The notes under the pieces: model-generated
Seen by the model: the letters and a program-made list of their open reading frames with translations, nothing else
The model's database searches: none
What the model was told of the DNA's origin: nothing
NCBI GenBank assembly: GCA_964405545.1
Contig: CAYOOH010000002.1
Coordinates: 1-32,511, forward strand
Origin: an uncultured Candidatus Saccharimonadales bacterium
GTDB lineage: Bacteria > Patescibacteriota > Saccharimonadia > UBA4664
Direction: 5' to 3'
DNA length: 32,511 nt
Translations under genes and position numbers: made by a program
In this document: one piece after another, positions 1-32,511 of the stretch
How the letters are laid out: each line of letters opens with the position of its first letter
Numbering within the stretch: position 1 is the first letter of the stretch

Positions 1-1502
1 TCATAGTTGGTACGTTGCTTTCGGCGCAAAATCACCACCACAACTCCCGCGATAATGCCGAGCACGAGCAGAATAACCGCAATAAGCTCAAGCGGTAGCG
101 GCTTAGCCGCGTAGGCCAGGATGTAAGTCGGCTGACCAGTCGCCAGCTTGAACGTCAGCTCCCCTGTCTTGGCGTTATAAACCGCTCCCTTAACCTCACC
201 ATGGTCGCCGTTCTCGCCAGACACGAATACCGCCGGCTTCTTTAGATTCTTAATGATCGATTTTAGCTGGTATATCCAGGTCAGGGGTTTACTGAACGTA
301 CTAACCACGTCCCCCTCCCCCGTCTTACACAAGAACACATACGCGCCGGCCAGCAACGGTCGGTCCTTACTCCCCAAGTCCTGCCTGCTGTCCTTAGCCA
401 CACTACACTGCGCCTCATCCGCAAGCGCCCCCTGCGGCACCAGAACCGACACCACCTGGTCATCACTCATGTAAGTTGTATCCGAGTCATGAGTATTGTC
501 GCTAAAGGTAGGCGTGGCCGCATCCGCCAAAGCGTAGTCAGAACCATTTCCGGCCCCATCCACAGCCCGCAGCCGATAAAAATAATGGGCGCTAAAAGCT
601 ACCGAATCATCAGTGTAGGCCAACGCCACCAAATCACCGCCTACCCGCGACCAATCGGATTGGTTAAGCGACCGCTCAAGCTGATAACCTGTCACATCAG
701 TCGCCCCGGCCGGCACCTGCCACGACAAGTCAATTACGGCGTTTGTACTCGAGGCCAGCGCCTGGAAAGCCCCTGGCGCCGCCGGTGGAGATGTATCCAC
801 CGTCCCGCCTGATCCACTCCCCGATCCACTACCTCCGCCCGTCGTCGGTCTGGGCTTAGGCGTAGTCGGCTTAGGTGTAGTCGTCTGTGGCTTAACGGTC
901 ACCGTGGGCGGTGGGGTTGGCGGTTTAGGCGTTGCAGTCTTGGGCGAAGGAGTCGGCGTCTTGGGAGTCGGCGTAGGCGTCTTAGTCGGCGCCGGAGTCG
1001 CTTTCACCAAGAATCGCAAGTCATAACCCGTATCAACCGACCGGTCATAGAGCCGAGCATTTTGATTACAGCCAGTATTGTGGTAGCAATTAATACCGGC
1101 GACTTGCGATTGATAGTTCTTTTGACCGGCCGCTTTAGCCTCAGAGGTCATATTAGGCGAATCATAATAAGTGACATTGGCTGGCGCACCACTTTGGTAC
1201 GCGACACAAAACCAACTCCATTGCGGCAATGTAAAAGCAAAACCACCCGTAGAGTTCGTCACCACCGTACCATTGCCATTACAAAGCGCCAGCGTCAAGC
1301 CCGCAATGCCCGCCCCAGTATCTTTATTGTAAGCCTTGCCCTTAATAGTGGCATTAGTCGCCGCCGAACCACTTCGAAACTGCAGGCCCAGCACGACCGA
1401 CACGCCCATAATCAGCACAAGCAACAAAACGCTAAAACGCTGCCGATTTACCTGAAGTTCGCGCCGATGATGTTCGAAATGGGGCAACTCGTGCTGGGTC
1501 AT
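1..1502 (-). CDS. Membrane-anchored cell-surface protein, partial (C-terminal end runs off the window). It has a signal-anchor, a carboxypeptidase-regulatory-like beta-sandwich, a Pro/Thr linker, a fibronectin type III-like domain and a C-terminal TM anchor.
   Basis: Absent from the supplied ORF track because there is no in-window stop. Manual minus-strand translation from ATG 1502..1500 stays open to position 3. Sequence read: MTQHELPHFEHHRRELQVNRQRFSVLLLVLIMGVSVVLGLQ.. IKGKAYNKDTGAGIAGLTLALCNGNGTVVTNSTGGFAFTL.. TPAPTKTPTPTPKTPTPSPK.. PPAAPGAFQALASSTNAVIDLSWQVPAGATDVTGYQLERS..YFYRLRAVDGAGNGS.. LIAVILLVLGIIAGVVVVILRRKQRTNY. Domain names are assigned from motif resemblance only. Confidence 0.7.
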   Translation of the reverse strand, partial: MTQHELPHFEHHRRELQVNRQRFSVLLLVLIMGVSVVLGLQFRSGSAATNATIKGKAYNKDTGAGIAGLTLALCNGNGTVVTNSTGGFAFTLPQWSWFCVAYQSGAPANVTYYDSPNMTSEAKAAGQKNYQSQVAGINCYHNTGCNQNARLYDRSVDTGYDLRFLVKATPAPTKTPTPTPKTPTPSPKTATPKPPTPPPTVTVKPQTTTPKPTTPKPRPTTGGGSGSGSGSGGTVDTSPPAAPGAFQALASSTNAVIDLSWQVPAGATDVTGYQLERSLNQSDWSRVGGDLVALAYTDDSVAFSAHYFYRLRAVDGAGNGSDYALADAATPTFSDNTHDSDTTYMSDDQVVSVLVPQGALADEAQCSVAKDSRQDLGSKDRPLLAGAYVFLCKTGEGDVVSTFSKPLTWIYQLKSIIKNLKKPAVFVSGENGDHGEVKGAVYNAKTGELTFKLATGQPTYILAYAAKPLPLELIAVILLVLGIIAGVVVVILRRKQRTNY

Positions 1503-1508
1503 GAATCT

Positions 1509-1514
1509 AGTATA
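1509..1514 (-). promoter_or_regulatory. -10 box (TATACT) 6 nt upstream of ATG 1502
   Basis: The minus strand reads GCGCTATACT AGATTC ATG, inside the 25-nt spacer after the PAP2 gene. Confidence 0.4.
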
Positions 1515-1527
1515 GCGCAAATGTTTT

Positions 1528-2388
1528 TTAGGCTTTAGCTTTTCGTCGGCCTTTATCTCGGCCCCACAGCAGCCACTTCTGTTTCCGCGCCCGCTGACTC
1601 TCCTGGGCCAGCTCCTCCGGCACCACTTTATAAAACGACAATCCAACCGCCACTCCCCACAACAGACCAACCACAATTACCAGCTCGGGCCACATCCGCC
1701 AACCCAGATAGCTTGCCCGCTCATACACCAGAACCATACTTCCGAGCCCCAGCCAACCCACAGTCTGGGTCAACACCAGAACTCGGCGCAACACCTGTTT
1801 GATAATCTTAGATCCTCGGTACCGACGGCCCACCCACAACCGAACAACCACCCCGCCCACGAGCATAACAGCAAACACCACCGCGTACGCCAGCATCTCG
1901 GGCCGGCTAGGGAGACTTTGGGCGAACGTCATGAGCCAACCCAGTCGGTCATAGTTAAACAGTCCCGCCAGCACCACGCCCACAATCGCCCCCACTGTCA
2001 CTTCTTGGGGTTGGTGGCCCAAGATCTCGCGCAAATGCACAGCCGGTCGATCCAATCTAACCCGATTGCGCTCTAAGCTGTCGATCAACATATTAATCGC
2101 CACCGCCTGTTCACCCGTTGATCGCCGAACCCCAAACGAGTCGTACATCACAATAGCCGCAAAAATCGCCGCAAAACCAAATAGGTGGCTACCGGCGCCA
2201 TCTATAAGCAGGGCGGTTGTGGCCAACGAACACACCACCGCCGAATGTACACTCGGCATCCCACCCGAGGCATAAAGATAGCGAAAATTGATCCGACCTT
2301 TAAATGCCGCGATTGCAAACTTGGCCACCTGCGCCACGGCCCACGTTGCAAACGGAACTACAATGTAGGGATTATAAACCACCGCCAA
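1528..2388 (-). CDS. Divergent PAP2 family (DUF212/YuiD-like acid phosphatase-related) membrane protein with an extra C-terminal multi-TM extension
   Basis: 286-aa ORF. The family signature GGMPSVHSAVVCSLATT..FAAIFAAIVMYDSFGVRRSTGEQAVAINML matches the GGMPSSHSA..VMYDA.GVRR..G.QA pattern of PF02681-type proteins. About 130 extra hydrophobic residues follow the core. The tracked start is TTG 2388, but AGGAG sits 6 nt upstream of GTG 2382, which is the more likely start. Confidence 0.82.
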   Translation of the reverse strand: MAVVYNPYIVVPFATWAVAQVAKFAIAAFKGRINFRYLYASGGMPSVHSAVVCSLATTALLIDGAGSHLFGFAAIFAAIVMYDSFGVRRSTGEQAVAINMLIDSLERNRVRLDRPAVHLREILGHQPQEVTVGAIVGVVLAGLFNYDRLGWLMTFAQSLPSRPEMLAYAVVFAVMLVGGVVVRLWVGRRYRGSKIIKQVLRRVLVLTQTVGWLGLGSMVLVYERASYLGWRMWPELVIVVGLLWGVAVGLSFYKVVPEELAQESQRARKQKWLLWGRDKGRRKAKA

Positions 2389-2463
2389 CTCCTAAAATAC
2401 CTTGCTATTGTAACGTTTTTTCGTCAGCCACAACAGATCACTCAACTAGTGACGCCGCAGACG

Positions 2464-4713
2464 TTAACGCCGGCGCAACTTGCGGTCAACCGAAGCCATC
2501 ACCCCCGCCAGCAACATGACAACCGCCGACAGCCCAAACAGCATGCTCATGTCCCGACCCTTAGCTTGAGCGGCCGCCCTAGCAGATACCGGCTGCTCAG
2601 CAGCTGCGGTCAGTACTCGGCCGCCAGAAGCAGCAACATCGGGAGTCGGTGCAGCCATCGCGCTCGCGGACACTCCGCTCGACGCGCCCATCGACGAAAC
2701 AGCCACAGGGTCTAGTCCCACTTCCGGCATAACGGCTGCCGCTATTACATGAGCCGCCAAAGGAGTGTTTCCGGCCTCCGAATCATGATTCAGGTCACCC
2801 GTCCAGCCTCCCAAGACGTTGATCACTAGCACCCCAAACCAGTGCTTAACATTCAAAACCGAGTTAACAATATTGGCCACGCTCGAAGTCGCCTGAGCGT
2901 TACCCGTTGATACATTACCAACATTGGTGTTCTGGCGAGCCACCGCGTCACCAGATTGAGCTTCGACATTGACATTATTAGTGATAGTGCCAACTGACTG
3001 AGCGTTAATATTCGTATTGGTCGAGTTGCTGACCGATGACGCATTATTGGAGTCCGCGCCAGTAGTACTCACCTGAGCATTGCCGGTTAGCAACGCCGAA
3101 CCAGTCGCTCCCCCACCCGGTACCGTCATAATCTTGCCAACCCAGTGACCCAAGACATTCACAATCACCAGCACTGCATTGTCACCAAAGATTGAGCTAT
3201 TAGCCAAATTGAACAGCCCCTGAGTGGTATTAGCGACACCCGTAGTAAGATTACCCGCCGTGGTATTAGCCTCAGCGCCAACCGATCCGCTAGTCGCTGA
3301 CGTTGTAATGTTGTTAGCGACTGCTGTAGTGGCGGTGTTATTGATGGTCGTCTGACCGCTGTTACTAACGCCTGCTTGATTAGTCGAGTCAGCACCAGTA
3401 CCGCTCACGCTAGCCGAACTGGGCGTAGCACTCGATGGCACGAGTCCGTTCAAGAAACCGTCCGGGAACAAGATGTCGCCGTTCAAGGTGCCAAAGATGT
3501 TCAAGATGCCAAAGAACGAGCTGCCCGAGCTAATAAACGAGCTGATGAGATTGACAATGTTAGCCTCAGCAAAAACGTTACCCGTAGCAACATTGCCGAC
3601 ATTGGTGTTCCGGCTAGCCGTCGCATCACCAGACTGAGCCGTTAGGTCGACATTATTCACAATATTACCCTGACTCTGAGCGTTTACGTTCAAATCGCTT
3701 GTATTGGTGACGGCCGCACCATTGGTAGAATCGGCCCCCGTCCCACTAACGCTAGCGCTACCGCCCAGCTGACCACCCCCGGTCTGGCTGCCTTCCGTCG
3801 GATTCAAAACAATGTCACCGGTGCAAGTCTGGTTAACCTGGCAAAGTGTTTGGGTAAAGAAATTCAAGTTACCGTGCGCCCATGACCACGCCGAAGCCAA
3901 CAAATTAAACAAGTTGGCAATCACGCTAACCGTACCGGTCGACAGATCACCGGCATGAGTGTTAGAATCAGCCGCTACGTTGCCCGAGCTTGCAGCACTC
4001 TGAAGTGTGTTAATGACATTGACCAAGTTAGTCAAGTCAACCCAGTTCTGCCCGCTGTTGGTAATTTGACCTTGGTTGGTCGATCCCGGTCCTGTCGATG
4101 ACACAATGATACTGTTTTGGCCCTCAAGCAACCCCAATGCCTGAGCCATCTGATAATCCTGCGACCCGACCGTTAAATCCCCCAAGGTCGTATGCACCAC
4201 GCTGGGAGCCGTAAGCATACCCTCTGGAGCTGGCTGGCCTACCGGAATAATCTTGTACCAACCGGTACGACCATCATAGTAGTACTTGGGAGACAAGTAG
4301 TAACCGGTAGTTTTATCACAGCTAAAAGACGCCTTGTCGGCCGCCACCCACTTACTGGTAGCCACATCATAAACCCAGTCAGGGATAGTCCCCCCGCACC
4401 CATCCGGACCTACGTCCGTCGACTTGTGTTTTGGCTTGGGGGTCGTCGATGGTGTCGGCTCCGGAGACGGACTAGCGCTCGGCTGGGGGCTAGGAGAAGG
4501 GGTCGGCGATACCTCGGGGCTGGGTGTTGGGCTTGCCTCAGGAGTCGGCGAGGGACTTGGACTAACGCTAGCCTCCGGGCTTGGCGATGGTGTTGATTCT
4601 GGCGAATCCGCCAAGCCAACACCAGCCCATCCAAGCTGGCCCATCAACAGAACACTTAATGTCAGAATTGAAACTAATCGTTGTTTTTTCACCGGTAACT
4701 GCCTCTCCCCCAT
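2464..4713 (-). CDS. Large secreted/anchored repeat protein (749 aa). It has a signal peptide, a Pro/Ser/Thr linker, a small Cys/Tyr/Trp-rich domain, four tandem units of about 113 aa and a C-terminal TM with a basic tail.
   Basis: Signal peptide KKQRLVSILTLSVLLMGQLGWAGVGLA, then a SPSPSPTPEASPTPSPEV linker, then GYYLSPKYYYDGRTGWYKI, which loosely resembles a cell-wall-binding repeat. Repeat heads are STGPGSTN (aa 206), SGTGADSTN (323), SGTGADSTN (437) and STTGADSNN (549). The C-terminus is MSMLFGLSAVVMLLAGVMASVDRKLRRR. Confidence 0.75.
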   Translation of the reverse strand: MGERQLPVKKQRLVSILTLSVLLMGQLGWAGVGLADSPESTPSPSPEASVSPSPSPTPEASPTPSPEVSPTPSPSPQPSASPSPEPTPSTTPKPKHKSTDVGPDGCGGTIPDWVYDVATSKWVAADKASFSCDKTTGYYLSPKYYYDGRTGWYKIIPVGQPAPEGMLTAPSVVHTTLGDLTVGSQDYQMAQALGLLEGQNSIIVSSTGPGSTNQGQITNSGQNWVDLTNLVNVINTLQSAASSGNVAADSNTHAGDLSTGTVSVIANLFNLLASAWSWAHGNLNFFTQTLCQVNQTCTGDIVLNPTEGSQTGGGQLGGSASVSGTGADSTNGAAVTNTSDLNVNAQSQGNIVNNVDLTAQSGDATASRNTNVGNVATGNVFAEANIVNLISSFISSGSSFFGILNIFGTLNGDILFPDGFLNGLVPSSATPSSASVSGTGADSTNQAGVSNSGQTTINNTATTAVANNITTSATSGSVGAEANTTAGNLTTGVANTTQGLFNLANSSIFGDNAVLVIVNVLGHWVGKIMTVPGGGATGSALLTGNAQVSTTGADSNNASSVSNSTNTNINAQSVGTITNNVNVEAQSGDAVARQNTNVGNVSTGNAQATSSVANIVNSVLNVKHWFGVLVINVLGGWTGDLNHDSEAGNTPLAAHVIAAAVMPEVGLDPVAVSSMGASSGVSASAMAAPTPDVAASGGRVLTAAAEQPVSARAAAQAKGRDMSMLFGLSAVVMLLAGVMASVDRKLRRR
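2794..4101 (-). repeat. Four tandem coding repeats of about 113 aa in the 749-aa protein (a polar module of about 65 aa plus a hydrophobic or aromatic segment of about 45 aa)
   Basis: Repeat heads at aa 206, 323, 437 and 549 give a period of 112-117 aa. Conserved positions are TG[AP][DG]S.N, [AQ].SG[DNS] and NT..G......G. The hydrophobic tails include LISSFISSGSSFFGILNIFG, VLVIVNVLGHWVGKI and WFGVLVINVLGGWTGD. Confidence 0.8.
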
Positions 4714-4769
4714 TAGACGAACATAATATGTCTAAGACTGTAATTATACACAAATATCAGATGATTGCT

Positions 4770-4789
4770 GACGAGGGCAAGCCCTCGTC
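4770..4789 (-). terminator. Stem-loop immediately downstream of the 195-aa module protein gene (terminator or mRNA stabiliser)
   Basis: GACGAGGG CUUG CCCUCGUC is an 8-bp stem in the minus sense. A TATAAT box (4743-4748) lies just downstream and could re-initiate transcription for the 749-aa gene. Confidence 0.45.
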
Positions 4790-4806
4790 ATAACTACAAA
4801 CCGACT

Positions 4807-5394
4807 CTAGTTGTGAAGAGAAAGGGTAGTAGTGGTGGTGCTGGTGTTACCAGCGTTGCCCGAAGTCAAGCCACCGACATTGGTGTTCTTGTAGGCACTG
4901 ACGTTACCGCTCTGAGCGGATTGCAGGTTGGTGTTCTGGACCTCAACAACGTTGACGTTGGTGGTCTTAACCGACTGCTTATTGCTTACATCGACCTTGT
5001 TGCTGGAATCAGCGCCAGTGTCGGAGATGGTTACGCTCGGCATGTCCATCGACATACCAGCCAAAGAACCAAGAACATCGGCCCCGCCGTTGGTCACAGC
5101 CACGGTCGTGGTGGTCATGTTGTTGTTGGTAGCATTACCGGAACCGTTGGAACCGGTAACGTTGGTGTTCTTGTCAGCCTTGACGTCACCAGAGGCAGCG
5201 CCCTGAGCGTTTAGGTTACCTACGCCAACCTCGTTCAGGTTGGTGGTGCTAACACGGCTGCTGTTGCTCAGCGTAACGTGGTTGTGCGAGTCGGCGCCCG
5301 TGTCACCAACAGAAACGGAGCTAGCGGCTGCAAAGCCAGCCAGGCTCAAACTTGCCATACCAATGGCGGCGTAACGAAGTACAGATGCTTTCAT
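4807..5394 (-). CDS. Small secreted protein (195 aa) made of two copies of the TGADSxN...SG...NTNxG module; candidate major subunit of the surface operon
   Basis: Signal peptide MKASVLRYAAIGMASLSLAGFAAASS. The two modules are VGDTGADSHNHVTLSN..AASGDVKADKNTNVTGSNGSGNA and ISDTGADSSNKVDVSN..AQSGNVSAYKNTNVGGLTSGNA. A good SD (AAAGGA) lies 7 nt upstream of the ATG. GC hairpins flank the gene on both sides. Confidence 0.75.
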   Translation of the reverse strand: MKASVLRYAAIGMASLSLAGFAAASSVSVGDTGADSHNHVTLSNSSRVSTTNLNEVGVGNLNAQGAASGDVKADKNTNVTGSNGSGNATNNNMTTTTVAVTNGGADVLGSLAGMSMDMPSVTISDTGADSSNKVDVSNKQSVKTTNVNVVEVQNTNLQSAQSGNVSAYKNTNVGGLTSGNAGNTSTTTTTLSLHN

Positions 5395-5434
5395 CTGAAG
5401 TCCTTTCGTTTAATGTTAATTTGGATCTTAGTAC

Positions 5435-5450
5435 CGGGCCCGAGGGCCCG
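5435..5450 (-). promoter_or_regulatory. All-GC intercistronic hairpin upstream of the 195-aa module protein gene
   Basis: CGGGCC CUCG GGCCCG (minus sense) lies in the 64-nt spacer between 5459 and 5394. Confidence 0.35.
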
Positions 5451-5458
5451 CGCTCTGG

Positions 5459-5947
5459 CTAGTTCGACGAGTTATCCGAATAGCTTGAGCTAGCACTAAA
5501 GACATTGGTGCTTGAGAAGCTCGTCGACGTTCCATGGTCGGTCGAGCTGAAAATCTGCGTTGAGTTCCAGCTATTACCATCATTAGACTGGACGTCCACC
5601 TTCAGGTCATTACCATTCTGATTCGAAGAAACGCTAGAGTCGTCCCGAGAACTAGCCGAAATGGTCGTTTGGCCAGCCGAGACATGCACCTTGGCCTTAC
5701 CGGGAGACAACTCCATAGTCGCCTCACCGTCCGGGCCGACTACAACGCGCCGACCATTAACCATCACCTGAGGCGTCGGACTTGGTGATGCCTCGTGAGC
5801 CGACACCGAAGTAGTGTTGACGGCCGACGGAGACGCGGGCGAGCCCGACTCGGCCATACTCACTGCCGCCACTGCCAATGTCAACGGCACCGCAAGCAAC
5901 AATTGGGGACCTAGCTTCTTGATCTGTTTCGAACGTGCTTCATTCAT
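5459..5947 (-). CDS. Secreted Ser/Thr-rich protein (162 aa), unknown function
   Basis: N-terminal signal peptide KKLGPQLLLAVPLTLAVAAVSMA and a Ser-rich C-terminal half. The start lies 2 nt after the stop of the upstream gene, so it belongs to the same operon. Confidence 0.6.
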   Translation of the reverse strand: MNEARSKQIKKLGPQLLLAVPLTLAVAAVSMAESGSPASPSAVNTTSVSAHEASPSPTPQVMVNGRRVVVGPDGEATMELSPGKAKVHVSAGQTTISASSRDDSSVSSNQNGNDLKVDVQSNDGNSWNSTQIFSSTDHGTSTSFSSTNVFSASSSYSDNSSN

Positions 5948-5949
5948 AA

Positions 5950-6612
5950 CTAAACCTTTCCCTCTTTGCGCCGTCCATAGACGGCAGTACCAACAGCTCC
6001 AGCCAAGCTAAGCAAAGCAGCCAGAGTCAATACCAGACCAGCAGCCGTACTCGTCTGCTTAGCGACGGACACCGGCAAAACCGGACGCCCTGCATCAAAA
6101 GCCGCCCGCAAAGCCGATACATCTACCGGACTCAATGGACCCGTTACTGGCAAAACCGCGCTTCCCGCACCACGGCCAGCCGAAACGCCGAGAACACTGC
6201 CATTCTGACCTGCAACCACGGGAGCGCTGTTGTCATTCGACGGTCCACCGCCACCAGGCGTTTGATCGCCACCCTGCGGAGCGCCACCATTGGTATCATT
6301 CCCAATGCTCACCACTTGGCTGGTTGTGTTATTGTTGGTCGCCTCACCCGAGACAAGTCCGGTCGAGCCGCCAGCATTTGTGTTACTAGAGACTAGCACA
6401 CTACCCGAGGTCGAATTCTGCAAACTCTCGTTGGCAATCACCACGGTATTAACATTCGTTGTCGAGCTGTCAGTCACATTAGTGATGGATACCTCATTAT
6501 CCGAGCCGGCTCCCGTGTTAGTCACATCAGTACTGGCAAATGCTCCACTTGCAAGCGTCAAACTAAGACCACAGGCAACCGATAACGATCCTGCAAATCG
6601 CATAAACTTCAT
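5950..6612 (-). CDS. Secreted/anchored protein (220 aa) with one TGAGSDN...SG...NTNAG module, an LPVTG motif and a C-terminal TM with a basic tail
   Basis: Signal peptide MKFMRFAGSLSVACGLSLTLASGAFA. Module: VTNTGAGSDNEVSITN..STSGSVLVSSNTNAGGSTGLVSGEA. LPVTG is at aa 154-158 (nt 6139-6153). The C-terminus is AAGLVLTLAALLSLAGAVGTAVYGRRKEGKV. A strong SD (AAAGGAGGAA) precedes the ATG, and the start overlaps the upstream stop (TAATG at 6612). Confidence 0.75.
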   Translation of the reverse strand: MKFMRFAGSLSVACGLSLTLASGAFASTDVTNTGAGSDNEVSITNVTDSSTTNVNTVVIANESLQNSTSGSVLVSSNTNAGGSTGLVSGEATNNNTTSQVVSIGNDTNGGAPQGGDQTPGGGGPSNDNSAPVVAGQNGSVLGVSAGRGAGSAVLPVTGPLSPVDVSALRAAFDAGRPVLPVSVAKQTSTAAGLVLTLAALLSLAGAVGTAVYGRRKEGKV

Positions 6613-7586
6613 TACAATTCCTCCTTTCTAAAAGCATTGGGGACAAAAAACATCATTTTGGAAATTTCGTTTCTGACACCATCAAAAATCGAGCCCTGGC
6701 AGTGCGCTAGCGACAGTACAGAACTCGATAAAAAGGGTGTAGCAAAAGGAAAAACCATCTTAGTGGAACTCACGGTATCGCTTCGTGCAGCATGAGCAAA
6801 CCCAGATCTCCGCATCCATGCGCCGTAGCTAGAAACAAACAACTGAGTCGCCAGCAACAATAAAGCAACAGGAGCAAGCGCCAACTCGCCAAGCTCAGTT
6901 CCCTTGGTCAAAAAGCCAACCAAAACCGGCACCACGGTCGCCGCCAAGCGAGCTGTTAAACTACCAAAGAGACCCGTAGCCTTAGGCTTAACAGGGGCCT
7001 TAGTCGGCTCAGGTAGCGACGGCATTGTCGAAGCCAAGTCCTCAACAACCGGAGCAGTCCGGTTGGTAATCGTGGGTTTAACGATCAAAATTGCCGAGCG
7101 ATAACCGGCCGACCGCTGACCCGATATTGCAACCGGTACCGCAATAGTAACCGAGGCTTGAGCCAAAGCTGCCTTGCCCACCATCTCCGAACCCGGTTTA
7201 GCCGCAGCTAAATCCGCCCCACCGGCATCAGGCAACGTTTCTTGACTCGGCAATTGCTTATCCAACTCAGGTCCTATTGCCGAAGACTGAGGAACCACCT
7301 GATCCGAAGTCGCAACCGTAGAGGAGCTATCGCTCGATGCATCAGCCTGACCCTCCGTCTCCTTCGCCTGACCCACAATCGGAGCAGCTAAGCTTGAGCT
7401 AGAGGAGAGGATGGTCTGCTCATTCACTTGATCCGAAATAATCTGCATACCTACCGATTGAGTAGTCGTAGTCGCACTGCCATCAGCAGCAAGAGCACTA
7501 CCACTCAATACCAACGCCACACTGCCACCGGCAGCGAGCCCAACCACAAGCTGAACAGACGTAACTAACCTCATGCGACCCTTCAA
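6612..7586 (-). CDS. Secreted/membrane protein (about 320 aa), first gene of the surface operon, unknown function
   Basis: Signal peptide MRLVTSVQLVVGLAAGGSVALVLSGSALA, a Ser/Ala/Gln-rich middle region and C-terminal hydrophobic segments (LAATVVPVLVGFL, LALAPVALLLLATQLFV). The tracked start is TTG 7586. ATG 7574, preceded by GAAGGG, is the more likely start. Confidence 0.55.
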   Translation of the reverse strand: MKGRMRLVTSVQLVVGLAAGGSVALVLSGSALAADGSATTTTQSVGMQIISDQVNEQTILSSSSSLAAPIVGQAKETEGQADASSDSSSTVATSDQVVPQSSAIGPELDKQLPSQETLPDAGGADLAAAKPGSEMVGKAALAQASVTIAVPVAISGQRSAGYRSAILIVKPTITNRTAPVVEDLASTMPSLPEPTKAPVKPKATGLFGSLTARLAATVVPVLVGFLTKGTELGELALAPVALLLLATQLFVSSYGAWMRRSGFAHAARSDTVSSTKMVFPFATPFLSSSVLSLAHCQGSIFDGVRNEISKMMFFVPNAFRKEEL

Positions 7587-7765
7587 ATCAGCCAGTTTTA
7601 CGAGACATATCTGGACAGAAACATTATCCAGATTAGACGCAACCCCTGTTCGTCACATTGGTTATTATGACAAAAGATTTATCTATTTAGGACTAAATTA
7701 TAGTAATTTTGCCCATAAAATTTACCTATTGGTCCTAGTTTCAATCTATCTGAAGCTATCTGGGG

Positions 7766-10294
7766 CTATGACTCAGCCCCAACCTCAATCTCGGCGATCT
7801 CAGCCTCACCCACTAGCGCAACCGACGCCACCTTGTCACCCTCAGTCATTCGCATCACCCGCACGCCTTGAGTTGCCCGACCAATCAGCGAGATGTCACT
7901 CAACGCCATCCGAATCACTTGCCCCTGAGTTGATACCACTACCACCTCGGCGCTAGCCTCCTCAATCGCTCGTACATCCACTGTCTTGCCGGTCTTAGTC
8001 GTCACCACACCCGCCTTAATTCCCACTCCGCCCCGAGCATGAGTCGCAAACTGATCTACCTTAGTCCGCTTGCCATACCCATTCTCCATTACCACCAACA
8101 TCTCCATACCCGCCCGCACCACATCCATGCCCACTACCACGTCCCCCGTCCGCAGGCGAATCCCCCGCACCCCTCGCGTCGCTCGGCCCATCGGCCGAAC
8201 CTCACTCTCCCGGAACCGAATCGCCTGAGCCAACGCTGTCGAGATAATAACCTCGTCCTTGCCGCTCGTCAGCTTCACCCATTTTAGCTCATCCCCAGCG
8301 TCGAGCTTAATGGCAATCAGGCCATTCGCTCGAACGTTGGCATAATCGCTCAAGGAAGTTTTCTTAACCGTTCCCAACTTTGTAGCCATAAACAAATACA
8401 AATGATCAGTCTTAGAGTCAAATGTCACAAGCGACGTCACCTTCTCCCCTTGACCCAACTGAAGTAAGTTAACCACTGCCTGGCCCTTGGCCGTCCGCGA
8501 TGCCGCCGGGATCTCATACACCTTCTGCCGAAACACCCGGCCCTTATTGGTAAAAAACAGCATAAAATCATGGTTCTGCGTCAGCACCAAATGCTCCACC
8601 ACATCTTCTTCCTTGGTGGTCATGCCCATAATACCTTTACCACCCCGGCCTTGGCTCTTGTAGGTATTAGCCGGAATACGCTTGATATAGTTGCCAGTCG
8701 TCAAAGTCACAATCACTTGCTCGTTCGGCACCAGCTCCTCTTCCGAGAATTTACCTAGTTCATTGCCGACAATCTGGGTCCGGCGAGCATCCCCGTACCG
8801 AGCCTTAAGCTCCTCCAGCTCTTCACGAATGACCCGCAGGATCTCACTCTCGCTGGCCAAAATCTTCTCCAGCTCCGCAATCAGTTTGAGAAGCTCGGCC
8901 AGCTCATCCTCGATTTTCTTGCGCTCAAGACCAGCCAGCGTCCGCAATTGCATAGCCAAAATAGCCCGAGCCTGCAATTCACTAAACGAGAACCGCTCCA
9001 TCAAATTAAGCCGAGCTTCGTCCGTGGTCTGCGACGCCCGAATTGTCTTAATAACTTCATCGATATGGTCAAGCGCAGTCTTAAGTCCCTCCAAAATATG
9101 CGCCCGCTCCTTAGCCTTGCGCAGCTCAAACTCGATCCGCCGTCGCACCACGATCTGCCGATGCTGCAAATACTCGCGCAGCATCATCTCAAGACTCAGA
9201 ACACGCGGCTGACGGCCCTTATCTACCAATGCCAGCATGTTGACATGGAAGGCTGTCTGAAGCGGCGTCATCTTAAACAACTGATTTAAGACCTTGTTCG
9301 GATACGAGTCCCGCTTAAGCTCGATAACAATCCGCACCCCTCCACTTCGACTCGAGCTCTCATCCCGCAAATCATGAATCCCTACAATCCGCTTGTCGTG
9401 AACCAGCTCGGCAATCTTCTCAACCAGCGTCGCTTTATTGACCGCATACGGAATCTCCGTTACCACAATCCGCGATACGCCCTTTTTATCCTCCTCGATC
9501 TCTGCCACCGCCCGCACGACAATGCTGCCCTTACCCGTTCCATAAGCTTGGCGGATCGAGTCGGTCCCAAAAATCACACCCCCTGTTGGAAAATCTGGCC
9601 CTTTAATGTGCTTCATGAGGTCAGTCAGCGTCGCCTCGGGATTATCAATCAACTCCACAACGCCGTCCACGAGCTCAGTCAAATTGTGCGGCGGAATATT
9701 GGTCGCCATACCCACCGCGATTCCCACCTGACCGTTCAACAGCAGGTTAGGTAACTTAGCCGGCAGCACCACCGGCTCCCGCTTAGTTCCGTCATAGTTA
9801 GGCCGAAAATCTACCGTCTCTTTTTCGATATCATTGAGCAGTTCCTCGGCAATCGTCTGCATTCGAGCTTCCGTATAACGCATAGCCGCCGGCGGGTCGC
9901 CATCCAGCGAACCAAAGTTCCCCTGGCCGTCCACCAATGGGTAACGCATCGAAAAGTCCTGAGCTAGCCGCGCCATCGCATCATAAATCGCCGCGTCGCC
10001 GTGCGGGTGATAGTTACCCATCACATCTCCCACCACGCTCGCACTCTTGCGGTACTTGGCGCTATGACGCAAACCCTGCGAATTCATAACATGGAGAATC
10101 CGACGATGAACCGGCTTTAGGCCATCTCGAGCATCCGGCAGCGCCCGCGACACAATCACGCTCATGGCGTAAGCCAAATAGCTGGTCTCCATTTCGTACT
10201 CAAGTTTCTGCAGCCGCACCGTCCCGATCTCAGTCCGAAGTTCTTCGGGCTCCTCCGCCGGCTGTTCGATAATGTCTAGTGATTGATCGTCCAT
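7766..10294 (-). CDS. gyrA: DNA gyrase subunit A
   Basis: 842 aa. Motifs are [25 protein letters not shown], the catalytic-Tyr region AAMRYTEAR, and the GyrA-box QGRGGKG in the C-terminal domain, which favours gyrase over ParC. The gene lies 15 nt downstream of gyrB. Confidence 0.97.
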
Positions 10295-10309
10295 ACTACT
10301 TTTTTTCCG

Positions 10310-12541
<2,232 letters not shown>

Positions 12542-12544
12542 CTA

Positions 12545-14017
12545 ATGTTTCCCAAAATCGTCTCTCGACTTTCCTTATCGCCATCCGCCCTCTCGGATAT
12601 GGCCTTTTACGCTCGGCGACTCAAGCAAGAATCGGTCACGCGCGCCTTTTCCGCCGTCGCTGCCGTCCTCATCATTGGTCTGCAATTTGCCGTCGTTGCC
12701 GCTCCACCCACGCCCACCAACGCCGCCTCCTCTAGCGACATTATCTACGGCGGCTTCACCTCCAAAGCCGATTTGCTCAACCGCTACGATGCCAGCACCG
12801 AGCTCAAAGCCCTCTACACCTACTTCGGTATCTCTCGCCAAGACCTCGCCAACACCCAATCCGCCCAAATCAATTCCCGCGACCATAGCCTCAACTCACT
12901 TGGCCGCGTCCAGCATGCGTCCAGTGATCAAGAAGTAGTAGTTGGCACCTACCACTACTGGGCGCGTTACCTCTACCAGTTTGACACCGGCTCCAATATC
13001 CAAACCGGTTCCTACTACAATGTTCTCCAAGGCAAACGAGCCAGCGACGGCAGCTACTTTGCCGTCATATTTCACTGCGGCAATCTAGTGTTCAAGAAAC
13101 TCCCACCCAAGCCAACACCCCCGCCACCGCCCAAGCCCTCCCCATCCCCGTCTCCCTCACCATCGCCCACCCCCAATACCGTCGCCTGCCTCAAACTAAC
13201 CGGCAGCCCCACCCAAGGCGAGATCCCGCTCACCGTCACCGTCACCGGCCAAGGCAAAGCCACCGGCCAAACCATCGACCAATACCAATTCAACTTTGGT
13301 GACAGCACCATAACAGAGCAGCCGAGCGCCACCACCACCCACACCTACACCAAGGCCGGCACCTATACCGTTGTGCTTAAGATCAGGGGATCCAAGGGAA
13401 CCGTTTCGCCCCTTGCCGCCGCCTGCACTCTCACTATCAAGCCCACTACTCCACCAGCCGCTTTTACTAAATCAAAATCCGCTCTCAACACCACTCAGAC
13501 CATCGACGCCACCACCGCTCCCGCCCATGCCGGCGACATCATTCGCTATAGCCTCACCACCAAGAACATCGGCGGCACGGCCCAAGACTACACCGTCGTT
13601 GAGCATATCGAGGACATCCTCGAGTACGCCGACGTCACCGACCCAACCGACGCCGTCATTAAGGACGGGGTCATGACCTGGCCAGCCGTTTCCATCGCCC
13701 CCGGCAAATCACTCATCAAAACCTTCACCGTCAAAATTAAGGATCCCATCCCGGCCACCCCTGTCGGTGTCTCGGACAAATTCTCCTACGACCTGCGCAT
13801 GGACAACGTCTACGGCAACGACGTCCGTATTACCCTCGAGCCACCCCTGGCTAAACAAGTCGAAGGCGCCAGCACCGTCATGCCCGCCACTGGCCCCAGT
13901 ACCTCCAGTTTTATCGTCATCGTCGTAGTCAGCCTCTGCCTCTACTTTTACTTCCGCAACCGTCAGCTAGCAACCGAAGTCAAGCTGCTACGCGGCCATT
14001 ATCAAGGAGCCCTCTAA
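12545..14017 (+). CDS. Cell-surface protein with an N-terminal TM, a Pro/Ser linker, a PKD-like domain, a DUF11/CARDB-like repeat and an LPXTG-like (MPATG) sorting signal
   Basis: TM AFSAVAAVLIIGLQFAVVAA and a linker PPKPTPPPPPKPSPSPSPSPSPTP. PKD-like signature IPLTVTVTGQG..YQFNFGDST..HTYTKAGTYTVVLKIRG. DUF11-like signature AGDIIRYSLTTKNIGGTAQDYTVVEHI. MPATG (13880-13894) is followed by FIVIVVVSLCLYFYF and RNRQ. The tracked start is GTG 12539. ATG 12545 is preferred because it sits 7 nt after TGTTACAAT. Confidence 0.75.
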   Translation: MFPKIVSRLSLSPSALSDMAFYARRLKQESVTRAFSAVAAVLIIGLQFAVVAAPPTPTNAASSSDIIYGGFTSKADLLNRYDASTELKALYTYFGISRQDLANTQSAQINSRDHSLNSLGRVQHASSDQEVVVGTYHYWARYLYQFDTGSNIQTGSYYNVLQGKRASDGSYFAVIFHCGNLVFKKLPPKPTPPPPPKPSPSPSPSPSPTPNTVACLKLTGSPTQGEIPLTVTVTGQGKATGQTIDQYQFNFGDSTITEQPSATTTHTYTKAGTYTVVLKIRGSKGTVSPLAAACTLTIKPTTPPAAFTKSKSALNTTQTIDATTAPAHAGDIIRYSLTTKNIGGTAQDYTVVEHIEDILEYADVTDPTDAVIKDGVMTWPAVSIAPGKSLIKTFTVKIKDPIPATPVGVSDKFSYDLRMDNVYGNDVRITLEPPLAKQVEGASTVMPATGPSTSSFIVIVVVSLCLYFYFRNRQLATEVKLLRGHYQGAL

Positions 14018-14577
14018 TGTCCGCTGAACGCCAAGCCGAGCACGTCAACCCACACCAAGCCGAACGCCATCGCGCCGAGCTCCAAGAACTTGGTAACAAA
14101 CAGCTCGAACAACTCCGCCAGTCCACAAATCTCGAAACCAACCCCGACCGGCCCGAGGACCGCGCCGAAGCCGCCCGCGAGATTATAGCCAAGCATGAGG
14201 CCCCACCTCCAGCCCCCGAGGCCGAGGTTACCGCACCCCCCGTCCGCCATCCCATTCTCAACCTCAAGCTCAATTACGCCCAAACCCTCGCCAGCCTCCA
14301 GCGCCAACTGCGACCGGCCAGCCGAACCTTTAGCAAGATTATCCACACACCCATTGTTGAATCCGTCAGCACTGCCCTTGAGTCCACGGTCGCGCGACCC
14401 TCAGTCCTGCTTGGCGCCAGCTGGGCAGCCCTCATCGTAGGTGGCGGCTTCTACCTGACCGCCCGCCACTACGGCTACAGTCTATCCGGCTCCGAAATGC
14501 TCCTGTCGTTTATCTTTGGCGCCCTTCTCGGCCTGGCCGGCGAGACCCTCTTGCGTAGTCTCAAGCGCCGTCAATAA
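14017..14577 (+). CDS. Small membrane protein (186 aa), charged or coiled N-terminal half and two C-terminal TM segments, unknown function
   Basis: The start overlaps the upstream stop (TAATG at 14015-14019), implying translational coupling. TM segments are VLLGASWAALIVGGGFYL and MLLSFIFGALLGLAG. Confidence 0.6.
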   Translation: MSAERQAEHVNPHQAERHRAELQELGNKQLEQLRQSTNLETNPDRPEDRAEAAREIIAKHEAPPPAPEAEVTAPPVRHPILNLKLNYAQTLASLQRQLRPASRTFSKIIHTPIVESVSTALESTVARPSVLLGASWAALIVGGGFYLTARHYGYSLSGSEMLLSFIFGALLGLAGETLLRSLKRRQ

Positions 14578-14627
14578 CCCCAAACTGTCTTCTCGAAAAA
14601 AGTCGATAAAAACCCCGTCAACCCCGA

Positions 14628-17600
14628 CTACTCCCCAATAATTACATTACCTCGCTCATCTACAAACACCTCGCCCGGAGCCAACTTCTTGGGCTGCTCT
14701 ATTCTTGGCGCATCTACATTCGCCGCCGGCCCCTCGCTCGTCGGCATAATCAGCGTACCCGTCAAAGCCCCCGCCTCCTCCTGAGCTTCCGTGGGACTAT
14801 TATGAATCTCCTCCTGGGTGCTCTCAATCTGCTCAGCTGGCTTATCGGGTAATCGCTTATGCCGGACATGCGTCTCAACCGGTTTCATGTCTTCGACCGG
14901 AGCAGAATCGGAAACCACCGCCGCCACTCCCTCCGCGGCCACCGGCCCCAAATTGGACAAACGATCGCGCTTGGCCTGCGCTACATCAGAAACAGCTAAC
15001 GATTCGGCAGGCGGTAGGCCACCGTCCTCCTGCACCGGTAGCGGCACCTCGGCCAAAGCCGGCGCCAAAACCCCGGCCGAACCCGCCGGCTTAGGCGCCG
15101 CTATGGCCCCCACAGGCGCAGAGGTCGACTCACGCACAGTCGCCGGTAAGGGTGACAAAACCGGCTCACGTGCGGTCGCCGGCGCCCACGTAGCCACCGG
15201 TGCCGACGCCGGGCCGGCCAACACCCCACCCTGCGGTTCCAAAACTGCCACCGGCCTAGACACGTCGACCGGCCTCGCCGCCTCAACCCCCGGCTGCGCC
15301 AAGCCGGCCGGAGCCATGGGGACGGGGGCAAGCGGTAGCGTTGGCATTGGCGGTGGTGGTGCAGGCTGAGGAACCGAAACCGGCTCCAGCCTTGACCGAG
15401 AAGGAGGCATTACCGGTGCTACCGGCTGCGGCAAGACTGACGCCCGACCATTCGACGGCAACAACGACATGCTCAATAAGTCATCAATCTGTCGCTCCGT
15501 GTCTTCGACCGGACCAGATGCACCCCCCAAAGGCACAGCCGACACGCTTATCCCCGATGCCCCCCTGTCATTCTCAGTCGTCGACCCACCGGCAATCGGA
15601 GCCGTCGCGCCCCGATCAGGCTCCATTCCAGACTGCACTGACGCCGCCCCCTGCTGCTCAACAGACCTACCCACCGGAGGAGCTGCCAAAACCGCCGGCT
15701 CGACCGCGGCCAAACCAACCGCCGGCACTGCTCCACCCAACACATCAATACCAGCGTAAGGATCACCAGGTAACGGCTGAGCAACGCCCCCACCCATACC
15801 CATAGCACCACCACCCACAGCGCCGCCATTCACCGCTGGCTCACTCGTCGGCCTTGGCGCCGGCATACCCAACACATCGATCCCCGCGTAAGGATCCCCT
15901 GGCAGCGGTGCCGCCCCCGCAACCATCGCGCTCCCATCGGCACCAGACTCACCCCCGGCTGGCACTCCAACTCCGGCCCCACTCCCGCGACTGCCGCTCA
16001 TAGCCGAATCAACCGCAACCGGAGCCTGCCGCGGCGGTCTGCCCCCGGTAATATCCCGAAAAGACAGCGTACCCGGTGCCGGAGGAACAGCCGCAGCCGC
16101 AACAGCCGGCGCCACCCCCGCCGTCGCCGCTCCGGGCATTGCAGCCGCCCCAGGCATCGGCCCGACCATCGCTCCCGGCCCGACGGCCGCCCCAGGCATC
16201 GGCCCCACCGCCCGCGCCATGCTAGGGGGCAAATCCACCGGCGGCGCCCCGATCGGCGGCGGCATCATCGCCATCTGAGGCAAGCTCGCCGCCGAACCCG
16301 CAACACTACCACTCCCCAAAGCCGTATCCGCCCCAGGCGCCGCATAACCTCCCGCCGCCCCAGACACAGGTACCGCCGGCCAAGTTCCCGCCACCGCCCC
16401 CACCCCCGGACCAACCTGAGTGCTAGGTGCAGCCGCAACCCCACCGCCCGCCATTCCTGCACCCCCAGGGGCCATCCCCCCCACCGAAGCAAAATCTGCG
16501 CCCGGCACACCCGAGGCACCCGCTGCGACAACCGCGCCATTCGCCGTATTACCCCAGCTTGCGCCCCCAGCAGCCGGCGGCACCATTGCCGCAGTGGCTG
16601 GCGCTGTACCACTAGCCCCTACCACACCCGCTCCGTTAACCGCACCACTACCACCAACTCCAGTCGCCCCTACCGCCGAGCCGCCATTCATCGCCGACCC
16701 ACTCATCCCCCCGCTGCCGCCCAACGCCGTCGCCCTCGCTCCAGCCGGCGCCATACCACCAGACGCCACGTCACCAGTTCCACTCACATTCGGCGCCCCC
16801 ACGCCGCTCCCGGCCCCACTAGCCCCCGGCCCTCCCGCCGGCCCGCTCGCCCCTCCTGCTCCCGGCCCACTCACGCTTGACCCCGCGCCACCAGCCGCTC
16901 CCGGTGCCACCGGCGTCGATAGCTTTGGCGCTGGCGTTCCCGGCGCTCGACCCGTAAATCGCTCCACAATATCGGCTTCCACCACCGACTTCGCCCGGCC
17001 AAACTTAGCAGCGCTCAACTGCTTAATCGCTACCCCCAGCTCCGCATTGGCACCCGCAATCGGCGCCGAATCTTTAATCGTAAACGGCTGCGACGGCAGC
17101 CCTCCAATCATCAGTCGCATAGCTGCATTAAAGTTAGGCAAATTCATCAAATCCGACGCATCAAACACGGGCGCAAACTGCTTTACCATAAACTCGGCAT
17201 CCTCCGGCCCCATCCGGTGCGCTACAATCGTCCCAATATTGCCAAACACCGCATCCCGAATCTGCTGGCTCAACTGACCAATAAACTGGTTGGCTACAAT
17301 CAAGTTCAGTCGGTATTTCCGGGCCTCGCTCAAAATACTGGCAAAACTATCCGTCGAAAAATTCTGAAACTCATCCACATACAAACAAAAATCCGCCCGT
17401 TGGTCCTCCGGCACCTCCGCCCGGCTCATCGCTGCCGCCTGGAACTTGATCACAAAAATCATACCCAACAGCTGCGAGTTCAGCTCGCCAATCCGGCCCT
17501 TACTCAAGTTCACGATCAAAATCTTCTTCTGATCCATAATGTCGCGAATATTAAAAGCCGACTTAGTCTGGCCGATAATATTGCGCATCATCTCGTTGTT

Positions 17601-19382
17601 CTGGAACGCCCCAAACTTACTCACAAACCAGCCCAGCATCTCGCTCTTGTGGTAATCGCTCGTCTGGCCCATCTCTTTGGTCCAAAAATCAATCACCGTC
17701 GGATCCTTCAAGTACTTAAACTTCTTCTTTAAGTACTCCGTATCGGTAAACACTTTCGGAATCTCAATAAACGTCGCCCCATTCGGATCGCTCATCAACG
17801 TCAGTGCCGCATTCCGATACCAATGCTCATACCGCGGCCCAATAATGCCCGTATGCCCCGGGTCATACAGCTTGTACAGCATATTAATCGTCTCTTGAAC
17901 CAAGAAATCCTTCTGCGCCGGATCCGTAAACTCAAACAAGTTCAGCCCGAGCGGGTACTCCATGTCCGACGGATTAAAGTACACCACATCCTCCGCCCGC
18001 TCCTTTGGCACCATACTCAAAAGCTTCTCGGCGCTATCCCCATGCGGATCAATAAAAGCAAACCCATTGCCGGCTCTCATATCCTGGACTACCAAATTCT
18101 CCAGCATCGTCGACTTACCCGTACCCGTCTGGCCCAAAATATAGGTATGTCGCCGCCGATCCTCAGGACTTAGCCGGATCTCTTTTTGCACCCCCCGGAA
18201 CTCATTATGACCAAACAATAACCCCGTCGCCGGCAACTGGACCGGCCCGTCCACCTGCTTGCTCTGCAGCCGCTCTACACTGGCACTGGGCGTAAACTGC
18301 GAATCCGGCAAATGAAACAACGTCGCCAGCTCCACGCTATTTAAGACATTACTCTTGAGCTCCGGCGGAAAAAACCGAAAGATAAAAGCCGTCACCAGCC
18401 CTTGCACGTCCAGCGCCGGCAAGAACTTAAACCCATTCACACCCGGCGCCTCAAACAGCGCAAAAGCCGTCGCAATATCCCGCAACAGCTGCTGACTCCG
18501 CACCACCGACCCCGTCGATACCACCACCCGAACCAACACCTCAAACCCCGGATGCTTTGTCTTCTCCTCGATCGCCTCCACCTCGGCCAGCTCCAGATTA
18601 GACACCTCCTTGCCACCTGTCCGCGCCTGCTCCTCCTGTCGCCGCTGCTCCGGCGACTTAACAGCCGCCTTAACCAAATCGCCAGCCGTAAACGCCAAAC
18701 TCTCATGCCGCCCCTTGCGCTTAGAATCAGCCACCTTAACCGACCGCTTCGTCCATTTCGGGTCGGCTGGCCTCAGCATAATCTGGACCGCGGCCCCATC
18801 CTGCTTATCCAACGCCGCAATCGTCGTTAACAGCGCCTCCATCGGATCGCGCTCCAGCTTAGCGTAGGTCGCAATCGGGTAGGCACTCTCGGCCCGCAGC
18901 ACCATCTCGCCCCCCAACGTGGCCGCCAGTCGGCCTTCCTGGTTAAAGATATTGTGGTCCTCCACCTCCTCCAGGCGCGCCCCCGGATAAGCCGTCACCA
19001 CCGCCTTCTTCACGACGCTCACCAGCGCCACCGGTACCGCCACAAAGAAATGCACCACGCCTTCAATTGCAATCAACTCCAACGCCACATGCCGCTGGCC
19101 ATAAAAATTACTCTTAAAACCCTCAACAGCCGTACCGGCCAACAGATTGTACAGCACCTCAGCCTGCGACGTCTTCTCGCGCATCACCTCCCGGATATCA
19201 CGCGACCCGGCGGCCGTATCCGAGCTCGGCGGGGGCAAATGGATGAGCACCGGCACCATCTTGAGTCCCCGCTCAATTGCCTTGGCCCGCCGCAGCTTCC
19301 GCCGATACGTCACAAAAGCCACCACCCCCAACCCGCCGGCTAGGCCAAAAAACACTACAAAAACCAGTATAATACCGCTCAC
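14628..19382 (-). CDS. Giant (1584 aa) membrane-anchored VirD4/TraD/TraG-like (type IV coupling-protein-like) P-loop ATPase fused to a Gly/Ala/Pro-rich low-complexity C-terminal region of about 750 aa
   Basis: N-terminal TM IILVFVVFFGLAGGLGVVAFV followed by YRRKLRRAK. Walker A YILGQTGTGKST is at aa 417-425 (nt 18108-18134). Walker B FCLYVDEFQNF is at nt 17358-17384. LNLIVANQFIGQLSQQIRDAVFGNIGTIVAHRMG resembles the Q..QL region of coupling proteins. From about aa 811 onward the sequence is GAGGASGPAGGPGASGAGSG-type. The start is GTG. Confidence 0.8.
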   Translation of the reverse strand: MSGIILVFVVFFGLAGGLGVVAFVTYRRKLRRAKAIERGLKMVPVLIHLPPPSSDTAAGSRDIREVMREKTSQAEVLYNLLAGTAVEGFKSNFYGQRHVALELIAIEGVVHFFVAVPVALVSVVKKAVVTAYPGARLEEVEDHNIFNQEGRLAATLGGEMVLRAESAYPIATYAKLERDPMEALLTTIAALDKQDGAAVQIMLRPADPKWTKRSVKVADSKRKGRHESLAFTAGDLVKAAVKSPEQRRQEEQARTGGKEVSNLELAEVEAIEEKTKHPGFEVLVRVVVSTGSVVRSQQLLRDIATAFALFEAPGVNGFKFLPALDVQGLVTAFIFRFFPPELKSNVLNSVELATLFHLPDSQFTPSASVERLQSKQVDGPVQLPATGLLFGHNEFRGVQKEIRLSPEDRRRHTYILGQTGTGKSTMLENLVVQDMRAGNGFAFIDPHGDSAEKLLSMVPKERAEDVVYFNPSDMEYPLGLNLFEFTDPAQKDFLVQETINMLYKLYDPGHTGIIGPRYEHWYRNAALTLMSDPNGATFIEIPKVFTDTEYLKKKFKYLKDPTVIDFWTKEMGQTSDYHKSEMLGWFVSKFGAFQNNEMMRNIIGQTKSAFNIRDIMDQKKILIVNLSKGRIGELNSQLLGMIFVIKFQAAAMSRAEVPEDQRADFCLYVDEFQNFSTDSFASILSEARKYRLNLIVANQFIGQLSQQIRDAVFGNIGTIVAHRMGPEDAEFMVKQFAPVFDASDLMNLPNFNAAMRLMIGGLPSQPFTIKDSAPIAGANAELGVAIKQLSAAKFGRAKSVVEADIVERFTGRAPGTPAPKLSTPVAPGAAGGAGSSVSGPGAGGASGPAGGPGASGAGSGVGAPNVSGTGDVASGGMAPAGARATALGGSGGMSGSAMNGGSAVGATGVGGSGAVNGAGVVGASGTAPATAAMVPPAAGGASWGNTANGAVVAAGASGVPGADFASVGGMAPGGAGMAGGGVAAAPSTQVGPGVGAVAGTWPAVPVSGAAGGYAAPGADTALGSGSVAGSAASLPQMAMMPPPIGAPPVDLPPSMARAVGPMPGAAVGPGAMVGPMPGAAAMPGAATAGVAPAVAAAAVPPAPGTLSFRDITGGRPPRQAPVAVDSAMSGSRGSGAGVGVPAGGESGADGSAMVAGAAPLPGDPYAGIDVLGMPAPRPTSEPAVNGGAVGGGAMGMGGGVAQPLPGDPYAGIDVLGGAVPAVGLAAVEPAVLAAPPVGRSVEQQGAASVQSGMEPDRGATAPIAGGSTTENDRGASGISVSAVPLGGASGPVEDTERQIDDLLSMSLLPSNGRASVLPQPVAPVMPPSRSRLEPVSVPQPAPPPPMPTLPLAPVPMAPAGLAQPGVEAARPVDVSRPVAVLEPQGGVLAGPASAPVATWAPATAREPVLSPLPATVRESTSAPVGAIAAPKPAGSAGVLAPALAEVPLPVQEDGGLPPAESLAVSDVAQAKRDRLSNLGPVAAEGVAAVVSDSAPVEDMKPVETHVRHKRLPDKPAEQIESTQEEIHNSPTEAQEEAGALTGTLIMPTSEGPAANVDAPRIEQPKKLAPGEVFVDERGNVIIGE
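14703..16952 (-). other. Compositionally biased (Gly/Ala/Pro/Val/Ser) region of the giant ATPase gene, predicted to be intrinsically disordered
   Basis: Read directly from the translation, about aa 811-1560. The many long antisense and alternate-frame ORFs in the track here (for example 16420..17277 +) are by-products of this bias. Confidence 0.8.
15736..15908 (-). repeat. Duplicated 14-aa motif PLPGDPYAGIDVLG inside the ATPase low-complexity tail
   Basis: The copies are encoded at 15736-15776 and 15868-15908, 132 nt (44 aa) apart. The peptide is identical in both, and the DNA differs at several synonymous positions. Confidence 0.85.
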
Positions 19383-19391
19383 TTACGGCTA

Positions 19392-19400
19392 ATTATAGCA
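19392..19400 (-). promoter_or_regulatory. Extended -10 box (TGCTATAAT) 9 nt upstream of GTG 19382 of the giant ATPase
   Basis: The minus strand reads TGCTATAAT TAGCCGTAA GTG. Confidence 0.45.
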
Positions 19401-19457
19401 CTTGTGCTCGCCTCAAGATATCGCAATACCCACCGTTATAGTCCGCAAAACAACTTA

Positions 19458-19487
19458 GCGGCCGGTCCCAAAAAAGGACCGACCGCC
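19458..19487 (-). terminator. Intrinsic terminator after the 19498..20046 gene
   Basis: The minus strand forms GGCGGUCGGUCC UUUUUU GGGACCGGCCGC, a stem of about 11-12 bp, followed by the U-rich stretch UAAGUUGUUUUG. Confidence 0.65.
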
Positions 19488-19497
19488 TCCATCTGTT

Positions 19498-20046
19498 CTA
19501 GCCCATAATGCTACTTGTGCCGATCACCAGCTGACAGGTAAAAACAAGTGACTGAAATTTCACCCCTGTCACAACGGTACCAGTCGGCCCATGGACAATA
19601 CGCCCGCTAACCCGCCTGGCCACCACCTGGATCTCAGCCACTGTGGTACCTGCCGGCACCAGACACATCAGAAGCCCCGGATGATAATCACTCATACCCC
19701 GCAGAGCATCAACCGCCAGCAGTCTGGGCGCCCCCGTCGAGTCAGTCCAATACTCGCTAGGATTGTCCGTCTGGTGCCATTCAGTCAGGTCAATAGCCCT
19801 GACTGAGGCAAAAATCGGATCGGCCGAGGTGGTAATCCAGCCCGGCACCGTCCGAAGCTTAACAAACCCGGTCGGACTCGGCATCGCAACAACCGTCGAA
19901 ACAACGGTGGGCCGCTCAGTCACAGAATACCGGTGAGTACTCCGAACCATGACCACCAAAAGAGCCGCATTCACAACCACCAACACCGCGACCACAGCGA
20001 GCAAGATCGTCGTTAGCCGTCGCCTGACAAAACTTCCCACATCCAT
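19498..20046 (-). CDS. Membrane-anchored hypothetical protein (182 aa)
   Basis: N-terminal RRRLTTILLAVVAVLVVVNAALLVVMV signal-anchor followed by a globular extracytoplasmic region. A strong hairpin terminator follows the gene. Confidence 0.6.
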   Translation of the reverse strand: MDVGSFVRRRLTTILLAVVAVLVVVNAALLVVMVRSTHRYSVTERPTVVSTVVAMPSPTGFVKLRTVPGWITTSADPIFASVRAIDLTEWHQTDNPSEYWTDSTGAPRLLAVDALRGMSDYHPGLLMCLVPAGTTVAEIQVVARRVSGRIVHGPTGTVVTGVKFQSLVFTCQLVIGTSSIMG

Positions 20047-20229
20047 CGATAACTCTTTTCGTAATCGAAGAATCCTCGGTTATCCCGAGAGGACCAACAA
20101 ACTCTAGTATTAATTTCGAAAAATTGCAAGAAAACCCCTCGGCTAACCACTTTGTCTGTCTATCTCTATTGACTAATTTAATAAAAAGATTCAAAATAAC
20201 TAAGTCCAAAATTACCCCTCCCCTAAGAG

Positions 20230-20610
20230 GTGTTAGCTGTGACCTTGACCCCAATCCGCAAGGCCCAAGCCAAGATCATGCTGGGCGCGGCCGCCCGCTT
20301 CCTTCTAGCCACGCTTCTCATAGCCCTCGGCACCAAGATCTTTCCCCAGAGCCAGAGTGTCCCAGTTACCATCCTTGCCATCGTTGCGAGCCTGATCGGT
20401 GGTGAGATCATCTTCTACTTCATAGTTCCAGATGCTCTCCGCCACCTCGAGCCAGTTGCCCCTAATCAGGTTGCGCCCCGGCGCCTCTCGCAGCTAGATT
20501 CCGCAACCGCTGCTCGCCTTAACCGAGCTCGTACTCTCGGGATCTTCGTCGGGGTAGCCCTCTTCCTGGCAACACAAACTCCCTACCTCATCCAGCTCTG
20601 GCAGCAATAG
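20230..20610 (+). CDS. Small integral membrane protein (about 125 aa, 3 TM), unknown function
   Basis: Hydrophobic segments FLLATLLIALG, VTILAIVASLIGGEIIFYFIV and LGIFVGVALFLA. AAGAGG lies 8 nt upstream of GTG 20239, the likely true start. A hairpin follows at 20625-20654. Confidence 0.55.
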   Translation: MLAVTLTPIRKAQAKIMLGAAARFLLATLLIALGTKIFPQSQSVPVTILAIVASLIGGEIIFYFIVPDALRHLEPVAPNQVAPRRLSQLDSATAARLNRARTLGIFVGVALFLATQTPYLIQLWQQ

Positions 20611-20624
20611 AATCCACGACCCCC

Positions 20625-20654
20625 GTCCGGCTCTTGCTCATGCAGGAGCCGGAC
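20625..20654. terminator. Hairpin between convergent genes (20230..20610 + and 20674..21153 -)
   Basis: GTCCGGCTC (20625-20633) pairs with GAGCCGGAC (20646-20654), giving a 9-bp GC-rich stem. The U-tract is weak. Confidence 0.55.
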
Positions 20655-20673
20655 AACTATTTGTAGGGTAAAC

Positions 20674-21153
20674 TTACTGCCCGGCTTTAGGCGACCCGTG
20701 CTGATCCGGCTTAGCTACTCCAATCCCATACCGCTTCTGTAAATAATCCTGCTGCAGCTCCTCCACAGCCTCCTCCTCAGCGTAAGGATCGCCGCGGTGC
20801 CGGGCCACCACCTGCTCGGCCTTACTAACCCACTCCGGCTCGATCAAATCCACATCCGCCGCCGTAGCCGGAGCCGGCCCTTGGCTGGTATTACTACCAG
20901 GCGTAACCGGCGCCGGGTTCGGCACGGCCGCAATCGCTGCCGCCACATCCGCCGCTGTCAAATGCGCCGAAGCCGGAGCCGCCGGCGCCCCAGCTCCCGG
21001 AGCCGCTTCAGCCGCACCTGGCATTGGCGCCACCTCGGCTGCGGCACTCCCCGCCTCCACCCCGCCGACCGCTTTCATGCTGTCAGGCAAAATCACCCCC
21101 AGCCGCTCTTGCGGTCCCGGCTGTGGCATTCCAGGTATAGTTGGCGTATCCAT
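20674..21153 (-). CDS. Ala/Pro-rich hypothetical protein (about 159 aa) with a conserved-looking acidic C-terminal segment
   Basis: The ORF is open to 21195. Start MDTPTIPGMPQPG (ATG 21153) is preferred because TGGTATTAT lies 8 nt upstream. The C-terminus is DLIEPEWVSKAEQVVARHRGDPYAEEEAVEELQQDYLQKRYG. Confidence 0.55.
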   Translation of the reverse strand: MDTPTIPGMPQPGPQERLGVILPDSMKAVGGVEAGSAAAEVAPMPGAAEAAPGAGAPAAPASAHLTAADVAAAIAAVPNPAPVTPGSNTSQGPAPATAADVDLIEPEWVSKAEQVVARHRGDPYAEEEAVEELQQDYLQKRYGIGVAKPDQHGSPKAGQ

Positions 21154-21161
21154 TATTCCAA

Positions 21162-21170
21162 ATAATACCA
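21162..21170 (-). promoter_or_regulatory. Extended -10 box (TGGTATTAT) 8 nt upstream of ATG 21153
   Basis: The minus strand reads TGGTATTAT TTGGAATA ATG. Confidence 0.4.
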
Positions 21171-21304
21171 CAACCATCTGGCCACCGCCGTACACCCGAC
21201 CAGTCCAACCATCCCCCTCCCCCCATCTCCCTAAAAGCTAGGCCCCGAAGCCCACCTTGCACTCCTCTACAAGGCACCGAGTATGCTCTCCCCCCCCTGT
21301 TCAT

Positions 21305-21421
21305 CCTCCAAAATGGAGGGTCATAGTACAAGTAAGTATTTCTTCGAAAAATAATCTCCTTAGAAAGGGATAATCTGTCTCTATCCTTGACACCTTGCTC
21401 CACTACCCTCCAATTTGGAGG
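21305..21421. repeat. Two copies of the palindrome CCTCCA-N3-TGGAGG, 102 nt apart, in the 290-bp spacer downstream of the L,D-transpeptidase gene
   Basis: CCTCCAaaaTGGAGG lies at 21305-21319 and CCTCCAattTGGAGG at 21407-21421. Confidence 0.7.
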
Positions 21422-21489
21422 ATGGCAATCTGCGTGGATACCTCCCAACAAGACGACCACCCACAGTCATTCAATTTCTACCACTCTCC

Positions 21490-22911
21490 CTAATTATGCA
21501 CCCACACCGGCGTTCCCACCTCAGCCCAACCGTACAAAAACTCCGCCGCCGCATCCGGCAAGTTCACGCAGCCGTGCGACCCGCCGTAATAATAATCCGA
21601 ACCGCCAAACCTGCCGTTCCGCCACGAGGCATCATGCAACCCATACCCCAGATAAAACGGCATCCAATACTTAACCGGCACATCATATCCCTGACCCCTC
21701 AAGTGAGTATTGGTAGTTTTATAGTAAATCGAGAACAACCCCGTAACCGTTCCCAGGCGCGCCCCTGTCGCCCCCGACGTAACCGGCGCCTCATAAATCA
21801 CCTTGTGGTCCTGCCAAGCCCACAAATGCTGCTTACTTAAGTTCACCTCAATATATCGACCGTAATCAAGGCTAACCAAAGTAGTTGATATCGTCTTAAA
21901 CGGCACCACCCGACTTACAATCGTATACGTCAAAGGCCTCTGCTCACCCACCGCCGCCGTAATTGCCGCCGTAATACCATCCTGGTCAATCGCCATCCCA
22001 TCCACCCCCTCCCGTACCACCTGACTCACGCCGTCCTCAACGTTCACCTGCTCGTTAACCGGTGCCACGTTCAAAGCATCTGCCACATCCTGGACATAAT
22101 CCTTTAGCTCCGCCGAATCAATCTGCGGTACCAGCTTAAAAGCCAACCCATCCGGCTGCTTCAAAAACGCCAGCCACTGGCCAATCTGCGCTTTCGTCGG
22201 CGTAAACACCCGGTCGCCATACGTCAAAATAATCGGCGTGGCCATCAGTCGCTGAGCCTCTTCAATCGTCGGCCCCAGCGCCCGGCTCTGAATATCCGCT
22301 ACCTGCTCCCGGGGTCGCAGCGACAGCTTCCGACCAGCCGCCTGCTTGACATCATCCTCGATCAGCCGCTCCAAGCCAACCCGGTCAATCGTCCAGCCGC
22401 TCTTCTCCGGCACCGTCCTCAAACTACCGTCCTTCATGACAATTCCAGCATCAATCGGCGCCGTCCCCACCTTGCTAGACACCGTCGCCGCAAACCCGTT
22501 CAGCTGGGCTCGGTCCAAATGATAGCTCAACGGCAACACCTCTCGCCCCAACGGCGGCACCCACGACCCCCGACCAACCCCGTAAGCATTAGCCAGCGTT
22601 GCCTCCACGTCAAACCGCACCCCCAACTGCTCAGCCGTCAACACATAATGATCCCCGGCCACATCCAGCGGCAACCGGTAGCTAGCCGCCTGATCCGACA
22701 GCACCCCTCGAGCCCGCTCTAGCGTCAGTCCACCAATATCACGACCACCCGCTACAACCCCCGGCAACACCCGACCATCAAACCACGCCCCCATTGCCAA
22801 ATGACCGCCCAACACCACACACCCAAACATCGCCCCAATCGCCGCCACCCGCCGCAATGACGTATAGCCTGCGCTCCCGTGACGCACCGGATCCAGTTTC
22901 CACCTCAGCAT
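21490..22911 (-). CDS. L,D-transpeptidase (YkuD domain) with an N-terminal TM and a YoaR/VanW-like peptidoglycan-binding region
   Basis: The C-terminal catalytic domain contains GLHDASWR and GGSHGCVNLP (His/Cys of the YkuD active site). The N-terminal TM is AAIGAMFGCVVLGGHLAMGA. Confidence 0.88.
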   Translation of the reverse strand: MLRWKLDPVRHGSAGYTSLRRVAAIGAMFGCVVLGGHLAMGAWFDGRVLPGVVAGGRDIGGLTLERARGVLSDQAASYRLPLDVAGDHYVLTAEQLGVRFDVEATLANAYGVGRGSWVPPLGREVLPLSYHLDRAQLNGFAATVSSKVGTAPIDAGIVMKDGSLRTVPEKSGWTIDRVGLERLIEDDVKQAAGRKLSLRPREQVADIQSRALGPTIEEAQRLMATPIILTYGDRVFTPTKAQIGQWLAFLKQPDGLAFKLVPQIDSAELKDYVQDVADALNVAPVNEQVNVEDGVSQVVREGVDGMAIDQDGITAAITAAVGEQRPLTYTIVSRVVPFKTISTTLVSLDYGRYIEVNLSKQHLWAWQDHKVIYEAPVTSGATGARLGTVTGLFSIYYKTTNTHLRGQGYDVPVKYWMPFYLGYGLHDASWRNGRFGGSDYYYGGSHGCVNLPDAAAEFLYGWAEVGTPVWVHN

Positions 22912-22917
22912 ACCTCA

Positions 22918-22923
22918 AGTATA
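22918..22923 (-). promoter_or_regulatory. -10 box (TATACT) 6 nt upstream of ATG 22911 (L,D-transpeptidase)
   Basis: The minus strand reads CGGTATACT TGAGGT ATG. Confidence 0.4.
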
Positions 22924-22980
22924 CCGCTAACGCTTAAATCATTGCCAGCCAAAAAATCGCCCCGCCGTCCCAACCACCAG

Positions 22981-25281
22981 CTAACGCCGTTTCGCCCCTA
23001 GTCGCCGCTCAAGCAGGCCAAAAACCCGCGCCTCGAGCTCACTCGCTTCCACCTCGGTCGGGGTCCGCTCCGGATGCGTCACCTCCAAGCGCAAAGTCAG
23101 CCCCTTATGGCCTTCCGGCAAATCGTCTCCATAATAATCACCCACAAACCCTGCCGTCTGCGGCGCCAGCACGTCCACGACCATCTGCCAGCTTACCGAC
23201 ACCGGCACCACCACCGTCAAATCGCGCTTAATACTGGGGAATCGCTCCACCCCACCAAATCGCCGCGTCCCACTTCGGTCCAGTAGGGTCTGCATATCAA
23301 CCTCCACATAAGCCGCCTCCCCCGCCACCTTCAGCCTATCAAGTAGTTCAGGCCTCAACTGGCCAATCCGGCCCACCGCCATCCCCTCTAGCTTCACGAC
23401 ACCACCCCGTCCCGGAGCATACTCCGCCAAATCCGCCGGCTCCACCACCAACTCAACATTCAACTCGCGTCCCACCGCATCAAGCACCCCCTTAACCGCC
23501 CCGTACGCTCGCTCTGGCCGCCGCATCATCACCCCCAATCGCAATGGCTCGTTCGGCTGCTCACCGGCCTCCCGCCGCACAAACACCCCCGACAGTTCAT
23601 AAAAACCCAATACCTTTGCATACAGCCGATTCCGGGCCAATACCGCCACATGACTTGGCAGCAATGAACTACGCAAATAAGCCTGTTCTGCGGACAGCGG
23701 ATTCTTAACCTTCAAATGGTCCTTTAGCACCAGCCCCAGCTCCTCCAGTTGCTCCGCCGCCACAAACGAGTATGTCATAACCTCAAACAGCCCAGCTCCG
23801 TACAGCAAATCCCGCACCATCCGCCGTTTGGCTCGCTGCCGGTCAAACGCCACCACCCGCGGCCGCCACGCCGGAATCGTCGCCGGCACCTTGTCATAGC
23901 CTACTACGCGCACAACCTCTTCTATCAAATCCTCAGCCAATCGAACATCAGGCCGCCACCACGGCACCTCCGGTACCACAATCGTCACCTCATCACCCGT
24001 CACCTCAAATCCCAATCGACTCAAGGCCTCCACAGCCTGCTTACGGCTCATTCCAAACCCCACCAGCCGTACCAGCCGCTCCATCGCCAGCTCAATCGAT
24101 ACCCGCATCGGCTTCGCATTCTGCTGATCCGTCAAACCCACCAGCCGCCCGCCGGCCGTCATAGCCAACAATTCCAAGGCTCGACCCATGGCCACCGCCG
24201 GCAGTTGGACGGGCAGCCCCCGCTCAAACCGGGCGCTCGCCTCCGTCCGAATCCCGTGTCGCTTAGCCATCTTCCGCACAACAGCCGACTCAAACACCGC
24301 CGCCTCAAGCAGAATCTCTTTCGTCTCTGGGCCAACCTCAGTCGCCGCCCCTCCCATCACACCAGCCAGCCCAATCGGTCCTGTCTGGTCTGCAACTACC
24401 AAGTCCTCAGGCGTTAGTTTACGTTCTACCCCATCGAGCGTCACCAATCGTTCATCCATCCGAGCCATCCGCACCTCAACCGGCAACCTCACCTTGGCTG
24501 CGTCATAGGCGTGCATCGGCTGACCCTGCTCCAGCATCACATAATTAGTTACGTCCACTACCGGAGATACCGACCGCATCCCAGCCGCCTTCAATCGCGC
24601 CGCCATCACTGGGCTCACTGCCCCAGACTCAACCCCCACGCGAGCCAGCATAAACCGCGCCGCCGCACTCCCCTCGACCACCTCCGGCCCTTCACCGCTA
24701 GCTGATGCCGGATCAACCTGCCGCTTAAGCTTAGAACCCGTCATAGCTCCCACCTCGCGTGCCAAACCGACCATGCTAAGAACATCAAAACGATTAGCCG
24801 GGGTCTTTAGGTCAATGATTGTCTCTGCCGGATAAAGGTCGCACAACGCACTCCCCACCTCTACGCCATCGTCCAGTTCCAAAATGCCATCATGCTCAGA
24901 GCCCAAACCCAATTCACGCTCACTACACAGCATTCCCTCGCTCACTTCACCGCGCAACTTAGCCTTCTCGATCCGGTCTCCAGATGGCAGGACCGTCCCT
25001 ATATGGGCAACAGCCACTTTTAAGCCTTCACGAACATTAGGCGCCCCACACACAATATTCAAATCACCATCACCTATCGTAACGGACACTAATTTTAGTC
25101 GGTCTGCTCCCGGATGCTGAACAACTTTATTAACCAGGCCAACAACAATCTTTTTATCAAGTTCTTTAGAATAAATAACTTGTTCAATCTCCAATCCAGC
25201 CTTCTCTACTGTACGCTCCATCTCCTCATCGGATATTGTGCGACCTAAAAGCTCTCGGACCCAAGATGATAGTAACTTCAT
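22981..25281 (-). CDS. pheT: Phenylalanine--tRNA ligase beta subunit
   Basis: N-terminal tRNA-binding OB domain VVGLVNKVVQHPGADRLKLVSVTIGDG, followed by regions resembling B3/4, B5 and a C-terminal FDX-ACB domain. Start MKLLSSWVRELL (ATG 25281) overlaps the pheS stop (TAATG). The tracked ORF extends to 25317. Confidence 0.95.
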   Translation of the reverse strand: MKLLSSWVRELLGRTISDEEMERTVEKAGLEIEQVIYSKELDKKIVVGLVNKVVQHPGADRLKLVSVTIGDGDLNIVCGAPNVREGLKVAVAHIGTVLPSGDRIEKAKLRGEVSEGMLCSERELGLGSEHDGILELDDGVEVGSALCDLYPAETIIDLKTPANRFDVLSMVGLAREVGAMTGSKLKRQVDPASASGEGPEVVEGSAAARFMLARVGVESGAVSPVMAARLKAAGMRSVSPVVDVTNYVMLEQGQPMHAYDAAKVRLPVEVRMARMDERLVTLDGVERKLTPEDLVVADQTGPIGLAGVMGGAATEVGPETKEILLEAAVFESAVVRKMAKRHGIRTEASARFERGLPVQLPAVAMGRALELLAMTAGGRLVGLTDQQNAKPMRVSIELAMERLVRLVGFGMSRKQAVEALSRLGFEVTGDEVTIVVPEVPWWRPDVRLAEDLIEEVVRVVGYDKVPATIPAWRPRVVAFDRQRAKRRMVRDLLYGAGLFEVMTYSFVAAEQLEELGLVLKDHLKVKNPLSAEQAYLRSSLLPSHVAVLARNRLYAKVLGFYELSGVFVRREAGEQPNEPLRLGVMMRRPERAYGAVKGVLDAVGRELNVELVVEPADLAEYAPGRGGVVKLEGMAVGRIGQLRPELLDRLKVAGEAAYVEVDMQTLLDRSGTRRFGGVERFPSIKRDLTVVVPVSVSWQMVVDVLAPQTAGFVGDYYGDDLPEGHKGLTLRLEVTHPERTPTEVEASELEARVFGLLERRLGAKRR

Positions 25282-26306
25282 TAAAACCTCTCCAAAAACT
25301 TCATGTTCGGTCGCCAAAACTCGCGGACGTCTTCAACCCCATATTTAATAGTTGCGATTCGCTCCGGCCCAAATCCAAATGCAAATCCACTATAAATTGT
25401 CGGATCAATTCCGACGTTTTTAAGTACCTGGGGGTGAATCATCCCTGCTCCTCCCAGTTCTAGCCAACCCGTTGCGCCACACAGCCTGCAGTCAAGGTCC
25501 CCCACCCGACCAGTACCGCTACAAATGACACATGTTGCATCCATCTCAACACTCGGCTCCGTATAGGGGAAATAATTGGCCCGCAACCGCAGCCCTGCTC
25601 CTTCTCCCAATACACCTTTCAGCATCGCCTCGAGCGTACCTTTCAGGTCAGCCAAACTGATCCCCTCGTCCACCACCAGTCCCTCAATCTGATAAAAATT
25701 CCATGAATGCCGCGCGTCTTCGTCTTCGTTTCGGTAAACCTTACCCGGCGCAATAATCCGAATGGGCAAACTATCCCCATGCTCCATCATGTGCCGAATC
25801 TGGACCGACGAGGTGTGCGTCCGCGGTAGATGCGCCTCCTCCAAGTAGAACGTATCCTGCATATCCCGAGCCGGATGGTCCTTGCCCACCAACAACGCGT
25901 CAAAGTTATACCACTCCGTCTCTACCTCCGGTCCCTCGGCCACCTGATAGCCCATCTGCCAAAACAAATCAACCAGCTCATCCAATACCACACTCACCGG
26001 ATGACGATGCCCCACCCCAACCGGCAAACCCGGCGCCGTCACATCCAATCCCCCCGCTAGCCGATCCGCCACCTCGGCCCTCCGCAGCTCTTGCTCTCGA
26101 GCCGACAGCAAATTCTCCGCCCATACGCGCAGTGCATTAGCCTCCTGGCCCGCTAAACCGCGCTCGGCGGCTGGCAGCGTCCCAATCGCCTTCAGCTGAT
26201 CGGTAATTATCCCCTTGCGACCCAAATACGCCACCCTTAGACGCTCAAGATCGGACAGCGATACCGCTCCCTTTAGCTCCTTGCCTAATTCTTCTCTTAT
26301 GGCCAT
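25281..26306 (-). CDS. pheS: Phenylalanine--tRNA ligase alpha subunit
   Basis: 341 aa. Class II core motifs YFPYTEPSVEMD, GAGMIHPQVL and FAFGFGPERIA. Confidence 0.96.
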   Translation of the reverse strand: MAIREELGKELKGAVSLSDLERLRVAYLGRKGIITDQLKAIGTLPAAERGLAGQEANALRVWAENLLSAREQELRRAEVADRLAGGLDVTAPGLPVGVGHRHPVSVVLDELVDLFWQMGYQVAEGPEVETEWYNFDALLVGKDHPARDMQDTFYLEEAHLPRTHTSSVQIRHMMEHGDSLPIRIIAPGKVYRNEDEDARHSWNFYQIEGLVVDEGISLADLKGTLEAMLKGVLGEGAGLRLRANYFPYTEPSVEMDATCVICSGTGRVGDLDCRLCGATGWLELGGAGMIHPQVLKNVGIDPTIYSGFAFGFGPERIATIKYGVEDVREFWRPNMKFLERF

Positions 26307-26758
26307 CGAAACCTCACATATACTTCAACGATTCCCAACAACAACGCCAGCAAAGCTGCGTCCAGCCAACCAAGCTGCCCCAGCGAGCTCAGGGCCAGCA
26401 CGCCCGTCACCCAACCACTCACCAACAGGCCTTGCCGCCAAGAATACCGCAAACGAGCCACACTTGCTACATGGACATGCAAAAACGTCTTAGCCGTATA
26501 CAACCCAAGCGCAAAAACCGCCGCCAAGCCGCCAAACAGCATAACAAACCAAACCGTTACTCCTGCCGGCCCAATCGCCGCCGGGTTAGTAAAAAGCATA
26601 CTAAGCACGAGACCCACGACCGCCACCAGCGAGGCCACAATCAGCATACTCAGCCAGCCCAACACAGTCACCGCCAACCCACACATTACTAGCAGTAGTA
26701 TCTCATTCCGCCGCGCTGCAAGCAAAACAAAATCCGCTCTCGTGACTAGGCGCTTCAC
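26297..26758 (-). CDS. Small integral membrane protein (153 aa, about 4 TM), first gene of the pheST operon
   Basis: GTG start. Hydrophobic segments ILLLVMCGLAVTVLGWLSMLIVASLVAVVGLVL, VWFVMLFGGLAAVFALGL, LLVSGWVTGVLAL and AALLALLLGIV. Its 3' end overlaps the pheS start by 10 nt. Confidence 0.6.
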   Translation of the reverse strand: MKRLVTRADFVLLAARRNEILLLVMCGLAVTVLGWLSMLIVASLVAVVGLVLSMLFTNPAAIGPAGVTVWFVMLFGGLAAVFALGLYTAKTFLHVHVASVARLRYSWRQGLLVSGWVTGVLALSSLGQLGWLDAALLALLLGIVEVYVRFRWP

Positions 26759-26803
26759 AGCGTGCTGTCATGAGAGCGGATTTAACAATAAATCCAGAGT
26801 TAC

Positions 26804-26850
26804 GGGGCGATGCCGAAGCATCCTTGTGTGTAATTGACGCCGGTCGCCCC
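26804..26850 (-). terminator. Terminator-like or attenuator-like hairpin at the 3' end of the structured RNA region, upstream of the pheST operon
   Basis: GGGGCGA (26850..26844) pairs with UCGCCCC (26810..26804) and encloses UGC-UUCG-GCA. It is followed by GUAACUCUGGAUUUAUUGUU, which is only moderately U-rich. Confidence 0.4.
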
Positions 26851-27237
26851 GTAGGAATCCCTACCCAAGGTGCGCATGGTGTCTTTTTACCTTTCGGACG
26901 GTAAATGATAGTGCGTTTTTATTTTGAGTAAAGATTTTGTGTTGGTGGACGAGTCGACCGCAAGGTTAAGATTTTTGCTTCGAACAACGTCCGATTTACT
27001 TCCTGTCACCCGTATGGGTAACCGGAAGCACTCGGCTATAATCGGTTGATTATAACCGCGTACCTCCGGTCTCCCGACAAAACTCGTGGCGCCATCTTGG
27101 ATTCAGCCAAGATTTGAGTTTATGGTGAGCAGTAGGACGGACCCGGGTTAGAAATAAGGGGGATACTTCTAACCGGGATCTATCCTACCGCCGACCCGAC
27201 CTAACAAGAAGTGGAGACTGAGCTTTCAACGAACAGA

Positions 27238-27273
27238 GGACTTTTGGACATCGGACTTTCCGACCAGGGACTT
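27238..27273 (-). repeat. Three AAGUCC motifs (GGACTT on the plus strand) at exact 15-nt spacing near the 5' end of the structured RNA
   Basis: Plus-strand GGACTT occurs at 27238, 27253 and 27268. A flanking imperfect direct repeat is GUUCGUUG(G/AAA)GCUCA(A)GUC at minus-sense offsets about 50 nt apart. Confidence 0.7.
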
Positions 27274-27301
27274 GAGCCAACGAACCAGTGGAACTGTAAC
27301 T

Positions 27302-27330
27302 AACTTAGCACAAGCATTATTGATTGTCAA
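27302..27330 (-). promoter_or_regulatory. Sigma-70-type promoter of the structured RNA
   Basis: Minus strand TTGACA (27330..27325), a 17-nt spacer, then an extended -10 TGCTAAGTT (27310..27302). The predicted TSS is about 27295-27297. Confidence 0.5.
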
Positions 27331-27579
27331 TACTCTTATGCTAATCGCCTATCGTGTATCAAAATATTGCTTACAAAAGCCAAAAAATTACCCATAACCG
27401 TCTCTTATCTAGGTATCGTATCACGACCCTTGTTGAATTTAAAACAACGTTTATGCACAAATATTTTACTACTTTTTTAAGCTACTTTACCTACTAACAA
27501 CCCATGCTCCCCCATCTGTCAAAGATGAAGCAGCCACAAAAACCCAATCCCACCAGCCAAACCAACCCGTCCCCGCCGC

Positions 27580-28572
27580 TTACAAGAGACCGAGTACTCG
27601 TTTTACCTCAGCCAACTTGGCGTTAGCCAATTCCGACGCACGCTTTCGCCCCCGCTCCAGTTCCTCATCTATCCGTCTGTTCCCGGGCTGCATCAAATCC
27701 ACATACCGCTCCTTGAGCGGCCTCAGACTTTCCTCGACAAGCTCAGCCAAGTCTCCCTTAAATTCACCGTAGCCCCTTCCAGCATAAGCCTGTTCAAGTT
27801 CCGGCACCGATTTACCTCCCAAGACCGACATAATCACGAGCAGGTTGGTTAGTGCCGGCTTATCGGCTCCGCTAGCCACACTACTACCCGAATCAGTTAC
27901 CGCTCGCATCACCTTTTTCTGGGTCAATTTTGGATCCTCACCCAGCAAAATATTACCCGAATCATCCAAGTCACTCTTACTCATCTTACGAGTCGGATCC
28001 TGCAAGTTCATGATCCGCGCCCCTTCCGTCTGAACCGTGGCAGTCGGTACCCGAAACACCGGACCGTGCAGGTTGTTAAACCGAGTCGCAATATCCCGCG
28101 TTAACTCAACGTGTTGCTTCTGGTCCTCGCCCACTGGAACCTCATCGGCATCATAGAGCAAAATATCGGCCGCCATAAGGACCGGATAGTCATACAACCC
28201 GACCAGCTGACCGTCGGCTCCAGCCTTCTGCGACTTATCCTTAAACTGAGTCATCCGATTAAGCTCCCCCACTGTCGTATAGTTGTTCAAAATCCATGTC
28301 AGCTCCGAATGGGCCGGCACCTGCGATTGCATATAGATATAAGACTGACGGTGATCAACGCCACTCGCCAGCAACCAGGCCACCGCAGCCCGACTATCCT
28401 GACGCAAGGCCTCCGGCTGGGGCCGCGACGTCAAGGCATGCAGGTTTGGCACAAAGAAAAAATGCTCGCAACTTGTGTCGGCGCTCATCTGGCCCCACCG
28501 TTTCATCGCTCCCAGATAATTTCCCAACGTCAACTGACCAGTTGGCTTTACGCCCGATAATACTCGCTTCAC
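27580..28572 (-). CDS. trpS: Tryptophan--tRNA ligase
   Basis: 330 aa. N-terminal SGVKPTGQLTLGNYLGA (HIGH-region equivalent), KMSKS, and a typical TrpRS length. The GTG start is preceded by AAAGGGTGG. Confidence 0.95.
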   Translation of the reverse strand: MKRVLSGVKPTGQLTLGNYLGAMKRWGQMSADTSCEHFFFVPNLHALTSRPQPEALRQDSRAAVAWLLASGVDHRQSYIYMQSQVPAHSELTWILNNYTTVGELNRMTQFKDKSQKAGADGQLVGLYDYPVLMAADILLYDADEVPVGEDQKQHVELTRDIATRFNNLHGPVFRVPTATVQTEGARIMNLQDPTRKMSKSDLDDSGNILLGEDPKLTQKKVMRAVTDSGSSVASGADKPALTNLLVIMSVLGGKSVPELEQAYAGRGYGEFKGDLAELVEESLRPLKERYVDLMQPGNRRIDEELERGRKRASELANAKLAEVKRVLGLL

Positions 28573-28614
28573 AATCCACCCTTTCCATTCTTGACCCTCA
28601 CTATACCGTAAAAC

Positions 28615-29685
28615 CTAATCGCCCGTCGACGGCCGGTCCAAGACCAAAGGCTCTACGGCCGGCGTTGTGTCAGCAATCTTAACTACATCCTTATCCACTT
28701 TTTTTAGCTCCTTATGAGCTGCATTAAAGTGATTAACCGTTGTTCCCAATGCACTACCCAACTTCTGCATATACGTCTCGTGCGCTACCAAATGCTGACC
28801 CAACTCCCCTACTCGTTTCTGGATATCCTTAGTCTTCTCCTCGATCTGCAAACTCCGCAAACCCTGAATCACCGTCTGCAAATAAGCCATAAAGCTCGTC
28901 GGCGACACAATAATCACTCTCTTATCCCGAAACGCATACTCAATCAAGTCCCGGGCATTCGTCTGCAAAGCCCCCACCTTGTTGATTAACAAATCATAAT
29001 AAATCGCCTCGCTCGGGATAAACATAAACGCAAAATCCATCGTATTCTCGTTCGGCCGAATATACTTGGCTGTCTCATCAATCCGATTCTTCAAGTCCGT
29101 CTTAATCGCCTTAATGAGGAGATCTTGCTTCGTCTTGTCCTTTTCCTCTACCAGCCGGTTATAGTTCTCGAGCGAAAACTTAGAATCAATTGGTAGCACC
29201 AGCCCCCGATCCAGGCGCACCACCGCGTCCACAATCTCACCATCGGCAAACTTATGCTGCAGCACAAACCGCTCTGGCGGCAGCACATTCTCGAGTACGC
29301 TCTGCAAAAAATACTCCCCCAACACGCCTCGCTGCTTGGGGTTTTGTAGTGTATTTTGCAACAGTTTGAGTTCATCGGTAATACTCATAACCTGCTTATT
29401 GCTTTCTTTGAGCTCAGTCAAATCCCGCGTCACCTCTCCGATCAACCGACTCGAGGCCGCAAACTGCCGACTCATCGCCTCCTGCATCATCGAGTTAGAT
29501 TTATCCAACCGCTCATTCAAAGTCGAATGAATCCCCTGCAGATCCTGCTTGATCATCCCCATCGCCACATCGTTCTTCATCTCCACCCGCATTGTGGCCA
29601 TCTGCCGATTCATCGCCACAATCAGCGCTATAAAACCGCCCACCACAACTGCCACAAACACCACTATTAGCACAATTATCATCAT
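28615..29685 (-). CDS. rmuC: DNA recombination protein RmuC family
   Basis: N-terminal TM, a coiled-coil region, then GVLGEYFLQSVLENVLP, DFAFMFIPSEAIYYDLL and VIIVSPTSFMAYLQ, which are typical of RmuC. The ORF is open to TTG 29721. ATG 29685 is preferred because it sits 7 nt after TGGTATACT. Confidence 0.88.
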   Translation of the reverse strand: MMIIVLIVVFVAVVVGGFIALIVAMNRQMATMRVEMKNDVAMGMIKQDLQGIHSTLNERLDKSNSMMQEAMSRQFAASSRLIGEVTRDLTELKESNKQVMSITDELKLLQNTLQNPKQRGVLGEYFLQSVLENVLPPERFVLQHKFADGEIVDAVVRLDRGLVLPIDSKFSLENYNRLVEEKDKTKQDLLIKAIKTDLKNRIDETAKYIRPNENTMDFAFMFIPSEAIYYDLLINKVGALQTNARDLIEYAFRDKRVIIVSPTSFMAYLQTVIQGLRSLQIEEKTKDIQKRVGELGQHLVAHETYMQKLGSALGTTVNHFNAAHKELKKVDKDVVKIADTTPAVEPLVLDRPSTGD

Positions 29686-29692
29686 ATATAGG

Positions 29693-29701
29693 AGTATACC
29701 A
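29693..29701 (-). promoter_or_regulatory. Extended -10 box (TGGTATACT) 7 nt upstream of ATG 29685 (rmuC)
   Basis: The minus strand reads TGGTATACT CCTATAT ATG ATG. Confidence 0.45.
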
Positions 29702-29759
29702 GTCGTCCCGAAACCAAACAATATCCGAAAAGTAATGACATTTGCAGATACAAATGTTA

Positions 29760-29768
29760 TGGTAAGTA
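29760..29768 (+). promoter_or_regulatory. Candidate extended -10 (TGGTAAGTA) for the PBP gene (leadered, with an SD)
   Basis: TGGTAAGTA lies about 50 nt upstream of TTG 29821. AAGGAG lies at 29809-29814. Confidence 0.35.
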
Positions 29769-29820
29769 ACGTTCTAAGAATGATCGTTGAAAACCCTTTC
29801 CAACAAGTAAGGAGAAAGCC

Positions 29821-32109
29821 TTGAAGCTCCTTCCAAGAAGCATTAAAGGCAAAATGTTGGTTGTCCCCATCTACGGACTAACCATGCTGCTGCTGTTTGG
29901 CAGCGCATATGTGATCGGGCGCATCCAGCTAACCTCCATCCCGGAACCTCCGGCGATCGCAGGCACCGACTCAATCGTCTATGCCGCCGACGGCAAAACC
30001 ATTCTCGGCTACCTCCCTGCACAACAAGGCAGTAGTCGAATCGAATTGCCGCACGAAAAAATCCCCGATCTTATGCGCGATGCCATCCTGGCCGCCGAGG
30101 ACCCAAAGTTCAAAGATCACGGACCAATATCATGGCCCGCTACAGCCAGGGCAGTTGGACAGAGCCTCCTTTACAAGGCCCACCTGGGCGGTAGTATCCA
30201 GGGCGGATCAACCATTACCCAGCAGTTGGCCAAAAATCTCATTGGCGACTTCGATCAGACAGCCAACCGCAAAGTCGACGAAGCCGTCATTGCCTACAAG
30301 CTTGAGAGCAAGTACACCAAGGACCAAATCCTTGATATGTACCTCAATATCATCTACTTCGCTCGCGGAGCCTATGGTATCGAGAGAGCGTCTCAGGTCT
30401 ACTTTGGTCATTCTGCTGCCAAGCTGACGGCCAAAGAAGCCGCCACACTCGCCGCCCTCGTCAAATCGCCCGGATACTACGGCGACAGCGACAACAAAGG
30501 CAACCCCGTCAACGACGATACCACCGCCAGACGCAACTACGTCCTAAGAAACATGCTTGCCGCCAAGACAATCGACCAGGCTACATACAACGCCATCGTC
30601 GGCACTGGCAGCAATAAAGGCCAGGCGGTCAAATTCACGCCGCCGCCCAAGGACACCGATACCGCCAAAAAGTCGGCAGAGCCCTACATCGTAGCCGACG
30701 TGCAACGCACCCTGCTCGCCCAATACGGCACAGTCGAAAACGGTGAGCTCAACACTCAGTTCCCCGAAGCCATGCTGGCTAGAGGTGGCCTGCACATCAC
30801 GACTACCATCGAGTCCGAGGTCCAGACCGCTCTCAATACAGCTGCCAAACGCAATCGGCCAACCAACAACAAAGACCTACTGATTGGTGCGACGCTCATC
30901 AATCCGCTCACTGGTGGCATTGTGGCTACCTACGGCGGAGCCAACTTCGACACCTACCAATACGACAGCGCCACGCAGGTAGTCCGGCCCATTGGTTCGA
31001 CCATGAAGGCCGTCAATGCTGCTAACGCCGTCGCCCATGGTATCTCTCTGATGTCAGTGCTTCAGGCACCGGCCTCAGTCACCATCAACGGCGCCACCAT
31101 TCGCAACTGGGACCACACCAACCACGGCAAAATGACCATCGTCGAAGGCCTGGCCCAGAGCAGTAACACAGTCATGACCGAGTTGAGCAACTGCAAGATG
31201 CCCGACCCCGAGCACCCCGATCAGATCATCGATCTGCCCGGCGTCGACGGCTGTCCCACGAGTTCACAGAATATGATCGACCTGGGGCGCAAAATGGGCC
31301 TCGTCGATCAGCTCGTTCCCGGGACGCCAGATCCAAAAATGGAGCCCGTCACAACCGCCACCCTCGGTGTCAGTTCGCACAGTACTGTTCAGGTGGCGTC
31401 AACCTACGCCACCATCGCGGCACAGGGCATCCATCACACGACTCACCTCATCGGCAAAATCACAACTCCCGATCGTGACGACTACGAATACGAAGACAAG
31501 TCCGACCAGCCCCTGGATGACAACCAAGCCGGCCAGGTAGCTCGAGCCCTCGTCAGTGTCATCACCAACGGTACCGGCAAGGCTGCAGCCGTACCCGGCA
31601 TCGAAACCGCCGGCAAAACTGGCACTGCCACCAACAGCCGCGGTCTAACCAGTGACTCCTGGATGGCCCAGTTCACCGGCGTCGACTCCAACAGTAACCA
31701 GCGGCCGCTTGCTTGCGCTGCCTGGATGGGCTGGAAGGATTCCAACCGTGAGCTGACCTACGGCGGAGGCGTGACTGCTCGCATCTGCGGACAGACAATC
31801 GCCGCAACCGTCCACACCAATGTTCCCATCGCCAACCCGGATCTCAATCAGGGTACCAAGGTTGGCATCATCGATAAGCCGGCCGATCCACAGCCAACAC
31901 TAACCGTGGACCCGACCGTCACCATCGATCCGTCCGATACGCCCGAGCCTGGCCCAAGCGACAGCCCAACACCATCGCCCAAGCCTTCTCCTCAGCCCAC
32001 CCCGACTCCCACCACGGAGCCAACCACCGAGCCCGACCCCAATCCGACGCCTACCAGCCAACCGGACGCGGGCATCGTCTCCACTCCCGACCCCAGCTCA
32101 ACCAGCTAG
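29821..32109 (+). CDS. Class A penicillin-binding protein (bifunctional glycosyltransferase/transpeptidase, PBP1A type) with a Pro/Thr/Ser-rich C-terminal tail
   Basis: GT51 motifs EDPKFKDHGP and GGSTITQQLAKNL. Transpeptidase motifs SxxK (GSTMKAV), SxN (QSSN) and KTG (GKTGTA). The TTG start lies 6 nt after AAGGAG (29809-29814). The tail is PSDSPTPSPKPSPQPTPTPTTEPTTEPDPNPTPTSQP. Confidence 0.93.
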   Translation: MKLLPRSIKGKMLVVPIYGLTMLLLFGSAYVIGRIQLTSIPEPPAIAGTDSIVYAADGKTILGYLPAQQGSSRIELPHEKIPDLMRDAILAAEDPKFKDHGPISWPATARAVGQSLLYKAHLGGSIQGGSTITQQLAKNLIGDFDQTANRKVDEAVIAYKLESKYTKDQILDMYLNIIYFARGAYGIERASQVYFGHSAAKLTAKEAATLAALVKSPGYYGDSDNKGNPVNDDTTARRNYVLRNMLAAKTIDQATYNAIVGTGSNKGQAVKFTPPPKDTDTAKKSAEPYIVADVQRTLLAQYGTVENGELNTQFPEAMLARGGLHITTTIESEVQTALNTAAKRNRPTNNKDLLIGATLINPLTGGIVATYGGANFDTYQYDSATQVVRPIGSTMKAVNAANAVAHGISLMSVLQAPASVTINGATIRNWDHTNHGKMTIVEGLAQSSNTVMTELSNCKMPDPEHPDQIIDLPGVDGCPTSSQNMIDLGRKMGLVDQLVPGTPDPKMEPVTTATLGVSSHSTVQVASTYATIAAQGIHHTTHLIGKITTPDRDDYEYEDKSDQPLDDNQAGQVARALVSVITNGTGKAAAVPGIETAGKTGTATNSRGLTSDSWMAQFTGVDSNSNQRPLACAAWMGWKDSNRELTYGGGVTARICGQTIAATVHTNVPIANPDLNQGTKVGIIDKPADPQPTLTVDPTVTIDPSDTPEPGPSDSPTPSPKPSPQPTPTPTTEPTTEPDPNPTPTSQPDAGIVSTPDPSSTS

Positions 32110-32116
32110 GGTTAAC

Positions 32117-32152
32117 AAAGGGCCGCACTTCACCTCGAAGTGCGGCCCTTTT
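32117..32152. terminator. Bidirectional intrinsic terminator between the convergent PBP and MarR genes
   Basis: AAAGGGCCGCACTTC ACCTC GAAGTGCGGCCCTTT is a perfect 15-bp stem with A/T runs on both sides. Confidence 0.8.
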
Positions 32153-32185
32153 ACAACTCCTCCTGGGCCACCAACTGCCGCTCCC

Positions 32186-32511
32186 CTACCCAAGCGTCTT
32201 CATTAGCCCGTCCACCACCCGCTCAAACACCGTCTCGTCCTGCAAACTCAAATCCGCCAATAATACCTTCTGCTTATCCGCAATCACCTTGGCCGCATCC
32301 ACCACCGCCTGCTCCCCCTTTGGCGTCAAACCCAGCACATTTTCGCGCTTACTGCGTGGGTTCGCCCGCTGCACCACCAACCCACGCGCCCCCAGCACCT
32401 CCGCCTGGCGCGTTACGACCGCCGGTGTCACCTCCAGGTTGCTGGCCAATTCGCGCTGGCTCGCCTCGCCCAGCGCCAACAGGCCATTCAGTACCCGGAA
32501 TTGAGAAAAGG
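32186..32511 (-). CDS. MarR-family transcriptional regulator, partial (N-terminus outside the window)
   Basis: The frame stays open upstream of the tracked start to the window edge. The read FSQFRVLNGLLALGEASQRELASNLEVTPAVVTRQAEVLGARGLVVQRANPRSKRENVLGLTPKG shows a wHTH and wing typical of MarR. Confidence 0.8.
   Translation of the reverse strand, partial: FSQFRVLNGLLALGEASQRELASNLEVTPAVVTRQAEVLGARGLVVQRANPRSKRENVLGLTPKGEQAVVDAAKVIADKQKVLLADLSLQDETVFERVVDGLMKTLG

Follow-up and report, generated by a model that had tools for sequence, protein, structure and literature searches.

A five-gene Saccharimonadia locus sharing a previously unnamed all-beta module is a candidate for encoding a cell-surface protein structure

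The window analyzed here (the whole 32,511-nt stretch of DNA, from a soil Saccharimonadia [CPR] bacterium) carries five consecutive, tightly packed, co-oriented minus-strand genes, three of which share a previously unnamed all-beta module of about 75 amino acids rich in Asn, Thr, and Ser. The operon probably encodes a coat or fibre at the cell surface. At about even confidence, we read the operon as a lineage-specific Saccharimonadia envelope locus encoding a candidate protein surface structure built from this one module.

According to the ORF list, the genes span 7586 down to 2464, all on the minus strand: p324 (6612-7586, with a TTG start as first called), p220 (5950-6612), p162 (5459-5947), p195 (4807-5394), and p749 (2464-4713). 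A gene for a DUF212 (divergent PAP2) membrane protein lies beyond them (1528..2388, minus strand; Pfam PF02681, E = 5.5e-39), and in most fetched loci it is likewise found downstream of the p749 orthologue. The p220 start codon overlaps the p324 stop codon (TAATG at 6612), a 2-nt intergenic gap follows p220 (5948-5949), and AAAGGA precedes p195, so that the stop/start overlap, the gap, and the good Shine-Dalgarno sequence (SD) of the two-module gene reported in a first-pass annotation are all present. That annotation also assigned signal peptides to all five genes. Sequence reading and a hydropathy scan found signal-peptide-like segments in 5/5 (basic residues, a hydrophobic run, and an AxA-like site at each N terminus), and on this basis the five products are predicted to be Sec-type exported or membrane proteins, all extracytoplasmic or membrane located.

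The gene order gyrB-gyrA-[p324-p220-p162-p195-p749]-DUF212 is kept in ~16 distinct Saccharimonadia/Patescibacteria metagenome-assembled genome (MAG) loci. Median identity to the window was 83% for gyrA, 53% for p195 and p749, and 32-39% for p324, p220, and p162. A core pair, in which an anchored module protein comes after a free multi-module one, was found in six loci from distant low-GC CPR lineages (L004, L023, L024, L026, L029, and L030). p220 and p162 are missing from L021. Module genes without partners were also found (L025, L027, and L028); stand-alone module genes are many, and the module can therefore function without the operon. Overall, the first-pass annotation was borne out on co-conservation, a CPR-type cell, export, an unassigned module, and hairpins around p195; its beta-solenoid is not favoured, and its wall-binding-like segment in p749 drew only weak matches.

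The module signature runs TG[PA]xSxN, alternating N/V positions, QxAxSG, NT, G, and [ST]G. A module HMM found four domains in p749, two in p195, and one in p220 (independent E-values 1e-23 to 7e-12), the same counts as in the first-pass annotation, and none in any other ORF of the window. BLASTP among the three proteins gave E-values of 1e-8 to 1e-22. The regular expression [ST]xTG[AP][DG]SxN matched p749 at aa 205, 323, 437, and 549, which sets its repeat unit at 112-118 aa. It matched p220 at aa 31 and p195 only at aa 124, the first p195 copy (GDTGADSHN) escaping the expression. The first-pass annotation did not place the module in a named family, and searches of Pfam-A, NCBIfam, PDB sequences, and Foldseek returned no match. 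In public data, the module is present in ~1,600 protein clusters at 50% identity, with 1 to 6 or more modules per protein among homologues.

Covariation across 903 module copies revealed antiparallel contacts (i+j=constant), and AlphaFold2 predicted long antiparallel strands. Both favour long antiparallel hairpins over the parallel beta-solenoid suggested in the first-pass annotation. Conservation along the long strand of the module alternates with period 2 (2.54 versus 0.98 bits). AlphaFold2 pLDDT exceeded 90 for the p749 module cores and was ~50 for p195 alone, whose model is all-beta but of low confidence at an alignment depth of 43 sequences. This gap between p195 and p749 would fit a subunit in need of a partner; the weak p195 score may also reflect the shallow alignment alone.

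p195 is made up of a strongly conserved signal peptide and two modules, at nt 5086-5337 and nt 4810-5046; it lacks an anchor, and the mature protein is only about 17 kDa. It has 69 close homologues of about 195 aa, among which the signal peptide is nearly invariant. The GC hairpins said to bracket p195 proved in alignments to be both real and conserved across relatives. The 5' stem-loop (5432..5453, minus strand; hairpin CGGGCCCTCGGGCCCG at 5435-5450) lies ~40 nt before the start codon of p195 and has the consensus GCGGGCCYNCGGGCCCGGWACUA; its stem is invariant in 17/18 aligned loci, with compensatory variants in L012. A 17-mer from this hairpin occurs once in the window (chance expectation, 0) and once per locus in 21/30 fetched loci, always 5' of p195. 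The 3' stem-loop (TGACGAGGGCTTGCCCTCGTCA, 4769-4790, minus strand; z = -2.6) follows the p195 stop codon, with a conserved GCAAYYATC motif directly beyond it (4761-4768, minus strand) and then a TATAAT box (4743-4748, minus strand). In 18/18 loci this position holds a GC-rich hairpin (-15 to -25 kcal/mol) whose sequence differs, indicating that its structure, not its sequence, is conserved. Both hairpins have modest z-scores and no T-runs, and the terminator scan passed over the 3' hairpin because it has no T-run. The pair fits a separately stabilized, highly expressed subunit gene, a role in expression that we infer.

p749, with 248 homologues, begins with a signal peptide, a Pro/Ser-rich segment, and a two-Cys, Trp/Tyr-rich domain (nt 4243-4398). 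These are followed by four units, each comprising a module (nt 3877-4125, 3523-3765, 3184-3429, and 2845-3096) and a hydrophobic beta extension. Its C-terminal part contains [LM]PxVG (nt 2692-2730), VLTAAA (nt 2599-2616), a transmembrane (TM) helix, and a KLRRR tail. The TM anchor noted at first pass is supported by hydropathy (nt 2488-2544, aa 724-742) and by an AlphaFold2 C-terminal helix (aa 723-748); the supposed wall-binding-like segment gave only weak matches (OCRE, E = 0.011; PDB 4r03, E = 0.003). The true start of p749 is probably GTG 4692, behind a conserved SD (GGGGAGAGG, 4702-4710), and the gene call in the database gives a protein of 742 aa. The gene apparently has its own promoter and SD.

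In p220, a signal peptide and a single module (nt 6295-6537) precede a linker rich in Gly and Pro. Then come LPVTG and a conserved PVDVSALRA motif (nt 6103-6153), and the protein ends in a TM helix at nt 5977-6036 (aa 193-211 by hydropathy) and an RRKEGKV tail. LPx[TV]G is conserved in 12 p220 orthologues. A distant homologue in L030 has a canonical LPNTG, TM helix, and RR arrangement with LPNTG directly before the helix, and its gene has as neighbours a GT2 glycosyltransferase gene and one for a sortase (Pfam E = 1.7e-13). p220 of the type in the window has 38 aa between LPVTG and the TM helix, which is atypical for sortase signals; LPXTG-anchor HMMs from Pfam and NCBIfam did not match it, and the window holds no sortase gene. 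p220 itself is probably a wall anchor or a substrate of sortase.

In p324, a signal peptide leads into a variable ectodomain rich in Ser, Thr, and Ala; next come two TM helices, at aa 205-223 and aa 235-253, and a conserved cytoplasmic motif, YGxWLRRGGYAHAARSD...FATP. Orthologue alignments show G251, R255, G258, A262, A263, R264, S265, and D266 to be invariant, and the true start is probably ATG 7574 (MRLV..., as in orthologues). In two genomes (L011 and L017), p324 and p220 are fused in frame. In p162, presumed to be an accessory protein, a small beta domain (aa 61-98, nt 5654-5767) is conserved and a Ser/Asn-rich tail follows it; the N terminus could be a signal anchor instead of a cleaved signal peptide. 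The module was not detected in p162 (HMM negative; hhalign probability 0.1%), and neither p324 nor p162 matched Pfam or PDB. The p324-p220 fusions, the LPx[TV]G of p220, and the apparent promoter and SD of p749 had been overlooked at first pass.

The most economical reading of these data is an assembly of free and anchored module proteins. By analogy with chaplins and curli (CsgB plus CsgA), with neither of which it shares homology, p195 could, with chances that we rate as balanced, be a free and abundant subunit that anchored p220 and p749 hold at the surface. p195 would be made from its own stabilized transcript and, after Sec export, would bind to or polymerize on anchored copies of the same module, using the conserved Asn/Val face of the long beta-hairpins as its contact surface. 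p749 would be the membrane-anchored partner, the hydrophobic extension of its four units giving a stably folded core, and p220 would carry its single module on a stalk rich in Gly, with a sortase probably linking the protein to peptidoglycan. p324, which would be a polytopic membrane protein coupled to p220 in translation (the two are sometimes fused), would serve together with p162 as a membrane-bound assembly or tethering factor. The assembly would give the monoderm CPR cell a coat or a set of short fibrils; that this structure takes part in host contact is speculation.

Biased composition and long overlapping opposite-strand ORFs might suggest that the five ORFs are low-complexity artefacts and not genes, but the probability of this is negligible, and it is refuted by hundreds of full-length homologues in which domain boundaries, signal peptides, anchors, and synteny are all conserved. 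We consider it unlikely that p749, p195, and p220 are independent paralogous adhesins or binders (of host cells, polysaccharide, or mineral) that cluster through duplication and co-regulation. Multi-module genes do stand alone in unrelated contexts, variation in module number, here from 1 to 6 or more, is what adhesin repeats typically show, homologues are labelled "trimeric autotransporter adhesin" in one source and "mucin7-like" in another, and the distal Pro/Ser-rich segment and separate N-terminal domain of p749 make a possible ligand binder. However, p195 has no anchor or other domain and so alone could attach nothing to the cell. Moreover, the block keeps one order and content across large distances and takes in a gene fusion and two membrane proteins that lack the module. 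p195 and p749 are also fairly conserved (53%), with a variable face that is not hypervariable, unlike host-range adhesins.

It is improbable that p195 works as a functional amyloid like curli CsgA, Fap, or the chaplins and stacks into a cross-beta fibre nucleated by its anchored paralogues. The Asn, Gln, Ser, Gly, Ala-rich composition, the conserved period-2 Asn/Val ladder, the pairing of a free major paralogue with anchored ones in one locus, and the poorly predicted p195 monomer would all suit such a fibre, and FapC and CsgA are among the top Foldseek matches, though not significantly (E-values above 3). Nevertheless, Curlin_rpt, Chaplin, and other amyloid families gave no matches, an hhalign comparison of the module with E. 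coli CsgA gave a probability of 0.2%, and mixed-parity covariation with AlphaFold2 strands indicates hydrogen-bonded antiparallel hairpins in a 75-aa domain, not 20-aa beta-arches. S-layer genes classically have a stabilizing 5' stem-loop and a 3' hairpin, as does the gene for secreted, anchor-less p195. p195, with or without p749, might then form a two-dimensional S-layer-like lattice, the diffuse "outer layer" seen on Saccharibacteria by cryo-ET. This we regard as quite improbable, given that mature p195 (~17 kDa) is far below typical S-layer protein size, that neither SLH nor any other known anchoring domain is present in it, and that no S-layer protein turns up as a structural match in Foldseek. 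An outer layer of uncharacterized composition is described on CPR cells (PMC11880426), and S-layer proteins have been predicted in Patescibacteria (bioRxiv 10.1101/2024.05.28.596244).

Among known systems, the Streptomyces chaplins (ChpA-H) resemble the proposed assembly in that a monoderm builds a surface layer from paralogues with one small beta-rich domain. "Long" chaplins are sortase tethered and "short" ones secreted; here the tethered role would fall to p220 (LPVTG) and p749 and the free one to p195. In contrast to the module, which is ~75 aa, polar (Asn/Thr/Ser), and Cys-free, the chaplin domain is ~40 aa and hydrophobic with two Cys; Pfam Chaplin finds no match here, and chaplins have no counterpart of p324 or p162. 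Curli (CsgA/CsgB) and Fap operons also encode a secreted major subunit together with an anchored homologous nucleator, with imperfect Asn, Gln, Ser, Gly-rich repeats and one conserved strand face, but sequence and profile similarity is absent, the repeat is ~20 aa versus 75 aa here, and their fold is a parallel solenoid versus antiparallel hairpin contacts here. Since the cell is monoderm, there is no outer-membrane secretion channel. p220 shares with Gram-positive LPXTG proteins the succession of signal peptide, passenger, flexible stalk, LPVTG, hydrophobic helix, and basic tail, and differs by the conserved 38-aa insert (PVDVSALRA...) before the helix in the window type and by a fourth position that is often Val. 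The G5-E rods of SasG/Aap are tandem polar modules forming long, thin antiparallel beta-sheets in a C-terminally anchored surface protein, and may resemble the tandem polar modules predicted here as thin antiparallel sheets with a C-terminal anchor; Pfam G5 does not match. The Pam pili of Ca. Mycosynbacter amalyticus are built from 39-55 kDa two-domain Ig-like pilins by donor-strand exchange and are encoded in an operon adjoining ATP synthase genes (bioRxiv 10.64898/2026.03.03.709456). Like the proteins described here, Pam proteins are CPR-restricted, previously unannotated signal-peptide proteins from a conserved operon with accessory proteins, and they form surface filaments; by description they are set apart from the 195-aa two-module subunit encoded next to gyrA. 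Pam shows that "hypothetical" Saccharimonadia operons can encode new appendages (bioRxiv 10.64898/2026.03.03.709456).

The five consecutive minus-strand genes encoding p324, p220, p162, p195 and p749 (named by protein length in amino acids) are a real, conserved and unannotated predicted envelope locus built on a new domain family. ORF calls place p324 at 6612-7586, p220 at 5950-6612, p162 at 5459-5947, p195 at 4807-5394 and p749 at 2464-4713, all on the minus strand, with gyrA and gyrB upstream of the block and a gene for a DUF212/PAP2-like membrane protein downstream (1528-2388, minus strand; Pfam E = 5.5e-39). By sequence reading and hydropathy, each of the five proteins opens with basic residues, followed by a hydrophobic segment and an AxA-type site, in agreement with the first-pass annotation, which had described five consecutive signal-peptide genes. 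The TAATG overlap at 6612 and the 2-nt gap at 5948-5949 were exactly as it had given them, and the good Shine-Dalgarno (SD) sequence that it had seen before p195 is present (AAAGGA). The start of p324 is most likely the ATG at 7574, matching its orthologues, and that of p749 is most likely the GTG at 4692, with a conserved GGGGAGAGG in front. Beyond its N-terminal segment, p324 has two further transmembrane (TM) helices by hydropathy. The p195 signal peptide, MKxSVLRYAAIGMATLSLAGFAAAS (aa 1-25), contains 19 invariant positions among 12 sequences and is more conserved than mature p195; it may be a specialized export or targeting signal. An RRY motif is shared by p220 at the corresponding place.

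The order gyrB-gyrA-p324-p220-p162-p195-p749-DUF212 recurs in ~16 distinct metagenome-assembled genome (MAG) loci, so the operon proposed from the single sequence is co-conserved. A locus search among those behind this set relied on signal-peptide patterns and extended to close relatives only. Median identity to the window was highest for the flanking genes (gyrA, 83%; gyrB, 75%; DUF212, 60%), followed by p195 and p749 (53% each) and then p220 (39%), p162 (34%) and p324 (32%). One retrieved locus (L021) is without p220 and p162. In two others, from two different MAGs, the orthologues of p324 and p220 are joined in frame as one ORF (L011:5647-7413, 588 aa; L017:4747-6462, 571 aa). Sequencing error may account for these fusions; taken with the TAATG coupling in the window, they give a Rosetta-stone hint that p324 and p220 work together. 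Distant lower-GC lineages (L004, L024, L026, L029 and L030) have a core pair, a free multi-module protein with an anchored module-plus-extension protein directly after it, and in L025, L027 and L028 multi-module genes stand alone. The DUF212 gene lies 75 nt past p749 in the window and also follows the orthologue of p749 in most retrieved loci; it may have a functional connection with the operon.

Three of the five proteins share an Asn/Thr/Ser-rich module of ~75 aa. A module HMM trained on hundreds of copies found four domains in p749, two in p195 and one in p220, the same counts as those made by eye, and none in any other ORF of the window; p162, considered as a degenerate module protein, was rejected because it was negative with this HMM and aligned to the module with an hhalign probability of only 0.1%. 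The motif originally written for the module matches p749 four times (spacing, 112 to 118 aa) and p195 and p220 once each, the second p195 copy being one position off, and the three proteins find one another by BLASTP at E values of 1e-8 to 1e-22. Across 903 non-identical copies (core numbering), the signature starts with T6 G7 [PA]8 x S10 x N12, continues through a long strand whose conservation strictly follows a period of 2 (V24 N26 N28 V30 V32 N34 x Q38 A40 S42 G43; 2.54 versus 0.98 bits at alternate positions), and ends with [AV]45, [AV]47, N50 T51, G54, [ST]58 G59, and N69 L70 N72. A hydrophobic extension of ~35 aa (...NIINLINSFIxSGSSFFGILNIFGNLNGDILFP...) comes after every module of p749 and is lacking in p195 and p220.

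The first-pass annotation had left the module unassigned, and this held in all subsequent searches: Pfam-A, NCBIfam, the PDB (sequence and profile searches) and Foldseek returned no match. Pfam and NCBIfam scans of the five operon proteins and of 10 diverse module proteins produced nothing but low-complexity noise, with no Pfam match at E <= 1 for p195, p220, p749 or the 10 others. Matches to PARP, SslE and GspB (Pfam/NCBIfam) were dismissed as such noise on the Pro/Ser linker, and PDB searches matched only the Pro/Ser-rich region, plus a weak match to entry 4r03; sequence and profile searches of the PDB with p324 and p162 gave none. When 1.84 billion cluster representatives were searched with a profile, 1,600 family members were recovered at E <= 1e-3, of which 647 reached E <= 1e-10; they carry from one to six or more modules each. 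A further homology search with a module profile yielded 6 short proteins only and did not widen the taxonomic range. Very few clusters had names when looked up, and all named relatives are "hypothetical" proteins from Saccharimonadia or Patescibacteria MAGs, and we found no published description of the family in the literature. Among the homologous module proteins, the stand-alone multi-module paralogues P0071 and P0072 (L025 and others) carry Trp/Tyr/Gln/Asn-rich inserts between modules (e.g., ...WGSWDPVSCRQTMGFGQWW...), and P0081, P0087 and P0110 are highly acidic, of the NDTTGADSDN... type.

Covariation in the 903 module copies (mean-field direct coupling analysis [DCA]) favors an elongated antiparallel beta-meander as the predicted fold. 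The contacts form antiparallel ladders with sums of ~17 and ~100: residues 1-5 pair with 12-16 around the TGPDS turn, residues 26-48 pair with 53-74 in a long hairpin around the NT turn, and further contacts link the TGPDS loop to both SG motifs. The first-pass annotation had suggested a beta-solenoid. This was not borne out for a parallel solenoid, since the top DCA pairs are antiparallel and Foldseek against the PDB returned no match at E < 1; beta-arches likewise give i+j = constant, so that the antiparallel signal is not absolute against them. The AlphaFold2 (AF2) model of p195 (43 sequences) is all beta at low confidence (pLDDT 50.6), which does not suffice for fold searching. In the p749 model (73 sequences), every unit has a core with a pLDDT above 90, and the model contains strands of ~30 residues, a confident small N-terminal domain and a C-terminal helix; with it as the query, neither the PDB nor BFVD gave a Foldseek hit below E = 0.1. 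A 2-Cys Trp/Tyr-rich domain of p749 (aa 106-157; nt 4243-4398, minus strand; WVFD...GYYLSPKYYYDxRTGWY) is modeled with a pLDDT of ~90, and its matches are weak (Pfam OCRE, E = 0.011, which misses the Pfam cutoff; uncharacterized PDB 4r03, E = 0.003). These were also all that a comparison of this segment with cell-wall-binding repeats (choline-binding/CW_binding, YD-like) brought up.

Both p749 and p220 end in a TM helix and basic tail (hydropathy; for p749, also AF2). In p220 of the window type, the helix and an RRK tail lie 38 aa downstream of an LPVTG motif (aa 154-158; LP[VEAQT][TV]G in orthologues), and in all 12 of 12 orthologues the same layout runs from a single module through a Gly-rich linker and LP[VEAQT][TV]G[AP]SxP[VM]DVSALRA to a TM helix with an RR tail. 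Toward its C terminus, p749 has [LM]PxVG...PVxVS, related to the p220 motif, followed by VLTAAA, a TM helix and finally KLRRR. No Pfam or NCBIfam LPXTG-anchor match (PF00746/TIGR01167) was obtained for p220, and no sortase gene lies within the 32.5-kb window. The canonical LPXTG layout, with motif, helix and tail directly joined, was found in L030 only, where a one-module homologue carries LPNTG, a hydrophobic helix and a YRRF end. There (L030:11268-13771, minus strand) a sortase gene (Pfam E = 1.7e-13) and a GT2 glycosyltransferase gene come directly after the gene for the LPNTG protein, and this group is transcribed divergently from a trio of p162-like, p195-like and p749-like genes. Sortases are encoded by CPR genomes (PMC7143001). 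Because of the conserved p220 layout, the LPNTG protein beside a sortase gene in L030 and the sortases known in CPR, p220 is a probable sortase substrate, with the 38-aa spacer, the missing anchor-profile match and the lack of a sortase gene in the window as caveats.

GC hairpins had been noted on both sides of p195, and both were recovered (5435-5450 and 4769-4790). The 5' stem-loop, CGGGCCYNCGGGCCCGG (5432-5453, minus strand), has a YNCG tetraloop and precedes the p195 start by ~40 nt. Its sequence, GCGGGCCYNCGGGCCCGGWACUA, is kept in 17 of 18 aligned loci, and the other locus (L012) has compensatory variants. The 17-mer occurs once in the window, versus zero expected by chance, and once per locus in 21 of the 30 retrieved loci (~16 distinct), always just 5' of p195; it is retained even in loci with a protein identity of only ~50% and in the absence of p162. 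This hairpin could act as a stabilizer or terminator, or be a site of processing or protein binding. A GC-rich hairpin (-15 to -25 kcal/mol) follows the p195 stop in every locus, with a differing sequence and a conserved structure. After it comes a conserved GCAAYYATC and, in the window, a TATAAT box (hairpin, motif and box together, 4743-4790, minus strand), which suggests that p749 has its own promoter; p749 also has a strong SD of its own. Neither hairpin has a T-run, and we rejected both as canonical intrinsic terminators. From this arrangement we infer that p195 would be a discrete, stabilized message expressed above its neighbors. Discrete, stabilized and highly expressed messages are typical of major pilin and S-layer genes.

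The first-pass annotation had read the operon as a surface fiber or coat system, an interpretation that gains partial support here. We give roughly even odds to an extracytoplasmic assembly of free p195, anchored p749 and p220, and accessory p324 and p162. In such an assembly, free p195 would be the building block, p749 would be membrane anchored, with its extension giving a stably folded scaffold, and p220 would be wall anchored. Both anchored proteins would offer the module as docking or nucleation sites, and p324 and p162 would serve as membrane accessory proteins. Because it would combine free subunits with anchored paralogues, the operon would work on a known principle, its logic matching by analogy that of chaplins and curli. 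The likeness to chaplins lies in the pairing of anchored long and secreted short paralogues (here p220 and p749 anchored, p195 free) and is a functional resemblance only; the module proteins had no Pfam match to the Chaplin domain (PF03777).

Curli homology was rejected, with an hhalign probability of 0.2% between the module profile and a manually entered Escherichia coli CsgA sequence. The curlin repeat (PF07012) was not matched in Pfam by p195, p220, p749 or 10 diverse module proteins, and csgG/E/F-type secretion and assembly families were absent among operon and window proteins. That p195 is a true amyloid, as a curli-like subunit would be, seems to us improbable. An S-layer-like lattice is another arrangement in which p195 could serve, and we regard it as very improbable: Pfam, NCBIfam and Foldseek yielded no SLH or other known S-layer or anchoring domain and no structural match to an S-layer protein. 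The three module proteins could instead act separately, as independent adhesins, an option that we think unlikely. The Pam pili, filaments of "Candidatus Mycosynbacter amalyticus," are built from two-domain Ig-like pilins of 39 to 55 kDa joined by donor-strand exchange, and their operon lies beside ATP synthase with the chaperone-like genes PamC/D (bioRxiv 10.64898/2026.03.03.709456). In contrast, p195 has 195 aa and two modules predicted as long hairpins, and the operon here lies between gyrB-gyrA and DUF212; identity with Pam pili was rejected, since subunit size, fold and context all differ from that description.

CPR bacteria (Patescibacteria) account for a large part of the diversity of bacteria, and they live in attachment to other cells. 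To our knowledge, type IV pili and the recently solved Pam pili aside, almost nothing is known of their surface-forming proteins. To this field the locus offers a sizeable family (~1,600 clusters at 50% identity) without a Pfam, NCBIfam or PDB counterpart, and an architectural logic in which a free subunit is accompanied by two anchored paralogues, a sortase signal and two accessory membrane proteins, along with dedicated RNA hairpins. A bolder version of the assembly reading, which we hold as a long shot, is that the module defines an undescribed, CPR-wide class of surface polymer. The secreted two-module protein would assemble by beta-sheet complementation onto sortase- and membrane-anchored module copies, helped by two dedicated membrane proteins, and the product would be the proteinaceous outer layer, so far unexplained, or short fibrils of Saccharimonadia, through which the cells would meet their hosts. 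If an outer coat or fibrils are built, the locus would open the envelope structure and host contact of the phylum to molecular study and would add a new beta-fold and assembly principle.

Two further genes of the window were recorded. A 1,584-aa ORF (14628-19382, minus strand) has a VirD4/TrwB-type coupling-protein ATPase core and a Gly/Ala/Pro-rich low-complexity tail of ~750 aa, with a local GC content of 67 to 72% versus ~55% elsewhere. A PKD-domain protein is encoded divergently from gyrB (12539-14017, plus strand), an arrangement also seen in L005, L006 and L029.

Follow-up and report, generated by a model that had tools for sequence, protein, structure and literature searches.

The long ATPase gene analysed here is not an oddity: it is this contig's version of a membrane ATPase, so far uncharacterised, that every examined Saccharibacteria genome contains. 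It adds a member to the already known but uncharacterised DUF8128 family, for which no publication turned up in the literature under PF26449, DUF8128, SEML1_0142 or SEML1_0141. We hold with moderate confidence that the protein is an essential VirB4/VirD4-hybrid ATPase whose C-terminal tail recruits partners, and that it most likely serves a type IV secretion system (T4SS) encoded elsewhere on the chromosome. Dependence on bacterial hosts is common to Saccharibacteria and other CPR members, whose T4SS is essential. An ATPase of this type would be either a concrete candidate for the missing T4SS ATPase, or a pointer to a separate essential machine.

Architecture and kinship of the ATPase

The window, i.e. 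the whole stretch of DNA that was analysed, has 32,511 nt and is apparently the whole contig. The ATPase reading frame is open over its full length. The transmembrane (TM) helix, the basic stretch YRRKLRRAK (aa 26-34), both Walker motifs, IVANQ (aa 695-699) and the C-terminal peptide all lie where an earlier note, made from the letters alone, had placed them (Table 1). Residues 2-40 form one long helix in the AF2 model. Because a single N-terminal TM helix precedes the basic residues, the positive-inside rule predicts both the ATPase and the tail to be cytoplasmic, as had been proposed for the tail.

Table 1. Position of the ATPase gene, its domains and motifs, and the conserved neighbouring genes
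Feature	Residues (aa)	Nucleotides	Strand	Basis or remark
Whole gene: DUF8128/coupling-protein-type ATPase with C-terminal disordered tail	1-1584	14628-19382	-	ORF list; 1584 aa, GTG start
Single N-terminal TM helix, then basic YRRKLRRAK	4-25	19308-19373	-	Sequence; AF2
DUF8128 domain, fold like VirB4 N-terminal domain	36-385	18228-19277	-	PF26449 on homologues; AF2 and Foldseek
Coupling-protein-type P-loop ATPase domain	386-800	16983-18227	-	Pfam/NCBIfam, PDB, Foldseek
Walker A GQTGTGKST	417-425	18108-18134	-	Sequence
All-helical insert in ATPase domain	488-617	17532-17921	-	AF2 model
Walker B LYVDEFQNF	667-675	17358-17384	-	Sequence
Low-complexity tail, A/G/P/V/S-rich, predicted disordered	811-1584	14631-16952	-	Composition, GC3, alignments
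PPPIGAPPVDL	1041-1051	16230-16262	-	1-3 copies in L034, P0001, P0204-P0210
TLSFRDITGG	1105-1114	16041-16070	-	Alignments
PLPGDPYAGIDVLG, copy 1	1159-1172	15867-15908	-	Sequence
PLPGDPYAGIDVLG, copy 2	1203-1216	15735-15776	-	Peptide identical to copy 1
ERQIDDLLSMSLL	1296-1308	15459-15497	-	Alignments
LTGTLIMPT	1540-1548	14739-14765	-	Alignments
C-terminal peptide KKLAPGEVFVDERGNVIIGE, beta-hairpin-like	1565-1584	14631-14690	-	Family alignments
Small partner gene, counterpart of SEML1_0141		20674-21195	-	Called as 167 aa; alignment with genes upstream of the ATPase elsewhere
Convergent membrane protein, DUF5353-like, counterpart of SEML1_0143		14017-14577	+	186 aa; aligns with genes of about 184 aa in L001-L006
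PKD/DUF11 (CLIPPER) surface protein, counterpart of SEML1_0144		12539-14017	+	Pfam; position conserved in homologous loci

The assignment of the motor to the coupling-protein type (TraD/TrwB/VirD4) is borne out by several lines of evidence. In a local Pfam scan, TrwB_AAD_bind scores 27.6 bits (cut-off 20.5), but only over aa 403-473. The best sequence matches in the PDB are DotL and TrwB, and Foldseek aligns the ATPase part with TrwB (E 1e-12, TMt 0.58-0.62, TM 0.61 for the match cited here), with further matches to Cagbeta, DotL and HerA. Remote members of the DUF8128 family exceed the thresholds of T4SS-DNA_transf (PF02534, 46.5 bits), TrwB_AAD_bind (PF10412, 45 bits) and TraG-D_C (PF12696), with matches spanning about 300 aa. 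The protein of the window itself reaches 14.8 bits with TraG-D_C (cut-off 22) and 40.6 bits with NCBIfam SXT_TraD (cut-off 366).

The domain of about 380 aa that the note could not name does have a name, Pfam DUF8128 (PF26449), and it folds like the N-terminal domain of VirB4. The assignment comes from the precomputed annotation of the homologues, PF26449 being absent among the matches of our own local Pfam scan. The AF2 model of this domain (pLDDT 78.7, pTM 0.76) gives 14 Foldseek matches with E <= 0.001, all of them TrwK/VirB4 (E 7.5e-6 to 6.6e-4), with TM-scores that are modest (TMq 0.39-0.46) and obtained on a predicted structure; the next match has an E of 0.018. For the full-length model the best match is likewise TrwK/VirB4 (E 1e-14).

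Known coupling proteins (T4CPs), such as TrwB of R388, TraD of F, VirD4, Cagbeta and DotL/IcmO, share with the new protein the RecA-type domain and Walker A and B with a helical insert between them. They have a two-helix membrane domain, whereas the ATPase of the window has one TM helix followed by a 350-aa VirB4-like cytoplasmic domain. It also falls short of the curated NCBIfam TraD/VirD4 cut-offs by a wide margin, and lies without relaxase or T4SS genes nearby. With VirB4 (TrwK of R388) it shares the overall plan, an N-domain of about 350-400 aa and then a RecA-type domain, about 800 aa in total. The fold match of the N-domain is specific to VirB4, but the ATPase domain is closer to T4CPs, and the VirB4 sequence model is missed (TIGR00929, 17.6 bits, cut-off 643), as is CagE_TrbE_VirB in the Pfam scan. 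The combination of a VirB4-like DUF8128 fold with a T4CP-like motor bears on the kinship of the two T4SS ATPase families.

Two other ATPase types were considered. The HerA model (PF01935) scores 25.4 bits (cut-off 23.2) over aa 410-496 only, and the Foldseek TMt with HerA is about 0.5. The model lacks a HAS barrel, the N-domain matching VirB4 instead. A HerA-type anti-phage defence ATPase finds little support, since PADLOC gives only generic P-loop matches (HerA/mad8) and the partner genes are absent. A replacement of FtsK was rejected: with PF01580 the protein stays below the cut-off (14.2 bits, cut-off 24), a gamma domain is missing, and Southlakia epibionticum has a canonical essential FtsK (SEML1_0096).

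Genomic context and the Southlakia epibionticum counterpart

Over the N-terminal 811 aa, more than 6,500 Saccharimonadia/CPR proteins share 60-85% identity with the ATPase; these include the carriers of the precomputed PF26449 annotation. At least 576 relatives are found in species-representative genomes, nearly all Saccharibacteria, including the complete TM7i chromosome. The locus has the order small partner, ATPase, DUF5353, DUF11, gyrB, gyrA, and all of these elements are present on our contig. Eighty other species-representative loci were scored for the partner, DUF5353, DUF11, gyrB and pheT only, and within that scope no T4SS component was seen. In 79 of them the partner gene precedes the ATPase at a distance of no more than 400 nt, and the DUF5353-like convergent gene is present in most.

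On our contig the partner is found 1.3 kb upstream, displaced by a 1.3-kb insertion. In its product, an N-terminus rich in A and P precedes a conserved C-terminal domain, DVDLIEPEWVSKAEQVVARHRGDPYAEEEAVEELQQDYLQKRYG; the 80 other proteins of its family are all annotated as hypothetical and have no Pfam domain. The nearer ORF 19498-20046(-) was discarded as the conserved partner, as it fails to align with the genes that precede the ATPase elsewhere; a search of 5.8 billion proteins gave no homologue for it. On the other side of the ATPase, the PKD/DUF11 protein carries a C-terminal MPATG sorting-like signal and a TM helix. Between positions 14577 and 14628, where the two convergent genes end, scans for promoters and terminators gave nothing.

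As noted before, ORF scans of the window reveal no VirB4, VirB6, relaxase or pilin. Those neighbours that match Pfam have housekeeping or cell-envelope roles: gyrA, gyrB, pheS, pheT, a class-I Trp/Tyr-type tRNA synthetase, RmuC, a penicillin-binding protein (PBP), an L,D-transpeptidase and the PKD/DUF11 surface protein. The other scanned ORFs, including 4807-7586, have no family match. Ala/Pro-rich low-complexity sequence occurs in several proteins of the contig, namely in the N-terminus of the partner, the C-terminus of the PBP and ORF 2464-4713. Six homologous gene-called contexts are likewise free of relaxase and T4SS genes near the ATPase, including homologues of VirB3, VirB6 and VirB8. 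To be an "orphan", as the gene was labelled earlier, is nothing out of the ordinary: of 5,713 patescibacterial T4CP homologues, just 148 have virB4 close by, and linkage is not obligatory for T4CPs (PMC12102498).

The closest counterpart with functional data is SEML1_0142 of S. epibionticum ML1, a "TraM recognition domain-containing protein" of the Pfam DUF8128 family. Its surroundings, SEML1_0141-0147, show a like order (small gene, ATPase, DUF5353, DUF11, gyrB, gyrA, PAP2). By synteny and annotation, the gene of the window is its orthologue. SEML1_0142 has the same architecture, with the P-loop domain at about aa 381-800, and its 1019 aa imply a tail of about 200 aa. The tail in the window is about 3.5 times longer and Gly-rich, and its partner gene is the displaced one.

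Published Tn-seq data score SEML1_0142 as ES/ES/ES and the upstream SEML1_0141 as GD/ES/ES (scored essential), while SEML1_0143, annotated as DUF5353, and SEML1_0144 are non-essential. The ATPases of the SEML1_0142 family are chromosomally encoded, occur throughout the class and are essential in the only species in which this was tested.

Which machine the ATPase may serve

A T4SS is reported to be conserved throughout Saccharibacteria (PMC11665869). In S. epibionticum the T4SS cluster is essential, and neither a coupling protein nor a relaxase can be recognised in it (PMC10633639); Wang et al. 2023 described the Saccharibacteria T4SS without a recognisable coupling protein. The cluster contains a separate bona fide VirB4 (SEML1_0008). 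A later survey considered the t4cp homologue of S. epibionticum dispensable. The dispensable coupling-protein-like gene in the Tn-seq table is SEML1_0293, scored NE. The species has two coupling-protein-like paralogues, and it is the other one, SEML1_0142, orthologous to the gene of the window, that is scored essential together with its upstream partner.

In our preferred reading, the ATPase would assemble as a membrane-bound ring, by analogy with its relatives. The tail would act as a long flexible arm, with motifs that capture clients or adaptors in the cytoplasm and deliver these to the ATPase. This role is modelled on the C-terminal extensions of DotL and TraD, which recruit adaptors and the relaxosome; TraD binds TraM and DotL binds adaptor proteins. 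No characterised T4CP extension known to us comes close to the tail in length. The small protein of the SEML1_0141 family, usually encoded just upstream, may work with the ATPase. The machine served would most likely be the chromosomal, relaxase-less Saccharibacteria T4SS, an essential system whose gene cluster includes no coupling protein. Against this reading speak the missing linkage in the six contexts, the wider spread of T4CP-like genes compared to VirB4 and the phage homologues without a T4SS, as well as two features that are atypical of a T4CP, the N-terminus and the missed NCBIfam TraD/VirD4 cut-offs.

A realistic alternative, to which we give tentative credence, is that the protein is a stand-alone membrane ATPase that works with its small partner independently of any T4SS. 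Its essential job could be, for example, the transport or arrangement of DNA or protein at the membrane while cells bud or divide, or where they touch the host, and the tail would be a hub for the partners involved. In the contexts read, the ATPase is never linked to virB4, and its synteny is locked with the partner and gyrB/gyrA; this, however, may just reflect that gene order is conserved inside a single class. T4CP-like genes are present in 2,918 of 3,035 patescibacterial genomes and VirB4 in 2,417, about 500 fewer, and exaptation was explicitly left open by Quinonero-Coronel et al. (PMC12102498). Against this alternative, the canonical essential FtsK of S. epibionticum excludes a simple replacement of that protein. 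Furthermore, the nearest characterised relatives, by sequence and by fold, are all T4SS ATPases, and the essential T4SS has no other candidate coupling ATPase.

The same two-domain architecture is found in Bacillus phages (phage G gp156, SPO1-like gp27.4, phrog_5156), where full-length homologues match over aa 75-807 (phrog_5156, E 3e-78) or in the BFVD structures (gp156, E 1.5e-47). They are only 20-23% identical, lack the long disordered tail and stand in a phage-genome context; the gene of SPO1-like gp27.4 adjoins genes for an actin-like protein and a "replication-relaxation" protein. Such full-length structural homologues in T4SS-less phages indicate that the ATPase module can work outside a secretion system. 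It is possible, though less likely than not, that the DUF8128 ATPase and its partner form an unrecognised essential Saccharibacteria machine. Its VirB4/VirD4-chimera core would be independent of the canonical T4SS cluster and have distant relatives in Bacillus phages, and the hypervariable tail would be a multivalent scaffold of motifs organising lineage-specific partners at the membrane. If so, the growth of the tail to 750-1200 aa in one clade would mean a larger partner set or a longer reach.

Conserved motifs in a hypervariable tail

The tail is a string of short conserved motifs between fast-evolving Ala/Pro spacers, here Gly/Ala/Pro, with a hairpin-like end. It was at first considered highly unusual for this ATPase family, yet each of the 76 complete orthologues from species representatives has one (83-1033 aa, median 168), and tailed relatives are as long as 2006 aa. 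In the closest clade, tails of up to about 1200 aa carry the same motifs in the same order. The tail of the window is set apart only by being among the longest few per cent and by being rich in Gly; its 774 aa consist of 20% A, 17% G, 14% P, 10% V and 8% S. At 0.625, GC3 in the tail does not exceed the 0.69 of the body, so the high G+C of the tail stems from Gly/Ala/Pro codons and not from foreign DNA.

Six motifs retain sequence and order across the long-tail clade (L007, L034, P0001, P0204-P0210), while the spacers between them cannot be aligned even where core identity is 84-91%. This supports the idea that the islands are short linear motifs under selection. TLSFRDITGG recurs as LSxxDITGG in L007, L034, P0001, P0005, P0007, P0009 and four of P0204-P0210 (P0204, P0205, P0207, P0210). 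ERQIDDLLSMSLL is conserved as E(H/Q)xI(D/N)(D/E)LL in L007, L034, P0204, P0206, P0209, P0005 and P0012, and LTGTLIMPT as (T/P)GxLIMP(T/S) in L007, L034 and five of P0204-P0210 (all but P0208 and P0210), with related PGExhxP motifs in more distant members. The protein end, already judged to look ordered, is conserved family-wide: most full-length homologues have PGE(V/I)x(V/I)D(E/D)xGxV..G, and an xIDxxG-type or IKLR-type end was found in 60 of the 76 species-representative orthologues, most of the others being visibly variants.

The duplicated peptide PLPGDPYAGIDVLG, noted from the start as two identical islands with synonymous differences, has copies 44 aa apart that differ at 7 of 42 nt, all synonymous. 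With about one in four random substitutions taken to be synonymous, seven of seven would arise by chance with a probability of about 6e-5. The form DPYAxI(D/N)(V/I)L occurs twice in L007, L034 and P0001 and once in P0206. The pair is a candidate docking motif, doubled in a narrow clade, and would give bivalent binding. Conserved tail motifs of this kind are ready-made baits for finding what the ATPase handles.

It is improbable, in our view, that only the core is functional and the very long tail mostly a neutral low-complexity expansion, in which the terminal peptide and perhaps one or two motifs matter. The range of tail lengths in orthologues, from 83 to more than 1000 aa, the spacers that defy alignment and the Ala/Pro-rich stretches in other proteins of the contig would fit such drift. 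SEML1_0142 also tolerates some transposon insertions, 11 in the Tn-seq table; if these fall in the tail, the tail is dispensable in culture. On the other hand, the six motifs are ordered and conserved in the long-tail clade, the duplicated peptide shows only synonymous change, and no orthologue has lost the tail.

An artefact, in which misassembly or a frameshift fuses an ATPase of about 810 aa to non-coding GC-rich DNA, is effectively refuted: long chance ORFs do arise in high-GC DNA, and other frames of the stretch hold ORFs of 154-285 aa, but the tail has no long exact DNA repeats and no raised GC3, its C-terminal peptide and internal motifs are common to independent assemblies (L007, L034, P0001, P0204-P0210), and the frame is open through to the C-terminal peptide, conserved in-frame in L007, L034 and P0204-P0210. 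Of the outcomes that the earlier note named as refuting it, none was observed: orthologues keep both tail and motifs, and the contig is free of T4SS genes.

The ATPase core and its family

The ATPase under study combines a membrane anchor, a DUF8128 domain, a coupling-protein-type P-loop domain and a long C-terminal tail. Core, tail, tail motifs and the gene of a small partner protein are conserved throughout its family. The helix, the Walker A and B motifs, IVANQ and the terminal peptide, all picked out in the earlier note, were recovered at the positions it had assigned. Its topology, an N-terminal anchor with a tail predicted to be cytoplasmic, also holds, as the single hydrophobic helix is followed by a basic stretch.

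Positions of genes, of the insertion and of landmarks within the ATPase
Feature	Position	Strand	Remarks
gyrA	7766-10294	-	
gyrB	10310-12511	-	
PKD/DUF11 surface protein	12539-14017	+	
DUF5353-like gene	14017-14577	+	
ATPase ORF	14628-19382	-	1584 open codons, GTG start
ATPase, hydrophobic helix	aa 4-25		followed by YRRKLRRAK
ATPase, Walker A	aa 417-425		GQTGTGKST
ATPase, Walker B	aa 667-675		LYVDEFQNF
ATPase, IVANQ	aa 695		
ATPase, DPYA motif, copy 1	aa 1159-1172		PLPGDPYAGIDVLG
ATPase, DPYA motif, copy 2	aa 1203-1216		PLPGDPYAGIDVLG
ATPase, tail motif	aa 1296-1308		ERQIDDLLSMSLL
ATPase, terminal peptide	aa 1565-1584		KKLAPGEVFVDERGNVIIGE
Insertion	19383-20673		1,291 nt
Hairpin	19457-19487		13-bp stem
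Insertion ORF	19498-20046	-	182 aa, N-terminal TM helix
Insertion ORF	20230-20610	+	126 aa, membrane-like
Hairpin	20625-20654		13-bp stem
Partner gene	20674-21195	-	C-terminus DVDLIEPEWVSKAEQVVARHRGDPYAEEEAVEELQQDYLQKRYG
L,D-transpeptidase	21490-22911	-	
pheT	22981-25317	-	
pheS	25281-26306	-	
Class-I tRNA synthetase (Trp/Tyr type)	27580-28572	-	
RmuC	28615-29721	-	
Class A PBP	29821-32109	+	

Sequence models match the ATPase weakly, yet all point in one direction. In the Pfam scan, TrwB_AAD_bind matched aa 403-473 with 27.6 bits against a cut-off of 20.5, and DUF87 scored 25.4 bits. The NCBIfam TraD models reached at most 40.6 bits, far under their cut-offs, and the VirB4 model just 17.6 bits. 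With TrwB_AAD_bind over its cut-off, and DotL/IcmO and TrwB as the top PDB sequence matches, the assignment to the coupling-protein type was correct.

The same note had reported a domain of about 380 aa that it could not name. The domain is real, but it can be named: it is DUF8128, probably with a fold like that of the VirB4 N-terminal domain. In an AlphaFold2 model of aa 1-811 (mean pLDDT 79), searched against the PDB with Foldseek, the ATPase part aligned with TrwB (E 1e-12, TM about 0.6 relative to TrwB) and also with Cagbeta, DotL and HerA, while over the full length TrwK/VirB4 of R388 matched best (E 1e-14 across roughly 900 aligned columns). A separate model of the N-domain (aa 36-385; pLDDT 78.7, pTM 0.76) retrieved 14 chains at E <= 0.001, solely TrwK/VirB4 (E 7.5e-6 to 6.6e-4, TM 0.39-0.46); the first match past these had an E of 0.018. 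Because the TM-scores are modest and the structures predicted, we rate the VirB4 relationship as probable, short of proven. On these models, the core is best described as a single membrane anchor, a VirB4-like N-domain and a coupling-protein-like motor.

The family is large. A search with aa 1-811 returned more than 6,500 matching proteins, the best 120 of which are 61-85% identical over all 811 aa. These originate from Saccharimonadia and further CPR bins, and nearly every one has a precomputed PF26449 (DUF8128) annotation. At least 576 relatives were found in a collection of species-representative genomes, nearly all labelled Saccharibacteria or Saccharimonadales and including complete chromosomes (e.g. 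TM7i CP075337). Used alone as the query, the DUF8128 domain retrieved 1,413 clusters (50% identity) from a set of 1.84 billion representatives. Distant DUF8128 proteins of about 810-860 aa are without the long tail and pass the Pfam models T4SS-DNA_transf (46.5 bits), TrwB_AAD_bind (45 bits) and TraG-D_C, with about 300 residues covered. A literature search found no mention of DUF8128, PF26449 or SEML1_0142, the counterpart in Southlakia epibionticum ML1. The ATPase is an addition of extreme length to an already known, uncharacterised family.

A tail with ordered motifs

The observation reported earlier is real and well described, yet the tail is no anomaly of this ATPase. A tail past about aa 810 is present in all 76 complete orthologues from species-representative genomes, with lengths from 83 to 1033 aa (median 168) and more than 300 aa in just four. 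The closest relatives, L007 (1573 aa, core 84% identical) and L034 (1547 aa or more), have tails just as long, and the representative library includes members of 1694-2006 aa. Two features set this tail apart: its length, which ranks among the top few per cent, and spacers rich in Gly where those of relatives are rich in Pro/Ala.

The last 774 residues consist of 20% A, 17% G, 14% P, 10% V and 8% S, and the G+C content of the coding stretch climbs to about 0.70. GC3 is not higher in the tail (0.625) than in the body (0.69), therefore the composition is due to Gly/Ala/Pro codons and not to a different origin. A repeat search of the DNA found no long exact repeats in the tail; the repeats it did find are the 42-nt motif pair and, at 16128-16209, another 42-nt tandem, both of them diverged. 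This tandem (two copies, 82% matches) encodes VGPMPGAA-type repeats just C-terminal of the PPPIGAPPVDL motif. Other low-complexity Pro/Ala/Glu-rich stretches on the contig lie in a 749-aa ORF (2464-4713, minus strand), the class A PBP and the partner, whose N-terminus is A/P-rich; the 749-aa ORF and the PBP C-terminus match Trypan_PARP weakly. Proteins of this lineage may generally tend towards such low-complexity extensions.

Within the long-tail clade the spacers are unalignable, and the motifs present keep one order: PPPIGAPPV(D/E)L (1-3 copies), LSxxDITGG, DPYAxI(D/N)(V/I)LG (0-2 copies), E(H/R)(E/Q)IDDLLS(V/M)SL, GLPxAESLAxxDVAxA, L(T/A)GxLIMPT and the terminal KLAxGEV(F/Y)VDxxGNVIIGE. 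Our ATPase carries PPPIGAPPVDL, LSFRDITGG, PLPGDPYAGIDVLG, ERQIDDLLSMSLL, LTGTLIMPT and the C-terminal 20-mer. The seven differences between the coding stretches of the two PLPGDPYAGIDVLG copies (42 nt each) are all synonymous, confirming the duplication as first described. Two DPYA motifs occur only in a narrow clade of this ATPase, L007, L034 and P0001. The order kept amid unalignable spacers supports the proposal of a disordered scaffold in which these islands serve as interaction motifs.

Residues of the terminal peptide alternate in a way that suggests a beta-hairpin. The peptide reads PGE(V/I)x(V/I)D(E/D)xGxV in those relatives that resemble the ATPase most, and xTIxIDxxGNL or xEVSIKLR in most other Saccharibacteria species representatives. 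In place of the DPYA pair, many shorter-tailed members have SFLD(D/E)WLAK(R/K), a motif found in 82 of 203 examined sequences. The conserved C-terminal domain of the partner contains IEPEWVSKAE, similar to SFLD(D/E)WLAK(R/K), and GDPYAEEE, similar to GDPYAGIDVLG of the ATPase tail. Judging by these short resemblances, motifs of the tail might imitate the partner or compete with it; coincidence is also possible.

The locus and the partner gene

Neighbours with a recognisable family are housekeeping or cell-envelope genes of the chromosome; a number of further ORFs, 4807-7586 among them, gave no family match. Profile searches of the 32,511-nt window found no T4SS component or relaxase. The window is apparently the entire contig, as database records place its proteins on a contig of this length. 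The ATPase had been called an orphan, which is correct for the window, but being an orphan is the family rule. Six homologous contexts with called genes share one order: a small gene of 123-144 aa comes first and the ATPase second, followed by a convergent gene (about 184 aa), the gene of a surface protein with DUF11/CLIPPER/PKD, and gyrB with gyrA. T4SS genes were absent beside the ATPase in the homologous contexts inspected.

Among the 80 loci with enough upstream sequence, the partner was detectable on the same strand within 400 nt upstream of the ATPase in 79, including L007. In the window its homologue is a more distant ORF, whose C-terminus aligns with the partners of other loci. Since the partner normally lies within 400 nt, the window genome carries an insertion that parts it from the ATPase; in L007, the closest relative, the gap is just 61 nt. 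The insertion holds two ORFan-like ORFs and is bounded by strong hairpins. The insertion ORF next to the ATPase was rejected as partner, as it neither aligned with partners nor had a homologue among 5.8 billion proteins.

The PKD/DUF11 protein ends in MPATG, then a TM helix, then basic residues, an arrangement that resembles a sortase-type sorting signal. Its stop and the start of the DUF5353-like gene overlap, and this pair lies beside the ATPase in most Saccharibacteria loci and is missing from a subset. GC skew is negative in nearly all 1-kb windows (cumulative about -16 over 32 kb) and the long ORFs lie mostly on the minus strand, in keeping with a single replichore whose genes strongly favour one strand.

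Essentiality and possible roles

The gene order of the locus is that of SEML1_0141 to SEML1_0147 in S. epibionticum. According to the Tn-seq data of Wang et al. 2023 (supplementary tables, PMC10633639), the counterparts of partner and ATPase, SEML1_0141 (hypothetical, 420 nt; GD/ES/ES) and SEML1_0142, form a syntenic pair that is essential in this cultivated species. The data include 9-11 transposon insertions within SEML1_0142. The same study gives NE for SEML1_0143 (DUF5353) and SEML1_0144 (DUF11), ES/ES/ES for SEML1_0145 (gyrB), and GD/ES/ES for SEML1_0146 (gyrA) and SEML1_0147 (PAP2). We take the ATPase to be the orthologue of SEML1_0142 on the strength of identical synteny, of annotation and of a single-copy pattern seen across the class. 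Saccharibacteria have two coupling-protein-like paralogues with opposite calls, since SEML1_0293 (TrwB_AAD_bind) is non-essential (Wang et al. 2023, Table S1). Quinonero-Coronel et al. 2025 (PMC12102498) counted 5,713 VirD4-type homologues, which were spread over 2,918 of 3,035 patescibacterial genomes; only 148 of these homologues lie near virB4. The authors also made the remark that S. epibionticum has a non-essential t4cp homologue. Given the Tn-seq table, this remark seems to concern SEML1_0293 only, not SEML1_0142. The interest lies in the family rather than in the window copy: an essential VirB4/VirD4-hybrid ATPase with an essential small partner.

The essential T4SS cluster SEML1_0006-0019 is without recognisable coupling or relaxase proteins (Wang et al. 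2023). The most economical assignment, to which we give about even chances, is that the ATPase serves this unlinked, relaxase-less T4SS, because the T4SS of Saccharibacteria would otherwise be without a coupling ATPase. The ATPase would form a membrane-anchored ring, like TrwB, VirB4 and HerA. Its cytoplasmic tail could act as a long tether on which motifs capture partners and hand them to the ATPase, and the pair of identical DPYA motifs, spaced by 44 residues, would permit bivalent binding. The C-terminal extension of TraD binds TraM and that of DotL binds adaptor proteins; the tail may be analogous. With its many motifs, it offers a direct experimental handle on what type IV secretion-like machinery does in CPR bacteria.

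The main rival, an essential role of the family independent of the T4SS, is a serious though somewhat less likely alternative to service of the T4SS. It draws on the greater frequency of T4CP-like genes than of VirB4 in the phylum (2,918 versus 2,417 genomes), on the ATPase gene never adjoining T4SS genes in the contexts inspected, and on full-length homologues in Bacillus phages, namely gp156 of phage G and gp27.4 of SPO1-like phages. A role as simple substitute for FtsK is excluded, since S. epibionticum has a canonical FtsK that is itself essential. The ATPase matched phrog_5156 with an E of 3e-78, and gp156 was its best structural match in BFVD (E 1.5e-47). The distant homologue gp27.4 (locus L087, Bacillus phage vB_BsuM-Goe10, 2563-8073) shares its block with several small membrane proteins, with gp27.9, which is putatively actin-like, and with gp27.3, a 'plasmid replication-relaxation' protein.

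Follow-up and report, generated by a model that had tools for sequence, protein, structure and literature searches.

A stretch of 32,511 nt from contig CAYOOH010000002.1 (GCA_964405545.1) of a soil Saccharimonadia bacterium (CPR), hereafter the window, very probably contains a stand-alone gene for a structured noncoding RNA of ~570 nt, which belongs to a family absent from Rfam 15. The gene lies between trpS and pheST, at ~26724-27295 on the minus strand (all coordinates refer to the window). Saccharimonadia genomes and soil metagenomes contain ~28 distinct sequences of this RNA, each with the promoter and nearly all with a terminator, and full-text searching of the literature revealed no description of it. 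Taken whole, a stand-alone RNA gene whose product may act in trans is the best explanation of these sequences, and probably the correct one.

Bacterial noncoding RNAs longer than ~400 nt with such conserved structure are rare. To our knowledge, nearly all known examples are ribozymes or important RNP cores: rRNA, RNase P, tmRNA, group I/II introns, OLE, ROOL, and GOLLD. We also know of hardly any lineage-specific RNAs described from CPR bacteria. Saccharimonadia genomes are ~1 Mb in size and have very few regulators. These small genomes still retain, at a housekeeping locus, an RNA gene of ~0.5 kb whose promoter is near consensus. Two testable candidates accompany the RNA: a 124-aa membrane protein as its partner and, as a functional element, an invariant C-rich loop similar to the anti-Shine-Dalgarno (anti-SD) sequence.

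Transcription Unit

A sequence-only reading of the window had pointed to 26759-27579 as a gap without any ORF of ≥60 aa, and indeed neither strand carries one there. The gap in fact exceeds these limits. Comparison with relatives places the start of the downstream small ORF at GTG 26671, and its product is 124 aa long, not 153 aa. Gene callers lay spurious ORFs on the RNA or stretch the small ORF across it (P0139; L112, 2786-2962).

The promoter at 27302-27330 is as that reading described it, TTGACA followed by a 17-nt spacer and an extended -10. The same pattern matches in 22 of 24 relatives, and the promoter is also seen in L112, L115, L117, and L119. Judged from the sequence, it is a strong, near-consensus promoter of predicted sigma-70 type. 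The predicted transcript start is near 27295 (the A of ACAG/AGUUC). At the other end of the gene lies an intrinsic terminator, at 26724-26783, which had been overlooked. In nearly all relatives, a stem and a T-run follow the 3' tail, and the stem sequences are unrelated to one another.

The region upstream of the RNA had been taken as AT-rich spacer; alignment with relatives reveals that it harbours conserved elements. One of them, the block TTTGTGCATAAACGTTGTTTTnAATnCAACAAGG, could serve as an operator or as a second promoter. The coordinates of all features are listed in Table 1.

Table 1. Features of the RNA gene and its surroundings, ordered 5' to 3' on the minus strand.
Feature	Position	Strand	Description	Basis or remark
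Conserved upstream block	27425-27466	-	TTTGTGCATAAACGTTGTTTTnAATnCAACAAGG; ~130-170 nt upstream of RNA start	BLAST and alignment with relatives
Promoter	27302-27330	-	-35 TTGACA 27325-27330; 17-nt spacer; extended -10 TG-C-TAAGTT 27302-27310	
Variable 5' insert	27238-27292	-	Repeated (A)AGUYC units; includes GGAAAGUCC	Lacking in L001 and most relatives
5' motif	27213-27234	-	Single-stranded GUUCGUUGAAAGYUYAGUYCUC	Alignment A2, predicted transcripts
Linker	27193-27212	-	Pyrimidine-rich (CU-rich), G-poor	CCUCC or CUCCU frequent in relatives
H1	27128-27192	-	~29-bp hairpin	Lower stem covaries
H2	27081-27121	-	Outer 5-bp AACUC/GAGUU and inner 8-bp hairpin; conserved loop GGYCCAAAC	Covariation
H3	27021-27070	-	~19-bp hairpin ACCGGAGG.../...CUUCCGGU around GCGGUUAUAAUC/GAUUAUAGCCG	Conserved U-G pairs
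H4	27005-27022 (core 27010-27017)	-	Short hairpin CCC-AUAC-GGG	Consensus fold
Single-stranded segment	26993-27003	-	GGAAGUAAAUC; consensus GGGAAGUAAUC	Alignment A2
H5	26947-26992	-	Three-part hairpin, A-rich loop	Single-sequence folds
H6	26856-26936	-	13-bp helix AAUCUUUACUCAA/UUGGGUAGGGAUU around A-rich loop and inner hairpins	Fold and covariation
H8 domain	26801-26853	-	Outer UACGGGGCGA/UCGCCCCGUA; inner CGUC/GAUG; conserved internal loop CAAUUACACAC	Alignment A6
3' tail	26784-26800	-	AACUCUGSAAUUAUU	Conserved in alignment
Intrinsic terminator	26724-26783	-	Stem AAAUCCGCUCUC/GAGAGCGGAUUU; apical CGCUGUGAAGCG (GNRA loop); then UUGUUUU	
Promoter of small-ORF-pheST operon	26697-26705	-	Extended -10 TG-A-GATACT	Outside the RNA
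Small ORF	26297-26671	-	124-aa membrane protein, four predicted helices	End overlaps pheS start

Secondary Structure and Covariation

The RNA has a minimum free energy of -205 kcal/mol (z = -7.3), and none of 100 shuffled sequences folds equally well. In alignment A2, 95.0% of the positions in 83 pairs are paired, against 87.8% in shuffles. Double changes are seen in 39 of these 83 pairs, compared with 20.3 in the shuffles and 8-19 in the slid controls. Alignment A5 (24 sequences) is 97.0% paired, with double changes in 20 of 39 pairs and a covariation score of 0.426 versus 0.204, and alignment A6, which covers the H8 domain in 25 sequences, is 96% paired. In ~28 relatives, the RNA is conserved and carries compensatory changes in its base pairs. 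The minus-sense orientation proposed earlier is confirmed: a covariance model scores 62-126 bits on the sense strand versus 20-50 bits on the antisense strand, and many G-U pairs are conserved.

The architecture is a string of seven to eight local stem-loops (H1-H6 and H8). The consensus fold consists of local hairpins and only one medium-range helix. All six helices drawn in the sequence-only reading are present at the coordinates given there; five of them are recovered by the consensus fold, while H5 is too variable to be aligned. The long helix H6 had been missed.

The transcript opens with the single-stranded motif AGUUCGUUGAAAG, found at the predicted +1 in most relatives, and continues with the CU-rich linker. 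This linker is poorly conserved, and the copy in the window is atypical. The window copy also contains a variable 5' insert of 53 nt, and the inserts of L085, L086, L091, L095, and L115 have differing copy numbers of the repeat unit. These sequences suggest that the insert arose by expansion of the AGUUCG motif at the 5' terminus. TRF reports no tandem repeats in the RNA; the shortness and irregularity of the AAGUCC units put them beyond its reach.

H1 combines a covarying lower stem with a nearly invariant upper stem, GGUUAGARG/UUUCUAACC, and a nearly invariant apical loop, UAUCCCCCUUAU (loop core 27157-27163). The sequence A(U/C)CCCCCUUA of H1 is present in all 24 members. In H2, double changes occur in all outer pairs and in seven of the eight inner pairs, and in H3 they occur in 9 of 19 pairs. 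H5 varies in length and sequence. Most members form the same hairpin with different stems, such as GGACG/CGUCC, GGAUU/AAUCC, and GAGCU/AGCUC, and the short members L085, L099, and L117 do not have it. H6 has double changes in four of eight core pairs, and every single-sequence fold concurs with it. In L085, L091, and L117, the H6 insert is deleted and the helix is closed by a small loop.

The last helix of the earlier drawing, GGGGCGA/UCGCCCC, is at its proposed place, but its inner C(UUCG)G is seen only in the window, L103, and L109. The pairing conserved inside H8 is instead GCGUC/GAUGC, which covaries. In alignment A6, G-C is flipped to C-G in five sequences and U-A is changed to C-G in six. 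CGGGSCGAC and CGSCCCG of H8 are present in 24 of 24 members.

Distribution and Comparison with Rfam

Each of the eight distinct loci derived from TrpS has the RNA, as do 18 metagenome contigs. Complete genomes among its carriers include ENA ERZ26273096 ctg167287_11x_c (1.09 Mb) and ERZ25039522 contig_10051 (1.11 Mb). L001 is the sole useful locus from the TrpS search of genome contigs, whose other matches are mostly from distant bacteria. The RNA is seen also at the most divergent small-ORF loci sampled (L112, L115, and L117) and in the distant lineage L119. The family spans at least two sub-lineages of Saccharimonadia, from soil and rhizosphere, and its members are ~410-690 nt long. In 28 other CPR/Saccharibacteria trpS loci, model R1 finds no match, although those genomes may encode the RNA at another site. 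Neither IMG/VR nor the phage genomes searched by blastn contain a match that would indicate a mobile or phage origin.

Rfam 15 was compared with the whole window and 13 related loci at the gathering score, and, under permissive filters, with the window region and six short relatives at E ≤ 10. Apart from noise, the only matches were to tRNAs located elsewhere. There is no match to RNase P, tmRNA, T-box, 6S, SRP, OLE, ROOL, GOLLD, or raiA, nor to HEARO or group I/II introns. These facts make the family a candidate new class among the large bacterial RNAs. One of the options named in the earlier reading, an undescribed large structured RNA, agrees with a conserved, covarying family that has no Rfam 15 match.

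A Possible Trans-Acting Role

A trans-acting role, as a regulatory RNA or as an RNP, can be proposed tentatively. The apical loop of H1, UAUCCCCCUUAU, would then be the business end, aided by the CU-rich linker. Together, loop and linker would bind either ribosome-binding sites rich in G or a protein that associates with the ribosome and recognises the anti-SD. Protein or tertiary contacts could be made by the remaining invariant loops (GGYCCAAAC, CAAUUACACAC, and GGGAAGUAAUC), and the adjoining four-helix membrane protein might be a partner.

The canonical anti-SD tail of bacterial 16S rRNA is CCUCCUUUC. The H1 loop is identical to it at seven of nine positions, where the comparator is the canonical bacterial tail and may not be that of the host. 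The anti-SD-like loop is invariant in 24 of 24 members, and it is kept in L115, L117, and L119, which were chosen without reference to the loop. The loop carries C in place of the U of the anti-SD and would therefore mismatch the A of GGAGG. The SD sequences in the window are of the AAGGAG type. Within the 32-kb window, the complement of the H1 loop occurs only in its own gene. Pairing of the loop with the ribosome-binding site of the small ORF, AGGGGAG, was considered as well; this idea fails because AGGGGAG is confined to a minority of relatives. Precedents are the C-rich loops of Staphylococcus RNAIII and, in OLE RNA, the anti-SD mimic to which bS21 binds. In the aligned sequences, the abundance of invariant nucleotides in both stems and loops suits an RNP or ribozyme better than a simple base-pairing sRNA.

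Alternative Readings

Of the alternatives, an OLE-like membrane RNP survives best, although we consider it unlikely. The 124-aa protein would bind the RNA and anchor it to the membrane, and the pair would be one device. The small ORF is just downstream of the RNA and on the same strand in nearly all loci that have both, and the two genes were neighbours in every lineage examined. The RNA lies upstream of the most divergent small-ORF homologues sampled (L112, L115, and L117) and is present in the distant lineage L119. The protein model has four TM helices (pLDDT 89), and Arg/Lys/His residues are invariant in the loop RLRYSWRQG and the tail YVRFRWP. Adjacency and co-occurrence likewise linked OLE RNA to OapA (PMC11332333). 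On the other hand, the two genes are parted by a terminator and a distinct promoter, genes on the opposite strand intervene in L091/L107 and L119/L120, and the protein is translationally coupled to pheS rather than to the RNA. The protein family is wider, at 220 representatives. Synteny within a narrow clade is weak evidence, and no similarity to CNNM/OapA is detected (Pfam at E ≤ 1; best Foldseek E = 1.4). Homology of the protein to OapA/CNNM was rejected, with negative results from Pfam, NCBIfam, and Foldseek against PDB, where nothing CorB-like was matched. From its position and predicted topology, we infer only that the protein is a candidate partner of the RNA.

It can further be speculated, with slightly lower probability still, that the pair is a CPR-specific counterpart of OLE, a membrane-tethered RNA whose anti-SD-like loop captures ribosomal components or mRNAs. 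If so, the ultra-small epibiotic Saccharimonadia would gain a global, membrane-linked control of translation, and the OLE principle would have been invented independently with an unrelated RNA and protein.

Large and highly conserved bacterial RNAs are generally suspected of catalysis. Many nucleotides are invariant in loops and even in helices (the H1 upper stem and H8), the length of 410-690 nt is suitable, and the RNA is conserved across sub-lineages at a housekeeping locus under a strong promoter. A new ribozyme, or a component of another RNP enzyme, is nevertheless improbable. The architecture resembles beads on a string of local hairpins, the consensus fold has neither the long-range helices nor the pseudoknots from which a compact core could form, and no candidate substrate or chemistry is evident.

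Still less probable is a cis-acting leader. Here the RNA would be a giant riboswitch- or T-box-like attenuator: in response to tRNA-Phe, Phe, or some other signal, it would govern read-through into the small-ORF-pheST operon. In other bacteria, pheST is controlled by T-box or attenuation. In most lineages, including L099, the RNA is directly upstream of small-ORF-pheS-pheT on the same strand, and its intrinsic terminator is 50-100 nt ahead of the operon. Against this, all relatives examined conserve an extended -10 (TGnNATAAT) between terminator and ORF; the downstream operon has its own promoter and the RNA is therefore not its leader. The RNA is still conserved in two lineages (L091 and L119) where opposite-strand genes separate it from the operon. 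The terminator stems are unrelated in sequence, which leaves no conserved antiterminator able to pair. There is no match to RF00230, the T-box 14-mer is found in 0 of 24 members at ≤2 mismatches, and the candidate UGG bulge varies between CUGG and CCGG.

The least credible alternative is a very divergent RNase P RNA. The sequence-only reading had named rnpB as its best guess, with GGAAAGUCC at 27253-27261 as CR-I, and had itself raised doubts, which proved right. CR-I of RNase P pairs with CR-V to form P4. The size of the RNA is compatible with RNase P, and CPR RNase P RNAs are divergent enough to be missed at default thresholds, some CPR rnpB genes having needed thresholds down to 5 bits (PMC8172020). 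However, GGAAAGUCC is located in the variable 5' insert that most relatives lack, and exact GGAAAGTCC is found in one of 24 members, the window copy alone, within an insert absent from L001. CR-V (ACAGAAnnCGGCUUA) and CR-IV are found in 0 of 24 members at ≤2 mismatches. RNAduplex comparison of the 5' region with the 3' tail in 21 sequences finds no consistent closing duplex of the P1 type, and the consensus fold includes no long-range pairing of the P4 type. RF00010 and RF00011 have no match at E ≤ 10 in the window or the six relatives, and model R1 has no matches near trpS in other CPR lineages.

Several other candidates were rejected. For tmRNA, ARAGORN and Rfam report none in the window, the T-arm motif is found in 0 of 24 members, and the ends are unpaired. 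6S RNA/Ms1 has no Rfam match, and the 5' and 3' halves are unpaired. SRP has no Rfam match, and its domain IV motif is found in 0 of 24 members. For OLE RNA, there is no match to RF01071 at E ≤ 10. Regarding a pseudogene or small protein, Pfam has no match at E ≤ 1 to any of ten short ORFs from the gap. A frame that starts with AUG and crosses H8 stays open in the window and in L001 but is shifted in L081, as judged by eye in the alignment.

Comparison with Known Systems

Bacterial RNase P RNA is in a similar size range and likewise has a housekeeping neighbourhood, and the window copy alone shares one GGAAAGUCC with it. The helices of RNase P RNA are nested and long-range, whereas those of this RNA are local. 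What the RNA shares with T-box leaders (RF00230) is its place ahead of pheST, on the same strand, and the intrinsic terminator at its end. Unlike them, this RNA contains no T-box sequence, specifier-loop architecture, or antiterminator and is about twice as large; its downstream operon has its own promoter, and the linkage is broken in two lineages.

Staphylococcus aureus RNAIII and further sRNAs with C-rich loops, such as RsaE/RoxS, are comparable in that a stand-alone gene of ~0.5 kb has its own promoter and terminator and encodes a chain of local hairpins. As with RNAIII, ribosome-binding sites rich in G could be paired by a conserved apical loop rich in C. The RNA described here differs in having a single strictly conserved C-rich loop and far greater conservation outside any seed. 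It also has no conserved embedded peptide gene and no homology to these RNAs.

OLE RNA is similar in length (~0.5-0.6 kb), in its multiple stems, and in its many invariant nucleotides. In both cases (ole-oapA and, here, the lineages examined) the gene adjoins a co-occurring gene for a small four-helix membrane protein, and both RNAs have an anti-SD-like element. That of OLE is P6, an anti-SD mimic bound by bS21 (PMC12054373). The element of OLE is a paired SD/ASD mimic, while that of the present RNA is an unpaired apical loop (CCCCC). The two RNAs have no homology in sequence or structure, as also seen from Rfam at E ≤ 10, and the protein encoded here is 124 aa long, without the CNNM-like fold and the DxxxD motif of OapA. 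A terminator and a promoter part the two genes here, and the host belongs to an epibiont lineage of CPR, while OLE (RF01071) is found in Bacillota. The likeness to OLE/OapA is one of layout, not of membership.

Conservation and Fold of the RNA

On the evidence available, the minus-strand RNA between trpS and pheST represents a class of large structured bacterial RNA not described before and known so far from Saccharimonadia only; the existence and structure of its gene are well supported. As claimed in the sequence-only reading, 26759–27579 of the window contains zero ORFs of at least 60 aa. The G+C content is 40–42% in the upstream part of this gap vs. 51–61% in the flanking genes. The minimum free energy of the minus-strand RNA 26759–27310 is −205 kcal/mol, compared with −154 ± 7 for shuffled sequences (z = −7.3; none of 100 shuffles folds as stably).

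TrpS-based retrieval led to L001 (UBA6017), and look-ups of the encoding contigs to L081–L093. The RNA is present in 8/8 distinct TrpS-derived lineages (BLASTN). Eighteen further metagenome contigs were found with a 20-mer taken from the hairpin with the strongest conservation; the same 20-mer has zero matches in IMG/VR, and phage genomes show no match to the RNA (blastn). The RNA is also carried by the loci of the most divergent homologues of the small ORF upstream of pheS (L112, L115, and L117), and by L119/L120, a clearly more distant lineage where the small ORF is detectable by profile only. The family contains about 28 distinct sequences in total, with predicted lengths of about 410–690 nt (about 567 nt for the window copy). 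The related contigs bear JGI sample identifiers from soil and rhizosphere.

All six helices drawn by eye in the sequence-only reading are located where they had been placed. H6, a 13-bp helix (AAUCUUUACUCAA/UUGGGUAGGGAUU) absent from that set, is seen in every single-sequence fold and covaries. It is retained in L085, L091, and L117 after natural deletion of its insert, closing on a 3–4-nt loop. RNAalifold on the whole-RNA alignment (21 sequences, MAFFT) gives 85 pairs, 39 with compensatory changes. With 83 pairs counted, 95.0% of cells are paired vs. 87.8 ± 0.4% after shuffling (observed value reached in 0/500). Double changes occur in 39 pairs, above both the shuffled (20.3 ± 2.7) and slid controls (8–19, partners moved by 1–3 columns), and the covariation score is 0.337 vs. 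0.194 and 0.05–0.10, respectively. For H1 and H2, aligned with a covariance model across 24 sequences, paired cells make up 97.0%, double changes fall in 20 of 39 pairs, and the covariation score is 0.426 vs. 0.204. The H8 domain (25 sequences) is 96% paired, with a G-C to C-G flip in five and another pair changed from U-A to C-G in six. H5 is too variable for alignment; most members form the same three-part hairpin from different stem sequences. The proposed minus sense also holds: covariance-model scores are 62–126 bits in sense vs. 20–50 bits in antisense, and many of the conserved pairs are G-U, which the opposite strand would turn into A-C mismatches.

The architecture is a chain of local stem-loops, in which the 3′ tail does not pair consistently with the 5′ region. 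Invariance is most striking in H1, where it covers the upper stem and apical loop (GGUUAGARG-UAUCCCCCUUAU-UUUCUAACC), and in the core of H8. The motifs A(U/C)CCCCCUUA, CGGGSCGAC, and CGSCCCG are each found in 24/24 members, including L115, L117, and L119, which were chosen independently of the loop sequence.

Coordinates of the RNA parts and neighboring genes (window positions unless a locus is named)
Feature	Position	Strand	Remark
trpS	27580–28572	minus	flanks RNA gene
RNA start (predicted)	near 27295	minus	
Variable insert of (A)AGUYC repeats	27238–27292	minus	
Same repeat stretch in relatives	L085:~7300–7430; L086:~7300–7400; L091:~8180–8260; L115:~2420–2470		
Conserved 5′ motif	27213–27234	minus	GUUCGUUGAAAGCUCAGUCUCC
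CU-rich linker	between 5′ motif and H1	minus	
H1	27128–27192	minus	
H2	27081–27121	minus	
H3	27021–27070	minus	
H4	27010–27017	minus	
Single-stranded segment	26993–27003	minus	GGAAGUAAAUC
H5	26947–26992	minus	
H6	26856–26936	minus	
H8	26801–26853	minus	
Tail	26784–26800	minus	
Terminator	26724–26783	minus	
Extended −10 of small-ORF-pheST operon	26697–26705	minus	TG-A-GATACT
pheS	25281–26306		flanks RNA gene
pheT	22981–25317		flanks RNA gene
NlpC/P60-bearing pheT	L086:9538–12312		weak match
NlpC/P60-bearing pheT	L091:11247–end		
NlpC/P60-bearing pheT	L117:4554–end		weak match

The GUYC or (A)AGUYC units at the 5′ end number 1–9 by lineage and lie in a G-poor unstructured stretch. Predicted transcripts almost always start with AGUUCG, and the insert resembles an expanded form of this terminal motif. 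The repeats could be a protein-binding platform or replication-slippage noise.

Gene callers place protein ORFs over the RNA, which hides it in annotations. The JGI call P0139 (197 aa) extends the small ORF at its N terminus and reads through H8 ('GRDTYGATGVNYT'). A 58-aa ORF is called over the 3′ domain in L112 (2786–2962), and L119 has a putative 142-aa minus-strand ORF (1727–2155) without a Pfam match.

Transcription Unit

The RNA gene is a separate transcription unit. Its promoter consists of TTGACA (27325–27330), a 17-nt spacer, and TG-C-TAAGTT (27302–27310), just as had been read from the sequence. The consensus is (GCATAAGAGTA)TTGACA-N11-GCTTGTGCTAAGTTA; pattern search finds it in 22 of 24 relatives, and L112, L115, L117, and L119 carry it too. 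Directly 3′ of the conserved tail (CCCCGUAACUCUGCAAUUAUU), nearly all members have a hairpin and T-run, whose stems are mutually unrelated in sequence (e.g., AAAUCCGCUCUC, AAAAACCGCUC, GCCGCUCCCC, AGCCCUUC). An extended −10 (TGnNATAAT) directly follows the terminator, ahead of the small ORF, and is kept in all relatives, which gives the small-ORF-pheST operon a promoter of its own.

Inserted genes separate trpS from the RNA in L001, L089, L091, L095, L106, and L112, and in L091/L107 and L119/L120 opposite-strand insertions separate the RNA from the small ORF. Every one of these loci keeps the RNA. Thus, it is not the 3′ UTR of trpS, nor is it obligatory as a leader of pheST.

A terminator apical module, YGYC-GNRA-GRCR, with covarying closing pairs is shared by about 17 of 27 members (e.g., CGCCGUGAGGCG; CGCUGUGAAGCG at 26741–26770 of the window). 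The terminator hairpin may thus double as a structural element of the RNA, for example through a GNRA tetraloop contact.

The AT-rich spacer 5′ of the promoter contains conserved elements. A 35-nt block, TTTGTGCATAAACGTTGTTTTnAATnCAACAAGG (27425–27466, minus), is kept in 18 relatives and includes a GTTG..CAAC dyad and TGTGC+ATAAAC, the latter resembling the extended −10 of the clade. A promoter-like TTGACA-N16–18-TAnnnT lies ~55 nt upstream of the block (27513–27518), and a small variable palindrome ~45 nt ahead of the main −35 (~27368–27382). These elements could serve as operator sites or as a second promoter, or could mark a small transcript.

Comparison with Known RNA Families

Rfam 15 (4227 families) has no match at gathering score anywhere in the window. 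At E ≤ 10, the hits in 26600–27700 are all noise, at 15–22 bits, to viral elements and to eukaryotic snoRNA and miRNA. Thirteen related loci show only tRNAs elsewhere at gathering score, and six short relatives match no known family at E ≤ 10. ARAGORN finds no tRNA or tmRNA, and full-text literature searches found no paper describing the RNA. Of the two options left by the sequence-only reading, an undescribed large structured RNA agrees with the lack of an Rfam 15 family and the covarying conserved fold.

The other option, a very divergent RNase P RNA, is highly unlikely. The suggestive GGAAAGUCC, taken as the CR-I core, sits in a 53-nt insert missing from L001 and most relatives, and its exact form is found in 1 of 24 members. 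CR-IV and CR-V are absent in all 24 members scanned, and no member has a P1-type duplex or long-range P4. As a caveat, RNase P RNAs of CPR bacteria diverge so far that other workers detected them only with very low thresholds (PMC8172020). The reading as a T-box or other leader fails: RF00230 does not match, the T-box 14-mer at ≤2 mismatches occurs in 0/24, and conservation is lacking for the candidate UGG. The operon is served by a separate promoter, two lineages have lost the linkage, and no conserved antiterminator is possible because the terminator stems share no sequence.

Neighboring Genes

The best named relatives of TrpS are from Candidatus Saccharimonadia/Patescibacteria MAGs (72–81% identity), which marks the window as a CPR contig of Saccharibacteria type. 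The public trpS call P0001 is 302 aa, while the full ORF and all relatives have 330 aa; the deposited gene model thus probably starts too far downstream. Close to the RNA locus are genes for RmuC, a class A PBP, and an L,D-transpeptidase, with gyrA and gyrB more distant. Two minus-strand ORFs, of 1584 aa (14628–19382) and 749 aa (2464–4713; sole match a weak repetitive-protein one), may encode the kind of large surface protein that epibiotic Saccharibacteria typically have. PheT of some relatives has 911–959 aa with an NlpC/P60 peptidase match inside the PheRS beta subunit, an unusual domain insertion for an aminoacyl-tRNA synthetase; PheT of the window has 778 aa and no such match.

The small ORF, listed as 153 aa, encodes a 124-aa protein starting at GTG 26671, and its end overlaps the pheS start (26297–26671, minus). 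Such translational coupling to PheRS is odd for a membrane protein. Four membrane helices are predicted (AlphaFold2 pLDDT 89, pTM 0.77). The invariant motifs are NPxxIGPxGVTxWF, RLRYSWRQG, and EVYVRFRWP, with invariant basic residues in RLRYSWRQG and YVRFRWP. The protein has no match in Pfam or NCBIfam and nothing significant among PDB folds. It is an orphan family, whose profile covers 220 representatives at 50% identity.

Possible Function

The strong promoter, own terminator, heavy loop conservation, and housekeeping location all suggest an abundant, trans-acting RNA. The H1 loop CCCCCUUAU agrees at 7 of 9 positions with the 16S anti-SD tail CCUCCUUUC, which is the canonical tail and may not be that of this clade. 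The linker ahead of H1 is pyrimidine-rich, often with CCUCC or CUCCU among relatives, and SDs of the window's genes are of the AAGGAG type. C-rich loops occluding SDs are working parts of RNAIII-type regulators. OLE RNA contains an anti-SD mimic binding ribosomal protein bS21 (PMC12054373). Given the promoter, terminator, loop, linker, and these precedents, the RNA could be a translation-related trans-acting RNA or RNP working through the H1 loop, a tentative reading that is less likely than not. Against it, the C-for-U change in the loop would leave the A of GGAGG mismatched, and the 32 kb of the window contain no target site. So much invariant sequence is also more suggestive of tertiary structure or recognition by protein than of simple antisense action.

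An OLE-like RNP of the RNA and the four-helix small protein is unlikely, more so than the translation-related proposal. In all lineages sampled, even the distant L119, the small-protein gene adjoins the RNA, and this is the same kind of clue by which OapA was found, through gene adjacency to ole (PMC11332333). The co-occurrence applies to these sampled lineages, out of a protein family of 220 representatives. As in the OLE/OapA system, a membrane-protein gene lies beside a large RNA gene; unlike that system, the small protein has no CNNM/OapA likeness, and a terminator and a promoter separate the two genes.
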